A stretch of DNA of 64,000 nt from Vermamoeba vermiformis. Taxonomy: Eukaryota. Positions within the stretch are counted from its first letter, which is position 1; every line of letters starts with the position of its first letter. The stretch is from NCBI GenBank assembly GCA_045837725.1, contig JBEWZL010000152.1, forward strand, positions 248,001 through 312,000. Reading direction: 5' to 3'. Below are positions 1 through 64,000 of the stretch, piece after piece. Under the pieces are notes generated by a model, which was given only the letters and a program-made list of their open reading frames with translations, searched no databases and was not told the DNA's origin. The translations under genes and the position numbers were made by a program.

Positions 1-3000
1 ATCAATATTCTCGCAGAATTCTTTCGAGTCATACAACGAAGTTCAGATGCGTTCGCTGAGAAGTACTTGTCCATGTTTGCATTGACCAATCGGGGCAAAG
101 ATATCTCACCATTTGAAGTAAGCATTATAATAAATACTACGCGACAAATTTATGGCTGAGGAAGGACGGATCTAACAATATTTTCGCAGGACGAAATTGG
201 CTCTTTATATTCAGAGTGGCTAAATATCGAGTCCGATCATATTAAGCCTCTTTTGACATTAGTCACGAAGACAATCAAATACAGTTTCGCATTGATCGAT
301 GAGCCGAACAAAGATTTGATTATTAGACGTGTTTGCGAGATCTCAAACTCTGCGTTGGATGTCGAGGTCGTTGAACGCTGCTTAAACTTACTCGAGGTGC
401 TGGTACGTAGTATAATATATTAATAGTATTTCTAACGATCTTAGGTCTTACACGGCACCATTCCGGCCACGTGTTTAATGCCGATAATTTCGTCGTTGTG
501 CCGTTCAGTGAATATCGAAAGATTCAGCACGATCAGCTGGCAAGTAATGCACGCTATATTGCAAACACATTGGGGCTATCAAGGCATCAAATGTCTTTGT
601 TCATTGTTAGACGACTCGAACAACAGATCCCTAGTCAATTTACTTCGTGGCGCCGTGTTCTTTTTGAGCATGTCAGTTTGGGGATTCCAAAAAGTTCCAA
701 ATCTGAATGTCAGCGCCACGACTATCTTGCCTTCATTGTTGAAAGTCTTATCTGGACGACAATTTATCGTGGCGTACGAAGTCGTCTTGGGCGTCAAAAG
801 ACTCGTCAAGAAGTAAGTCCAAAATGATTTCCTTAATGACGCGATATTAATATTCGTGTATAGGTACGGGGCAGAGCTCAAGATCGAGTGGAACGTCATA
901 TTCAATATCTTGTATAGTCTCAAAAGTTTCATGACTTCGACACCTGTCAGCGAACACACGTCACTTGTTGTAACCGTTCGAGAAATCTTAACGATGATAG
1001 AAGGTATGTCGAATGATAATATGATTCATAACATCTTTATCTTATACTTCATTTACAGAGTGGTACAAAAAGGGTCAATTTTTCGGTGATGACAAATTGC
1101 TGTTCCAACTGCTTGAAACATATGCCGTTCATAGACCAGAAGAGTCCACGTTCTTTATTATGGACAAAAAGATTGAAGAGATCAATCCTGCTAATGAACG
1201 ATGGCTTGATAATTTAGAACGATTAATAACGGTCTTTTTCGTCAATGACAAAAGAGTGCGCGTTCGTGAAAAGGTACCGTAATAAATATTTTCTTATGAA
1301 TATAATAATAACGCTATTATTAGGCATTTAATATCTTGCGTCAAAAGTTTGAAACGTTCAAGTTTTTGTACGGACCTGAAATAGCTCAAAAAGCTATTGT
1401 TCCAAACTTTGGTATGTTGCATACCGAAACGGATCCGACAATGCGAGATATGTAAGTTGACAAATATGAGGGTTAAATGCAGTACTAACGATTAAATTAA
1501 CTAGGAGCATTGCTTTTCTGGTCAATGTAGCGGAGAACTTGTACAGTTCGCAATTCTTTCAAATTATAGACCTTATTTATCAGCTTGCAGCAAAGTAAGT
1601 CCATAGTAATATAACTTGGTGGATAGACATTAACGGATATGATTGTTTTACAGTCCAAGCGCGAGCACAGAAACGCGCATTATTGCTACAACAGGCCTAT
1701 TGAACGTTTTTAAGACGAAATTCCCGTTCAAACGATACAACCAGACACTGTATATATTCGAAAAGCTGGTTAACTTAGTATCAGACGAGGAATTTGAAAT
1801 AAGGTACGTTGAATCAAACACAGATCTGCAGAACTGAATTTGTAACGCAATTTCCTTTTTAGGAAAGAGGTATTAAGCAAACTGCTGCAGCTTCGCGCAA
1901 ACGAGAAATATGAAATAGTGCTCGACGGAGTCACGTGCATTTATCTACGATGCACTCAGACAAACAGGACTTCCATTGGCCTATTTCCGATGACCAACTT
2001 TTATGGAGCTTTGGTGAAGCGTTTACGCAAGGAAAATAGAAACGAGGTGAGTGGGAGCCTTATTCAAATATATTACGGTACTAATAATAATTTTTAGGTG
2101 TTTGTTATGCTCGTTAAAGGTCTGCATCAAATGCTGACGAATCACTGGATCATGCACGGCATCGATTTGACCGAGACAGCTTCACTTGTCGCTCGTCTAT
2201 TAGAGAACAAGATCTTTGGCATGCCTGTCGATCATTTGGTAAGTGGTTTTGTTGAATTAAACCAAATAAGATCCGGATTCGTTTTGCTGGATTGGAGCGG
2301 ATCGGGTGAAGCGTTTACGCAAGGATCGGGTGCTGTTTCTTGGTTGCAGAGGTAGTGACCCGAACACGATGTTGCAGTCGCTCTCGGGCACGACCACACT
2401 AACAAGAATGCACCGCTTCCCGTCCGATCAGCGAAGTTAAGCTTGTTCAGGCCTTCTTAGTACTGGGGTAGGAGACTACCTGGGAATCGGAGGTGTTGTG
2501 CTCTTTACTTTTTTGCTTTATGCTAGCATTTTGCTCTATCTCCCTTGATTTACACATTTTTGCTTGTCTAGAAGGATTATCCAACTTTTTTTTTGATCTC
2601 GATCTGATCCAAATCTAACCTCTTTTCTTTAGCCAATATCTGAAACAGCCAAGTTTGAGAACTTTCAGCTTGGTTACGAGATGCTTACTGTCATGGTTGG
2701 CTATTTAGCCTCGCATTCTCCGACGACGCAGATCCAAGAAGATATCGTCAGCTGTTTTTATTCAGGCATTGCTTACAAGTGGTCTTGTCCCCCTGAAATC
2801 AAACAAAACTTGCTGGTACGTTCTTAGTAATGAGGGTGTTATATTTAACAGGTTGCTAATTTTCGTTTTAGCGCATCTGCTTGAACAGTTTGAGCATCTG
2901 TGTTGTGGAAGTGCCTGATGGCATCGTCAAGTTCTTGACGCAGATATTGGCCACTATACAACAAATAGCAAACATCTCCGAGCTAGCAATGCCGATTCTC

Positions 3001-6000
3001 GAGTTATTTAACGCTCTCGTATCGTTCCCCAATATCATCAAGAAGTGCCTGTTGGTTAACGACTTCAAACCAATTTTCACCGTGCTTTTGCAGTTCACTG
3101 ATTACGCCAAGGTAAGAAATAGCACTACAACATTGCTATATGGCATAATTATTAATTATGGAATTAGTATTCGCCTGTCACAGTGACTTTTGCCTATCAA
3201 GTTTTGGCTCTTTGGTACTTGCAAGTCGAGCGACGTCAACGGCACAATTTCTTCCCAGCCATTCGCGATTCATTGCTAGAGCAAATCAGAGTCAACAAGT
3301 CGCTCATTGCCGAAGCTAACTGTGATTTGTTTGCACGTTTCACTTTCACTGACTGCGATCCACTTCCGATGGCCGACGAAGAATCAGATGAGAATTCAAT
3401 CGTGTTTAAAAACAGCAGCACGAGAGTTTGGGTCCAAGGCAACTCTTTGATCGGTATTAAAGTTGGTCAAATGGGCTGGGTTGAAGTTGTACTTCGTCAA
3501 GCTACTGGAAAAATGGTCTGGCTGATGCAACTGAAAAATAAGATTCGAAAGTCAGGCGACAAGGTACGCGTCATATTTTAACTTATAAAGGCGTATCTAA
3601 CGTATATTTGGCGCTACAGGAGCTTGTTGAAGATGACCTCGATCAGTTCTTGCAACAACTTCGCTCGTCAATGGCTGCAGAGGGTATTAGTCTCGACGAA
3701 AGTGATGATTTGTCGGACAATCTTGAAGGCTCTGGAGACATTGCCTTGACTGATTCGGGCGACATTACCGACCGATTGCGTCAGTCTGATAGTCCTGACG
3801 CTCCAATCACCGCCAAGCCGAATCCTGCTGCGAACATCAAGACAGCTTTGTATAGCCCTTCGAGCGATTATAAGCCAAGCAGTAAGTGGAACGGTCATTT
3901 TTTCGGCAAACTTATGTTGACACTTTGACAGGTGTCACGTCGACTACAGTGACAGATACAGCCACGAACCAATCATTGCCGTTGTCGCCTCGTGGCCTTG
4001 GTTCTCAGGCCCAATCATACAACGACGCATCTCCTCGTAGTTCAGTGGGATCAGTTCGGTCACCTCCACCAACAGGAGTGCCAATGTATCATTCAGTCAC
4101 GTCTCCGAAGTTAGGCTCGATGACATCTCCGTACATGTCTCCGCAAATGAACCCGATCAAGTCGCCGACTGGTTTAAGTGAACCTTTTTCACTGAACCCA
4201 GAACAACAAGCGAGGTAAGCCATTGCCACTATTTCATCGTTCACTGAATACTAACGAATACAAGTAGGGTAAAATCGGGTGAAATGGTCTTGCCGCTTTC
4301 AGTTTTTTATCCTCCGCTTCCGTCGTACGAGGAAGAAGAAAGAGAACGACGTGGAAGCATTGGCGGTCCCGTCGATGAAAATCTTGTTAGGTCGATCACC
4401 TTCGTTCTTCCAATCACTCGAAGATTTGTCTATTCCCAAGAACTCTATCAAGGGACAGGACTCAACGGACTTGGTGCAAAACTCAAAGTTGTCGCTGGAT
4501 GCGCAAATGATCTTACACGCCTCGCCAGTGAAAAATATTCCACCTCGAGTGACACACGAAGGTGACGCTAGTAATCCTCGAAAACGCACTCCTCCGTTTG
4601 ATTTAGATCAACCCAACTTCGAAGAACCAACGCTAACTTTGACAAGGTATAAATTTTGCGCTCATTTTGCGGGCGACCGATGACTAATGATATTTCCTTA
4701 TTAGACAAGGATTGGTATTGGATACTCCGCGCGAGGTAGCTGAGACTTATGGCTCACCGCCAAACCTTGTCAGTCCACCTCCGCACCATGTAAATACAAT
4801 CTCAACACCTACGACAAGCAACAGCAATCACCATGTAAATACAACGTCAAATCCTCAACCAAGTTCAACGCCGCAACCAGTCAGTCAGCCCAAGCAAATG
4901 CAATCATCGATCAGCAAATTAGGCGCTATTATTGAAGTGTCGGAAGATGGCTCGTCAACCAAGTCAAGCCCGACAACGCCATCTACCACGCCCTCCACAA
5001 CGCCGAAGATAACGGCAATAGGAACGCCAGTGAGCAGCAATACTACGCCCTCGAAGGACAGTATCACTACACAGCCTTTGAGTGCTGGAAAAACAGCGCC
5101 AACGTTCAAGCGATTGACGCAATCAGCTGACAAAGCGAGATCTGGATCCGACACTGCCGCGATGAAAAAAGTTGCCGAAGAGGCACAACAACAATACGCT
5201 AATGTCACACTAAGCAACAGTGCCAATAATAGCCAGATCTACGCAACAGCAGCAGCCAACGTTGTCGCATTCGTACAGCTCGGCTAAGCATCATCGAGCG
5301 TCTATTAGCGGCTACGCCAATAATAATCAGCCCAGTCCTAATCCAGCTCAAATACACCGTACGTTCTCGCAAGAAGTTCGAAAGCCTGTGCAAGGTGACG
5401 GTGTAGCGCAGTCATTGAGCGGTGAATGGAAGATGAGTCTGCAACATAGCAGTGGCGAGCAGAGTGCTGGTACTGACAAGGATTTGGTCATTCATCCGAG
5501 TTTTGTGTTCTTGCAGTTACAACAAACTCCGTTCTATTCGTCCAAGCCTAAACGTAAGTCACTTAGTTCCAGTACAATTTTATTTTAAAATTTATTTCTA
5601 CGAAATCTCTTTCTTGAAATCAGTGTAGACTCGGTAGAATAGAATGAAGATTTCGTTAGCATTAATATATTAAGTAGTATATATATACATTATACTACAG
5701 TTACTAATCAAGATTACTAGTGTTGAAGAATGCGGAATCGATTAACCGCGCTTTATTCATTCTCGATCACACAATGTCTTGCGAGACGCATAAGTTCGGT
5801 GTAGTTTATGTTGAGGCTGGACAGAGCAAACAAGATCAAATTTTGAAGAATACTTTTGGATCTGCTCGTTACACTACCGTAAGTGACCGGATCAACAATT
5901 TCATCCTTATCTGGCAATAGATTTATTTAATCTTAGAGACATATTACATTTATTGATCGAGGTTAATGACTAAGGTTCTTGTACTAATGTAGTTTCAATA

Positions 6001-6832
6001 GTTCTTGAAGGATCTCGGTGAAGTAGTCAAGATCCAGGACATTAACACCGTCAATAGCGCGTACCAATACACTGGAGGCCTTGATAGATCGGGTCAAGAC
6101 GGAGAGTATGCAATCACGTGGCGAGATGACGTTACACAAGTGATGTTCCATGTCGTTACGCTGATGCCGAACTTGGCTTCAGATCAGTACTTTACCAACA
6201 AGAAGAGACATATTGGCAATGATTATGTAAATATAATATGGTGCGAAGGTGGTCAGCAATATGAGCTCGATACTATTCCAGTAAGTAACTATTTCATGAA
6301 TCAGAGTCCGGATGCGATCCCGTTTGTTATTTCTGACGAACGTCTTACATTGTTCTTATAATGAACGTATGCTAATATATTCATTTAGGGACAATTCACC
6401 TTCGTAGCTATAATAATTTCGCCACTACAAGCTCCCTTCTACCGAATCGAAATTAAGAAGAAGGCAGAAATCCCTGCATTCGGGCCAGTACAGAAATCAA
6501 CGATAGTAGAAGAGAAGAACTTGGCATTTTTAGTTCGCCAGACTGCTATTAACGCTAATGTAAGTCAATTACTTCCCAGTACAAATTTTTATCAAATTTA
6601 TTTTTGACGAAATTTCGCGCAATTACGTTCCATTACGTTTGTTTTGCTATGTAGCCAATATACAAGATATCGCAGTGATTAATATTGCTTAAAATAGTTG
6701 GCGGCGCGTGTACATATGCTTCAGCAGAAGTTCCTTCAGTACGTCTCAAACTGCGAGGAGCGATTGAGACAAATCAAAACTATTGAAGAACGATTTGCTT
6801 CAGACGAAAAAGTAGACTTTTTAAGCGGATAA
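1..6832 (+). CDS. TSC2: Tuberin/TSC2 homolog (Rheb GAP), multi-exon, 5'-partial
   Basis: N-terminal LLRGAVFFLSMSVWG matches the TSC2 DUF3384 region. The C-terminal Rap/Ran-GAP domain has HPSFVFLQLQ, RALFILD..SCETHKFGVVYV, YTGGLD, FHVVTLMP and KKRHIGNDYV. Many GT-AG introns; stop TAA at 6830-6832. Two apparent +1 frameshifts (~4383, ~5234). Confidence 0.92.
2386..2504 (+). rRNA. 5S rRNA gene, inside TSC2 intron 2239-2632
   Basis: 119 nt with eukaryotic 5S motifs CCCGTCCGATC, GAAGTTAAGC, TTAGTACT and CCTGGGAA. Helix I GGGCACGAC (2386-2394) pairs with GTTGTGCTC (2495-2503). A T-run follows. Confidence 0.95.
2504..2514 (+). terminator. Pol III oligo-T terminator of the 5S gene
   Basis: TTTACTTTTTT directly after the 5S 3' end. 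Confidence 0.75.
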
Positions 6833-7262
6833 TATCTTGATTGTAAGTAAAACAAACTTAAAACAATCAAATTTTAGTTCTCGATCGCCTTCCTTTTGAG
6901 CTCGAGCCCGAGATTGATAAGATTATGAAATTCATATTATAATATTGCAATAATATGGTATTAATACATGCACGCTCGATCTTGACAAAATTAAGACAAT
7001 TTGTTAGTACGATAAAAATTTATTAGGGATCGTACGAGTTAATCAGCCTTCGAGAGGACTAATTGTGTTACGATACGATTATTGGGGAGACATTTATGCG
7101 TTCTCAGTTTGAGAGGTACCAGTTTGTTGTCCCTGTTCAGTTATTTTGCCTTCGCGATCGGCCATGATCGCCGTCAAAGTTTAGGTTCAATATCAATACA
7201 GAAATGAAGAGCGATGATAAAGATGTTCAAATGTTGTATTTATTATGCTCGTCAGCATGCTA

Positions 7263-8183
7263 TTACATTAAGATAGCGGCAGATAAGAAAGCGAGGGATC
7301 CCACAACAATCGAGGCAGAGCTGGTCTTCGATGTAGGAGCTTTAACCGGCGCTCTCAAAGGAGTTTTTACTGGAGTTGCACTAAGCGGTGTAGTCCAAGG
7401 TGCATTCATAGGTTGATTCATCATTGGCGCAGCAACTAAATTCACTAAATTAGAAATCTAGATTCAAATCTGAAAAACAGTGAGTATTACCTGGTAATGC
7501 GGAGCAAGAGGTTTGAAGGGCGTAGCTATTATTCTGGCTATTGGAAGTGCACACGTTGTTCTGGATCGTGTTGAAGTCGTAGCAGTAGGTGATTTTTTGC
7601 GGAATACATGCAGCGTGACTCATCACGCCATTGTTGCATGACAGCGAGACGTTAGCAGCAACGTAGCCAAGAGCAGTAGAGATAGCAATGAGGGTATTAT
7701 CTAAGCTTTGCGGAGCTATGTAAAATATCAAAAGTGTCAGTTGCATATTTAATTTGCGGATCTGTTCCGGTTAGATTTCGCTAATATACCTCCAAATGCC
7801 ACATAGGTGCTCGCGGTGAAGTTACAATTAACATCGCCAGAAAGTTTGATGAATTGCCATCCGTCAGCAAAAGTTGGCTCGATCGTTGCGCTGCAGTAGC
7901 TCGAATCTGCAATGAAATGGACGCCTGGAATAGAAGAGCTATCGCACATTGCATTCTGAGCAGCGGAGCGCTTCACAATGCAAGCTTCATTCGACTATAG
8001 GCTTCATTAGCAAAAGATTCTGGTTTCTGAAAATTGATGCGGTTTTTCGTTTGCTTGATTACTTACTATGTATCTTGCGATGGCTGTAGTATTACAATTG
8101 GCATCAGGGTAAGTATCGATTACGATGTAGGCATTAGTGACCACCACCGCTGCGAGTAAAATGAAGCAGATCTGGGTGACCAT
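7263..8183 (-). CDS. Secreted Cys-rich surface protein, probable GPI anchor or C-terminal TM
   Basis: Signal peptide MVTQICFILLAAVVVTNA, Cys-rich spliced exons, a Pro/Thr stalk (ATPVKTPLRAPVKAPTSK) and hydrophobic tail SSASIVVGSLAFLSAAILM*. Confidence 0.7.
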
Positions 8184-8570
8184 TTTGGTGTGGTGTTGGT
8201 GTTCACTGATCGATTTAATGATTGTAATGAATTAATATCGTGTCAAATCTTTTTTGCCAATAATTTAACCGGATAAAGACGTAAACATCCAAAAATAGAG
8301 CAACGAAGGCGCGTAATAAATATTGTGCATGATTCAAAACGGTAAGCTTAACGCAGTTGAAAATGTATCTCACATAATATTATGATGTAAGGTTAGCTTA
8401 TAGTGCCATTAGAATCATTAATAGCGGCACCGTAATCCGATTGCAATTTTTTATTTTTATCAAACAGATCTTCACAAGACTAGTACTGACAATACATTTT
8501 AATGTGGTTATGGAGGAGAGGAATTCTTTAGGAGTTAACGCCAATAAGAATCAGAGTTATTGGGTGCGAG

Positions 8571-10234
8571 ATGAGATCGTACCAGAAACAAAATCGTTTG
8601 GCGGCTACATTCGAGGCAACAATAAATCTAGAACATAATTTCGAAATTAAAAGCAGTGCTGCACCTAATATTACGCGATTCCTGCGCATTGATTTTTGGG
8701 ACAAATTTTACGTAAAAGAATTTTCCATTTTTCACTTTAACCCTCTACGCGATGATTTAACACGTAAGTAGCCTACTATTATAATGAAAAAAATTATGAA
8801 ATTAATAATAAATTATTAGAGAAGGGACAAGTCATTACTGGCGATGACATGTTTCAACATTGGATTTACCTCAATCCTCCAGCAGGAAAATACCAAATTA
8901 ACACAGTAGGAGGAAATTATAGATGTAAGTATTACCTAAGTTATTAAAATTGTGCTAAAACCATTTCAGATCGGGTTATTCTGTTCAAAAGTGATCTGCG
9001 GTTAACAGATGCGATCCAATTAAAAGTAAATACCGCAACGCAGGTCACTTTGAGATTACCCGAAGCATATGATGACTTTCCAAAAGCACTTTCATATAGA
9101 ATCGATAACAGACCGGTCTGGCTGACGTAAGTTGGATCCGCTATAAATTTAAAAAACTTAAAAAGCCTTTTTTTAACAATTCTTATTATAGAACATATTC
9201 CAGGCCTCCTCATAAGTAAGATAATATTATATTTAAATCATTTAACTCATTATTTATAGAAAATTTAAATTGGAAGTTGAACCGGCATCTATTTACGAAG
9301 CCAAAATGAAGCTTTTTGTTAAGGGCGTATTTGAAACTAAATATAGCCCTTCTATTATTATCACCGAGCATCAAAAATGGGTTGAAACTGTTGAGCCTGA
9401 TTACGACTTGCTGGATTTAGAATTAATGTTTTATTTCAGAATGAAACAGTGGCCCCATAGGTGCGTAAAAATATTAATATTTATTTTAATAACATATATT
9501 TATCGATATTGCTTAGAATCGAAGTCAATTTATTGATTAAATTTCCGGATGACGAAGAATGGACGAAATTTTCGAAAGAGATCTGGAAAATACCTGGTTT
9601 CATCGAATTCAGATTGAGGGATCGGATATATAATAGATTGAATGAGGATAATATGGTTATCGAATGGAGATTGCATTTTAAGGATCCACAAATTGACGAT
9701 CGAGAAGTTTGGGGACCCGTTAGGAAATACGAGCTCAAAAAGCGAGTCAAAAATGAAATATTTGCAAATACGTGTCATTTAGACACTAAGGAACCTTTAT
9801 ACACTTTATTATTGGTTCCTGATGGCAGATTCGCTTTGAAAAAGAGAATCGCGAAAAAAATTTACGTTAGAAATGGATTAAGAGGCGAATATACCATTGA
9901 AAATACCAGCGATGGAAAGAAAAGAATTCATTTAATGCCTAAATATGGAATTTCATTTGATGTTAGCAAGATCGAGCAAAGTACATCCGCCTGTCAGATC
10001 TTATTGCCAGAGCTTTTGCAGATTATATTCGCATATGTTGGTAGTGCTTACGACCGCAGTTACCAAAAAAGGAAATTCGAGCCATTTAGACGACTCAGTA
10101 TGGTCTGCAAACTTTGGTTCAATCTCGTTACAAAAAAAGTATTGGCGCAATTATTTGACGGAGAATTAATTATAAAGCCCGAATCGTCGTCGGTGCTATT
10201 CAATAATTGGATCGAGTTCAGAACTCTTTGGTAA
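8571..10234 (+). CDS. Hypothetical protein with an F-box-like motif near the C-terminus
   Basis: Spliced ORFs; LLPELLQIIFAYV...RLSMVCKLWFNLV is F-box-like. Start codon uncertain. Confidence 0.5.
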
Positions 10235-10804
10235 TATGCGATATTATCATAATTAAAAACTTTTCTTTTTGGATCCGTCTTGTAAAAGACATGTAATTTT
10301 AATCAAAAAAATACAACTGCTGAAATCTCTAGTAATACTTCTATTAGTGGTAGTAATATATTAATCAGCGTTATTATTTTACATGTTGCTTCAACAGCTA
10401 GCTAACTATTTAATAGGTAGCGGATGCGCAACCACATTTTCCAGTCATGTCTAGTCGTAATATGCAGCATTACAATATACTTGCAGACCGTGCTTGTAGA
10501 TCTACTAGCGGGGACAGGATTCGATCCAGAAACCCCGCGACTGGAGTAGATAATGTTGACCGGATGTGGATTACCTTGCAAACATTATCAAGACCATCCG
10601 ATTGGTTTAATTTGACTCCTGTAGCCTTGCAGGAGTTAGATGACCACTCCGCGCCGAAGTGTCATTGCAAATATGCTCGCCGGAGTTAAGTGATTCATGA
10701 ACGAAAACCACGTGTCACTAACTCCGTGAAACATAAATACGCGATATTTTGCAATGTCATCATTATTTAATTAAACTACAATATAAAACAACTCATCAGC
10801 AACC

Positions 10805-11046
10805 ATGTGTTATAAAGTACAGTGCTCTAAATGCCAGAAGTGGACTTGGGCAGGTAAGATAGCGGATTCATGAAATAAGTATTAATTTATATTGGCTTAC
10901 ATTTAATTATAATAGGCTGCGGACGACATATTGAATCAGCTCTTAAAGATGTACCGCAATCGGAGCGATGCCACTGCCAGGCTTCAAGTTCTAGCGATAG
11001 CCAATCCAGCAAGGGCGGATTATTTTCTTTTCTCACCGGAAAGTGA
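10805..11046 (+). CDS. Small Cys-rich conserved hypothetical protein (~59 aa, 2 exons)
   Basis: MCYKVQCSKCQKWTWAG|CGRHIESALKDVPQSERCHC...GK*, intron 10854-10915. Matches the C..C.K.TW.GCG.H...C.C pattern of small uncharacterised eukaryotic proteins. Absent from the ORF track. Confidence 0.8.
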
Positions 11047-11853
11047 TCAAAGCATACACCAAATGCCAAATATAGTTGTACATAGTAAATAATTTATTTT
11101 TTGAATTAAGTTTTGTTGTTTGACATCCGATTGTTTGGACCACGGTCCGCTTTCTTGCTCGGAGTTCGATTTCTTATTATTATTTTAGCTAAAATATGTA
11201 AGTACAATGCAATTAATTGTTTTACATTGTTACTAATCGTAATGAAACTTGATTGGACGACAAGTAGTTCGGAGTTGTAGCCGAAACTTAGATGTTTACT
11301 TTTATGAATTGAATCGCATTACTTTGCACTTATAAAACTGTGCTGTAAATATTTAATATTGTACTTAAATATCTAAATATCCACAATCAGACATTGACGA
11401 ACAAAAATACTGCGATCTAGCGCCAATCCGTTGGCATATCTTTCCTTTTGTTGTTGAATTCTTTTTCGCTTGCTTGCGAGTACAATAATGATAACAATTA
11501 TCCACAAATAGTAAATTTCTCGTTATCCAGAAATTTATCCAAACGTACCACAAGAAAAAAGGCTTGGAGTCGCGTTAAAACAGCAATTTCGCGTCTTTCA
11601 CAGTCAGACGAACTCACGACGCCATCATCTTTAGGAGATGCTATTGTTAGCGAGTTACTTCGCATAATAATTTTCTGAATTACACTCAAGAAACGGGGAG
11701 TGAGTACCTCCCTGGTCTGATGCGCGCTTTTGCGTGTTGGATCGGGCGAGGGCTCACTGCCTGCAATTTATAAAGAAATGAAAATATATGGGGGGATATT
11801 ATGGGGGCATTAAATTCGATTTTTATTTACAATTTTGTGGATCAAAAAGACCT

Positions 11854-14800
11854 TCAAAATCCCATGTTACGTTTACGCTTTTTCGCGCCAGTGGATCCAC
11901 CTTGTTGCGAGGAAGTAACAGTAGGCGTGGATGGAATACTACCAGAGAAGTAATTTTGTGATTGTGGCTGTGAAGCAAACGGATCTTGCGACGACTGACT
12001 TCCAATCCACATTTCATCGTTATCAACGACGGTTTGGAGCTGAGATCCGGGTCCAAGAGTCACTCTGAAATGCGACACTGAAGGCGTGCTTGGTGTGGAC
12101 GGTACTATAGTCCTGGCCCTCTTAGGCATAGACAAGTTAAACTCTTCATTATCCGCTGGTGTAGGCCGGGACTCCTTTGAAATAATGACAGGTGTCAGCG
12201 TCACGTGGTGCGCGGGGGTTGACGGCGCAGAGTTCATATTAAGTGCTCTGGCTGTCGGCAATGGCGCAGGTCGAGGTTTGCCCGAGGATCTCGCGACACT
12301 CGGCAGCTCAATTGTTTCAACATTAGCCATTGGCGCTGTCACCGCTGATTGCGTCGGAGTTTGTTGCGCTGTCACAGGTCTCCTCGATGAAATTAACGGC
12401 GTGAACGGTGTCGCTGCTGTTCGTTTCGTAGGTGAGTTTTGATTGGCTGGTCTTGGAGTTAACTGTGTCGAGCCCATTCTCGGCGTTTGGAACGTCAATC
12501 GTCGTTGAATGTCTTCGATTTGGCTCTGCGTGTGTTGCGTCAAATTTATGCTCGCGTCATTGTTCAAGAAGCGTTCCTGCGCTGCAGACCAATCTTCTTG
12601 CAACTTGGTTAACATTTCACGGCGCTTATTGGCGGGATTAGCTTGTGCATTGACCGATTGACTCTCGCTATTATCTACAGTCTTATTGCCGTCCTCTTCA
12701 ACCTCCATCTCTTCGGGGACTAACGGATCCAGATCGCCTTACGAAAAAAAGTTAGGCATGATTGTAATAGCGTATAATATTATAATTATGGTACCTTTGA
12801 CTCTGCTAAATGGTATAGAGCAATAAACTAAGCCGTAATCGTGTTGCAAGTTCTCAGCCCAATGCGCGACTTGGTTCATTCTCTCTTCGTTTTGACTAAA
12901 GTTTGACTCGATGATTTGTTCTTTAACACTTTGCATAATAACTAGTGTCTTCTTAAATATAATTTCGAAGGCAGGATGTTCTTGAAATTCCAACTCTTCT
13001 TCGGGACTCATCGTTACAACTCTTTGTTCGAGCTCTTTGACTAGTTCTTGCTTGGATACCTTGACGTTAAGTTCATTTGTAACGTATTTCATGATTTCAG
13101 CACTAAAATGAATAAAATTAAGGGAAATAAGTTTTTCCGGAAATATTCGGAGTTTAGTGCACCGCGTACTGGATCCAATAAAAGGTACTATATCATATAA
13201 TAAGTGGTAGTAGGATACAAAGTACGTGGCCGTTTGATGAAGGTCATAACTTTTTCCATAATCTTGTCTATTCGCGAATGGTGCTTCGTTTCTCGCGGCA
13301 GTTCTTCTTTGACTTTATCATCCTCCGTAATATCTACATAACCGTATTAATGACATGATATATTGTAATGATATTCACGAAGAATAATCTATTTTTGGTC
13401 GAATTTTTGTCAAATCTGCATCCAGTACGTACGTTTGAAAAGTCCCCATAAATTCGCAGTATAATGCTCTTTCAAGTTCATATCAGGCAGCCGAGCCATA
13501 TTACGCTCCGAAATATCCTTTTCTATCGGCGACATGAGTACATTTCGTTCTTTTTGAATTATTTTCCTTGGCGATGCAATATTGGCATTATTCAAGGGCT
13601 GAATAGAGAAATTTTGGAAGAATATATCGCCGTGGACTGATGCGTGAAATATTTTGAGTGATTTCCCGCCTTTAGCTCTGTACATCAAAAACTCCGGATC
13701 TGCTTGAGTAGCGTCATCGTCTAACAAAAATTAGGCTTAGTAATCTATTTTAACGAATCGATATGATAATTATTATGAAAGGGTGTCGGATAGAGTACAA
13801 TATATATCTTATTAAGGTAACACGTGACCTACCAATTCGTTCAACGTCCGCTAACATCATCAACACACCGCAGAGTCCGTGATTTGTTTTCGTGGAAAAG
13901 AAATGCAAAAAACTAATAAAAATGATTAGATCTTATGGTATATAATAATAATAATAATGTATTTTTGAGATAAGAGAATATTAGAGAAATAGTAGTGTAC
14001 TACGTACTTGTTGTCATCTTGCGATGAAGCATAAGTATTCAATTTGAACGGTGTATGTAACAGCTGCGGCGTTTGACTCGGTGCACTCATAAAATGATTT
14101 TTCCAATTAATCGGATTGGGCACTGTTGGCATTGACGACAAAAAAGTTAGACAGTCCTTCGCTCAATTTACTCTTCTTTTTAGAACGTGATGGCTCTTGG
14201 GAGATTTCGCTCGAATTGCCCAAACTGTTGTTATTGCTGTTGCTATTTATATTCGCTGGGACTATATTCGTCGATTTAAACTGCCAAAATTGGATCTCGC
14301 CTGATTTGTAATTGGTGACCAACATCAACACTAAAATAAGCTTCATTAATACGTAATATTAATATAATAATATTACTAACCTTTTTCTTCATAAGTGTCG
14401 GTAAAAAACGCTTGCGGTGGCAGATCCTGAAAAATAATTAAATTTAATTATTTTGATAACGAAGCTGTATAATCATATAATCTTACTAAATTATGCGCAC
14501 AAGTCAATAACGGATCGCTAGCAGCTCGTTCATCAAAGACCATGATATAATGTGTCGTTGATAAAAAGAACTGAAATGGATTGACCGGATGTCGCTTGAC
14601 GGCACAAATAGTTTGCTCGATTTTGCTATCTCCTTCTTCATAACTATCTAATTGACCCTATTTGATATTAATTAGCATATAATATTCTCAAAAAATAATA
14701 TTTTTATCCGTACCTTGAAGCTGTACAAATTGAACAATAATTTAACTTCAGTTGTTGGTCCCTATAATAATATAATTAATATACTATTAATATATTATGG

Positions 14801-16099
14801 TATGTTATATTAGTTACTCTAAAGTCGAGGGCATAGATGTCATGTTGTGAGCATAACAACAATGTTCGTGGATCAGATCCGTACTCGACTTGCCGCCAAG
14901 TTTGATAAATAGGATCTTTACTCGCTAATATGCGTATCCTAAGGACTTACATTAATATATATGATTTTGAAGAAAAAATAACGTACCTTTTCGGATCTAT
15001 AATTCCTTCCCATAAATAGACACATCCGTCTTCAGTAACGAATGAAATTTCTTTTTCTAGTGTTGGATTAAACGCAAAATTAAATATTCTGCAGTTGAAT
15101 TGAAAGTGCTCCATTTTCTTGAACTTCAGCCGTACTTCGTTATGAAATTTTTTCTTCTTCAAATCGAATAAAATTATCTGATAATCTGTTCGAACTGCCA
15201 ATAACGGTCTATGCTTCCCCATATCTATATATAACATATTATTAATATCAATAATCATTATCATAATGATTTTTGGACTTACAATGTTTTTTTGAAAATT
15301 CGACATGCTTGATTGTACTATTTACATTGGTGAATCCTAATCGTTTAGGAGGCTTAATCTTTGATATATTTATAGGAGGCTCCAAGTCTTGTAACGGACA
15401 AACATCTGTTTAAAAAGTATAGTTAAGGATAATAAGATTAAGTGCGTGTAAAGTAGCGGATCCAACGGATCTTGAAAAAGGATACTAAGAATATCTAACA
15501 TAGGACCTTTAGGATAAACTAATATAGGATGTTCATATTCACTCCACTGTAATGAAATAACCGTCAATTATTATTTTCGCGCCATTATTTAATTAAATAA
15601 TTTATCGATTTTTTACCGTGCACGTCGCCAATAAATTTCCTTGATAAGCGTCCGATGTACTTGACTCGTGCTTTATAATTTTTTTCTCGTAGGTTAAAGC
15701 TTCTTGCAAAACTTCTGTGGGAATGTAAAGCTCTGGATGTGCTTGCCGAAAATGAATAACCTGTTAAAATGTTAAAATGGCCCCTTTAATATTATATATA
15801 TTATTTGATGGGTGCTATTAATTCTTACATCTTTTTGCGCGGCTATCTCAGGGTCCGGGATCGGTTCTGGAGTTTGAAGAAATAACGGATCGATCTGTAA
15901 ATTAGCCAATAATGGCGCAACTTCATGCTGGAGTTCTAATCTTATAGCCCCTATAATGTATATATTTATTGAATTATTCGGCAATAAATTAGCGGATCTT
16001 ACTCTGATTAGTTCGTTGGTTGAATCCAGTCAGCCCAAAGTCCCAAATAAATGGCGGGTCTGACGGTGGTAGCTGCAAAGGAAATTCACTACCGTTCAT
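11854..16099 (-). CDS. TAF1C/Rrn6-like RNA polymerase I initiation factor subunit (beta-propeller plus low-complexity tail)
   Basis: Starts MNGSEFPLQLPPSDPP. Motifs GNLLA, LLAVRT, FNP....SFVTEDG.VYLW, WRQVEYGSDPRTL and FDERAASDPLL..AHNL resemble TAF1C/Rrn6 as recalled. S/T/P-rich basic C-terminus ends in KKRKRNMGF. Confidence 0.6.
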
Positions 16100-16262
16100 A
16101 AGCTGTAAATATTTTTCTTTTGTGGTATGTCATTTCACGATCAGATCTGATAATTTTTGTTTGGCGATCTGACCGAGCAGAAAAATTTATGTTCAAATCG
16201 CTTTAAGACATTATTTAGTTTGTTTAATTTACATATGTATATTCGGCTATATATAACAGATC

Positions 16263-18293
16263 TTATTGCTGTACAGATTCGTTTTTCATGTTTGGATCGA
16301 CTTGTTCGTACAATGACGGATCTTGCCCAGTTTCTTGTGCATATTCATCTCCTTGCTTTTCAACATTGATATTGTTCTGCATTTGAAGTTGATGCATTTC
16401 GTCGATCGATCCTTCAACAACGTTAATAGCGTTCATATTGTTGATCGTGGTGACCATCCCGTTCTGATCCGGATGCATCATGAGTTCGCCTTGATTATCG
16501 TTATTAGCGCCTAACGGTCCTTGAAGTTGTGGCTCGGCCCACTTGAAAAATGCGCAGGTGAGTTGTCTGCAGACGAAGTAAGGTTTCGACTTTTTCGGGT
16601 TTTGATAAAACGCTTCCTGGAAACAATAACAATGGGGCCTGCCGACTTTAATATCCAATTCGAGTCTTATCCTCAGCAAGTCGTTGATATCTTGCCTAAT
16701 TATTCTGTCGCCGTCCTCGCATTTTTGTCGCTTAATTCTAAAAAAGGAAAAAAAATTTTAATCAGTACACTAAGTTCGCTAGTACCCGATAATAAAATTG
16801 ATAAAATAATTGATATTTGCAGCGCACGTACTTTTCACCGTGATATTCTTCGCCCGATTCAAGCATATAAGGAGTAATGTCAGTTGCGTTGTTGATCGAT
16901 TCTGCCAGCAGATGCGCTTCGAACTCTTCATTGAGCAAGTTGTTATAATTAGCGTGGGTTATTAATGCATTTGCTGGCCGTTTAAAAATATGTGTAAATT
17001 CAGATCTGTCGAGATTGTTCTTGTGCCTCGAAACTCTCGTGTTCCGTCCCTCCACGTGCCTCTTCACCGACAATAGTCCCGAGGCCTTATTCAGCTTAAA
17101 ATCAGTGTCGCAGACCACGCAAAAGACTTCATTAGGCGAAAGAGCGATGATCGTGTTCGGAGAAAATCCACCGGACAAGAGGTACTCGTTGATCTTGCCT
17201 TGGAACGGAGTCAATGAACTTCGCTCGACTGGTGCTTCTCTTTTACGTTTTGATGATTTTTTTCGTTCTTTGCGTTTGTGTTGCTTAAAAGAATTAAAAT
17301 TAGGATTTTTTGTCATTTTTTTGCGGGATCAGATCTGCTTACCAACAACTGATCAGCACTCATCCATAGACCTCTAACCATGCCTATATCTTTCAGGTCG
17401 CCCTTGTCTAAGTCCAAGAATAGGTCTACTGTGCCAATACCCTCTGCCTCTATAGCACAAAAGCTGGTTAGATCACGTGTCTCGCGGTAGATCCAACACA
17501 CTTGTGAACTATATGTACGTTATAAATTACTTACCTAACTTTTCCATTGTAGACTGAACGACTTCTCGCGCTATTTTGGCACGATCAGCGGCTGTTTCAA
17601 GCAATGCTCGCAGATCTCTTCGAATGTCAAGGTTGATAGTCTCCTGCGTATAGTAAGCCACTTCTAGCATATTCTTTCGTGCCTCGTCATCTACCTGAGA
17701 ATAATATTGTTAGGATCGCATAATAGACACTATAATATGCCTACCTGACTAATTTGGTTGCCGTGCTCGTCAACTACTGTGTTTTCGTCACCTTTGCTCA
17801 TGATCTGGACGTAATAGTTTCCTAATGACGATTTAGTATTTTTCATAATATATATGAGTCTAATTGTTGTACCATTACTCTCCAAAAGCGTAATCTGCGC
17901 TTTGTCGAGCACATTCGTATCCAGAGAGTCGCTTAAGCCTGATTCATGATGATAGCGCACGTTGTCTACTACTAATTCACCATTGTTGATTTGGCCGTTG
18001 TTCTTATCATCCGACATAAGTTCCATGCTTGAGCAAGTGAGATTAGTCACAAGATGCGCAAACATTTCTTATTATTTGTAAATATTAAATAATAAATGTA
18101 ACGATCGAAAATATTTGTAGTTTGTTGTACTGATAGTTTGACGCTGACACTTTTGATTGGTTTTCGATTTCCTCCATCCTCCTTTTTTGTTGCAAGGAGG
18201 ATGGAGGAAATGTTTGGACCAAGCAAAAAAAAAGCGACAGCCATCATTTGCCACCTTTACACGAGTAACATATTTATGGACGGACTCCGCCAT
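16263..18293 (-). CDS. Multidomain protein: SAM-like segment, C2H2-like zinc finger, GRF zinc finger
   Basis: GIGTVDLFLDLDKGDLKDIGMVRG (SAM-like); FCVVC...KRHV....RH; HCYC...N....PYFVC....CAFFKWA (zf-GRF). Exons joined by canonical introns; 5' structure uncertain. Confidence 0.55.
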
Positions 18294-19045
18294 TAAAATA
18301 ATACGAACCAACGTAGTTTAAAATCCGGATTTAGATCCTTGATCTTACCTTTTCTGTGGGCTGTTGCAAGAATGTAGAATCTATCAACGACAATATAAAA
18401 TCCAGCACAAAAATTAGAAGCCTAGTTGTGCGTGGAAATATGACCAGAAAGAGAACAAAAAATTAATCTGAGTTTGGACTAGCTCGCTCTTTGGCAGCTG
18501 CTGCAAAAGGTAGAATCTCGTAAATACTAATAAAATGCGCAACCAGCTATTGGACAGCGATTAACGACCTTTCACAGCCGATCAAAGAGCGTTTCTTGAC
18601 GGCGTCAGATCTGACGGTTACCAAACAATCTGGGCCTTCCTTTATCTCTTGTTATCATTGACGCGATATCGGTGATCGACTCTACCTCTAATTGCACGAT
18701 AATAGAACTGGGGCTTGGCAAACCAGAACACGCAAACACGAGCACTGGTACGCGTTATTTTCAAGCTGGCAAATCGACTATTTATTGGAAAGTTTCATTC
18801 ACTTCATCTTTGGTATTGTTATCAAATAGCTTTCGGTATGCGAAGTCATAAGAAAGGCTTATTTTGGTTGACTTGAAATTTCCGAATTTCGGAGCTTGTA
18901 GCGCTTGCTGCTCCAAATAGGTTTAAAATTATTACGTGGTTCGTAGATTCGATAGGAATTTCCCGCATTCCGGAACGATACTCGTTACGCGAAGTTCGTT
19001 GGAATATAACGTTAACGAAGTAGTCGACTACCACACGTAACGAGC

Positions 19046-20183
19046 ATGTTCGAACAGACCAGATCTAAAGCTAGAATTCTAAGCCAACACTTAGAATTAC
19101 CACCAGAGCAACAAACTGCAGTTGAATCGATTCTTAATGACATCGTCTTTCCTTCATTTGGCCGAGATCACTTTTACCCTCGTTGGCCTTCCTACATCAC
19201 CGACGATTTTTCGCCCATAGAATTCAGCGTATCATTTTCTCCGAAAGGCGCGAAGTTAAGACTTATTTTTGAGCCTCTTGGCAACGAAGATCCAATTGAC
19301 CTGATCAAGCTTCGAGACGCATCCGCGAGCACTTTGGAACTGTTGAGAAAGCGTTGGCCTTATGAACTCAACTTGGTTCAGTTCAACGCGGTCAAGGACT
19401 TGTTCTTCATTGATGACCCGCGTGGCAAATTGGTCTGCTGGTACGGCGTTGACTTCGGCGCAGCACCTATTATCAAGGTCTATTTCAATCCACAAATTCA
19501 AAAGCCCGAAAAGTCCGCACTTAAAGTTGGCGAGGAGTTTATGGAAAAGCTCAACCATGGTCAACATGAAGGTTGGCTAAGACTTCGTGACTACTTGGCG
19601 TCACATCCGGATACCGCCGAGATCGAGGCTTTGAGCACGGATCTGATCGCTCCTGAACGCGCGCGTATCAAGGTATAGTATTGGAATATCACGTAGCCAT
19701 TGAGCATGAGCTTATATGAGCATTTAGGTTTATGTGAGATTCTATGGTGCCACTCTAGCGACCATCGAAGAGGCCTTGTCGGTTACCCACAGATCCGACG
19801 TGAAAGCTTACGTAGAAGAACTCCGAAACACGTTTTGCAAGGGCATGAGAACCTTCTCGGGTGGTGTAGTAACATCGGGCGTTATGATCACTTTCATCTT
19901 CAACCCAACGGATCCGAATCCGCTTTACCGAGTGCACGTGCCTTTACGCCACTACAAATCGGATCTGGTTATTTCTGGTATGGTAACGGACTTCTTGAAT
20001 GAGAACAATATGGAGAGATATGCGACTGGTTATCAGAAGATGATCCAAGAATTCTCTGGGAATACAATGCATCATTCAGGCTTTCAGACTTACGTCTCGC
20101 ACGCACGTCCAACGGCTTCTACTGTTGACTTAACAGTTTATATAGCCCCGCTCTTGTTCACTAAGACCGACCTAACTAGTTAA
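19046..20183 (+). CDS. DMATS/ABBA-family aromatic (indole-type) prenyltransferase, bacterial-like
   Basis: PRWPSYITDDFSPIEFSVSF...LRLIFE, IKVYFNPQ, LSTDL..PERARIK|VY and terminal TVYIAP motifs of the Trp_DMAT family. One intron at 19673-19727 restores KVYVR in frame. Confidence 0.8.
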
Positions 20184-20255
20184 AACGAGTGTATATATTA
20201 TTTGTAGTATAGCCTATATAAAAATTGTGTTGTACCCGATAAATTGTTGCAAAAT

Positions 20256-21190
20256 TTATTTATTTAGTTCTACGGCTGTAAAGCGTAGCCGTGGAAAGCC
20301 AAATAAGGAAATGAATATTCGGCGAACTATCAATACTAACAAGACAATTTTTGATAGGATTGGATCCTGCTTGATCCCCAACGCGTTGCACGTCTTGCTA
20401 TCGAATATGGCTCCCAAAAAGCTTGACACTACGGGACGAGGCACCATTTTGCCTAAAAAATCGATGGAAGTTTGCGTAAGTAACGCAGCATTTGTGGTAA
20501 ACTGGAAATTGTCTCTTTCGAATCGCTGTTTAAATATTTCCATTTTAAGGTACGTTTCCGGAATTTCCCTACAAGAATTATTAATACATATTGCATTATA
20601 CTACTATTTATTGGTCAATACGTACTTTATACCCATCGCCTCGCCAACTCTTTTCCAACATTCGTAAACGGCGTACTTTTCCTCTTCTATTGGCGCTCGA
20701 TAATCGTACTTTTCCATGAATTTAATTGGTTCAACAGCGAATACCGCTAAAGTATATAAATAATACTTGTTATCAACGGCAATGTTCCGATGAATGGATC
20801 TTAGCCGCGCCAAAGTATTTTTCCATTCCTCAGACTCTATATCATTGACCAGGCATTGCCGCATTAGTTTAATAGTATCGGCGTGCCTATAAATACGATT
20901 AGTTCTATTTTTGGAAGTTGGTGTAAAGTCACGTACCGAACTTCAGGTGTTTTTATAAACTTCGCCGTTGCAGCCAGTTTATCAGCTATCTCGGGCACCG
21001 CGAACGTCAGAAATGTCGACATTAATGAGCCACCATCATTTGAGAACGGAAATTCTTTGTAGAAAAGTTGTCGCATAACGTAGAACGGATTCGTTCGGTA
21101 CATTTTTTTGACGTTGTAGATCCGCCATAGTCTAATGATTTGGATGAGGCCAACGTAGATAAATAGGAGTATATATGCTATGTAGTGCAT
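20256..21190 (-). CDS. ER-bound oxygenase MpaB/rubber-oxygenase-like (DUF2236) protein
   Basis: N-terminal TM helix; EFPF, FLTFAVPEIA..LAAT, R|HADT, ARLRSIH, N.YYLYTLAVFAVEP and W.RVGEAMGIK are typical of MpaB-like proteins. Two introns. Confidence 0.85.
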
Positions 21191-21305
21191 CGTGATACGA
21201 ACTGATATAATTCTGAGTCCCTTTTTTTCGTAGATACCATGGAAATTTCGAAATTTCAGGCATAATTCGGTACAATCAATTTTTATCTGTTTAGCAGCGT
21301 ACAAT

Positions 21306-23077
21306 ATGATAGCATCAATACGAACTTTATTTTTACGTATATTTTTGATAGCAGCGTATTGCTTGTACTATTGGATGGTCAAGCCTCGCTTGCCAATGAA
21401 AGAGAAAAATACTAAGCAGATCCGACGAGTTTGCGTTATTGGTGCCGGCTTCAGTGGTATAGCAGCTGCTCGATCACTCATGAAAAATGGAGCAGGCTAC
21501 AGTATTGTTATATATGAAGGTCGAGAAGATTTGGGTGGAATATGGTATCAAGAAAAAGTCAAGCCAAAATTGACCCTGAATGAGCAAGCGGATCTCACAC
21601 GATACATGAGCCCATGCTGGGACACTATGGTGACCAACTCCGGTACTAAGGTATGATTTATTATTCGCATATATAATATTCTAACTATTACTAGTCAACT
21701 TTTTTGTCGGATCAACCGCTGGATCTTGAAGGCAAACTGCCGATCGATGGTGTTTCTCACCAGACCATTAAAAGCTACATTGAAGCGTATGCGAAGAATA
21801 ACGATATATATGACAAGATCCAGTTTAACACTACAGTATCGAACGTCGACAAGGTGAACAACAAGTGGCTCGTGCACATCAACACAGCAGATAGCGCATC
21901 CGTCGAAGAATTTGACGCCATCATTGTCTGCACTGGTACGCTATGGTCTCCGTTAATACCGAAAATTCCTGGAATCGAGAACTTTGAAGGCGATGTTATT
22001 CATACAAGCTTGTACACAAACGCCGAACCATTCAAGAACAAGAATGTTTTGGTTGTTGGATCCGGCACGTCATCAACCGACATTGCCTTAGAAACTAGCT
22101 TCGTTGCAAAGAACGTCTACTACTCGACGCGGAATGGCCGCATATACATCCCGAAGCACTTTTTTGGCGATAAAGTTACCGGCACTGATTTCCTCTGCTT
22201 GTGGTTCCGATTCCGAGGGCTGTTTTGGCGCAAACTGTATCAGTGGACGGGCTTATTCAGAGATTTTACGTATCCTAAGCGAGACATGCTTGATTTGACT
22301 CCGTACGGTGTCCCAGCCCCGGATGTTTCGGGATCCATTGAAAATGGTACGTTCTGTCGAGTCAACTTTGATATGCTAATGTAAATGTTGCAGACCATCT
22401 TTTATCTGTTTGTAAAATCGAGTTTATGCACAGATTGAAGGAGAAGGCAATCACTGCAAAAGGCCGAATTCGACAGGTATCCAAAAGATCGGTTGAATTC
22501 GAGGACGGCTCGTCGATAGAAGTCGATAGTATTATCTTATGCACTGGATTTAGAACGAGTTATCCATTTTTGACGAAATTTATCAACACCGAGAAGTACG
22601 GCACTCCTTATCCTTTGTACGAACAAACGTTTTACTCCAAGGATCCAACACTTTGCTTCGTTGGAGCTCCTCGTTCATCTCTTCATGCGACAGTAGCAGG
22701 TAAATATATAAAGCTATTGCATTTCGGTAGCTAACGAGTTTATCTCAGAAATGCAGGCACGATGGGTAGCAGCTTACTTGAAAGGAGACGTTGGACTTCC
22801 TACGGAGCAAGCCATGCTCAATTGGCAAACAGAGCGCATTAAAAAGTACGGAAAATCAGAAAATGGACGCGCTATTAATAACATTAACATTATCGACTTC
22901 TGCGAGTTCGTGGCTAATCAAACAAACCAGAACTTTTCGTTCATCAGAGACTTTAATATGTTAGAAAAATTATTTTATCGGCCATATTCAGTCCAACGTT
23001 TCAATATTAACGATCAAAAAGGAAAACAATTGTACTTGAGAATTCTCGATTCATTCACCTTCACTATTTGGAAATAA
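21306..23077 (+). CDS. Class B flavin-containing monooxygenase (FMO)
   Basis: GAGFSG (FAD), EGREDLGGIW, FEGDVIHTSLY (FMO fingerprint FxGxxxHxxxY), GSGTSS (NADPH), DSIILCTGF and EMQARWVA. N-terminal hydrophobic helix; three introns. Confidence 0.92.
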
Positions 23078-23129
23078 ACTTATTTATTGTCGTTACATGT
23101 TATAGCAGTTCGATTGGTAGTATTTTAGT

Positions 23130-25634
23130 TTACTCAGCGCTCTCAGGGCTCAACCACTTGTCGAATGATCGGTAGAAGAACAAGCTCATGCGTTGATCCT
23201 TGTCAACCACGAGCAACTTCTCGATCAACTCTCGAGCGGTCTCAGGCAAAGATTGATACTCTTCAGCTTGCTTGTTGAATTCACCGGCGATAATCTTCTG
23301 AATCTTTTCGTCAGCTGAGGAACCTTGGAACACATCCACATTGCAGCCAGTGAACAATTTGTAAAGGCAGACACCCATGCACCAGACGTCGAATTGTTCT
23401 TCGTTGTTGAATCCACCGACAGTAGTGAAGGTCTCTGGTGGCATGTCGAACATATTAGCAGTGCCTGGGACGGTAGTGCTGGGTTTCTTGCGCGCATCCA
23501 ACCAGTCGATACACTTAATCTCCTCTGAATATCATATAGAAAATTAGAACTTGTAATATCAAGTGATGTTTGGTAAGTAAAAATTCTAAATGTAATTTTC
23601 TATTATTTCTACGGATTTTTTGAAATTGAGAAAAATGGATCTCGTTTTAAACTCGTTCAAGCGATTAAGCTTAGCATATTATCTTATTATATTAATATTA
23701 CTTACCAGTGAGAGGATTGATGATGAATTGATCGATGGTAGGACCGTGGGTTACGTAGTTCCAAGCCATGCGTTGTCCAAAGTCGAACAGATGCAAGACG
23801 AGCTTTCTCATATCCTTTTCAATGTCCTCGAAGGGCAGTCTTCGCATGACAGGCCCATCAATCATACGCTTCTCTTCCAACCATTGGCGAAGTGGTTTCC
23901 ACATCGGATGTACCGTACGCGCCTCGTAGACGTAACCGTTAGATACTCCAGACTTGAAGTAGTCTATGAATAAGGGTTCTCCGCCAAAGTTGTTGAGGTC
24001 GTTGTAGATCTCGTTCAAGCGATCCGAAGTCTCCTTGCAGAGCTCAAGATCTTCATGCTTAGTCTTGACGATAACGACCTCCTGTTCGTGGCCATTGAAG
24101 TCGACTTTACCGGTAAATCGTTCAGAAGCAACGCCAACAGGAGCGAAGTAATTGAAGGTCCATTCGGAGGAGCTAGCGGGAACTACATCCGTAAACTGAT
24201 CCATGAAAGTAGGTTCAGGAACTTCCTCGAACAAGAAAGAGACGTTCAAACCAGTGAATTGCAAGGTAAATCCATGGTTCTCGACTTGAATATTGATCTA
24301 ATAAGGAACGCGGTCAGATTCAGTGAACGAAATTCTTTTTCTGGATGTGGATTTGCCTTACCTTGCTAATCTCCTTGATAGGCAACTTATAGTCTTCAGT
24401 AAAATTCTTGAGCGTTGATTGGACTTTGCGAGCCAAATCGTCCTTCTTCAACTTCAACTTGCCTTGGATGGATTTGGAGGTCATCTTTTCCGCAGCTTCT
24501 ACCAAAGTAGCAAAGCGCAATTGGAATACGATGTTACGAAGAGCAGCCAAAACGCTGAAGCTGCGAATGAAGGGATTGGACTTGAGCAGCATATTAATTG
24601 TAGCGGCAGAGATCTCAACGCGGATGCCGAAGCGAAGAGCGAGCTCATTGAGATCGATCTCTTCAAGCCTAGCATAGATATATGTAAGTAACGTGCTATA
24701 TACGCATTGATAAAGACTTACGATTGCGACAACAAGAGATCGAATTGCAACTTGGAAAGATCTGCGCTTTGGATCATGCCAGCTAAAAAAGAAGAACGGT
24801 TAGCGCAATCCTTAGAGAGTACGTATAACTTCATTTAAGCACTTCTGAATATATTTGCTTACCTCCTTGTTTAGCGAAGGGACTTTCGTTGGAGAAGGTG
24901 AAATCCGCAACGTAACCAGGCTTGCCGTTGATGCTCGTATTCTCGAAGTGCGCAGTCTCGTACAAGGTGTTGCCCATCATGGTATTAATGAAGACGAAGA
25001 GGTTCTTAATCTTCTCAATTTCTTCAGCAGATGCGCCATCTTGCAAAAGGAATTCGAAGCGAGCCTTATTCTTCGAATCAGGTTGGGCATCGTAGGATAC
25101 ACGAGCGTGGATCTTAGCGGTATCAGGGTTCAGCTGTCCAATTTCAACGACCACATCTGCTGCGAACGCATCCGGATTCGATGTAGGAGCGATTGAGCTG
25201 TTGTTGTTGGATGAAGGAGCTACTACAGCAGAGCTAGACGATTTGAGCACTTGCTTTTCGGTCTGGATGTTCTCCTTGGCCTTCTTCATCAAGTACGTAA
25301 CGCTGCGCATCAGATTCGCTGATTGAAGTTTCGTCTTAATTTCCTTTAACTTATCTGTAGAATGGTTCTTAGCATTATTTTCCTTCTTTCCCCACCACTC
25401 GAAGAACTCGTCGAAGGAGATCGAGCCGTTGCCATCCTTGTCGAGTACAGCCAAGTACTTTTGAACTTCTTCTTCGGTCATGATCTCGCCCATAGCAAAA
25501 ACTAATTCGTGGAACTCTTTAGCATCAATTTCACCGCTGCCATCTGTGTCGAACAAGTTGAAGATCTCGCGTACTTTGGCTTTCAAAGCTTCTCTGCTTT
25601 GAGGATTAGCGTAAAGCACTTTATTGTTAAGCAT
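23130..25634 (-). CDS. EF-hand pair plus C-terminal protein-kinase-like (probable pseudokinase) domain
   Basis: EF loops DTDGSGEIDAKE and DKDGNGSISFDE. Kinase C-lobe MPPE...FDVWCMGVCLYKL..G...ARELIEKLLVVDKDQRMS. HRD and DFG positions read THG and DWL. Confidence 0.75.
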
Positions 25635-26020
25635 GATCGATACTTTAATGAAGTAAATATAATCATTCAGTTGGCGACAGTTTTTTTTATAGTTGCGAGA
25701 TTTTTCGCGAGATATTTACTGTCCGCATTGTAATGTTAGGACATTCCCAAAATAGCCAATCTTATAATTTCGCGCGACAGAAAATCGGTAAACATGCAAT
25801 TCTGTTGTGACATCATCAACAACTGAGGACGTGGCACCTCAAATATGGGAACGAATGGAATTCTATTTCGATCTGGATCCACATCCACCCCGTACTGCAG
25901 TACTCGATCTGACTCATTATAGCGTGATCCTATAACATGCAACACGTATTAACACTAACAGTAAAAGCGGAATTATTCCAATATTTTTGGATTGAATTTA
26001 TTATTTACATGATTTACAGT

Positions 26021-29000
26021 TTATTCAGGCTTGCGCTCGTTATCCTCCTTCTTATCATTTTGATCGTTTTTCTCTTTATCCTCGGACTTGTTGAGCGCAG
26101 AGAATGTAGTTAACGGAGCGTTACTCGACTTGACCAAAGATCTTGTCGCTTGATCCAAAATTGAACGAGCCAAATCCGGTTCCACTTCCAGCCAAGTTAT
26201 TATTCGTATTCGCAGCACTCATCTTATTGTCAGTCAAGCCAAAGTCTGAGCCCAATCGTTTGGTCATTGATGCCTCGCCAAACTGAATGCCTTGGAACTC
26301 GAACTTTGGTTGTTCTGTTTCTGTGTTCTTTGATGCATCTGTTGATGCTGGCACATTGAGCGATGATGGCGTAAATGAGAACGATGAAGGTGCGAAGGAG
26401 TACGATGTAGTTGATGATGATGTGTTGGACGTGCTCGTGTTCTTGGGCTTGACAGGCTTGTCGTCATCGCTGTCACTGTCTTCGTCGTCGCTCTCGTCAG
26501 GGATCGGGTTGCGACTCTTTTTCTGAGGTTTGTTTGGCGTCGATTGCGTTGGCTGTTGGGTAGAAGGAGCACCAAGGGCACTGCCAAAGTTCATTGAGAA
26601 CGGCGAGGCTTTGTTCGTGCTAGTGTTGCCAAAACCAAAGTTGAAAGACGGTGTCGGAGCTTGGGTCTCGGGCTTTGTCTCTTCGGTCTGACCAAACTTA
26701 AATGTCGCTGCACCCATTGCTGACAAATCAAACTTCGGTGCTTCATTCTTTGGCTCATCCTTCTTAGCCTCCGGTTGACCAAAACTTCCGGATCCGAATG
26801 AAGGAGTATTGGTACCGAACGAGGGTGTTCCAAAGCCAAAGCCGAAGCCAGTTGAAGGCGTCTCGGGTTTCTTCTCTTCGGGCTTAGCTTCTTCCTTCGC
26901 CTTCTCTTCGGACTGCTCTGACTCCTTTGGTTTGTCTTCAGGCTTCGTTTGTCCGAACGAGAACGAAGGAGTGTTGCCGAAACCTAAGGCCAAAGCCTGT
27001 TGTTGGCGCAGAGGACTCTTGTTGTTGTGAAGCACCAAAGCCGAACGAAGGAGTGTTGCTAAAGCCCGTGAAGTCAAAACTGAGCTTCTCTTTCGGAGCT
27101 GCGGAAGTGTCCGTGCTCGTGCTTGGGGCAGGGAAGTTGAATGCAAACGGCTTTTGCTCTTCTTTCTTCTCTTCAGGAGCAGGTTTATCCTCAACTTTAA
27201 GTTCAGCTTGAGGCTTCTCTTCACTCTTGGCCTCGTGCTCGAGCTCCAGCGGGCTTATCAGAAATCAGCTTGATCCTCGTGCTTCTCCTCCGTGCTCTCG
27301 GCCTTAGATTCATCAGAGCCTTGTGCTTCGGCCTTTTCCGATTTCTGCTCGGCGTTGTTGTGCTGTTGCTCTTCAGCAGGTTCAGAGGACTGATCGACAT
27401 TGCTCGTGTCAACGTTTTCTTCAGCGGGTTGGACCTCAAGAGCTTTTTCTTCAGGCTTGTCTTGTGCTGGTTCGTTGGACTTGTCCTCATCATTAGACTC
27501 GTCGATTTGTGAAGAGACAATGGATCCAGGCGGTGACATAAGAGTTGAGGCAAACAACGGGTTGTCGTGCTCAGATCCAAAGTGTGATCCACGTTCAACT
27601 TGTTTCCAGCCAGTCGATTCAACAGACATGTTTGAGCCTTCGAGCACTGAGACGCTCAGTTCAGATTGCGACTCGTCTGATCTAACAGAGTCCGTGACGT
27701 CCTTGTTCAATGACTCTTCAACATGACTGTCCGACACGAGTGATGGCACGTCACTGGGAACCGACTCAACAGCACTGCCTTCAACAGCACTCTTTTCATC
27801 AGTCTGTTCGGACTTGTCTTCAACTGCACTGTCAGTCTTAGGCTCTTCAGTTGGCTCTGCTTGCTGATTAGTGTTGTTCGAGTTGCTCGTCTCAGTCTTC
27901 TCTTCAGTGCTGCCTTTGTACTCTTCGGCAGCCGGTTGTTCGACTTGCTTCTCCTCAGGCTGGTTCTTTTTCTTCAGCACACTACGCAAGTCCACACCAG
28001 CTGCCATGCCCGGCAAGGCAAAGCCAAAGCCAAGTTTAGGCTTGGCAGGACTAGGCTCTTGTTCTGTAGTTACCACGTTAGCTATGTCATTTGCAAAGTT
28101 CGTCGATCTTACCTTCAGGCTCGTCTTTAGGCTCTGCTTCATCAACAGAAATTTCAGTTGGTTTGTCTTCAACTTCAGGCTCGGTCTCTTCCTTCTTCTC
28201 AAAAGCAGGAGGATGGCCAGGCTTACGACGATTTTTAGGGCCAGCAGCACGTTGGAACTGAATGTAGAATTGTTAGCTGGTTCAAAAGTGTCACTAAAAT
28301 AAAAGTATCACGTACGTGACTCAAAGTCGCTGTGTGCTTCTCATCAATTGCATCAGTGACGTTATGCTCGCCTTCGTGCGGGTCATCATCACTCGCTGAA
28401 GCAGGGTCTGAATCACTGCCTTCATCGTGACTCGCTTCAACTGTAGTGTTGACGGACTCGGAGACACTGTCATGGACTGACTGGCTTACTGATTGACTCT
28501 CTTGTGACTCGCTAATCACGGAGTCATTAACGCTTGGCTCTTCAACCTTCTCTTTTTCGTCCTTAGCCTCGGGCTGCTCAGACTTTTCTTCCTTATCACC
28601 GTGCTTTGGTTCGTCAGTCTCGTGTTTGTCGTCCTTAATTTCAGGTTCCTCGGGCTTTTCAGCCTTGTCCTCGTGTTTAGTCTCACCAGTCTTGTCCTTG
28701 TTATCATCTTTCTTCTCTTCTTTCTGGTCATCGGACTTTGAGAGCGAAGAGAAGGTCGTCAAAGGCGCAGCACTCACTTGACCAAAGATCTTGTCGCTTG
28801 ATCCGAAGTTGAACGAGCCAAATCCGGTTCCACTTCCAGCCAAGTTGTCATTGTTGTTAGCAGCACTCATCTTATTGTCAGTCAAGCCAAAGTCTGAGCC
28901 CAATCGTTTGGTCATTGATGCCTCGCCAAACTGAATGCCTTGGAACTCGAACTTTGGTTGTTCTGTTTCTGCGTTCTTTGATGCATCTGTTGATGCTGGC

Positions 29001-32000
29001 ACACTGAACGATGATGGTGTAAATGAGAACGATGAAGGTGCGAAGGAGTACGAGGTGGCTGATGATGATGTGTTGGACGTGCTCGTGTTCTTGGGCTTGA
29101 CAGGCTTGTCGTCATCGCTGTCACTGTCTTCGTCATCACTCTCGTCAGGGATGGGCTTCATAGGGTCCTTCAAGTGCTTCGAGGGCTTGTCTTGAGCTGC
29201 CTTGTCTTTCTCCAACAAGCCACCACCGAACGAAAAACCAAAGCTCGGTTGTGGTGCCTCATCGGGTTTCTTCTCTTCCGTCTGACCGAACTTAAACGTC
29301 GCTGCACCCATGGCTGACAAATCAAACTTTGGTGCTTCAGTGCTTTCTTGTGGCTTTTCAGACACTTTCGGCTCTTCAGGCTTCTTTTCCTCGGACTTGG
29401 TCTCAGTAGCAGGATGACCGAACGAGAACGAAGGAGTGGATCCAGTGCCGAACGACGGAGTTCCAAAACCAAAGCCAAAGCCTGTTGACGAACCACTTTC
29501 AGGCTTCTTTTCCTCGGGCTTGTTCTCTTCATGTTTCTTTTCTTCATCAGACTTTGCTTCAACCTTAGTCTCTTCAGCCTTTGTCTCTGGCTTGGTCTCG
29601 GTAGTTTGACCGAATGAGAATGACGGTGTTGTGGCACCAAATGAAGGAGTACCTCCGAATCCAAAGCCTGTTGATGAACCGCTTTCAGGCTTCTTTTCTT
29701 CAGACTTGATTTCAGCAGGCTGGCCGAATGAGAATGAAGGAGTGTTGGTGGTAGAATGAAGGAGTGCCGCCGAAACCAAAACTGAAGCCAGTTGAAGGTA
29801 CTTCAGCCTTCTCTTCCTCGGGCTTGGTTTCACCCTTTGGTTTCTCTTCGACAGTCTTGGAGTCCTTGTCATCAGTCTTGGTATGTTTGTCTTCGGCCTT
29901 TTGTTCGTCAGAAGGCTCTTTATCTTCATCCTCGTGAGAGCTGTCTCCTTCTTCGGAGTCAACTTCCGAATTATCTTCATGAACCGCTTCGTTTGTGTTA
30001 CTCTCTTCAGGCTTGTCCTTTTCAGTTGGTGTCTCTGAGGTAACAAGCTCTTTAGGCTCCTCAGTCTTCGTCTCGGTAGGTTCAGACGTGGCTGATTGGC
30101 CAAATGAGAACGAAGGGGCTGTGGCGCCGAATGACGGAGTTGATCCGAATCCAAAACCAGTTGAGGGAGTCTCAGGCTTTGCCGTTTCGGTCTTTTCTTC
30201 CTTTGGCTTGTCACTTGAAGTGGCACCAAAGTTAAAACCGAAGCTGGGAGTGGCGGTCTTGTCCTCTGCTTTCGCATCCGGCTTGTTGGTTTCTTGCTCG
30301 GTCTTAGCAGGTTGTCCAAACGAGAATGAAGGCGCGGTAGTACCAAATCCGAAGCCAAAGCCGGCAGAAGGCGTAGCATTATCGCCCTTCTTTTCTTCAG
30401 GATTTTGTTCCTTTGGTTTGTCGGATGTGACTATACCAAAGCCACCAAAGACAGGAGCAGCTTCATCCTTCTTTGATTCAGTATTGTCACTCTTAAGAGT
30501 TTGCCCGAATGAGAACGATGGAGCGCCGAAGCCAAATCCAGTTTCGGACTTGTTCTCTTCAGCCTTTGGCTTCTCGCTTGCGGGAACACCAAAATTAAAT
30601 CCAATTGAAGGCTTATCTTCAGATTTCTTCTCTTCAGGCTTTGTTTCAGCGGGCTTAGCCTCCGTAGATTTTCCGCCGAGAGAAAATGCTGGTACGCCGT
30701 TAAACGGACCTTGACCTTCTTCATCATCAGGCTGCTCAGGCTCGAGTTTTGGCGTAAAAGACTCGAAAGAAAGCTTGGGGCTTGCGGCAGGTAATTCAGG
30801 AGTCTTATCCTTGGGCTCACCGGTGAATGAAAATGATCCGAAACCAAATCCAGGTTCTGGTTTCTTTTCTTCGGTCTTATCAAGCTGTCTAGGGCTGAAT
30901 GAGAATACTGGAGCAGGAGACTCCGGTCTCTTTTCCTCCTTTGTCTTGTTGGTCGGAGATCCAAAGCTGATCGAAGGAACCTCCGCCTTCTTTTCTTCCG
31001 TAGGCTTGTCTTGTACACCAAACGAAGGAGTACCAGTTCCAAAGCTAAATTGTGGCACAATTGGATACTTTGGTGGAGCAGAAGTAGGTTGAACTTTGGG
31101 TTTGTTGTCAGGCTTTGTTGGCGTGGATGTGAGAGGCACGTCGTCGCTATCACGTGGCTTAGCCGTAGGAGTAGGGCCTGTAAACCATCCATCAGAGTCA
31201 TCGCTATGATCGCTCTCCTCGCTTTCTTCGCGCTCTTCATCCTCCTCTTCGTGTTCTGAATCCGTCTCCTCGCCGCTCTTTTCCTCGCTCGGATCTTGAT
31301 CTGACCTTTGAGAAGACGATAGCGACATGGTGTCTTTAAAGAGCTCGTTACGCTCAGATCCAAAGTGTGATCCTCGCTCTTCGCGCCAACCAGCAGACTC
31401 GACCGATCGATCGGACTTCATCAGTTCTGACGCACTCATCTCCGATTTGACAGATGAGCCGAGTGTGCTTTGTGCTGGCGATTGATTGTCTGGCTTAGCA
31501 CTGCCAAAATCGAATGATTGTGGAGCGTTACTTGGCTTACTCGCGTTGAAATTGAACGGTGAACTGTTATCTACCAACGTCGCGACCGCGCTAGATTTTT
31601 TCTCTTCCGCGGGCTTTGTAGGAGCAAAAGCAAACGGTGATTGAGTGCTCTTATCTGCAGGCTTATTATCAAAGCCAAAGAAAGGCGTTGATGTTGCAGC
31701 TCCATTGCTCTCAGTCTTCTTATCTTCAGGCTTATTTGCTGATGTCTTTGAAGCCGTAGAGTTGAAATCAAACGAGAAATTTCCAGCGCTCGGCTTGCTC
31801 TCCGCTTGATCTTTCGGCTTGTCAGTGCCGCTAGATGTTGGAGCTGGGCCAAATGAGAACGGAGACGCGGAGGTTGAAGGAGTGCCAAATCCAAATGCAG
31901 GCGTCTTGTCCGTGGACGGGGCACCAAAGCCGAATGCAGACGCCGTTGTACCTCCAGTCTTGTTGTCCGTTGAAGGTGCGCCAAAGCCAAAAGGTGCCGT

Positions 32001-35000
32001 GGTAGTGCTACCAGTCTTGTTGTCCGTTGTAGGAGCACCAAACGTGAACGGTGAAGCACCGCCTGAAGGTGCAGGTGTCGGTGTAACAGCCACTGAAGGA
32101 GCACCAAAATCAAAGGTCTGTGCATTACGCAACACTTCAGCTCGACTAGGCTTAGCAGGACTAGTCTTCGGCTGAACAATGTTTGGAGACACGATCTTTG
32201 TAGGAATTGGTGGGAAGTTTGTCGTTGCTGAAATCAAACTGGCTTTCTTTTGCGGATCCAGATCTGTGTCTGACAACTGACGTTTCTTCTTTTGAGGCTT
32301 TGACTCGTCATTTGAATCTTCGTCTTTATCTTTATAGCTTTCCTTTGGCGGTGACGGGATTGGAATGTCAGTCTTGATGACGGCCGTGGGAACGCTTGGC
32401 TTGGTCGGTGGTGCGTTGACTACTGGCACTGTGGGCGATGTGATAAATTGAATTCGGCTTGGCGTTGGCAATGTAGCTGGCGTTGGCTTTGCAACAGGGG
32501 TGCCAACGTTGAAATTGTTGCCAAACAAGTTAGTCTGTGATGGTGGCTTTGTCTCGGGTGTCGAGATCTGGTCTCCGCCAAAGTCCAACTTTCGTGCGGG
32601 TGGCGGGGACTCGTGCTTCTTGGCCGGCATATTAAACATGCTGGGCGTGCTAGGAGTGCTGGGCGTAACGCTACCCTTTGAGCTCGACAATTGCAAAGCT
32701 TCACTGCGGAGTTTTTTCAAGTCTGACAATTGCTGCTCACGTCGGCGTTTGGCTGAAGCAGTCGGTGTCATGTCCACAGCGGGAGAAATAAACGGCTGAG
32801 TGTCAAAAACAGACGGTGTGCCGGGTGTCATGGGAGTCAAATTAGTGTTCTCCAGTTCCATGGGATCACCACGGAGAGCATGAAGTTCGTTCTTGAGCTG
32901 TTCTAATTTCTTTTGTTCTTCTTCTTTCGTGAACGAAAAATCGCTTGAACGCTTCATGTACTGTTCAGCTCGTTGCAAAAACTCCTTTCTGTGGTTCATT
33001 TCGTTAGCACTGGAAGTCTATTAAGCGGTCATAATGCTTACCTTTGTGATGATTGGAACTGAGACAAAGACAACTCGATCAACAGCAAGTACGAAGAACT
33101 CGTGCCCAGATTGTTGACACAAGCCATGGCTTTAGTGTAATCATTGATTTTCAACGCTCGTTTCGCCAATGTTTCCAAGATATTTCGTGCGTCATCAAGC
33201 ATTGCTTGTTTGTCACTAAGAAGGTAAATATTATTAGAATAAGAACACCATAATGGACTTTAACGAATCTTACCTTTGTACGATGGAATTGTTGACACGT
33301 GTCTCCAAAAGTTGACGCAATTGTTTCACGAGCTTTTTGCCCAAGTTGATCGTATACTTTTCATAAACAGGCGCGAATTCTTTTTGCAGCTCGGTCTCGG
33401 GGTCAATGCAACGACCACTGTAGAGCTTGGTCAAGAAATAAAGTGACGGATTATCACTTGGTCCAATTCTAAAAAGTGTGCGTTAGTCTTACTTTCCATT
33501 ACTATAAAATTGTTCTATTCATACCTAATCTTGTCAATCCAGTGGGCGATGCTAGTAACCGAGGGCAAATCTTCGTGCTTGGTCCACGGCGCGTCTAATT
33601 TCTTTTTGCTAGACAGAATTCTGATCGCCTTTCGACTGTCACGCCAAAGCGGGTCATTGGCGTTGATGGCAGGTGTCAAAAGTGTCACATAGAAATACGT
33701 GATAAAATCGACTACGTGAGGCGAAGACATCTCGCGGTAAATGTTCGTGTCAATTTTGGGCAGATCCAAGCCAAACAAAGTGTTGAAAATTTCTTCAATA
33801 ACGCCGTGTAACTTGTTCTCGTGATAAAATCCACAAACGCGCAACACGCTGTCAATGTTATCAGCGTATTCAGGAGTCGAAGTGAGAATTTGCAAGTCTA
33901 GGCCCTTCGTTGAATTCAACAACCCATCGATGTCAAATGACGCCAATTGTTCTTCGTCCAAATGACCTTTGTACGTGTTGATTAAGCTCCAAAGTTGCTT
34001 GCCAACTTCGCTACGTCGCTGAAGTGTGGACATTTTGCTCTCAGCAGGAAAATCTGTAACAAAACAGAATTAGCCCTGCAAAAGATGACTTTCACGTGAG
34101 AAACGTACTGTTAAAACATTTGTTAAGTCTTGCAAATGCTTCTCGCAATGCAGTCGTTTGTTCTTCGCTGGAAGTGGTTTGACTCGCCTCGCGAATGAAC
34201 GTCGAGGCGTAATGTTGATCGACACGTGCAGCGTATTCCTAATAAGGCAATGAGTTAATAATACTGTAATCGTATAGTAGGTCCCGGGCTTACATCAATA
34301 GCATAGGTCCAATATAGCTCATCATCTTCGTCGAGCTGTGCAGGAGGGTTTTCTCGAGCAGATCTCACCAGATCCTCGAACTCTTTGCACTTAGTCATGC
34401 TTAAAGTATAGAAGCTATTCAACCATTAGCACCATATATATATATATCGTCTATTATACTTACTTTGAATCAATAAATAGTTTGGTGTATCGGTCGGCAA
34501 AGTGCATCCACGCCAACACAATTTCGTGCATTTGAACTGTTTGATCAGAATCATCGTCCATTGCATCATCTATATTATATTATTAGCATCGTATTACTAT
34601 AGTAATATAATATAAGCGTATAATTACCTTGTTGTTTTTCTTTGTGTTTTTGGATCAGTCGCGATAAGAAATGCAAGCCCCATTCCCACCATCGAATATT
34701 TGTTTCAAAATATCGATTGCACTTTTCAAAGTGTTGGAATATACTACCAAGATAATATTATTAATGCTAATAATTATTTTTGAAACGTTTTTTTGAGTGA
34801 CTTACGAAAAATATGACTCGCGTGCTTCGAGGGCCTCCAAGTACTGAATATTAATGCCTAAATGCTTGGGATAATGAACGAGACCTGCTGCGGCCTGTTC
34901 GAACACTTTGCTCGCATCTGCAAATGAAAATTATCAAATTTAACTCGTGTTCGATGTATTCAAAAGTGACGTGTGAGGACTTACTTGACAGCTTCAAAAT

Positions 35001-35909
35001 TTCAATGCGGTTTTGAATAATTTCGGCTTTTTCATCATTATTGGCCTTAGTCTCAGCTCTATATTATAATTAATGCCTATTCATGATAAAAATTACTCAT
35101 CATAAGGCGTACCTGTCAAGCCAAAAGTTGGCCTCGGCAATGTTTTTGACTTGCAAATAGAGCGATGATAATTTGAGCATCAATCTTATTTGCGAGTCGT
35201 CTATGGATAAGGACCTATTTTTAGAAATTTAAACGTCAGAATATTTCCTTATTTGTCGCAACAAAAGACTCATAAAAAGTTGCTACTTTTTTGTGCAAAC
35301 TGAAAAGTGTTTGTTAAATTTACGTATTATCGCATAAATATATAAGTATAATTACCTATTATAAGCTTTAATAGCGTCATTAGGGCAGTTCAGCTCTTCG
35401 TATATTTGTCCGAGCAAATTGTAGCCCTAAAAAAAATACTCTGGTTAAATAATATTGCTCTACTAACACGACGGTAATGCCGTAATGCTAAATATTGCCT
35501 TATTCGTAATTTTAAATATTAAATATTTTTTTTGGCGCGTGAATTACCTTGACGTCCTGTGTTTTGATAGCCAAATACTCCTCTAAATAATTCTTCGCAT
35601 CTGCTTTTTCTCCAGCTTCGTATAATTTAAAAGCAAAAGAGAAATAATAGCTCTTTTTCTGTTGAGAAAGAATAAACGTCAGATCTTGATCTAAATAATT
35701 TAAAAAATGTAGGAGATTTTTTAATTGTATAATAAGGTAGAAAAAACGGTATTTATTGTCCATTTAGCACTTTTATATGTGAATTAAATGGCTAGAAAAA
35801 TTTTAAAAAATTCCATAAGAGAGTGGATTGAGGTTCTTACCTGTGCAGGAGAAGGATTAGAACCCACTAGAGTCTTAATTAATTGCTGTAAGTCTTTGGC
35901 TTTCGACAT
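26021..35909 (-). CDS. Giant FG-repeat nucleoporin with Nup358/RanBP2-like N-terminal TPR/solenoid
   Basis: Spliced N-terminus MSKAKDLQQLIKTLVGSNPSPAQ|KKSYYFSFAFKLYEAGEKADAKNYLEEYLAIKTQDVK|GYNLLGQIYEE...AIKAYN|RSLSIDDSQ..., then a helical region, a short coiled coil and about 2000 aa of FG/FxFG repeats with charged spacers. Several small frameshifts in the 3' part. Confidence 0.8.
26128..26504. repeat. Intragenic duplication copy A (377 bp)
   Basis: Near-identical to 28776-29152; encodes IPDESDDEDSDSDDDKPVKPK...FGSSDKIFGQV. Confidence 0.95.
28776..29152. repeat. Intragenic duplication copy B (377 bp)
   Basis: Near-identical to 26128-26504. Looser similarity extends upstream (APKFDLSAMGAATFKFGQTEE in both). 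Confidence 0.95.
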
Positions 35910-36003
35910 TACGCAATTTTATTCTCTTGTGGTCGTTAAATGAAAAAAATAATGACAAGATCGGGATCGAGAACTCAACAATATTAATTCGCCAAAAAAG
36001 GAT

Positions 36004-36589
36004 ATGAGCACCACACCCCTAACTACTTCAACATCTACTATAGTCCTTACATCGGACAATAACCCCGTAGTCAAGCTGCGGAAGAAGAAATCAGTAAAGT
36101 GGGAAGAAAATGTAATTGACAATGAAAATATGAACAAAAAAAAGTCTAAAAGTACGTATTAATTATTGATATTACGGACAGATATTTTAAGCACGTAATA
36201 ATGCTTGCCAACCAAGTTTCAGATGTACTTTTTTTCTCAATTTAATAGTAATTCGCTGTAATCCCGTCTCTCTCGTGAAATATCAATACTATATGCAATA
36301 ATGAATAATTAATACGGAAATATTCAAATCCAATGGCGGGAAAAAGAATCAGATCTCTAGCAGGATTATTTCATGAACGCCCAATGCGCTTAACACACGT
36401 GTAGCTTCATATTGGCAGGGTATTAATATAATTATACCAGAGTGTTGTATATTCGAGAAACAAAGAGCTTTTGACGAGAGTTCGAGCGACTCGTCGGATT
36501 CAGAAGACGAGCACCACGAGCATTGCGATCACTGCCACCACGATGACGAGAACAACGAACCATTGGACTCTAATAGTAACCAACAATAA
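36004..36589 (+). CDS. PPP1R11: Protein phosphatase 1 inhibitor-3 (PPP1R11/Ypi1)
   Basis: KKKSVKWEENVIDNENMNKKKSK|KCCIFEKQRAFDESSSDS carries the RVxF-type motif and the CCI[YF].K signature. Intron 36152-36440. Absent from the ORF track. Confidence 0.92.
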
Positions 36590-36708
36590 TATAGCAATGT
36601 TATGTACATATTTGAATGTAAAAACTCTTTCGAATTTTTGAAGCACCGGCGCAAACGATAAAATATTTCCTTCGTGAATTTGAACCAGATCTGGTGACCA
36701 CAATAACC

Positions 36709-37953
36709 ATGGAATATCAACCATTAGCAACGTTTGAACACTGGCCTGATTTGCCTTCTGATATTCAGCAAGACATCCTGCTGAAGTTGACGATCAAAGA
36801 TTTGCTTAGCTTCACTTCCTGCAGCAAATCACTGCTCGAAAAAATTAACAACAATAATTTATTATGGCGCACGTTGTATAATCAAAGAGCTGGAGCAAAC
36901 GATTTGAAAGCCAGTAACAATAATTCTGACTGGAAAAGACGCTTTCAAGAAATGTTTGAGAAGGTAAGATGATACTATATATGACCAATATTAGAATATA
37001 TTTTCAGATTTTTCTAATGCTAAAATCGAATTTCTGTTTGGGATCCGAACTTAGAATTCCACTTTTTAGGCACATCTTTGGACCTGCACTATATGCAAGG
37101 GCTTCCCTATCGCTAGCTATGCCTACAAATGCTGGTATTGCGAGGATTTCACGTGCTGCCAGACTTGTTATGAAAAACACGGTCATTTCAAAAATCACGT
37201 GCTGCTCAAGTACTACAATCGATTGGGCGGCAAGAGGATCAATTATAAGGTCGATAATCACGATAAAGACGATATTGTCAAGCCGAAGTGCGCTAAATGT
37301 ACTGTAGACTTGCTATATCCGACGAACAGAAGTGCTACGGATCGGCAGATCTACCTCTGTGACACGTGCTTGAAAGATCCAGAATACGCGAATCAAACTA
37401 TCTATCGTGTAGTAAATGCCGAGGTCGAGCTCGATAAGGACATGGAGGATGCGACAATTAACTGCATCGAGTGTCAGAATCGGTACCAAGTGGCCCCTGG
37501 CGCGGATGATTGGCCGCACCTTTGCTTGACCTGCAGAACGCCCTACAGCACCGGTGAGTTGTGCGCCAAGTGCTACTCGCTGAGTGCCGTTAAGGACAAG
37601 CACCAAGGCCACAACATCGTGCCAAGGCCAGCCCCGAACTACCACGCGTGTTTGTGTGATATTTGCAGATGGAGCATGCGGTATGGCGTGCGCTACAGAT
37701 GCTCGGTAAGTCGATTCGCTCAATACCAAACTACTTACTTGGCTTATGCTCAACTGTCTTATAGGTGTGCTACGACTACGACTTTTGCCAGACTTGTGAA
37801 CCACTTGCCATCGAGCACTTTGAAGGCACGCACCCCATGATGGTCATCCATCAGCAGCCTCAGCGCAGACACGTCCAGTGGTGCCGTGGCGATGAAGAGT
37901 CAGACTTAGGGTCTGACTATGAGTCCATGGGCGAGATCATGTACACGGACTAG
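36709..37953 (+). CDS. F-box protein with ZZ-type zinc fingers
   Basis: F-box WPDLPSDIQQDILLKL...CSK...LLWR. ZZ fingers CTIC...YKCWYCEDFTCCQTCY...H..H and CDIC...GVRYRCS|VCYDYDFCQTCE...H...H. Confidence 0.85.
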
Positions 37954-38334
37954 ACCAATGAGCCACCAGTAAAATGATTCGGAATGTTTAGTATGTACGA
38001 TACAATCATAATTTGTGACCGGATTAATGTTACTTGTGCAATAAAGCTCGTCTACGTACCGAAAAGAATGTGCGGAAAGCTTGCGAACGGAGTTTTTATG
38101 ACACTTGATCCGATCGGTAAAAGTACTTAGCGAACGGACAACCGGCGCCTTAAACATTGTATTTTGCCTCCAGAATGACAATAGAACGCTATTCGACTGT
38201 ATATAATCATAATTGCTCCGCAAGGAGACGGAGCTCCGAAACGGAATTTTGGGTTGGGTCCCGCTTCTTCCTTTTCTTGGTTACCTTTTTAATGTGTGCA
38301 TATCTGTTAACACAATAACACAAATTAACACTAA

Positions 38335-39609
38335 ATGTCGAATTGGGTAGCATTTGCAGTGATGGGCGTGCTGTTCGGTAAGATTCGACAGGATGTCTTA
38401 AACAGCCAAGCAGAGGAACCTGTTAACTGACGTCGATTAAAGCTAAATATTTATAATAATATTTGACGGTAATAAAAGTACTTAATGGCCTTGTTATTAT
38501 AATTTTAGTGCCCAATCTGATTTTAATTTTAAATTAGGCATGGTCATGGTCGACTTACAGTTCGATCACTATTCAATTATTGATGCCAACCCAACAGAGC
38601 AACAAATCAAATCAGCGATATCTTATTATCAGAACATTGAACTGCAACCATTACCTTACAACGCAATTATACCCGGTTTGATCCTTATCTTCGCGATTGA
38701 TTTTGCTATTCGATTGGCCAAACATAAGCGCTTACCTGATTTTATTACCTTATGTAAGTAATATTAAGACCAAGATCATTTCAAAACAAATATCGGCACG
38801 ATTGAAATCCGATCTAAAAAATTCTTAACCTCGCTTCACTATTTGCCTCTTGCTTATTCTATGATTGAATATGATCTAATCGTATTAATTAATTGTATTA
38901 TAGTCCTTTTGATCGCTGCTGTTGGATCTTTCGCCGTTACTTTGATGACACGCGCCAAATTGGTAGAATCGACTGATTACAAACAGCAAAAAGAGCTCGT
39001 TAAAGTAGTTGGTAAGCACCATAATCACCTATTATGCTCAAACGCCGTTCAAAGTTGAAGTTTTAATGTCACTTATATTTTTAATAGAGCATTTATCGAT
39101 ATCCATTTTTCAATATCGATATCGATCCATTTGCTACTTTGATATCGATAAATATCGATTCAGCAGGGTCTATATTAAAAATTTAGCTGCGTCGCGCAAG
39201 CGCGACGCAATATAATATAGATAGTGTATAAACACATATATTTCATATACTATGGAGGGGCCTGAAAAAGAAGGGCTGTATGCTCTTACAAACAAGCATT
39301 ACCTCACTCAGGCTTACTGCTAAGGAGTGCCCCCTCTCCCTGCTATTTAAGTGAAACGATATTTTTGATATCAAACACAATATCGATATCGGACACCCTG
39401 ATATCGATATCGATATATCGATACTTTAGCAATGCACTAATTTTTAAAACTGGATTTGTAAAGGTTACTATAGGACTAATTAATCTTCTATAGCTTACTC
39501 GCATACTCCACAAATCGTTTTGATCCCTATTGGAATTATTCTTCAATTGTGGTCGCAGAAACTTGGTTACGCAGCAAAAGCTACTGCAGATCAGAAGAAA
39601 CGTGCTTAA
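38335..39609 (+). CDS. Shr3-like small four-TM ER membrane protein
   Basis: Spliced MSNWVAFAVMGVLF|GMVMVDLQFD...AISYYQ...|...ELVKVV|AYSHTPQIVLIPIGIILQ...KKRA*. Layout resembles the Shr3 family as recalled; C-terminal KKxx ER-retrieval signal. Confidence 0.55.
39085..39439. mobile_element. Non-autonomous hAT-type MITE in intron 39012-39493
   Basis: Termini TAGAGCATT...AATGCACTA (9-bp TIR, one mismatch). Perfect 8-bp TSD ATTTTTAA at 39077-39084 and 39440-39447. Clustered subterminal ATATCGAT repeats at both ends; no ORF. Confidence 0.8.
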
Positions 39610-40117
39610 ACACTTCTCATGCTTGCGTACGTAAGCCTATTGTTTAATTTGTTAAGTAAACCTCAGCTAGCATTATAAAATAATGAACGGTACGTTTTTC
39701 GTCAACTTCTTTAAAGCGACCTGAGGAGAACCTGAAAGGACCATGATACTCGGCATTAAGAGTAGAAGGTGAAAAGAGAGAGGCACAATATAAAGCTCTA
39801 CCCCGCATACTTGGCCTATCACAACATAGCATACCAAAACAAAATGACAGTGTCAAAATCAAAATGTCAAAGTCCGCATTAATTGTACGAATTCATCAGA
39901 GTCTATAATTGCTGTGAATGGCTTCATACATATGACTGAAGATTTATCTAAACTTCGTGTGAGTTGGGTTCTATCTTGTAACTCCTTATCTGACCTCGAA
40001 AGAACCTACAGCAACACCAAATTTATGCGTAATAATGTTTCAAGCGCTGATCTAATAATATGATTATTTTATTACATGACATGATGTTAAGCGCTTGAAA
40101 CATTAAGGCAATTATTT

Positions 40118-43100
40118 TTAATCTTCCCATTCTTGTTCCCAATCGTCTTCTTTCTCGTTCTTCCAGTCCTCGCCTTCAATGGCCATTCTTCGCGCAACAA
40201 TTTGTTCCATGCCCCAAGTGTTTGACGGCGCAGCTTTAGGCTTCTCGATCGGTCGATCCGACACTTTCTTCAAGTTGAATTTTCCTCCCTTAATAGCGTT
40301 CATAGTCTCAGCTTGAACGTCGATATTAGCAGGCTTCTTTGGAACGTTATCGACCTTCTTAAGACGAGCTAAGCCAGATCCAAGTTCCGCGATCAGATCT
40401 CCTCCAGAGGCACCTTGATCCGATGATCCAGAGTCAGTAACTGTCACCTTAGGAGCCTTTTCGGTCTTGAGCATAGGAGGAGGTGGTGGCGGGGCAGAAG
40501 GACTAACATTATCGTTAGTATACATTATCCTATGAAAAGTTTTTGCGTGTCAAAGTACGTACCCTCCGATAGGTGGTGGTGGCGGAGCAACTGGTGCGGG
40601 AGCATCAACGGCCGCTGATTAACGTTCATTAGTACCTCGATGATAGATTGATTGAATAAATGTCAAAACTTACGCTCTTCATTGTACTGCGCACTTGACA
40701 CTTCGACAGCACGAGGCGTGAGTGGCACTGGGTCATCACCATTGGCAGTGGCCACGAGTGCCATCAAGAACTTCTCAACTGACACGTGTACGTTATCGAC
40801 GTAAGGCTCAAGAATATCCAACACGCCCAAACCCTAAAGAAGTGCATATTAGACACGTGTCAAGTGTCACTTTACATGCGCTAAAACATACGTCAATGAA
40901 GTACTTCAAGTCTTTGCAAGCGTTCAAGCAAGTGTCAACGCGAGCACGAATTCGGTTGACAAGGATTTCAGGGCTAATGCGTTGGTTTTGGAACTCTTCA
41001 ATGTTGACAGATTGAGGGGTTTCGCTTAACTCGACGAACTTCAAGGACTACACAACGACCGTTAGTATTCCAATTCAGTTACGTTTATATCTCATTTAAT
41101 ACTTACCTCGGGGTCACCAATGACTGACAATTGATAGTCCAAGTAGACATCGGGGTAGAAAGTTGAAGGCGTGATAACATATGGGTACGGGCTAGGATCA
41201 AAGTCAACGACGCAACTCACTACAAAGCAATTAGATTAGCATGAATCCATTGATAATATGATGCCTTCGTGCTACTCACCGTCACGAGACTGTTCGAAGT
41301 TGGCCTTGGCAATCAAGTCTGCAGAGTCAGTAGTCTTGGGCAAGCCGTTCTCATCACTGTTTGTGACGTAGAAACCAACAGCTGCGTATTCGTCGGGATT
41401 GGCAACTTCAACGTTAGGCGATTGCACGAGTACAATGCACAGCCTACGCAAGAGTTAGTTTACGAATGACACTTTGACACGATCAATGTTCAACACGTAC
41501 TTGACGGGTTGTTTAACGAGCAAGAAATAACGAGGGTTAGTCAACCAGCGCTCGTGATCGTTGATGCAACCACCAGCTGATTTAGCGTCCCATTTGCCCT
41601 ATGAACAAAGGTGTTAGCAATCGCGGCACGTGACGGTACCTTTAAGATAATGAGGTCCTTACCAATTTAGTCAAGAAGGCTTGCTCGATAGCGTTCATCT
41701 TAACAGCGGGGGTCTCGCTGTAGACAGTCACAGTGAACGGTGACTCTTGGCCAGGAGCAAATGTTGAAGTGACAATGTTGTAGTCACCGGGCTCAGCGTC
41801 AAAATTGACGAGAACTTCGCTGCCCTTTCTGAAAGCACCCTTCTTGATGATGTCTTTAGGCTCCATCTCAACGGTACGACCTCCATCAACTACAAAAAAT
41901 CAAAAGTTAGCGTCAAGTTGCTGTTGGACACCGCCGAACTCGTCACTTACAAGGTGCTTTGACGAGGTAGAAACCAATGCTGAGATCGTTCTTCTCCTTG
42001 TCTTTGTCCTTCTTGTCCTTGTCCTTTGATTTCTCCTTGACAGGCACGCTCACTGACAACCAAGCGTTGCCGCGTTCTCTAAATTGCAAGCTGAATTGCG
42101 GGTTGTTACGCCATGTGGAATGGTTCAAACAGCCACCAGCAGTGATGCCTTTCCACTCTCCCTTAGCCTCAACAGTAGTGAAGATATCGGGCAATGGCGT
42201 TAATGTCACGACTTCAGTGAAATCTCCGGGGAACTTGGAGAAGATCGAGAAGCTGAAGTTAGCTTCTTGGCCTGGCTTAAATGTGCAAGGCACGACGATA
42301 TAACCGTTCTCGTTAGGCTCAAAGTGTTGAGTCAAGATCACTATAAAGATAACAGGTTAATACGTAGCAATGTTAAAAAGATCCGGATCCAATCTGATCT
42401 ACTCTACAGTACGTACTGTCACGAATGGTAGCAAATCCAGCCTTAGCGACAATGTCATCCTTAGTCACAGTCAATCTGCGCTTGCCTGAGCCTTTAACGA
42501 TGTAAAAACCGATCGATTGGAACTTGCCACCAGCGCCTTCAGATTGACGCAGACGGAAGTCGAGATCAATGGGTTGATTGACAGTCATCAAGAACTGCGG
42601 GTTATTGCGCCACGTGAAAGGATGGTTCAAACAGCCTCCTGCTGTCTTGCCCTTCCATTCACCTTGCACGGAGAGTTCCTTAGCATTGGTCAACTCGTCC
42701 ATTTGGATGTCCTTAGTGCTCCACAAGTACAAAGTGAAACTCGATTCCCTGTGAAATAAGGGAATTAATGACTATAGCTAAGGGATGATAGGCGATATAA
42801 TGATATTTTCAAGGTTGCAAGCTGGATCCAAGTTAATGAAACTTACTTGGCAGGATCGAAAGTACACGGGACGACAACATATTTGCCAGGAGTTAATTCG
42901 ATTTCAGCACCGCCTATATTGAATGTTAAGTCAGTACTTTACCGTTCGTTCTAACTGAATATCTCCATTAAATTTGCCAAATTTAGCTTTTTCAATTGAA
43001 AGATATTGTAAATGCTTGAAAGTTTCAGAAAAGGCGTCGGTATTAAACTTACAATCGGTAGGACTAGCGAACTTTCCCTTAAGAATAATGTCGTCATTCT

Positions 43101-46100
43101 TGACTGTAATCAACTTCTGCGTTGCGCCTTCAGTTTTAATGATGTAGAACGAGATCGGATCGAAATCTTCTTCCTCTTCTTGCAAAAGTAAGGCATCGAG
43201 CTTAGTCTTGTCCTGTACTGTAAGCAAGTATTGAGGATTGTTTAAGAACGTTGCGTAGTTCTTGCATCCACCGGCAGTTTCTTCTTTCCATTCACCCTGG
43301 ATTGCAAGTTACGCTGTTAATTAATGCACATAGATGTGTATTAAAAATTATTACTGAAATCCCGTATCAATTCAATTGAATTGTGAGTCACAAACGTAAA
43401 TCGGTGGAGATCCGAACATTTCTAAAATTAGCGAGATCCAACCAGATTTTTTTAAAAAGTGCGCCAAATTATTTGTGCACAATTAATTAAGCAATAAGAT
43501 TTGCTACTTGCCTTAATAACATGAGAGTTCCATTCGTGTTCTTTGCCGTTTCTTTGAAGCGTGACATCGCTGCTCGCGACCACACTCAAAGTGAAACCTT
43601 TTTCCTCACCAGGAGTGAACGTGCACGGTAATATGACGTAAGGGGCTTTAGTAGGTGCCAACGAGATTTCAAGGGTGGCTATAGAAATACATAAATTAAT
43701 TATCAAACTGTTTGTGTACTGTCGCGGATGTGACACTTGCCTTTCGCCGTGTTCGTGAACGATGCTTTGGCTTCAATGAAATCCTCGGGATCCTCTCCGA
43801 GATATACAACTTGCTTGTCTAAACAACAATGATTTAGTTTCGCTTCACTGAAGGCGGATTTGAATCCCGCCAGACAGATTCAGAAACTTACTTGCGTGCT
43901 TCGGCTTAATAACGTAGAAGCCAATGGAAGAGAAGTTGTTCTTGCCTTCTTGCGTCAAAGTAATGACGATTTTAGTCTGTTGCTTGACGGTCAAGAAGTA
44001 TTGGGGATTGTTGCGCCACGACTGGTGATTGAAGCAGCCACCAGCACTCTTGCCCTTCCATTGACCTTGCATAACGATGTCTGAGCCAGTAAAAGGACCA
44101 ACATCTTCAACGAAAGCATCACCGCCTTCTCTGCGAGGAGTCACCAAGGAAGGACGAGGAGATTTGGCACCAGATGCGGCGAGTTGGGACTTGAGCGATT
44201 CAACTAGCTTAGTGAGCTCATCGACTTGTTGTTGTGATGCCGCGTATTTGGCGGTCAATTCTTCGACTTTCTTAGTATCTGCAGCTGAGGATTCGGATCT
44301 GTCTCTTCGCGAGGATCTTTTCCTTCTTATCGCGGCTAGATTTGTCTTTATCTATGCATAACCGATTTAAGTACTTCTGACTTAAATAAAATCAAGCAAT
44401 ATACTTCTCTCAAAGAGAATTGAAAAATAATTCAGATCGCGTGTACTGGCCTTCAAACGATCTCTAATCCAATATGTATTTCCGCAATTAAATGACTTAC
44501 GCTTTTCCTTCTTCTCTGGGTCCTTGGAAGAAGCTGCAGGCTCGTCCTTGGGCTTATCAGTGGCTGCAGTAGCGGCGTACGCATCCAAGCTGATCTTAGG
44601 GCGGGTTGACGGACGAGGAGGCAGGTCAGGCTTAGCAGCAGGAGCTGTTACCTCGGGCTTGACTTCTTCTTTAGGCTCAGGTTCATCGGCTAAGCAATTT
44701 AAAATAAGGTTAAGAAGGTTAGCGAAGTAAGATCCACGTCGATCAAAAAATTAATTGTACTTGTCCGACCTAATAAGGCCAAATGAGATATGTGGTTGTA
44801 AATCGATGGAAGGATGTATAATATGTATATTACTTACCTCGACCAGGAACACGGATCTTCTTGTTGGTGTAAACGTTGAACTTGAACTTAGCCTCATTAG
44901 CAGGCTCAAAAGTGCATCCAATAATCGAGTAGTGACCAGGCTCCAAGTCACCGCGAACATTAGATTCACTAGTATCCTCGAATTGAGACTTCAAGATGAT
45001 ATTCTTTGACAAGATCTTGGTCACGTCATTCGCATCTGGTTCAAAAAGAGAGTCGATGAGCCATTAATATTCAATCGTAATAATATATATGTTTAATAAC
45101 GATATTTAGCTTATGAGCGCCACAAATTAGCCAACCGAATGAAAAGATTTTGAAATGAATTATGAAGCGACAAAATTTCCATGTAGCACGTAAATGGTTA
45201 ATACAAAGGTTGAAATATTATATCATAGTATATCGTACCTTCAGCCTTCAATACATAAATACCGAGCTGATTGAAGTCTTCCTTTTGAGTTTGAGACAGC
45301 ACGAAAATAGCGTGAGTTGGTTCTAAGACTTCGATATGGAATTGAGGGTTGTACTTGAACGTAGAATGATTTTTGCAGCCTCCTGCACGAGCACCGGCCC
45401 ATTCGCCCTATTATAATTAATTATTAGAAGGCACGATGGTCGGGAGATGAAAATATTTGTTACGGAATATCAGGTATTTTATCGTAAGCATTTAAAAATA
45501 TTATGAAGCGCCGTATAATACTATTTTCTTGAAATTGCAATGTAATTCACAATGATAAGCGTAATTTTATGCAGAGTCTAGGTAGTTACGAAGCTGTTAA
45601 ATTCGTATAGTGATACTTACCTCGAATTCGGTATCTCTATAATCTTTTTTAGCATCCAAATCCGTAAGAGTACCAGCAGTAGTGGTCAATTTGAAATTGC
45701 CACTCGTTTTGGGATCGAAAATGCAAGGGACGACGTTATAAAGGCCAGCCTCCAAATCAAAAGCAGAAGATACTATTAAAAAGGATATTGAGCAAATGTT
45801 CGCGATTAAAAGAGTTAACTGACATGATCTGGCTCAAAATTTAAATTTCAAATATTATTTTTAATATTTTACCTGTCTTCATGCTCTTGAAACCACTCTT
45901 GCCAACTTGAGCATCCTTCAAAATACTTCGTTTGCCGTCTACAAAAAATTAATCAATAATTATGGACCCAAAATATGAAAAGATTACGTCAAGATTTTTG
46001 ATATCAACCAACAAATATCTGCAGTGGAAATTAGGCAATAAATTAAATTATAATAATACGATTATTATTTTGCTAATTATAAATACAAACCTTCGGATTT

Positions 46101-46339
46101 CAAGACATAAAAGCCGATGTGGTTGTCCTCTTGCTGCGTCAGTTCCAAAGTTACTTTTGCCTTAGAAGACAGATTCAATACGAACTGTGGGTTGTTTCTC
46201 CACGTAGGGTGATTGAAACAACCGCCAGCAGTACGACCCTTCCAAGATCCCTAGATGAAGCACGTTGTCAATACCTACACCTCTTATAACCCCGTTTGCA
46301 CGTGCAATTATTATGATAGTATACCTTAACTTCAGTCAT
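40118..46339 (-). CDS. Seven tandem calpain domain-III (CBSW/C2L) repeats plus C-terminal polyproline-WH2-WH2-C-A
   Basis: Seven GxW...AGGCxN....xxNPxF/Y motifs (~46250, 45400, 44060, 43290, 42660, 42160, 41590), each followed by a [VI][VIL]PxTF-type strand. No CysPc catalytic motif. Tail: PPPPPP..GDLIAELGSGLARLKKV..TMNAIKGGKFNLKKVS..MEQIVARRMAI..EDDWEQEWED*. Confidence 0.88.
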
Positions 46340-48503
46340 GGTGCTCTTTGTCGCTAAAAAAATGTTGGTAAGTCCAGTCAAACTCTGAACTTTCCTCGTC
46401 GAACAAAGTTTCACGTGCGAACACACATGCGCATAAATATTCGGGGCTTGTGGACTTCCTACAAGTTCTGTTCTCGCGTCAAACGCACAACACCGCTGCG
46501 TTGTCAATGGTATAACACAGTCGTTCCATTCCTCGAGCTGCAGATCGTGGTGACGTCAGGTGGATTGGACGCGCGTTATACACCTTTGTTGTATGTGCTC
46601 GTACGACAGTAATGTTTGCGAAACGGTAAATTAGTTGCGTCATTGTGCGAATTGTTAATACCCAGCACAACCACAAACAGCACAGTAACTCTCAACAAGT
46701 CTGACAGACAAGATCTGGGATGGCGCCATCCAAGATCGGTAAGTGTCATGAGGGACTCAAAAATAATCTGCTATATCCTCAAATATATAAATATTAATTT
46801 ATAAATACAATTTCGCAAGAATTACGAGCAAGTTGCACAGAAAGAATATTATTAAGAAAAATATCGTATCCGGGGCGTAAAAGATTACGTAACTCTTTTA
46901 CAACAGAAACACCCGTTAATTGTCAATTACTTGCGTGCTAATATTAAATAATAGGATTCAATCCTTATTGGTCAGGAGATTGAGGCCTCCGGTTTCCTCA
47001 CTACCACAACGTCGCCTTCACAGATTTGGTCGGCAACTACTACAACATCAAGCCTGATCCACTAGGGATATGCTTCCGCGTCCGTTGATTCCTAATGGCT
47101 CTACCTACGTGCTGCGTTCAGAACGGGTCTGTTACATACAGAAGACAAGTCCACCCCGGATGAGTAGATCTTGCTCATTGATGGTTCGTATTACATGATA
47201 AGAGACCCAGTGGGTGTCGGTTGATAAAAAATAATCATGAAGCGAAATCTAACACCTTGTTAAATCTTAAAATTGGTAATTTTGCATAATACCTAAATTT
47301 GGTAAAGTTAAAATTAGCATTTATCATTAGCAAACCAGGTTCGAACTAATTAACGTTGATTTTTAGTATCATGAATATAAGCTCGTGGTTGGAGGAAGTA
47401 TGACCGCTTTTTTTTCCTCAACGCTCGCTTGATCTGGATCTTTTGGTGAACGGTTGTGTTTTTGAATTCCATCTGGCCCGGAATTGAAATCTTCTTACTT
47501 CTGTGGTTTCTCCGTATTAGTTTCAATACTCTATTGGATGCCCTGCTTTAAAGCATTGTAGCTTGCACAGGAATTTTGTGAACTCACATTGCTTGCCCTT
47601 TACCAGATCTGCATGGATATTCCCCGTTCAACGCAGGAGAATGTTATTATAGGCAGACATGTCCGTCGAGTCCGAGACCTACGTTTTCTACTCGCAGATC
47701 TTGCCGACAAAGTTGGCATCCACCACGAATGTGGCCTACGAAAGGAGGAATCGAAAGGAACGATAGTTGGCAGAACGGACAACCTTTGGAATCATTAAAT
47801 CAGCTTAATCATAATGATCCGCTATGCGAGCTGCGGCAATCAGAAACTTGAATCGATAAGCTGAGGAATCAACGTATATGTAACGCCAAGCACCTGCTCA
47901 TACTACTAATATGATAGTACATGCATGCCGTCGGAGTGTGGACTAAACAAGAGGACTTTAAATACGTTGCACAATCGACGCGCGTAATTGATAAGCCATC
48001 AAACTTCAGTACCAGCGGCAATAGAGTCAATCTTACGCACGTATTTGTTCGAACGCATCGATGGTGAAATGGAACTTTCAGAAATAGAGCCGAATTTAAT
48101 AGTTTATGGATACTTCCCGCATAATCGAATTTGGAATTACGGAAATGATCAAAAGTTACCGTTTGAAGCAGAAGTTTAATCAGCAACTCGGCAGCAATTC
48201 AAATGATTTACGACTTTATTTTCACCGCGGCAACGGCGTTCTTTTAGTGATAGATACACTCGGTATAGATTGAATCTTGACCTACCCCACGGAATCACTT
48301 AATAGGCGAATTACGTTTTTGCGTATTCTTCCTAGTAAGTTAGGAAGAAGATGATTGGCGGTTAAGTGTCAGCGCACAAGGTCACGTGTAGATTTTTTCA
48401 GACATGTCAAAGATGTCACGAACGAAAACTATAAAAAGGTAAGCTGGCGGCTGGCTTCCACTTTTATTCACTTCAAACCCACTCTCAACAACACTTCTTC
48501 AAC

Positions 48504-49035
48504 ATGAACAAGATTTTGATCGTCGCTGCCATCGTTGCAGTTCGTAAGTAACTCCACATCCTTTAGTTGCACGCGTTTTATAGTATTTATTTACTTCTTT
48601 TACTAACGGCAATATTCCCTAGTTGCCACCGCCGCTTTTGCTCAAAGCTGCAACACCGATAGCGCCACCAAGTGCGCCAATGACTACAACTCTTGCGTCC
48701 TTGCTGCTGGTACCAACGTCAACGCTATCTGCGCTTGCTACGGTCCTTACTTCGCTTGCCTCCGTAACATCAACTGCTTGACCGATTCTCAATACAACTC
48801 CATCAAGGTAAGTGTCAGTTGCTCATGTTTAAAGTTGTGCTTCCCGCAGATGAACATCCGTTGCGGTTGATTTACTTTGCGTCGTTAAAATGATTGAAGT
48901 GATTTAACATTGAACTAACATCTTATACAGCAAACTTGCACTCAAGCCGGTTGCACTGCCGCTCAATGCAGCTCCGCCGTCTCCATCTCTGGTGTTTTCG
49001 GTTTGTTCGTCGCCGCTGTTGCCGCTTTCTTCTAA
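48504..49035 (+). CDS. Small secreted 10-Cys protein with GPI-type tail (paralog 1)
   Basis: MNKILIVAAIVAV|LATAAFAQSCNTDSATKC...NAICACYG...|QTCTQAGCTAAQCSSAVSISGVFGLFVAAVAAFF*; two introns. Confidence 0.85.
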
Positions 49036-49453
49036 GAGGTCGACTTCACCGCGTTCATGCTTGCAAGCCCGCAATCATGTATTTTACGTTATTAAATAAA
49101 TTGGTTCTAAATCTGGAATTCCAGTCGTAATTGTTGGATGTTTTGTTAATGCTAATAATATTATGTTCCTTGGTTTCAGCATGAATTTCGATCAAATTGC
49201 TTATATCAATGCATCGTCTTCGAAAAAACGATCTAGATCACCATACTGTTCAACAAAATCTCTGGTGGAGATATTTGCTCGTTTCAGTACGGGTATCGGC
49301 CATCATTGCTTGCGGGGCATAGAGGCATTGCAAGCTAAGAGGCAGGGCAGTGCAGCGCAGTTACAATCGCCGATGATAAATTATTGATCAGATCTTACAG
49401 TCATATTAATTAAGCGCTCCTTTTCTGTTAGTTTGACGTTCTTACAACCACAA

Positions 49454-49655
49454 ATGAACAAGTAAATCATCTTCACTATTGTTTTGGGTATGTAAGTCGC
49501 TTGTTTCCTATCGCATCAGAGAACAATACTCAATTCTTCTATGTAGCATTCGCTGCCACCGCTTACGCTTCTTGTGACCTCATCGGGCTGACCGATTGCA
49601 GCTATGACTTGGGGAACTTGCTTTGGTAACGCCAATTATTTTCGCTCTCTTCTAA
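49454..49655 (+). pseudogene. Degenerate copy of the 10-Cys GPI gene family
   Basis: ATGAACAAGTAA gives a stop at codon 4 where the paralog at 49986 has TTG. Same exon 1, intron position and GCTCTCTTCTAAGCAGC end, with a large internal deletion. Confidence 0.8.
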
Positions 49656-49985
49656 GCAGCTTGGGCCATTGCAACCTAGCTACACGATTGTTGCTCATTT
49701 CTACGGTCAAATAAAGAGTTATTTACAATTTTCTGAATTTAGCTTTCGTTTAATCTGGAGGTAATCTCGCAGTACAAAAAACTAAAAGTAAATACTTAGA
49801 CTTGCACAAGGTACGAGTGTTTCATTACTACCAATTCCAAACTGTCATATTATTATTAAGTTATAAATTCTAATCTCCTATTTAGTACGCCAAACTCTCC
49901 CACGTGGTTTTCACGTGACTTTCAAACAAAACCAAATTCTTGCGCCTTTTTGTTTTACGTTCCAACCTTCACGAACAACACCACA

Positions 49986-50356
49986 ATGAACAAGTTGATC
50001 ATCTTCACTATTGTTTTGGGTAAGTCTTGTTACGTGCCGCGCTGCATTACTAACTTCGTTATGTAGCCTTCGCTGCCACCGCTTACGCTGCTTGCGATAT
50101 TAACGCTCTTGCCACCTGCGCTACCGACGCTGCTTCTTGCATTGCCTCTGCTCTCACCGACAAGAACGCCATCTGCGCTTGCAACGGTAAATACGCTGCC
50201 TGCTTCCTCAAGAACGGCTGCACCTCTGGTGCCGACTGGGATGCCTTCGTCAAGTCCTGCACCAGCGCTGGTTGCACTTCTGCCCAATGCAGCTCTGCCT
50301 CCACCATCTCCGCTGTCTTTGGCTTGGCTGTTGCCGTCGTTGCCGCTCTCTTCTAA
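49986..50356 (+). CDS. Small secreted 10-Cys protein with GPI-type tail (paralog 2)
   Basis: MNKLIIFTIVL|AFAATAYAACDINALATC...NAICACNG...SCTSAGCTSAQCSSASTISAVFGLAVAVVAALF*; same Cys spacing as paralog 1. Confidence 0.85.
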
Positions 50357-50777
50357 GCAGCGATCTTGATCTTGTAACAAACCTACGAGCTTATGCGTAG
50401 CCCTTTGTACTAGCTGATAAACATTAATTCGATCTAACGAATTGTCTATGCGCTTGCGATTGCACGCAGTCTCTCATTTTCTGTTTTCGAAGATGCGTTT
50501 TTGATCGGTACACTAACCGAAAGTCTTTGCAAGACGCTCAAGCAAAGGACATACTTGTCTATCGGGAGCATATATTAATATTATTCATCGCAAGGGCGCT
50601 TTTGTTGGTCAAAAAAAAAAACAGATGGCGGTTAAAATCCGATCAGATCATTTTATCGAATTAATTCGATCAAATCAATCCTGGATTCTGCGATTAAATG
50701 TACCTTGATCTTATTAGGACGCCTAATAAACCGCAAACTTAGGATATGCTGCATCTTCCTTAAAAGAAGCGCGGGTC

Positions 50778-53700
50778 CTATTGAAATACTATGCTTCGTT
50801 CTTCATCTCGCAGTTCGTAGTACGCATTATCGAAGTTGATCCTTTTTTTCTCTAAATAGTTCGATTAGTGGATGCATGAGCTCCATTACTACTCCGTAGC
50901 GGAGGATCCGCTTCTCCAAATTATAGGATGAGGATAGGATAAACTAGCATATATACACACGAAATGTCTAATTTTGGCTACCGGTAGATATGCATATCTC
51001 AGATAAAACCGGAACGCATCCGAGCAAGAAAATTTCAGAAAAACTTACTTATGCCGCAGGTGAGATCGTAGAATAGCCGCCATGCAAAAGCAGTACCCAG
51101 CGAAGAGAGCAGCAAATCAGTTGCATAAAACAACATTTGAAGAACTGCTTTTGTTTGGTAATGCTCGCAATCCTCCGCGTCTTCGTTGTTCATGCAAAAG
51201 GTAAAATCGGCTCCTAATAAGCCTATATATACTACTGCGCGCACGAATATAGCAGTCTCCAAGATGGCAAACTATTTTTAAGGTTAGATAAATCTATAAA
51301 CTCGATCCAAAAATAGAAATCGGAAATTCTGTTCGTACTGTCTACTTACCGATAATACCATCCATTTGTTAGCTTTTAGTGCGCAAATGAATCCATAAAT
51401 CGCGATCAATAACCATAAAACGGTTAGAACTGTTGATACGAGTTCAAAGACCGGCGTTAGCACCAAAAACGCGAATATATTCAGCTATATTACATTAAAA
51501 GACAGTCAATAAGGGTACGATATTAAATAGAGACGCGTCGCTTACAGCTTCAATTGTACAAATCGCCTGAACTCTGAAAGTTTGCGGATGTAGCCTTCGG
51601 TCACGTACACGGTCCTGTAAATGCAAGATATTAGAATAATTAAACATCCAAGACCAATATAGCAAAGCTGATAGCTATGGAAAGGTACGTACTCTCGCGC
51701 TCAGTTTGAATTTGTGTGCCAAGTACAACGCGATGACGCAGGTCACCGAGAACAACGCTATAATGACTGCACCCGTTGAAAAGATGATGACAGACCCGAC
51801 TCTAAGAGGAGGACATTATTAATATGAGCCTATCCATAGACACAATGTATAGGCATTCGTCACAAGAGTGTCGTGTAGTGGAATGTAACACGTGTCCAAA
51901 AATCGTTTGTTAATGGATAATTAAATTGCTATACGTACACAAACTGTTGGCAGACCGAGTCTAATAATTTTTGGGCAGTACTTCGCAGAAATTCGCAGTT
52001 AAGAATTTCGAAAAGGTTTTCAAAGATCTGAGTCATAATAACGACTTTTTGAACCATAGTTTGAAGAGCTGTTAATCCATCGCTCGGGGGAGCCTACATA
52101 ACAAGATTAATAAAGAGATGGAGTACCAAATAGGCCTATTCTAAGAAGCGATCATGAAGGTTAGAAGTAGATGTGGATTTAGACTTACCGAAGCAGCTCT
52201 ATTGTTGATTTCGATTAATATGCCTTGAATATGCAATACAGTTTGAGTAATGATATCGTCCAACGATTTAGAGTCTGAAGTTAGCGTCGGATCGAACGAG
52301 TAACTCAGCACTTGAGTACTCGAATCATTTAATGCGACTAGTAACTCCGAAGTAAATGAAAATGCACTTTCAAAGCCAGGGAAGTAACTGCCAGTACTAA
52401 AGCAGTTGTTTAAGATACTGCTCAAGCCTGAATCCGTCGAGTTGATGGAATTGCTGAATGATTCTGTAGGCTGGCCATGAAGTCCATTATATATTGAATA
52501 GCAGACATCATCGAGTAGCACTGATGCTGGCAGATGAATAGCGAATGTAGCTGATATGAAGGCAATCGAGATGAAACTTATAATGCCACATCTAGAAAAT
52601 TTAAGTTAATGAATGATTGTGCGGACTAAACTTAGGATCAATAAGCGAGGCGCGGAGACCATAGTTTTGTATTGACAATAGACACTGGTTCTTATAGAAA
52701 GATTTTGAGATCCGGTACGCGGATAATATATCATTCAAATTCGATTTGGTTGCTTAGATCAAACCCATATGTGCTTAGTACGTACATTAATGATAGTTTA
52801 GCATGTCTAAGAACCATTCCAGTGACTCCAACAGCAATATTTGTAATCGTAAACATGAAAGTAAAGTACACGAAGGTAGATCTGTCAGGCAAAGAGTCAT
52901 GTTAGCTATATTTAGAACCAGATGATATAATATTGTTATTATGTACATGCCTTAATATTTCTACGTCATATCCCGTCGACTCTATACGTTTTGTTGTTGC
53001 TGCAAGAGATGCGATACCTTCTTGCAACGAAGATAACGAGTCTGAGATAAAAAAAAGGTTAAAACGGTCTATAATATAAATTTTGAATATAAATATATAA
53101 ATACCTTGGTATTCTTCGTTAATTTGGCCGATCAGCTCGGTAACATTAGTTACGTGTCCACTGACGTGATTAGCTGAGTCAGTGAGCGTACTTAGCAACG
53201 TTACAAAGCCTGCGCCAACTTTATCATCTCCGGTCAGCATAACGACAATAGCGAAGCTGAATATAAAGGTATTAGTCAAATTTCAGATGCACCTAAAAAT
53301 AAGAAATTTCATAGTAACCCTTTAAAGGGACATTTGGAAACATGAGTCACTCATTTGTATATACGCGATGCTTGTTACTATATTAATACGAGTATACTTA
53401 CATTAGAACCGGTGTTACAACGCCCCACACGATCCGGTGTTGCATAAACGGTTTGCCCTTGTTCAGCATGACTGGTACTCGTCCACATCGTTTACAACAT
53501 CCATAACACGAGCAGAATATAATCCCTGAGACTATACTCACGAATGCAACAATAAGGCCAGGGATGAGCAAAACCAAAATTGACTGAACGGGACAAAATC
53601 AGAAAAAAAACGTAAATTTTAAATTTAGGTTATACGTTATTATCATATTACTAATTTAATTGTTATGAATTATTAGCGTGATCCGGATTCGATTAAATTA

Positions 53701-53907
53701 ATAAAAAATAACTTACACTAACATATTCTGCGCTGGCTTCAAATGATTGTTCTCGTGTAGGAAATGCACGTGTATAATTTTCAAATATCTGGCCTGTATA
53801 TAGTCAATTTAGATACGGGACGTGACAGTTCAACTTGTGATCTTATGGGATGTAGGCTTACCTTGAACTATAGGTGCTAATAGGAATATGAGAAATAAAT
53901 AATTCAT
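50778..53907 (-). CDS. Tweety/prominin-like multi-pass membrane protein with extra C-terminal TM block
   Basis: Signal peptide; TM followed by Cys cluster IIFCSCYGCCKRC; GDDKV.AG; VLLDDVCY; LNCEFL...LDSVC; further hydrophobic exons continue in frame. The 3' end is approximate. Confidence 0.55.
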
Positions 53908-54360
53908 ATTCTATTAATATTTGTAAAATTTCTAATTAATTTAGCCTTAGTCGTGCTATTCCATTGCAAAAATACAAAAAATAAGTGACACTCGAGATAA
54001 GTCGAAAAGTATCTTCTGCTCGTTTATTAGCAATAATACGAAGACATGTTATAGCATCATATTAATATCATTAGGAGGCGGTTTGCTGCTTTGAGCCTTT
54101 AATATCTTGATCCACATCTAGAGAACAAATTCATTAGCAATCTGTACAAACGAAGAATCGCAAAGTCAGAATTACTACGTATTTGCAACTTACTTGTCTT
54201 AGCGGAGCTTCCTCCGAGACCACCGGTGTCAGAACCAAAAGACTTAAAACTAGTTTGAGATCCAGAAGCAGTATCTCGCTTTAAATTGCCAAGATTTCTA
54301 TTGCCGACATCGGCGCTAGATCCGGTATCTAAATCTCCGCAGAATATCTCCGTTACGATT

Positions 54361-54362
<2 letters not shown>

Positions 54363-54405
<43 letters not shown>
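54363..54405. repeat. 43-nt poly(T) homopolymer
   Basis: Directly visible, intergenic. Confidence 0.9.
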
Positions 54406-54407
<2 letters not shown>

Positions 54408-54800
54408 ATGACTTTGCAGACTATGATAATTCAATACTAAGTAGATCTAGCAAAACTTTCCAACGTGAATAAAATATCTGCAAAACTCGTCGCATTGGCA
54501 ATTATATCTCGTGTTAATCGCGCAATAAAGGTGTTGTATTGCAATAGTAAGGTCATCCATATTGATCGATTGAACGTTACCGCGGCTAAGAACACTGTGG
54601 ATACACATCATCGTTGACAAAAAAGTTTCTACTTCGTTATAACTTAGCATATACTTCATAATGACATGTCTTCTTACTAAAGTGTAATAGGATCTTGTCC
54701 AATGTCTGTTAAGTTCCTCTGATTGAATTTGCTACATCCGCATTGTAGGATCCAGTTTCAATATGTCCAGGCTTAATAAATATGCCACAATATGGTCCTA

Positions 54801-56213
54801 TCAAGTCTTCAGTACCATCGGACAGTATTTGGTGATAATTTCGCGGTAAAATGAGCCAGGCTTAGGTTTGTAAAGGTGCGTCAGTGAGTGCCACAAGTGC
54901 AAGCCATATCCGCCCTTATTTAACAATTCTTTCACTATTTTCACGTCACTGTGTTGTGAAGGAAATGATATAATAGGATAATCGCGCCAAAATATTGCGT
55001 AGAATGCTTCCTTCGGCATTTTTTTGACCACATCCAAAGACTTCGTAAACTAAAATAAATCGGATTAACGTACATATACTATTATTATATTACTTCATAA
55101 TAAGACATACGTTATTAAAGTATATTTTTGTTAACAGATCCGGTCCTAAGCTCGCCCAAGCTAATTGTTTAGTCGTCACTTTGACACGTGTCACTTCTTT
55201 AAGACACTCGAGAATGAATTCATTTCCGCGCTCAAATTTCATTACTGCTCCATTAATGGCAGCGGGACTTACTATAGTAAAATATTATTAGACTATACTA
55301 AATTTAGATTTTAAAATTCAGTCAACTAGATCCCGCTTACTAATGATTATATATGAGTGGTATATAATATTAATCACACTTACATATCATAGTATGATAC
55401 TGTAGGACCTTGTTCGCCAACAACGTTCGGCAGATCCAACAAATTTTTGAACGGCACGAAATCCGCATCCAAATAAATTCCACCACGCGTGTATAGTATT
55501 AAATACCTTAATACATCGCTGATACCATTATATTCTAGATTTGCATGATTATTCCACCACTTGTTCAGTTGAGGAAATTGAACAATGTCCTTGTCTGGTA
55601 CGTAATGCTCAAACTCGAGTTGTGGGCATATTAATTTGCTATAATAATTATAAATGTTAATTAAAGTATATAGAAGTATATTTAATAACATTCTAAGTGA
55701 TCGTATTGTCGATGAATTAAAGAAAAATTTGCGGGATCCGAATTAGGTGGATTTAAATTAGTTTGCCGTCGTAAACTTTGATTATATAATCGTATCTATG
55801 GGTACTTACATATTATGCCATGATTTTAGAGTTTCTGTTGGCAACGCATCCAGCTCTGGTACGTGCAGAATTTTAATTGGATTCTGTGGATGTGTTTGAC
55901 ACGTAGCCTCAATGGCGCATCGTATTGAATATGAGTCCCATAAATCATCTTCGATTTTTGTTATTAAGAAATAGATTATTACGTGATCGCGTGGTTTGGA
56001 TTCAATCGTCGGATCTATTTTCCAATCGTCATCTGGCAATTTCGTCCATTTTTCGATGAGAGTTGTGTTCTTATATTCATAGATATTATTATAGTATGTG
56101 GGATCAATGGTCCAATCATCATTAGACCTCGATCTGACGTAAAATAGCAAAACCACCAAAAAAGAGGTTGCTAATATCAGAAAAAATCCAACTTTCTTCA
56201 ATTTGATAGTCAT
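54801..56213 (-). CDS. GT32 DXD glycosyltransferase (alpha-1,4-Gal/GlcNAc-transferase-like), type II membrane
   Basis: N-terminal TM; SDVLRYLILYTRGGIYLDAD; INGAVMKFERG..F; WASLGPDLLT; GLHLWHS; YCP. Confidence 0.88.
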
Positions 56214-56792
56214 GACTCCATAGTAATACTACTAGCCTAGTTAAGACGATATTTAATAATGTTTGTAAGTATAAAATTAAATTCAATAACTTTACCGGAT
56301 TCTCAAGAGGTAGCAGAGGCTTCTAACTATGATTAGAATAGTATCAATATCATATTGATAGCTATATTAGAATAATAATTATAGTTCTTTGAATGCAGTG
56401 CCTTTGTGGTCGTTGTCTGTGCGCTAAAAATTTTGAAGTACTTTTCCTTTTGTGTCATTTTGACTTATTCTACTAGTAATGGACAATATTATCATGCAGT
56501 TATAATACATCTGAAGTGCAGCCGTATTTAGAGCACTTACAGAGCGATTCAATTGGTTTTGCTCCAGATCGAACTTGAAGCCCAAAGACTAAAGGATATG
56601 GTTTACCTACCTAACTGGCAAAGCAAAATTCAAAGCGCGGAAAGTTATGAATTGGATCCTAGCCCCAAGCACGAGCTCGCCGGGGAAATTTCTCTCGGAA
56701 TCGCCAAATTTGTGAGCCGCGGTCTCCAAGTCTCGATTTTTGACCGTTATGTGTTGTTTGGTATTATTACACTTACCAGCCACTAAAGCACC

Positions 56793-59511
56793 ATGTTAGC
56801 AAGGCAATTAACTTCTCTATTGACCCGCCGAGCCGCGCAGAACAAATCCGTTTTCAGCCGAAAGCTTTCGACTAACGCAGCACCTGGCCCTAAGAAAAGA
56901 AAGTGGGGCAAGACGTTGATGGTCGTATTAGCCATCGGTGGCGGTGTTTACGCGGTCGATCTGTGGGCTAATGACGATTTCGACATAATCAAAGATCGCT
57001 TCAGAACAAAAATTTCGGCTGAGGACAGAAAAGACAGGTAAGAGTTTGTATATAACATCCCATGCATAATCAACCGTTTATATAATTTTTGAATAATATT
57101 AAAACTCGGGAAAATAAATTGGATGTCGGTAACTTGCGTTAACCAAAACAAATTCAATTTCTGATTGTAAATTATTGCATTTTATATTATATTACAGCAT
57201 GCTACACGTAGATATTGCAATATTTAATTTCAGAAACTCGGACTTGCAAACTTTCCGACGAGATCCCAATTTACAATTTAAATTAATTCGAATTCTACAA
57301 CGACATTAAATATCGTAAACCATCGCAAAGTTATTAAGACATCGTATTAATCCAATATTCAGACCTCATGTCGTCATTTTGGGAGCTGGATGGGGTGCTT
57401 TGAACATGCTTCGAAAACTTCACTGCGACAAGTACAATGTCACTGTAATTTCGCCGAAAAATTACTTTGTATTTACTCCTTTATTGCCTGGTACTACTAC
57501 GGGTACTCTTGACTTCAGGTACGTCCCTTGAATTAGCTCAAAAGTTTTCGGATCACAAATCACTTTGGATCACATAGAACAAAATCAAATAGTGCTATAT
57601 AATCATCGATGATCTTAATTATGATCAATGTATCCTATTATTCGCTATTTTTCGTTTATTTTGGGAATTCTTTGTTTCCTCGTGCTCAGATCCCGAATAA
57701 ACTCACTCCAACGCCGTTGAAAAAAAATTCATCAAATATTAATATTATAATATAGATCTGTTATGGAGCCTATTCGCAAGTACTGCCGTCGTTCAGATGC
57801 CGAACAAGTGCGTTTTATTGAAGCCGAAGCTACTTCGATAGATCCGGTCACAAACAAAGTTCATTGCACGGACAATTCGCTCGTTAAAGGCGCAGGTATA
57901 TTAATAACTCGTATTATTATCGAAATGTGTACTAATATCAAAATGTATCATTAGTGACTGAATTTGACGTGCCTTACGATCATTTGGTCGTTGCTGTTGG
58001 TGCTGAAACAGGTATTAATAATAATTTTTATTATAATAATATTTGATAATACGAGAAATATCATAATTGAAAATTACACGTAAAAGTATCAGAACTTAAA
58101 TGATGAATATTCGGTATTAATTGAATTTTCTATTTTTTAGCCACTTTTGGTATTAAAGGCGTGACGGAGAATGCGTGTTTCATGAAGGGCGTTGAAGATA
58201 CGACAAAGATTCGCAATCGATTGTTGGACTGTCTCGAAACAGCTAGCATTCCGGGCATGCCTAAAGAGGAAGTCGAAAGATTGCTCAATTTTGTCGTTGT
58301 CGGCGGAGGTCCAGCGGGTGTCGAATATGCCTCCGAGCTGTACGATTTTGTCAAGCGCGATGTTCGTGAAAACTTCCCAGAACTCGCAGGTAACCTTCAC
58401 AACATGACCTCTGAAACGTGTTTCAATAGACTAATGTTACTATTGTATTGCTAGATCACGTCAAAATTACACTTGTTGAAGCGCTGCCTCACATCTTGAA
58501 CATGTTTGATGCTAAAGTTATTGATTACGTTGAAAGCCGATTCCGTGAATTGCACGGTAAGTGATCAGATCCAAACATTTTAATCTTATCTTTTACATCA
58601 CATCGATATATATTCACCTCTTTAAAGCTTAATATACAGCTATTATATTGCTATTATATTGCTTGAGTGGATGAAGTTCTAATGCTTTTTGTGGCAGGAA
58701 TGAAAGTTTTGCTGAACAGCGCTGTCAATGCAGTTGGACCCAACGAACTGACCATCAAAACGCAAAAAGGAGAACAAATCAATATGCCCTACGGTCTTCT
58801 CGTGTGGGTGACGGGTAATGCCCCGCGCAAGATTGTCACTGATCTCGTGACATCGATCGGCGGTCCTCAAAACAACCGTCGTGGCTTGCTCACCGACGAA
58901 CACATGCGCGTCAAAGGCACGAACAATATCTGGGCATTGGGTGATTGCACATTGACTGGCTTGCCTGCCACTGCACAAGTAGCCTCACAAGAAGGTCGTT
59001 ACTTGGGTCGTTTGTTCAACGAGTACGCGGATGTGTTCAACGAAGACGCGAAGAAGGCACGTGATCACAAGGCCTTGCCTGCTCCTCAAATCACTAATAA
59101 GGGCGAGGGCTCTTCTAATGCTGCCTCTAGCGCTATTGCGGCAGCTTTTGTCGATTCATTGGGTCCTGCTCTTGACTCGTAAGTCAAACCACATCCGCTT
59201 CGAACATCACTTTTTTTCTTCATATTTTTGGCTAAAAATAGTATTCTTCGAAACCCTTATTAACTTGCGCTAATATTTATAGGTACAGCAAGTTCAAATA
59301 CGAACATTTTGGAAGTTTCGCGTACGTTGGTGGCCACAAGGCAGTCGCAGAATTCAAGCGTGAGAACAAATGGACCTCAACAGGCATGGCTACGTTCTTA
59401 TTATGGCGCAGTGTCTATTTGTCCAAGTTGTTGAGCACTCGTAACCGCATCTTGGTTGGTTTTGACTGGATGAAGTCTTGGATCTTCGGTCGTGATGTTA
59501 GCCGAACGTAA
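56793..59511 (+). CDS. Mitochondrial type II (alternative) NADH dehydrogenase, NDH-2
   Basis: Transit-like N-terminus; VILGAGWG; SPKNYFVFTPLLP; VVGGGPAGVE; ALGDC; LPATAQVASQEG; LWRSVYLSK; DWMKSWIFGRDVSR. Confidence 0.95.
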
Positions 59512-59687
59512 ATAGTATCTAAATATATTTATTTGAACAATAAAGTAGGGTAATTAATGAATCCCAAAGCTGTACTTGTCCCAGAAATTTTATCAACTTT
59601 ATTTTTTGTTTTTCCCGCGGTATTCAAAATGATTTTATTATTTTCACCAAGCGAAGAACTAGAGCACTGTATTATATATGATATGAA

Positions 59688-61592
59688 ATGATTAAGCTAA
59701 AATTAATAGATAGGAGGAATCAAGAATTTGAATTTACGTAAGTAACTTTCGATCTGATCATTTTGAAAGTTGCAAAACTGAACTTCATATTTAAAATAGA
59801 GAAGGCGAACATTTTTTAGGACGGGGGCCGTTATTACAAATTAATGATCCAAAATGTAGTAAAAAGCAAGCTAAGCTAACGATCTCCGAGAAAAAAATAT
59901 TATTGCAGTCTGTAAGTATTTCTAATATTTATTTTAAGTAAATATAGAATAGAGTGATATAATTGTATCGGCTTAAAATTAATTTCGGATTTTTCTGTCA
60001 GATGGGCAAAAATCCAATGTCACTTTATTCACCTCAAATAGGCTGGCGAAAAATTGCAAAAAACCAACAGGTATGTATATTATCATTAATAATAGTATTT
60101 AATATGCTATTTTTAGACTGTTTTGCACAATGGGGACACGATTAATTTGTTGCTGAATTATTACCCTTACAAAATCTCTATTGAAAATACCGAGAAAAGA
60201 GAAAAAGAAGAAGAAAGATTCGTGCCCGATTATAACGATAGTAGTCAAGAAGCATCTCTTATAATTGAAGAAGTGTTTGCGGCAGATCCGGATCCACCAC
60301 CAAAAAATAATTCAAATAATTCAACAAACGGCCACAAAATTTCTTCGAATAATAATAATACGAGCCATAAACTCGATAGCGAAGATTTATCGATCGATTT
60401 GAACCAAATTGACGATGAACCAGATTCGCCGCAAATAACCAACGACGGAGATCTGCCACCGCTGCCGTTAGCCGTAGCATTATCGGAGGATAATAATAAG
60501 AAGAATAAGGAACGCGAATTAGAAGAAAAATTGAAAAAAGAGGAAGAATTAAAGAAAGAAATGGAGAATAAGAAACGACAAGATGAGATTAATCTGAAAA
60601 ATTTGGAGAAAAAAAAAGAAGAGGAAAGAAAACAGGCTCAAAATTCTCCGAAAAAGATGCAAACATTTCGATCACCGAGTTTATTTTCACAAAAAAACAA
60701 TACTTTGTCCAACAACGATGGCGCCCAATTGCCAGTCGTAAAATCATCAGCCCCATTTTCATTATCGACTAAATTAAATTCTCCGACGCAATCACCAAAT
60801 AAGGCAAGTGCGACGAATAACGGCAATGCTTTGACCGGTCAAAAAAGGTCAAGAGAAAGTGACAGCAATGATTTTCAACAAACTCCAAACAAGAAGCCGA
60901 AGACGATTATAAGTCACGTGATTGATTTAGAGGATAATAATAGTTCGCAAATAGAGCAACAGAAACAAATAGAACAAGATTATTATGACAAAAAAAAGCG
61001 TGAAGAAGAAGATGCAAAATTAGCGAGACAATTGTTCGAAAAAGAACAAAAAAAGATGCGCGAAGAAGAAGAAAAGAGATTAGACGATAATTTTATTGCG
61101 AGTGATGATGACTTGGAAGACTATAATAATAAGAATACTAAGAAAAGTAACAGCAATAAGAAACAACAAAAAAATTCTCCGAGCAGCAGATCCGGATCCA
61201 CCAACACCCCGAAAAAGAAAAATAATAAGAAGAAAAGAGTTATTACTAGTGACGACGAGGAAGATGACAGTGAAATTAGTTTTGACAGTGACGAACAACA
61301 GCCGCGCATGTCAGATGATTTCTATAAAAGGAATACTCCAAAAAAATCCAACGCTACTGTAATCGTGACACCAAAATCAACGGCGACAGTTACCAAAAAA
61401 GGCAAGTCGAGTCAACGTGCTGAAGAATCGTCTGGTTCCGAGTCAGTGGATCTTGGAAAAAGTCCGAACAAAGCATCGCCAAAAAAGGCAAATTCTCCGA
61501 GTAAAGGCAAACCGACCACACGAAGCAACAAAAAGACTGCAAAAGTAACTACGACACTTAAATATGACGTCGATGACGATGATTTTCAGTGA
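59688..61592 (+). CDS. PNKP/APLF/aprataxin-type FHA domain protein with long disordered tail
   Basis: Spliced EGEHFLGRGPLLQINDPKCSKKQA...|MGKNP...|TVLHNGDTINLL..YYPY matches the FHA_2 type. The tail is K/E/N/S-rich with VIDLED and EEEDAKLARQL. Confidence 0.75.
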
Positions 61593-61751
61593 AAGGCGGA
61601 ACAATATGCATTTGATGGTGAAAATAAAAACTTGTTGGATCTGTTTGCAGAAACGCTTATGTTTGTAGTTAGCTTCAAAAAAGTTGAACGACAGATCCAT
61701 ACCGGAAATTCTTTAAATATCGCGTTTTTTTTATATGGTGATATTAAAACA

Positions 61752-64000
61752 TTATTTCATATTGATAGAGATGGTCTTCTTCTTAGTGAAGTGTTCCAAC
61801 ATGTCTTCAAGCGCGCCTTCACGGCCCAAACCACTTTCTTTCCAGCCTCCAAAAGGCAAGTTGGGTTGCACGACATAGTTTTGATTCACTGAAAAAACGC
61901 GATCAGATCCAGATCCGGTCAAACTTTTTCAAACCGAATGAACTTACCTTGTACAATACCCGCCTCGAGCTGCTTAACAGCTTGCAAAGCCATCTTCAAA
62001 TCGTTAGTCCAGACTGAGGCCGACAAGCCAAAGTTGGTGTCATTAGCGCGGTGCAACACTTCGTCAAAGTTCTTCCAGCGCATGATAGCAGCAACAGGAC
62101 CAAAGATCTCGTTAGTGCAAATGGGACTGTCGTGAGGCACGTCAACCAACAAAACTGGTCGAACGAACAAGCCCTTGGCGAGCTTGGGATCAGTGGGCAA
62201 TGCGCTGCAGTGAACGGCACGCACGCCAGGGGTCTTTTCACCGATGTGAATGTAGTTCTTAATCTTTTCGAGTTGAGCCTAAAAAAATTGTGAAAAATTA
62301 GACCAAGATATTTTTTGGACTGCGCGTGAAAAAAATGAGCAGAGGAGACTTACAGCAGTGATAACAGTACCAATATCAGTCTCTTCGGATTGAGGATCGC
62401 CCATCTTCATAGCATCGATCTTTTGTTTCATCTTGGCAACAAATTCTTCGAAAATGTCTTCGTGGACGTAGATGCGGCTAGCAGCGGTACAAGATTGACC
62501 TTGGCGAGTGAAGCGCACTAATAAATCACTATATTAACATCTAGTAATATCTTATATAACGTTATAATACGTACTAGAAACGATAGCGCCATCAACGACC
62601 TTGTCAATTGACGCGTCCTTGTTGACGATCATAGGTGACTTGCCACCGAGTTCTATACATTGTGTTAATTACTATACTAATGATTATAATATGTACGTAC
62701 CAAGGGTGACGGGGATCAACTTATCAGCAACACTGGCGTAGATTCTCTTGCCTGTCTCGACTGAGCCAGTGAAGCTAACCTTGCCGACGTCACGGTGCTA
62801 GTTTTGATGTTAGACAAAGTGTAATAATAATAATACAATGATATTATATACTATATAGGATTCTGCCCTCTACCGGGCACTGCCACTCATAAGAGCGGTC
62901 AGAAGTACAACTTAACAGTGCATTCATGAACGGTGACACGTGTCATGTCAAAAGTACAAAACATACCTTCACCAAGGGCTCACCGCAGTCTTCACCGTAG
63001 CCAGGTACAACGTTCAAGAGACCGGGAGGCAAGACTTGGTTGATAATTTGAGCGAGTCTGAGGACTGACAAAGGAGCTTCTTCAGCGGGCTTTACGACGA
63101 CACTGTTACCAGTGGCAAAAGCTATTCAAGGGCTAACGTTAGCGCCTATTTAACGTAGCTGCCGGGCGCGATCTTGTACGTACCAGGAGCGATCTTCAAA
63201 GCGAGCAACAAGAGCGGGGCGTTCCAAGGAATGATGGCACCAACAACACCAATAGGTTCACGAAGCTATGGAGTGTTAGTATTATGCTCATATAGGGTTT
63301 TATGAGTACGTACAGTCATAGTGAGTGAATCAGGATTGAACGGCAAAGTCTCGCCTTTGACCTCAGGCGCGAGACCACCGAAGAAGGAGAACAGATCTGA
63401 CACGACAGAGGCTTCGACACGACTCTCAGTGCGGATAGCCTTGCCTGTCTCGAGGGTCACTAACTTGGCCAATTCTTCGCTGTGTTCTTTGATCAGCTGT
63501 AACGGCAGTAATTAGCTTAGAAGATCCACTCAAACAAAAAATAAGAAATTTGCTAAATTTCTCATACTTAGTATTTAAAGATATTCTCAATAATATTTGT
63601 AATTAATACTATAATAATAATAATGAATGATACTTACAGCACCGCATTGAGCGATGATTTGACCGCGTTGACGAGCGCCGACTTGAGCCCAAGCCTTTTG
63701 AGCTTTCTTGGCCGAAGCGACGGCATCATTAATATCATCCTTATTACCTATAATAAACATGTTAGCATTAGTAGTCAATTTGCGGATAATTAGATCGAGA
63801 TCCGGATTTCCACGTGTCGAATAGATCAACTCTCTTTTACCTCTAGCAACATTAGCTACAAGTTCGCCAGTGGCGGGATTATTAACTTGGAATAATTTTC
63901 CACTGCGAGAAGCTTTAAACTGTAATTTTAAATGTTAATCCAGATGTATTGCCGACGATAAACAAATAAATTTGATTTAATGCTTATTAATATTACCTGT
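61752..64000 (-). CDS. NAD(P)+-dependent aldehyde dehydrogenase, 5'-partial
   Basis: [34 protein letters not shown] (catalytic Cys) and EIFGPV; ends [12 protein letters not shown]. Confidence 0.95.

Follow-up and report, generated by a model that had tools for sequence, protein, structure and literature searches.

The window (the whole 64,000-nucleotide stretch of DNA that was analysed) contains a large gene on the minus strand, which runs from 35909 to approximately 26021 and has at least 16 exons in our spliced model. Its start codon (35909-35907) is the first ATG past an in-frame stop, and its lower end lies well past the bound of 33000 given in a preliminary description of this DNA. Thirteen introns lie between 35840 and 32989, all with GT..AG ends and most with a CTAAY-like branch site. 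The features of the gene are given below in the direction of transcription; exons 5 to 10 and exon 12 come from the spliced model and its comparison with L003, a metagenome relative.

35841..35909, minus strand: exon 1, 23 codons from the ATG at 35909, donor GTAAGA, 88% identical to L003 1991-2059
35548..35658, minus strand: exon 2, 37 codons, first TPR-like helix pair, with an IFIT1 TPR match
35356..35426, minus strand: exon 3, GYNLLGQIYEELNCPNDAIKAYN, TPR motif (Pfam TPR_1)
35113..35214, minus strand: exon 4, SLSIDDSQIRLMLKLSSLYLQVKNIAEANFWLD, the most conserved of all exons (96% DNA identity to L003)
34985..35058, minus strand: exon 5
34806..34917, minus strand: exon 6
34628..34743, minus strand: exon 7
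34464..34569, minus strand: exon 8
34294..34399, minus strand: exon 9
34109..34238, minus strand: exon 10
33525..34053, minus strand: exon 11, 175 whole codons, the biggest piece of the helical head
33274..33468, minus strand: exon 12
33042..33215, minus strand: exon 13, in which the helical head ends (residue ~632)
28316..32988, minus strand: exon 14, heptad helix, linker and main FxFG region, with a frame break near 29755-29745
32853..32987, minus strand: conserved 45-residue stretch just past the head, 78% identical to L003
32915-32871, minus strand: heptad-like helix QKKLEQLKNELHALR within the 45-residue stretch, approximately three heptads, L-x2-L-x3-L-x2-L
31353..31391, minus strand: linear motif GWREERGSHFGSE, copy 1, conserved and also in L003
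28113..28257, minus strand: exon 15, small and charged, with a CTAAC-bearing intron on either side (58 and 49 nt)
26021..28063, minus strand: last exon(s), second acidic and FG super-repeat, stop codon 26023-26021
27570..27611, minus strand: linear motif copy 2, GWKQVERGSHFGSE, also in L002, another relative
26046..26508, minus strand: 465-bp direct repeat, which recurs at 28695-29155 (90.8% identical), with the acidic block DESDDEDSDSDDD in each copy

Intron 13 was set to 53 nt (33041-32989) because the resulting junction, ...SSQRKEFLQRAEQ, agrees with the one in L003, ...SSQRKDFLHRAEQ; this match ruled out a 32-nt version, which was dropped. All peptides quoted in the preliminary description are present in the spliced model, i.e., SKAKDLQQLIKTLVGSNPSPAQ|KKSYYFSF...EEYL, GYNLLGQIYE, AIKAYNR|SLSIDDSQIRLMLKLSSL, ANFWLDR and QKKLEQLKNELHALR. 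From three RNA runs that carry the same species label, 6, 22 and 29 reads matched a stretch of 10,601 bases, most of them only in part and at 95–99% likeness, and no splice joint inside the gene had three or more reads. Their source is apparently a diverged strain, which would put the splicing and the frame breaks beyond their reach.

L003 keeps all 13 N-terminal introns, and its 14 exon pieces agree in length with those of the window over 2184 nt, without an indel. Exons are 75–96% identical, whereas introns are 34–74% identical and differ in length. The overall dN/dS is 0.075, and over residues 1-142 it is 0.042. Because exon lengths are kept, exons exceed introns in identity and dN/dS is low, the pattern goes beyond chance: the gene is real and under purifying selection. 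Its head and FG tail are joined inside exon 14, and this one-exon junction is kept in both L002 and L003, so the fusion is not a gene-modelling artefact.

Relatives of the gene are few. Exon 11 has counterparts in P0001 (88%) and L001-L003 (77%), and a search of 1,835,955,588 representative proteins returned only copies of the exon itself as relatives, none of them annotated. One of the two matches at E<=0.001 was a spurious zinc-finger repeat protein and was rejected. A word-based search for longer proteins containing exon 11 gave 589 candidates, none at E<=0.001. Protein-atlas look-alikes of P0001 were discarded as noise (the top one, a PEP-carboxylase cluster, reached 0.91, and recognition was low).

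The head is approximately 632 residues long and begins with TPR-like repeats. Exon 3 matches Pfam TPR_1 at E = 2e-4 over profile positions 4-25 of 34, with a score of 21.5 bits that falls under the curated 27.8 bits because the query has just 23 residues; it also matches TPR_2 and TPR_8, the three E-values spanning 2e-4 to 0.011. The sole matches of exon 2 (37 codons) among solved structures are IFIT1 TPR repeats (E = 0.015). Judged by these matches, which were obtained with short queries and hold nothing specific to Nup358, the N-terminal region is TPR-like. They span single exons of 23–37 residues, and the other ~500 residues of the head are not covered by them. A structure model of exon 11 built from four sequences has 12 helices and no strand, at low confidence (pLDDT 42.8). 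The heptad helix then follows 20–45 residues past the head, and its leucines are all kept in L003 except for one L to V change.

FxFG repeats make up the tail, which exceeds 2,000 residues. In the 1723-residue model there are 38 FG dipeptides, 20 of which are FxFG, and 37 of the 38 lie past residue 632. Downstream frames add approximately 40 more, with ORF pieces in 26021..28063 carrying 2, 3 and 17. S, P, T, K and E are abundant in the tail, which has a net charge of -44, and its dense FxFG, FGFG and SFSFG motifs, separated by charged spacers, are kept in L002 and L003. One polypeptide combines a long FG-dense disordered domain with a folded anchor, the pairing by which FG nucleoporins are recognised. 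The helical region and FG repeats of the preliminary description were found in that order, with a short heptad helix between them.

A Pfam search (E<=0.1-1) of exon 14, six further FG-region ORFs of the window and the 896-residue L003 ORF matched no family at all. Exon 14 and the FG-region ORFs showed no Ran-binding domain, RanBP2-type zinc finger or C-terminal cyclophilin domain, in keeping with what had been noted from the letters alone, and they also showed no SUMO E3 region (IR1-M-IR2). No Pfam nucleoporin family matched any part searched. The next gene downstream encodes an EF-hand protein.

The window copy has four frame breaks, near 29755, 27261, 26985 and 26125, and these make its full-length product uncertain. 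At the place matching the ~29755 break, L002 has a single open frame of 1285 residues. A candidate 93-nt GT..AG intron could bridge this break in the window; unlike the other introns, it is not AT-rich and has no branch motif, and L002 does without it. Reading through the breaks would give a protein of approximately 2,900 residues. Were translation to end after residue 1723, the product would keep the head, the helix and 37 FG dipeptides.

Two other genes of the window bear on its source. For an exon of TSC2, one of the markers proposed in the preliminary description, the top named relative is the dictyostelid Synstelium (56%), with fungi at 53% or less and Thecamonas at 46%. For an NDH2 exon, the named relatives are Physarum (58%), Arcella (52%) and Dictyostelium purpureum (42%). 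The NDH2 tree (28 rows, no animal row) puts the window outside the fungal clade with support of 92/93 and leaves it ungrouped with the named amoebozoans. Animals are absent from the 21 and 116 matches listed, in a search that sees only proteins sharing exact words with the query. The best matches of both genes thus indicate that the source is probably a non-animal, amoebozoan eukaryote, and the earlier impression of an apparently non-animal organism was borne out. Besides the NDH2 gene itself, the window holds a gene for a Trp_DMAT-type prenyltransferase; neither is known to be common among animals. These two genes, together with the amoebozoan best matches and the lack of animals among the matches listed, make it extremely improbable that the organism is an animal and the gene a divergent, truncated animal Nup358, even though short introns and approximately 40% G+C are compatible with small-genome animals.

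We consider it likely that this gene of a probably amoebozoan, non-animal organism encodes a giant FG nucleoporin with a helical TPR-like head, a heptad helix and an FxFG tail. In our reading it is a new FG nucleoporin, restricted to its lineage, whose layout resembles that of Nup358. We infer that the head would dock the protein on the nuclear pore scaffold, that the heptad helix may bundle several copies, and that transport receptors would bind the FG tail at the pore periphery. The N-terminal third of Nup358 in animals (head, oligomerisation element and FG) would share such a division of labour. FG-rich disordered proteins exist outside pores too, so one can also picture a TPR scaffold whose long, low-complexity FG-rich tail acts elsewhere (e.g., in cytoplasmic condensates), and the lack of a Pfam nucleoporin match agrees with this. 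However, dense FxFG-type motifs with charged spacers are a hallmark of FG nucleoporin domains, and their retention in both L002 and L003 makes a role away from the pore very unlikely.

Within the nucleoporin reading, the main question is whether the head is related to that of Nup358. The preliminary description held that the N-terminus aligns closely with human RanBP2. We searched solved-structure sequences with nine queries: exons 1, 2, 4, 6, 8, 11, 12 and 13, and a four-sequence profile of exon 11. With these single exons (23–175 residues) and the profile, none of the 23 distinct solved-structure sequences at E<=10 was a NUP358/RanBP2 chain, so the proposed alignment was not reproduced by any exon query. 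The repeat-family matches of the head were only generic (IFIT1 TPR, Pfam TPR_1, TPR_2 and TPR_8), which is the outcome that had been named in advance as counting against kinship. However, the solved-structure test is weak because the queries were short single exons, and kinship of the head with Nup358 is therefore not refuted.

A true homologue of the Nup358/RanBP2 N-terminal domain would be a special case of the giant FG nucleoporin proposed above and is compatible with it; we regard it as quite possible, at somewhat less than an even chance. A TPR head is not known from any other family of FG nucleoporins. The order of parts matches that published for NUP358 (TPR start, helical head, oligomerisation element, disordered FG), and the collinear match to the human N-terminus proposed in the preliminary description serves as a lead only. 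Against homology, no NUP358 chain appeared at E<=10 even with the exons of 175, 64 and 57 residues and the profile, exon 11 lacks relatives beyond its own copies among the representative proteins, and every other defining Nup358 domain is missing. Nup358 is the largest pore component of animals, where its head clamps the double cytoplasmic ring, and this job of clamping two rings may not apply here. The resemblance could instead be convergent, with a TPR/helical-repeat anchor joined independently to FG repeats in a lineage-specific amoebozoan nucleoporin. The generic nature of the TPR matches and the lack of detected relatives outside close kin fit this, and peripheral nucleoporins are known from the literature to vary between lineages. 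The exon-sized queries were too short for a fair test, though, and the shared order of parts (TPR first, helix just past the head, FG next) exceeds a shared repeat type; we regard convergence as possible but less likely than not.

If the head is homologous, a core Nup358 (TPR-solenoid head, bundling/oligomerisation helix and FG tail) may predate animals and go back at least to the common ancestor of Amoebozoa and Opisthokonta, a proposal that we make tentatively and would not back at even chances. Such a core would have survived in this amoebozoan lineage and been lost, or have diverged beyond recognition, in fungi and dictyostelids, and the Ran-binding, zinc-finger, SUMO-ligase and cyclophilin modules would have been gained later, on the animal stem. 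Nup358 had been introduced as metazoan-specific. Published accounts do call it metazoan- or vertebrate-specific. A 2010 table adds the choanoflagellate Monosiga, with Nup358 in neither of the two amoebozoans screened. At the level of literature listings, we found no report of Nup358 in Amoebozoa, which is not proof of absence from print.

If the head is related to Nup358, the module arose hundreds of millions of years earlier, and both the role of the head before the Ran-binding modules and the link between ring number and head presence become testable. If it is unrelated, the gene would still be of interest as an example of convergent design, and as one for a giant, strongly conserved FG nucleoporin with a TPR anchor that has gone unannotated, in a lineage whose pores are barely charted.

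Several known systems share parts of this design. Generic TPR proteins (IFIT1; Pfam TPR_1/TPR_2/TPR_8) provide the sole statistically visible matches of the N-terminal exons, but they have no FG tail. The charged FxFG domains of the Nsp1/Nup1/Nup2 type are alike in having FxFG spaced by K/E/S/T-rich linkers; those nucleoporins have other anchors and are much smaller proteins. Nup214/Nup159, a conserved cytoplasmic FG nucleoporin, is likewise large and peripheral. It too has a folded anchor at the N-terminus, as well as coiled-coil segments and a long FG tail. This anchor, however, is a beta-propeller, whereas the head here is helical with a TPR motif.

Nup358/RanBP2 is the system closest in layout, and it also shows clear differences. 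Human Nup358 has four Ran-binding domains, whereas the protein described here is without a Ran-binding domain, RanBP2 zinc finger, IR1-M-IR2 ligase region or cyclophilin domain in the parts searched. Its FG domain is much longer and belongs to the charged FxFG type, its host is probably amoebozoan, and its exon queries have no sequence match to NUP358 chains among the solved structures listed. The likenesses concern the order and scale of the parts. According to a 2021 preprint, human NUP358 has a TPR start, approximately 750 helical head residues (1-752) and then disordered FG-bearing regions, with an oligomerisation element at 802-832, approximately 50 residues past the head. The preprint describes that head as S-shaped and made of three helical solenoids: a TPR/HEAT N-solenoid, a six-helix wedge and a C-solenoid. 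The protein encoded here would likewise start with TPR-like repeats, continue through a long helical head (~632 residues, compared with 1-752 in human), carry a short heptad helix soon past it, and end in long, disordered, FG-bearing sequence at giant overall size.

The minus-strand gene model starts from an ATG at 35909; 13 short exons, of 23 to 175 codons each, precede a single very long one. The introns all begin with GT and end with AG, and most have a CTAAC/CTAAT-like branch site 10-25 nt 5' of the acceptor. Intron 13 is set at 53 nt (33041-32989), with a TGCTAAC branch site and the same protein junction as in a relative; a 32-nt version fits less well and was dropped. All peptides quoted in the preliminary description, which had seen a Nup358/RanBP2-like N-terminus here, are present in the spliced model. 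The gene observed there is confirmed and also extended, as it runs to 26023-26021. Three RNA runs with the same species label gave only 6, 22 and 29 reads on the gene, their source apparently being a diverged strain. Directly upstream, on the opposite strand, are a Ypi1-type protein phosphatase-1 inhibitor gene and an F-box gene (36000-36972, plus strand), where a spliced junction behind 36151 is seen in RNA reads.

The head (residues 1 to ~632, exons 1-13) is leucine-rich and contains a single FG. Pfam assigns TPR_1/2/8 to exon 3 (E = 2e-4 to 0.011) with scores below the curated cut-off, as expected from 23 residues, and exon 2 resembles IFIT1 in its TPR repeats (E = 0.015). The structure model of exon 11, which is of low confidence, consists of helices only.

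Exon 11 is the largest head exon (175 residues), and against 1.84 billion representative proteins it gave 2 matches at E up to 0.001. One is a 183-residue open frame on a relative's genomic DNA (P0001, 88% identical); the other, a zinc-finger repeat protein, was rejected because its similarity comes from repetition alone. Among metagenome contigs, three loci at 77% identity were confirmed from 196 pattern matches, and one of them (L003) spans the entire head. On L003 each of the 14 exon pieces keeps its exact length, with 0 insertions/deletions in 2184 nt. Identity between the window and L003 is 75-96% in exons versus 34-74% in introns, whose lengths differ, with an overall dN/dS of 0.075 that falls to 0.042 within residues 1-142. 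The kept exon lengths, the exon and intron identities and the low dN/dS together argue that the nucleoporin gene is real and under strong constraint, strongest at the N-terminus.

The FG tail begins within the same exon as a heptad helix. In a 1723-residue model there are 37 FG past residue 632 (20 of them FxFG), with spacers rich in S, P, T, K and E, and ~40 additional FG lie in frames farther downstream. The tail is made of two super-repeats, each with a conserved motif and an acidic block, and a 465-bp stretch is repeated within it at 90.8% identity. The motif, of the form GW-x(1-3)-ERG-x(1-2)-FGSE, occurs twice in the disordered tail and is kept in L003 and a second metagenome locus (L002), and some partner may dock there. 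The features downstream of the head are:

32915-32871, minus strand: heptad helix QKKLEQLKNELHALR, ~three heptads in a conserved stretch, 20 to 45 residues past the head
31391-31353 and 27611-27570, minus strand: tail motif GW..ERGSHFGSE, one per super-repeat
29146-29108 and 26498-26460, minus strand: acidic block DESDDEDSDSDDD, one per super-repeat
26023-26021, minus strand: stop codon and end of the nucleoporin gene, with an EF-hand gene following closely

Four frame breaks interrupt the FG region in the window copy (near 29755, 27261, 26985 and 26125, minus strand); they may be true mutations or errors made in assembling repetitive DNA. L002 has one open frame of 1285 residues that spans the place of the first break (~29755) and continues past two introns into the second super-repeat, which indicates that the full gene is one unit of ~2,900 codons. 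In DNA run X2, a single contig links 26469 to 29885 and leaves out 3415 bases, its shorter side being only 22 letters long; this could reflect a collapse or a copy-number variation of the FG super-repeat.

The host was placed using two other genes of the window, TSC2 and NDH2. The TSC2 Rap-GAP exon matched 21 proteins, led by metagenome proteins (57%), then the dictyostelid Synstelium polycarpum (56%), fungi (up to 53%) and the apusomonad Thecamonas (46%). The NDH2 exon matched 116, with an 88%-identical metatranscriptome protein on top; the best named were Physarum polycephalum (58%), Arcella intermedia (52%) and Dictyostelium purpureum (42%), with fungi next. An NDH2 tree was built from the window and 27 of the 116 matches, leaving out the other 89: named and unnamed protists near the top, five metagenome rows, one plant-labelled row and 15 fungi hand-picked for spread. 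All fungi form one clade (92/93) with the window outside, whose position among the remaining rows the tree does not settle. Animals are absent from both match lists (TSC2 21, NDH2 116), which come from word-based searches that can miss proteins; NDH2 is lacking in many animals. Together, the matches and the tree point to a host outside both animals and fungi, most likely an amoebozoan, so the non-animal origin proposed earlier is supported.

The plant-labelled row (P0091, Quercus suber) nests in ascomycete fungi beside Elsinoe (99/95) and is probably a fungal contaminant. P0032 and its cluster are NDH2 proteins, full-length and spliced, that share 88% identity with the window exon and lie on environmental-sample contigs of 1.0-1.8 kb that look like metatranscriptome contigs; close relatives would thus be active in nature, with spliced transcripts in public data. 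Two long contigs (485,654 and 690,972 bases) each hold copies of exons from NDH2 as well as from the nucleoporin head.

Elsewhere in the window, a complete, solitary 5S rRNA gene (2386-2504, plus strand; Rfam RF00001, 104.7 bits) lies among the exons of the TSC2-like gene (pieces at 160-6604). One gene region at 41645-45407 (minus strand) has at least seven open-frame pieces, each matching calpain domain III, in a tandem array of this domain. Three adjacent genes at 19016-23077 resemble a small secondary-metabolite cluster; in an amoebozoan such a cluster would be unusual, a hint of gene transfer. Its putative members are:

19016-20183, plus strand: Trp_DMAT-type aromatic prenyltransferase
20604-20942, minus strand: mpaB/rubber-oxygenase-like gene
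21234-23077, plus strand: flavin monooxygenase

Judged by its sequence, the gene product is probably a giant FG nucleoporin whose helical anchor opens with TPRs; it is unannotated, restricted to its lineage and strongly conserved, and this stands whichever way kinship with Nup358 falls. Nup358 is called metazoan-specific in passages of a 2021 preprint and vertebrate-specific in those of other papers. The table of a 2010 survey marks it in 12 animals and the choanoflagellate Monosiga and leaves it unmarked in Entamoeba and Dictyostelium. Among the titles and passages covered, we found no report of Nup358 in Amoebozoa.

NUP358 head structures are reported in preprints. Sequences of solved structures were searched with exons 1, 2, 4, 6, 8, 11, 12 and 13 singly and with a four-sequence profile of exon 11; NUP358, whose head chains are presumed included, was none of the 23 distinct matches at E up to 10. 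Short-exon nulls say little here, with the head cut into 13 exons and queried piecewise. The 175-, 64- and 57-residue exons found no NUP358, which suggests that in its middle and end parts the head is, in sequence, at best very distant from vertebrate NUP358. We take the alignment to the human N-terminus proposed in the preliminary description as a lead, not a result. A TPR head is not known from any other family of FG nucleoporins. Kinship of the two heads is a serious possibility to which we give somewhat under an even chance.

In human NUP358, as described in the 2021 preprint, four TPRs open a 752-residue helical head of unique fold, and an oligomerisation element (802-832) follows ~50 residues past the head, before long flexible regions. 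The candidate has the same order of parts (TPR start, helical head, helix, flexible region), which counts in favour of kinship. It differs, however, in having no Ran-related module: a Pfam search of the gene's frames found no family, and none of Ran-binding, RanBP2 zinc-finger, IR1-M or cyclophilin, in line with the preliminary description, which saw no RanBD, RanBP2 zinc fingers or cyclophilin domain. On paper, the candidate would do the work of Nup358's core of head, helix and FG.

What the first reader, a model, noticed from the sequence alone, without database searches (positions are those of the whole stretch)
40118..46339. Candidate new Arp2/3 nucleation-promoting factor: seven calpain-III domains fused to a WASP/WAVE-like VVCA
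Seen: seven calpain domain-III modules and no protease core. The tail has polyproline, two WH2-like motifs (LIAELGSGLARLKKV; TMNAIKGGKFNLKKVS), a C-helix (MEQIVARRMAI) and an acidic end with tryptophans (EDDWEQEWED*). Established: WH2-C-A at the extreme C-terminus defines class I NPFs (WASP, SCAR/WAVE, WASH, WHAMM/JMY), and WAVE's C region reads roughly ILSRRIAV. Those families use WH1/WHD/WAHD-type N-termini, not calpain-III arrays. Inference: this may be a distinct NPF targeted by multivalent calpain-III (C2-like) modules. I know of no described protein with this architecture, but I cannot search.
Basis: partly seen in the sequence, partly recalled or inferred. Interest (0 to 1): 0.88.

Follow-up and report, generated by a model that had tools for sequence, protein, structure and literature searches.

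The report
Calpain-domain protein with WASP-like tail
A microbial eukaryote gene joins seven calpain-type beta-sandwich domains to the short tail that WASP and WAVE proteins use to switch on branched actin growth; I found this combination in no paper, it recurs in a dozen unnamed relatives, and no activity has been measured.

Summary
A 22-exon gene on the minus strand (46339..40118) encodes seven Calpain_III (C2-like) domains and no protease core. After them come a helical hairpin, polyproline, two LKKV-type WH2 motifs, a C helix and an acidic tail with Trp third from the end. Spliced transcript contigs of close relatives cover every exon, so the tail belongs to the same mRNA. Of 40 listed nucleotide differences, 38 are synonymous. 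Twelve longer homologues (1058-1508 aa, all unnamed, none from NCBI or UniRef) keep the same layout. Their tails keep the WH2 Gly/Leu, the C-region Arg-Arg and the terminal Trp. A profile of 11 tails finds N-WASP (E 5e-9) and WAVE1 (E 1e-4) as the best solved chains. It aligns to a true SCAR/WAVE protein at E 7e-11. A conserved helix between domains 2 and 3 is modelled as a parallel dimer. My reading is a new subfamily of class I Arp2/3 nucleation-promoting factors, probably dimeric, with a C2-like array in place of WH1, SHD or WAHD heads. Activity, ligands of the array and the host taxon are unknown. The window copy has one extra base at 44316 compared with all relatives. This breaks the frame unless another acceptor is used.

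The parts
40118..46339 (-). Whole coding region with 22 exons. Exons on the minus strand, high..low: 46339-46325, 46250-46091, 45938-45873, 45772-45621, 45407-45239, 45035-44838, 44689-44501, 44351 (or 44335)-43892, 43818-43741, 43678-43512, 43296-43053, 42913-42847, 42748-42417, 42340-41951, 41889-41663, 41598-41501, 41443-41280, 41219-41107, 41047-40892, 40833-40674, 40614-40563, 40502-40118.
   Evidence: Read from the sequence and assembled by script. Spliced joints in the contigs and reads of relatives agree. The model is 92% identical to P0014 over residues 192-1341.
45666..46250 (-). C2-like (Calpain_III) domain 1, spread over exons 2-4
44863..45407 (-). C2-like domain 2 (exons 5-6)
44502..44838 (-). 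Proline- and charge-rich linker (exon 7, plus the last base of exon 6)
   Evidence: It is disordered in the model of P0014 (pLDDT under 50 for residues 62-150).
44316..44316 (-). One base present in the window but absent from the transcripts of relatives. It breaks the frame if the canonical acceptor at 44352 is used.
   Evidence: table 4 ('left out 1' in X1, X2 and X3; X21 has no reads there). P0014 reads through..
44172..44276 (-). Helix of about 35 residues between domains 2 and 3, modelled as a parallel in-register dimer
   Evidence: Helix 146-181 in the AlphaFold2 model of P0014. Two-copy fold.
43569..44066 (-). C2-like domain 3
42715..43296 (-). C2-like domain 4
42234..42663 (-). C2-like domain 5
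41714..42161 (-). C2-like domain 6, with a Lys/Asp-rich insertion
   Evidence: Relatives differ in the insertion (loose ends at 41991 and 42026).
41113..41598 (-). C2-like domain 7
40738..41005 (-). Conserved helical hairpin between the array and the proline-rich region
   Evidence: Helices 918-955 and 960-984 of P0014, pLDDT 52-72. Aligned in P0008, P0004 and P0014.
40475..40600 (-). Proline-rich region with two polyproline runs
40352..40399 (-). WH2-like motif a, ending in LKKV
   Evidence: It aligns to the first WH2 of N-WASP. It is canonical only in the closest relatives.
40262..40309 (-). WH2-like motif b, ending in LKKV
   Evidence: Its Gly and Leu are invariant in 11 of 11 tails. It forms helix 1085-1094 in the model.
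40172..40213 (-). C (central) helix with invariant Arg-Arg
   Evidence: Helix 1121-1131 in the model.
40121..40171 (-). Acidic end with three Trp, the last one third from the C-terminus

Best explanation
The gene encodes a member of a so far unnamed subfamily of class I (WASP-superfamily) nucleation-promoting factors. Shown: one mRNA encodes two C2-like domains, a charged linker with a helix, five more C2-like domains, a helical hairpin, and a disordered tail made of polyproline, one or two WH2 motifs, a C helix and an acidic end with a near-terminal Trp. Inferred: the proline runs recruit profilin-actin, the WH2 motifs hold actin monomers, and the C helix and acidic Trp bind and activate the Arp2/3 complex, as in N-WASP and WAVE. 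Inferred from a model: the helix after domain 2 pairs two chains in parallel, so each molecule offers two CA tails. From recalled knowledge, not tested here, that would suit the two CA sites of Arp2/3 and the higher potency of dimerised VCAs. Inferred, weakest step: the seven C2-like domains and the hairpin replace the WH1, SHD or WAHD head. They would provide localisation or regulation through ligands yet unknown. There is no CRIB/GBD, so control is probably not by direct Cdc42/Rac binding.
For: Single transcript: spliced contigs from 3 runs of close relatives show 15 listed joints across the gene, and raw RNA-seq reads of a fourth run support several of them. The record coordinates of X2 contig 4 (3974 nt) account for every exon from 40196 up to 44346. 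Depth on the further joints fits the same contig. P0014 (1150 aa) is 92% identical to the model and runs from domain 2 to the last residue.

Selection: 38 of 40 listed differences are synonymous, including 4 of 4 in the tail exon.

Family: 12 homologues (P0014-P0025) end in the same tail. In 13 of 13 sequences including the window model the last Trp is 2-3 residues from the end. 12 of 13 have a run of 5 or more Pro. 0 of 13 have a CRIB motif. In 11 aligned tails the WH2b Gly and Leu, the RR.A.E of the C helix, and an Asp and the Trp of the acidic end are invariant.

Likeness to known VCAs: the tail profile against all PDB chains gives N-WASP 6uhc_H at E 5.1e-9 (aligned over 370-501), N-WASP 3m3n_W at 7.8e-5, and WAVE1 3p8c_D at 8.5e-5 and 7usc_C at 1.4e-4. 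These are the top 4 of 9 matches. hhalign of the tail profile against P0007 gives probability 97.1% and E 6.7e-11 over its last 89 residues. P0007 is a SCAR/WAVE homologue by its N-terminus.

Fold: five beta-sandwich domains at pLDDT about 80-90. The tail is disordered, with helices only at WH2b and C. Foldseek finds m-calpain at E 5e-9 and the calpain-7 distal C2-like domain at TMt 0.77.

Positional orthology: domains 1-7 each group with the same position in P0015, P0016, P0017 and P0020. The array is therefore old and each unit has been kept.

Dimer: ipSAE 0.36 against a best control of 0.01. The mark was reached by 21 of 30 proteins solved as pairs of one chain and by 0 of 23 solved as single chains. 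On eukaryotes it was reached by 17 of 29 and by 0 of 30. The runs agree in at least 76% of contacts and the partner pLDDT is at least 69. The tool says the model supports binding and does not show it.
Against: No biochemical or cellular data exist. The Pfam WH2 model did not match the tail even at E<=10. It also listed no WH2 at E<=0.01 in the 8 homologues scanned. The first WH2 is canonical only in the window, P0014 and P0001, and is degenerate elsewhere. The acidic end of the window is interrupted by Lys (11 acidic and 4 basic residues in the last 25). I could not check whether the organism has Arp2/3, actin or profilin, because no genome is held. The window's own copy carries an extra base at 44316, which truncates the protein before the tail if splicing is as in the relatives. 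The transcript evidence comes from relatives, not from this strain: only 1 of the 32 contig records laid from X1-X3 is 99% or more alike, and 157 of the 169 reads laid from X21 are only 90-95% alike. The RNA label of X1-X3 is a guess by the tool. The dimer pass concerns a short helix of a generic kind and could be 'from memory'.
Confidence: 0.7

Rival explanations
1. The tail binds actin monomers but does not work through Arp2/3. The protein would be a WH2-based monomer carrier, sequesterer or tandem-WH2 nucleator, or a scaffold that links actin to whatever the C2-like array binds.
For: One or two WH2-like motifs and polyproline are present. A Spire chain appears among the PDB hits of the related protein P0007, which shows that WH2 likeness alone does not tell the classes apart. 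Activation was not tested.
Against: The best-conserved part of the tail is not the WH2. It is the C helix (RR.A.E) and the near-terminal Trp, which are invariant in 11 of 11 tails. From recalled knowledge these are the Arp2/3-contacting parts. The profile aligns through C and A of N-WASP and WAVE1 and of a SCAR/WAVE homologue.
Confidence: 0.12
2. In this particular genome the gene is broken. The extra base at 44316 is real, splicing is as in the relatives, and only a 342-residue product with two C2-like domains and no tail is made. The family-level reading would still hold for the relatives.
For: The extra base is absent from contigs of 3 runs (table 4) and from P0014. The canonical model stops after residue 342. 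The insertion is not a simple change in the length of a homopolymer.
Against: Downstream of the break the frame stays open for about 1000 codons, with 38 of 40 listed differences synonymous. That would not be expected of an old pseudogene. An assembly error is an ordinary cause of a single-base insertion. An in-frame acceptor 16 nt downstream (exon start 44335) would rescue the frame within a low-complexity linker. No read of this strain covers the site (X21 depth 0 there).
Confidence: 0.3
3. The likeness of the tail to a VCA is convergent low-complexity chance, and the protein is a calpain-derived scaffold unrelated to actin.
For: The motifs are short, the region is disordered, and Pfam WH2 does not match.
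Against: E-values are 5.1e-9 and 6.7e-11, and the motifs stand in the right order, spacing and terminal position. Only 12 proteins among 1.84 billion representatives match the tail at E<=0.001. Of those 12, 5 belong to this family. Pfam lists WH2 for 6 of the other 7, and 4 of those are above the cut-off. The key residues are conserved across homologues that are only 30-40% identical.
Confidence: 0.05

Closest known systems
WASP / N-WASP (class I NPF)
   Same: Proline-rich region, two WH2 motifs, C helix and acidic end with a near-terminal Trp at the extreme C-terminus. It is the best solved match of the tail profile (6uhc_H, E 5.1e-9, aligned over residues 370-501).
   Different: There is no WH1 domain, no basic region and no CRIB/GBD (0 of 13 sequences have a CRIB motif). 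The N-terminal 1100 residues are C2-like domains instead.
SCAR/WAVE
   Same: The WH2-C-A region aligns to WAVE1 (3p8c_D at E 8.5e-5 and 7usc_C at 1.4e-4) and to the SCAR/WAVE homologue P0007 (hhalign E 6.7e-11). The C helix is the most alike part.
   Different: No SCAR homology domain was found; Pfam lists only Calpain_III for the family. Nothing suggests a five-subunit regulatory complex. The window protein has two WH2 motifs.
WAWH and WAML (proposed WASP-family members, Kollmar et al. 2012, PMC3298513; passages read)
   Same: These are precedents for lineage-restricted WASP-family members. They keep PRD-VCA and carry another head: no WH1 in WAWH (one type has a long coiled coil) and an IMD domain in WAML.
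   Different: Their heads are GBD or IMD based. The word 'calpain' does not occur in that paper.
Calpain large-subunit domain III / C2-like domain (m-calpain, calpain-7)
   Same: Each of the seven modules matches Pfam Calpain_III. The model superposes on m-calpain (E 5e-9) and on the calpain-7 distal C2-like domain (2qfe, TMt 0.77).
   Different: There is no CysPc protease core and no penta-EF-hand, so this is not a protease. Seven units stand in a row. In the passages I read, the calpain survey PMC3563603 selected genes by their CysPc domain.
RhoGAP proteins with C2-like domains (P0026, P0027; unnamed)
   Same: C-terminal Calpain_III domains are fused to another regulator of the actin system (RhoGAP PF00620, plus WW in one).
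   Different: They have no VCA tail (sequences). They are only 26-28% identical to the first sequence of the query alignment (P0008).

Membership tests
Class I NPF (WASP superfamily) | The WH2-C-A module lies at the extreme C-terminus | tested here: met
   The motifs occupy the last ~95 residues and the protein ends 2 residues after the last Trp. The same holds in 13 of 13 family sequences.
Class I NPF (WASP superfamily) | Proline-rich region directly upstream of the WH2 | tested here: met
   The window has two runs of 5-6 Pro. 12 of 13 family sequences have a run of 5 or more.
Class I NPF (WASP superfamily) | At least one WH2 motif (helix plus LKKV-type motif) | tested here: inconclusive
   The window has two LKKV motifs with preceding amphipathic stretches. 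Both align to the two WH2 motifs of N-WASP and of P0007. However, the Pfam WH2 model gives no match.
Class I NPF (WASP superfamily) | C region: three large hydrophobic residues spaced by three, followed by an Arg/Lys doublet (pattern as worded in PMC3298513) | tested here: met
   In the window the M, V and M are spaced by three with RR between them. RR.A.E is invariant in 11 of 11 tails. The region is helical in the model.
Class I NPF (WASP superfamily) | Acidic end with Trp at or near the terminus | tested here: met
   The last 25 residues hold 11 acidic residues and the Trp is third from the end. The Trp is 2-3 from the end in 13 of 13 sequences.
Class I NPF (WASP superfamily) | Binds and activates the Arp2/3 complex | not testable with these tools
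   No actin or Arp2/3 sequence of a eukaryote could be handed to the complex tool, and no genome is held. This needs a pyrene-actin assay.
WASP, WAVE, WASH, WHAMM/JMY subfamilies | Subfamily-specific N-terminal domain (WH1, SHD, WAHD1, or the WHAMM/JMY N-terminus) | tested here: not met
   Pfam finds only Calpain_III in the window exons and in the 9 longer homologues scanned (P0014, 8 more; exons). The N-terminus starts with domain 1. The protein therefore belongs to none of the named subfamilies.
Calpain (peptidase family C2) | CysPc catalytic core | tested here: not met
   There is no PF00648 match in any exon ORF or family member. Only P0028, an unrelated true calpain, carries it.
Calpain_III / C2-like domain (PF01067) | Match to the domain model and the beta-sandwich fold | tested here: met
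   (5-7 stretches per protein).

The most novel reading that the evidence does not exclude
The family is an old, separate branch of Arp2/3 activators that is switched without Rho GTPases. Seven individually conserved C2-like domains, held as a parallel dimer, would read membranes, calcium or a polyvalent partner and release two VCA tails. This would give some little-studied microbial eukaryotes a direct route from that signal to branched actin, and it would give the orphan calpain domain III a function outside proteases.
Probability: 0.15. Interest if true: 0.85.

Novelty: new variant of a known kind. Interest (0 to 1): 0.68.

Why it matters
New WASP-family members are rare, and each one (WASH, WHAMM, JMY, WHIMP) has opened a new cellular use of branched actin. 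This one would show that the portable PRD-WH2-C-A output has been wired to a head of a wholly different kind, an array of calpain-type C2-like domains. It would also give a first non-protease role to a domain whose function is poorly understood even in calpains. The tail is short and easy to test. All 12 homologues found come from unnamed assemblies, none from NCBI or UniRef, so the family has escaped annotation. It may mark lineages whose actin regulation has not been looked at.

Tried and rejected
- Pfam WH2 on the tail gave no match, even at E<=10. Pfam on 8 homologues listed no WH2 at E<=0.01.
- The protein atlas gave generic Calpain_III clusters at score 0.75 for all of P0014 and no usable hit for residues 900-1150. 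This is no evidence either way.
- A word-indexed search with the last exon ('longer') found only P0013 and P0014 among 867 candidates. With P0014 residues 880-1150 it found only itself among 3806. Only the profile of distant tails reached the family.
- No whole genome is held, so the presence of Arp2/3, actin, profilin, WASP or SCAR in this organism could not be checked.
- The host taxon was not determined. Short introns with CTAAC-like branch sites and a Trp_DMAT gene nearby suggest a fungus or fungus-like organism. This is a guess from recalled knowledge.
- Earlier notes of this scan hold nothing on this genome or this protein. The giant-virus WASP-like notes listed did not bear on this report.
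- I considered autoinhibition by docking of the C helix on the helical hairpin. The monomer model gives the C helix a pLDDT of about 51 and the tail no fixed place, so I did not pursue it. It is not excluded.
- The odd joint 44346|44496 with non-canonical ends is best read as the canonical 44501|44351 junction. The aligner probably shifted it because the first exon letters of the relatives resemble the window's intron start. P0014 supports the canonical junction.
- Literature: seven full-text searches found no paper that joins calpain domain III to WH2/VCA. I read passages only of PMC3298513, PMC3563603, PMC12472444 and PMC10330494. I opened no supplements, so a listing of such a protein in a supplementary table cannot be excluded.

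Full report
**What is there**

The region 40118-46339 carries one gene on the minus strand. I read the exon borders from the sequence and assembled them by script. There are 22 exons and 21 short introns of 57-215 nt. Nineteen introns are GT-AG and two are GC-AG (43740-43679 and 43511-43297). Most have a CTAAC-like branch site.

**Is it one transcript?**

I laid four public runs on 39800-46700.
- Contigs of X1, X2 and X3 are mostly 90-99% like the window, so they come from close relatives rather than this strain. They skip the introns. 15 joints are listed and 10 more are not shown.
- The record coordinates of the listed pieces of X2 contig 4 (3974 nt) leave gaps that equal my unlisted exons exactly: 52, 489, 67 and 245-246 nt. 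That contig therefore runs through the array into the last exon.
- X21 consists of raw reads labelled RNA-seq, and most are 90-95% alike. It supports several joints, for example 11 reads at 40832|40891 and 9 at 41889|41951.
- The tool marks the RNA label of X1-X3 as a guess. The missing introns argue that these contigs derive from mRNA.

A database protein, P0014 (1150 aa, a JGI 'hypothetical protein' that is truncated at the N-terminus), is 92% identical to my model over residues 192-1341. It runs uninterrupted from domain 2 to the last residue.

Of the 40 nucleotide differences the tool listed (232 more were not shown), 38 are synonymous in my frame, including 4 of 4 in the tail exon.

**A flaw in the window copy**

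With the intron the relatives use (44500..44352), the window has one base more than X1, X2, X3 (table 4) and P0014 at 44316. The frame then stops after residue 342. An acceptor 16 nt downstream (exon start 44335) restores a 1341-residue frame inside a low-complexity linker. No read of this strain covers the site. I cannot tell an assembly error from a real lesion or a compensated allele.

**Domains**

- Pfam Calpain_III matched 11 of 16 exon-bearing ORFs, 9 of them above the gathering score.
- The motif G.W...AGGC occurs seven times.
- No CysPc core was found anywhere.
- The AlphaFold2 model of P0014 was built from an alignment of 14 sequences and has a mean pLDDT of 67. It shows five beta-sandwich domains at pLDDT about 80-90, a 36-residue helix in the linker after domain 2, and a helical hairpin after the last domain. 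The tail is disordered, with helices only at the second WH2 and at the C region.
- Foldseek puts m-calpain first (E 5e-9). The calpain-7 distal C2-like domain scores TMt 0.77.

**The tail**

An exhaustive HMMER search of 1.84 billion representatives with the 116-residue tail found only 12 proteins at E<=0.001.
- Five belong to this family: P0001, P0002, P0004, P0006 and P0008. P0004 and P0008 also show Calpain_III sequence directly upstream.
- The other seven are other WH2/CA-type proteins. Pfam lists WH2 for 6 of them, 4 above the cut-off.
- One of the seven, P0007, is a SCAR/WAVE homologue by its N-terminus.

A profile search with the distant tails then found 15 proteins among 8000 scored candidates.
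- Twelve (P0014-P0025, 1058-1508 aa) have Calpain_III arrays and the same tail.
- Two are RhoGAP proteins with C2-like domains, and one is a true calpain.
- None of the twelve comes from NCBI or UniRef, and none has a name beyond 'hypothetical protein'.

In 11 aligned tails the following are invariant: the Gly and Leu of the second WH2, RR.A.E of the C helix, and an Asp and the Trp of the acidic end. The last Trp is 2-3 residues from the end in 13 of 13 sequences. A polyproline run is present in 12 of 13. A CRIB motif is present in 0 of 13.

The tail profile against all PDB chains gives N-WASP and WAVE1 as the four best of nine matches (E 5.1e-9 to 1.4e-4). The N-WASP alignment runs from polyproline through both WH2 motifs, C and A. 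hhalign against P0007 gives probability 97.1% and E 6.7e-11.

Against this, the Pfam WH2 model never matched. The first WH2 is canonical only in the window and its closest relatives.

**The array is old**

In a tree of 43 single domains, each of the window's seven positions groups with the same position of P0015, P0016, P0017 and P0020. Support for these seven groups is 85-99 (ultrafast bootstrap), and four of them are starred. Positions 6 and 7 also group with the last two domains of the five-domain proteins P0024 and P0025. The units are therefore not recent copies and have been kept one by one.

**Dimer**

Two copies of P0014 residues 135-195 were folded. The score was 0.36 against a best control of 0.01. 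The contacts are in register (168 with 168, 175 with 175).
- The mark was reached by 21 of 30 proteins solved as pairs of one chain and by 0 of 23 solved as single chains.
- On eukaryotes it was reached by 17 of 29, but by only 1 of the 7 with no older solved relative, and by 0 of 30 single chains.
- The runs agree in at least 76% of contacts, and the partner pLDDT is at least 69.
- The tool's verdict is that the model supports binding and does not show it.

**Reading**

The best explanation is a new subfamily of class I nucleation-promoting factors.
- The output is the usual one, and its action is inferred: profilin-actin on the proline runs, actin monomers on the WH2 motifs, and the C helix with the acidic Trp on Arp2/3.
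- The head is new: a C2-like array that is probably dimeric, plus a helical hairpin. Its ligands are unknown.
- The protein fails the membership test of every named subfamily, because it has no WH1, SHD, WAHD or GBD. It meets the features of the superfamily that could be tested.
- It is not a calpain.
- Rivals are an Arp2/3-independent WH2 protein, a broken copy in this genome, and chance likeness.

**Known or new**

Seven full-text searches found no paper on this architecture.
- The WASP-family survey PMC3298513 lists WASP, WAVE, WASH, WHAMM, WAWH and WAML and never uses the word 'calpain' (passages read).
- The 2023 review PMC10330494 does not mention calpain either (passages).
- The calpain survey PMC3563603 selected genes by their CysPc domain and mentions neither WH2 nor actin (passages).
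- I opened no supplements.

I rate it a new variant of a known kind.

**What stays open**

Activity, the partners of the array, the host taxon, whether the organism has Arp2/3 (no genome is held), and whether the window copy is intact.

Noticed in passing
window 43679-43740 and 43297-43511 (minus strand): Two of the gene's 21 introns begin with GC instead of GT (GCAAGT...AG). Both are skipped in the transcript contigs of relatives (joints 43678|43741 and 43295|43511).
   Followed up: partly
window 41992-42025: The Lys/Asp-rich insertion in C2-like domain 6 is replaced by unlike sequence in all four runs (loose ends on both sides at 41991/41992 and 42026). It is a fast-changing low-complexity loop inside an otherwise conserved domain.
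   Followed up: no
proteins P0026 and P0027: These unnamed proteins combine RhoGAP (PF00620), WW in one of them, and two or three C-terminal Calpain_III domains. So C2-like domains are also fused to a second kind of actin regulator in unnamed eukaryotes.
   Followed up: no
proteins P0005 and P0012: These small proteins have a CCDC53-like (WASH-complex subunit) stretch followed by WH2-like motifs, a C-like helix and an acidic end with Trp. They look like a WASH-complex subunit that carries its own VCA-like tail. The Pfam scores are around or below the cut-offs.
   Followed up: no
window 19016-20183 (+) and 21234-22384 (+): ORFs match tryptophan dimethylallyltransferase (Trp_DMAT, E 6.5e-23 and 3.1e-5). 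Next to them are ORFs matching a flavin monooxygenase (FMO-like, E 6.4e-29). They may form a small secondary-metabolite pair.
   Followed up: no
window 26121-33017 (minus strand): Very long ORFs rich in FG repeats look like a nucleoporin. They contain a 300-nt direct repeat at 95% identity, at 26128-26427 and 28776-29075, spaced 2648 nt. This points to an internal duplication or two tandem paralogues.
   Followed up: partly
model of P0014: Among the Foldseek matches are two chains of the ciliary central-pair C1 apparatus (7n6g_6M at E 6.7e-7 and 7sqc_1B at E 3.3e-5). They are long proteins that seem to hold several beta-sandwich domains of a similar kind.
   Followed up: no
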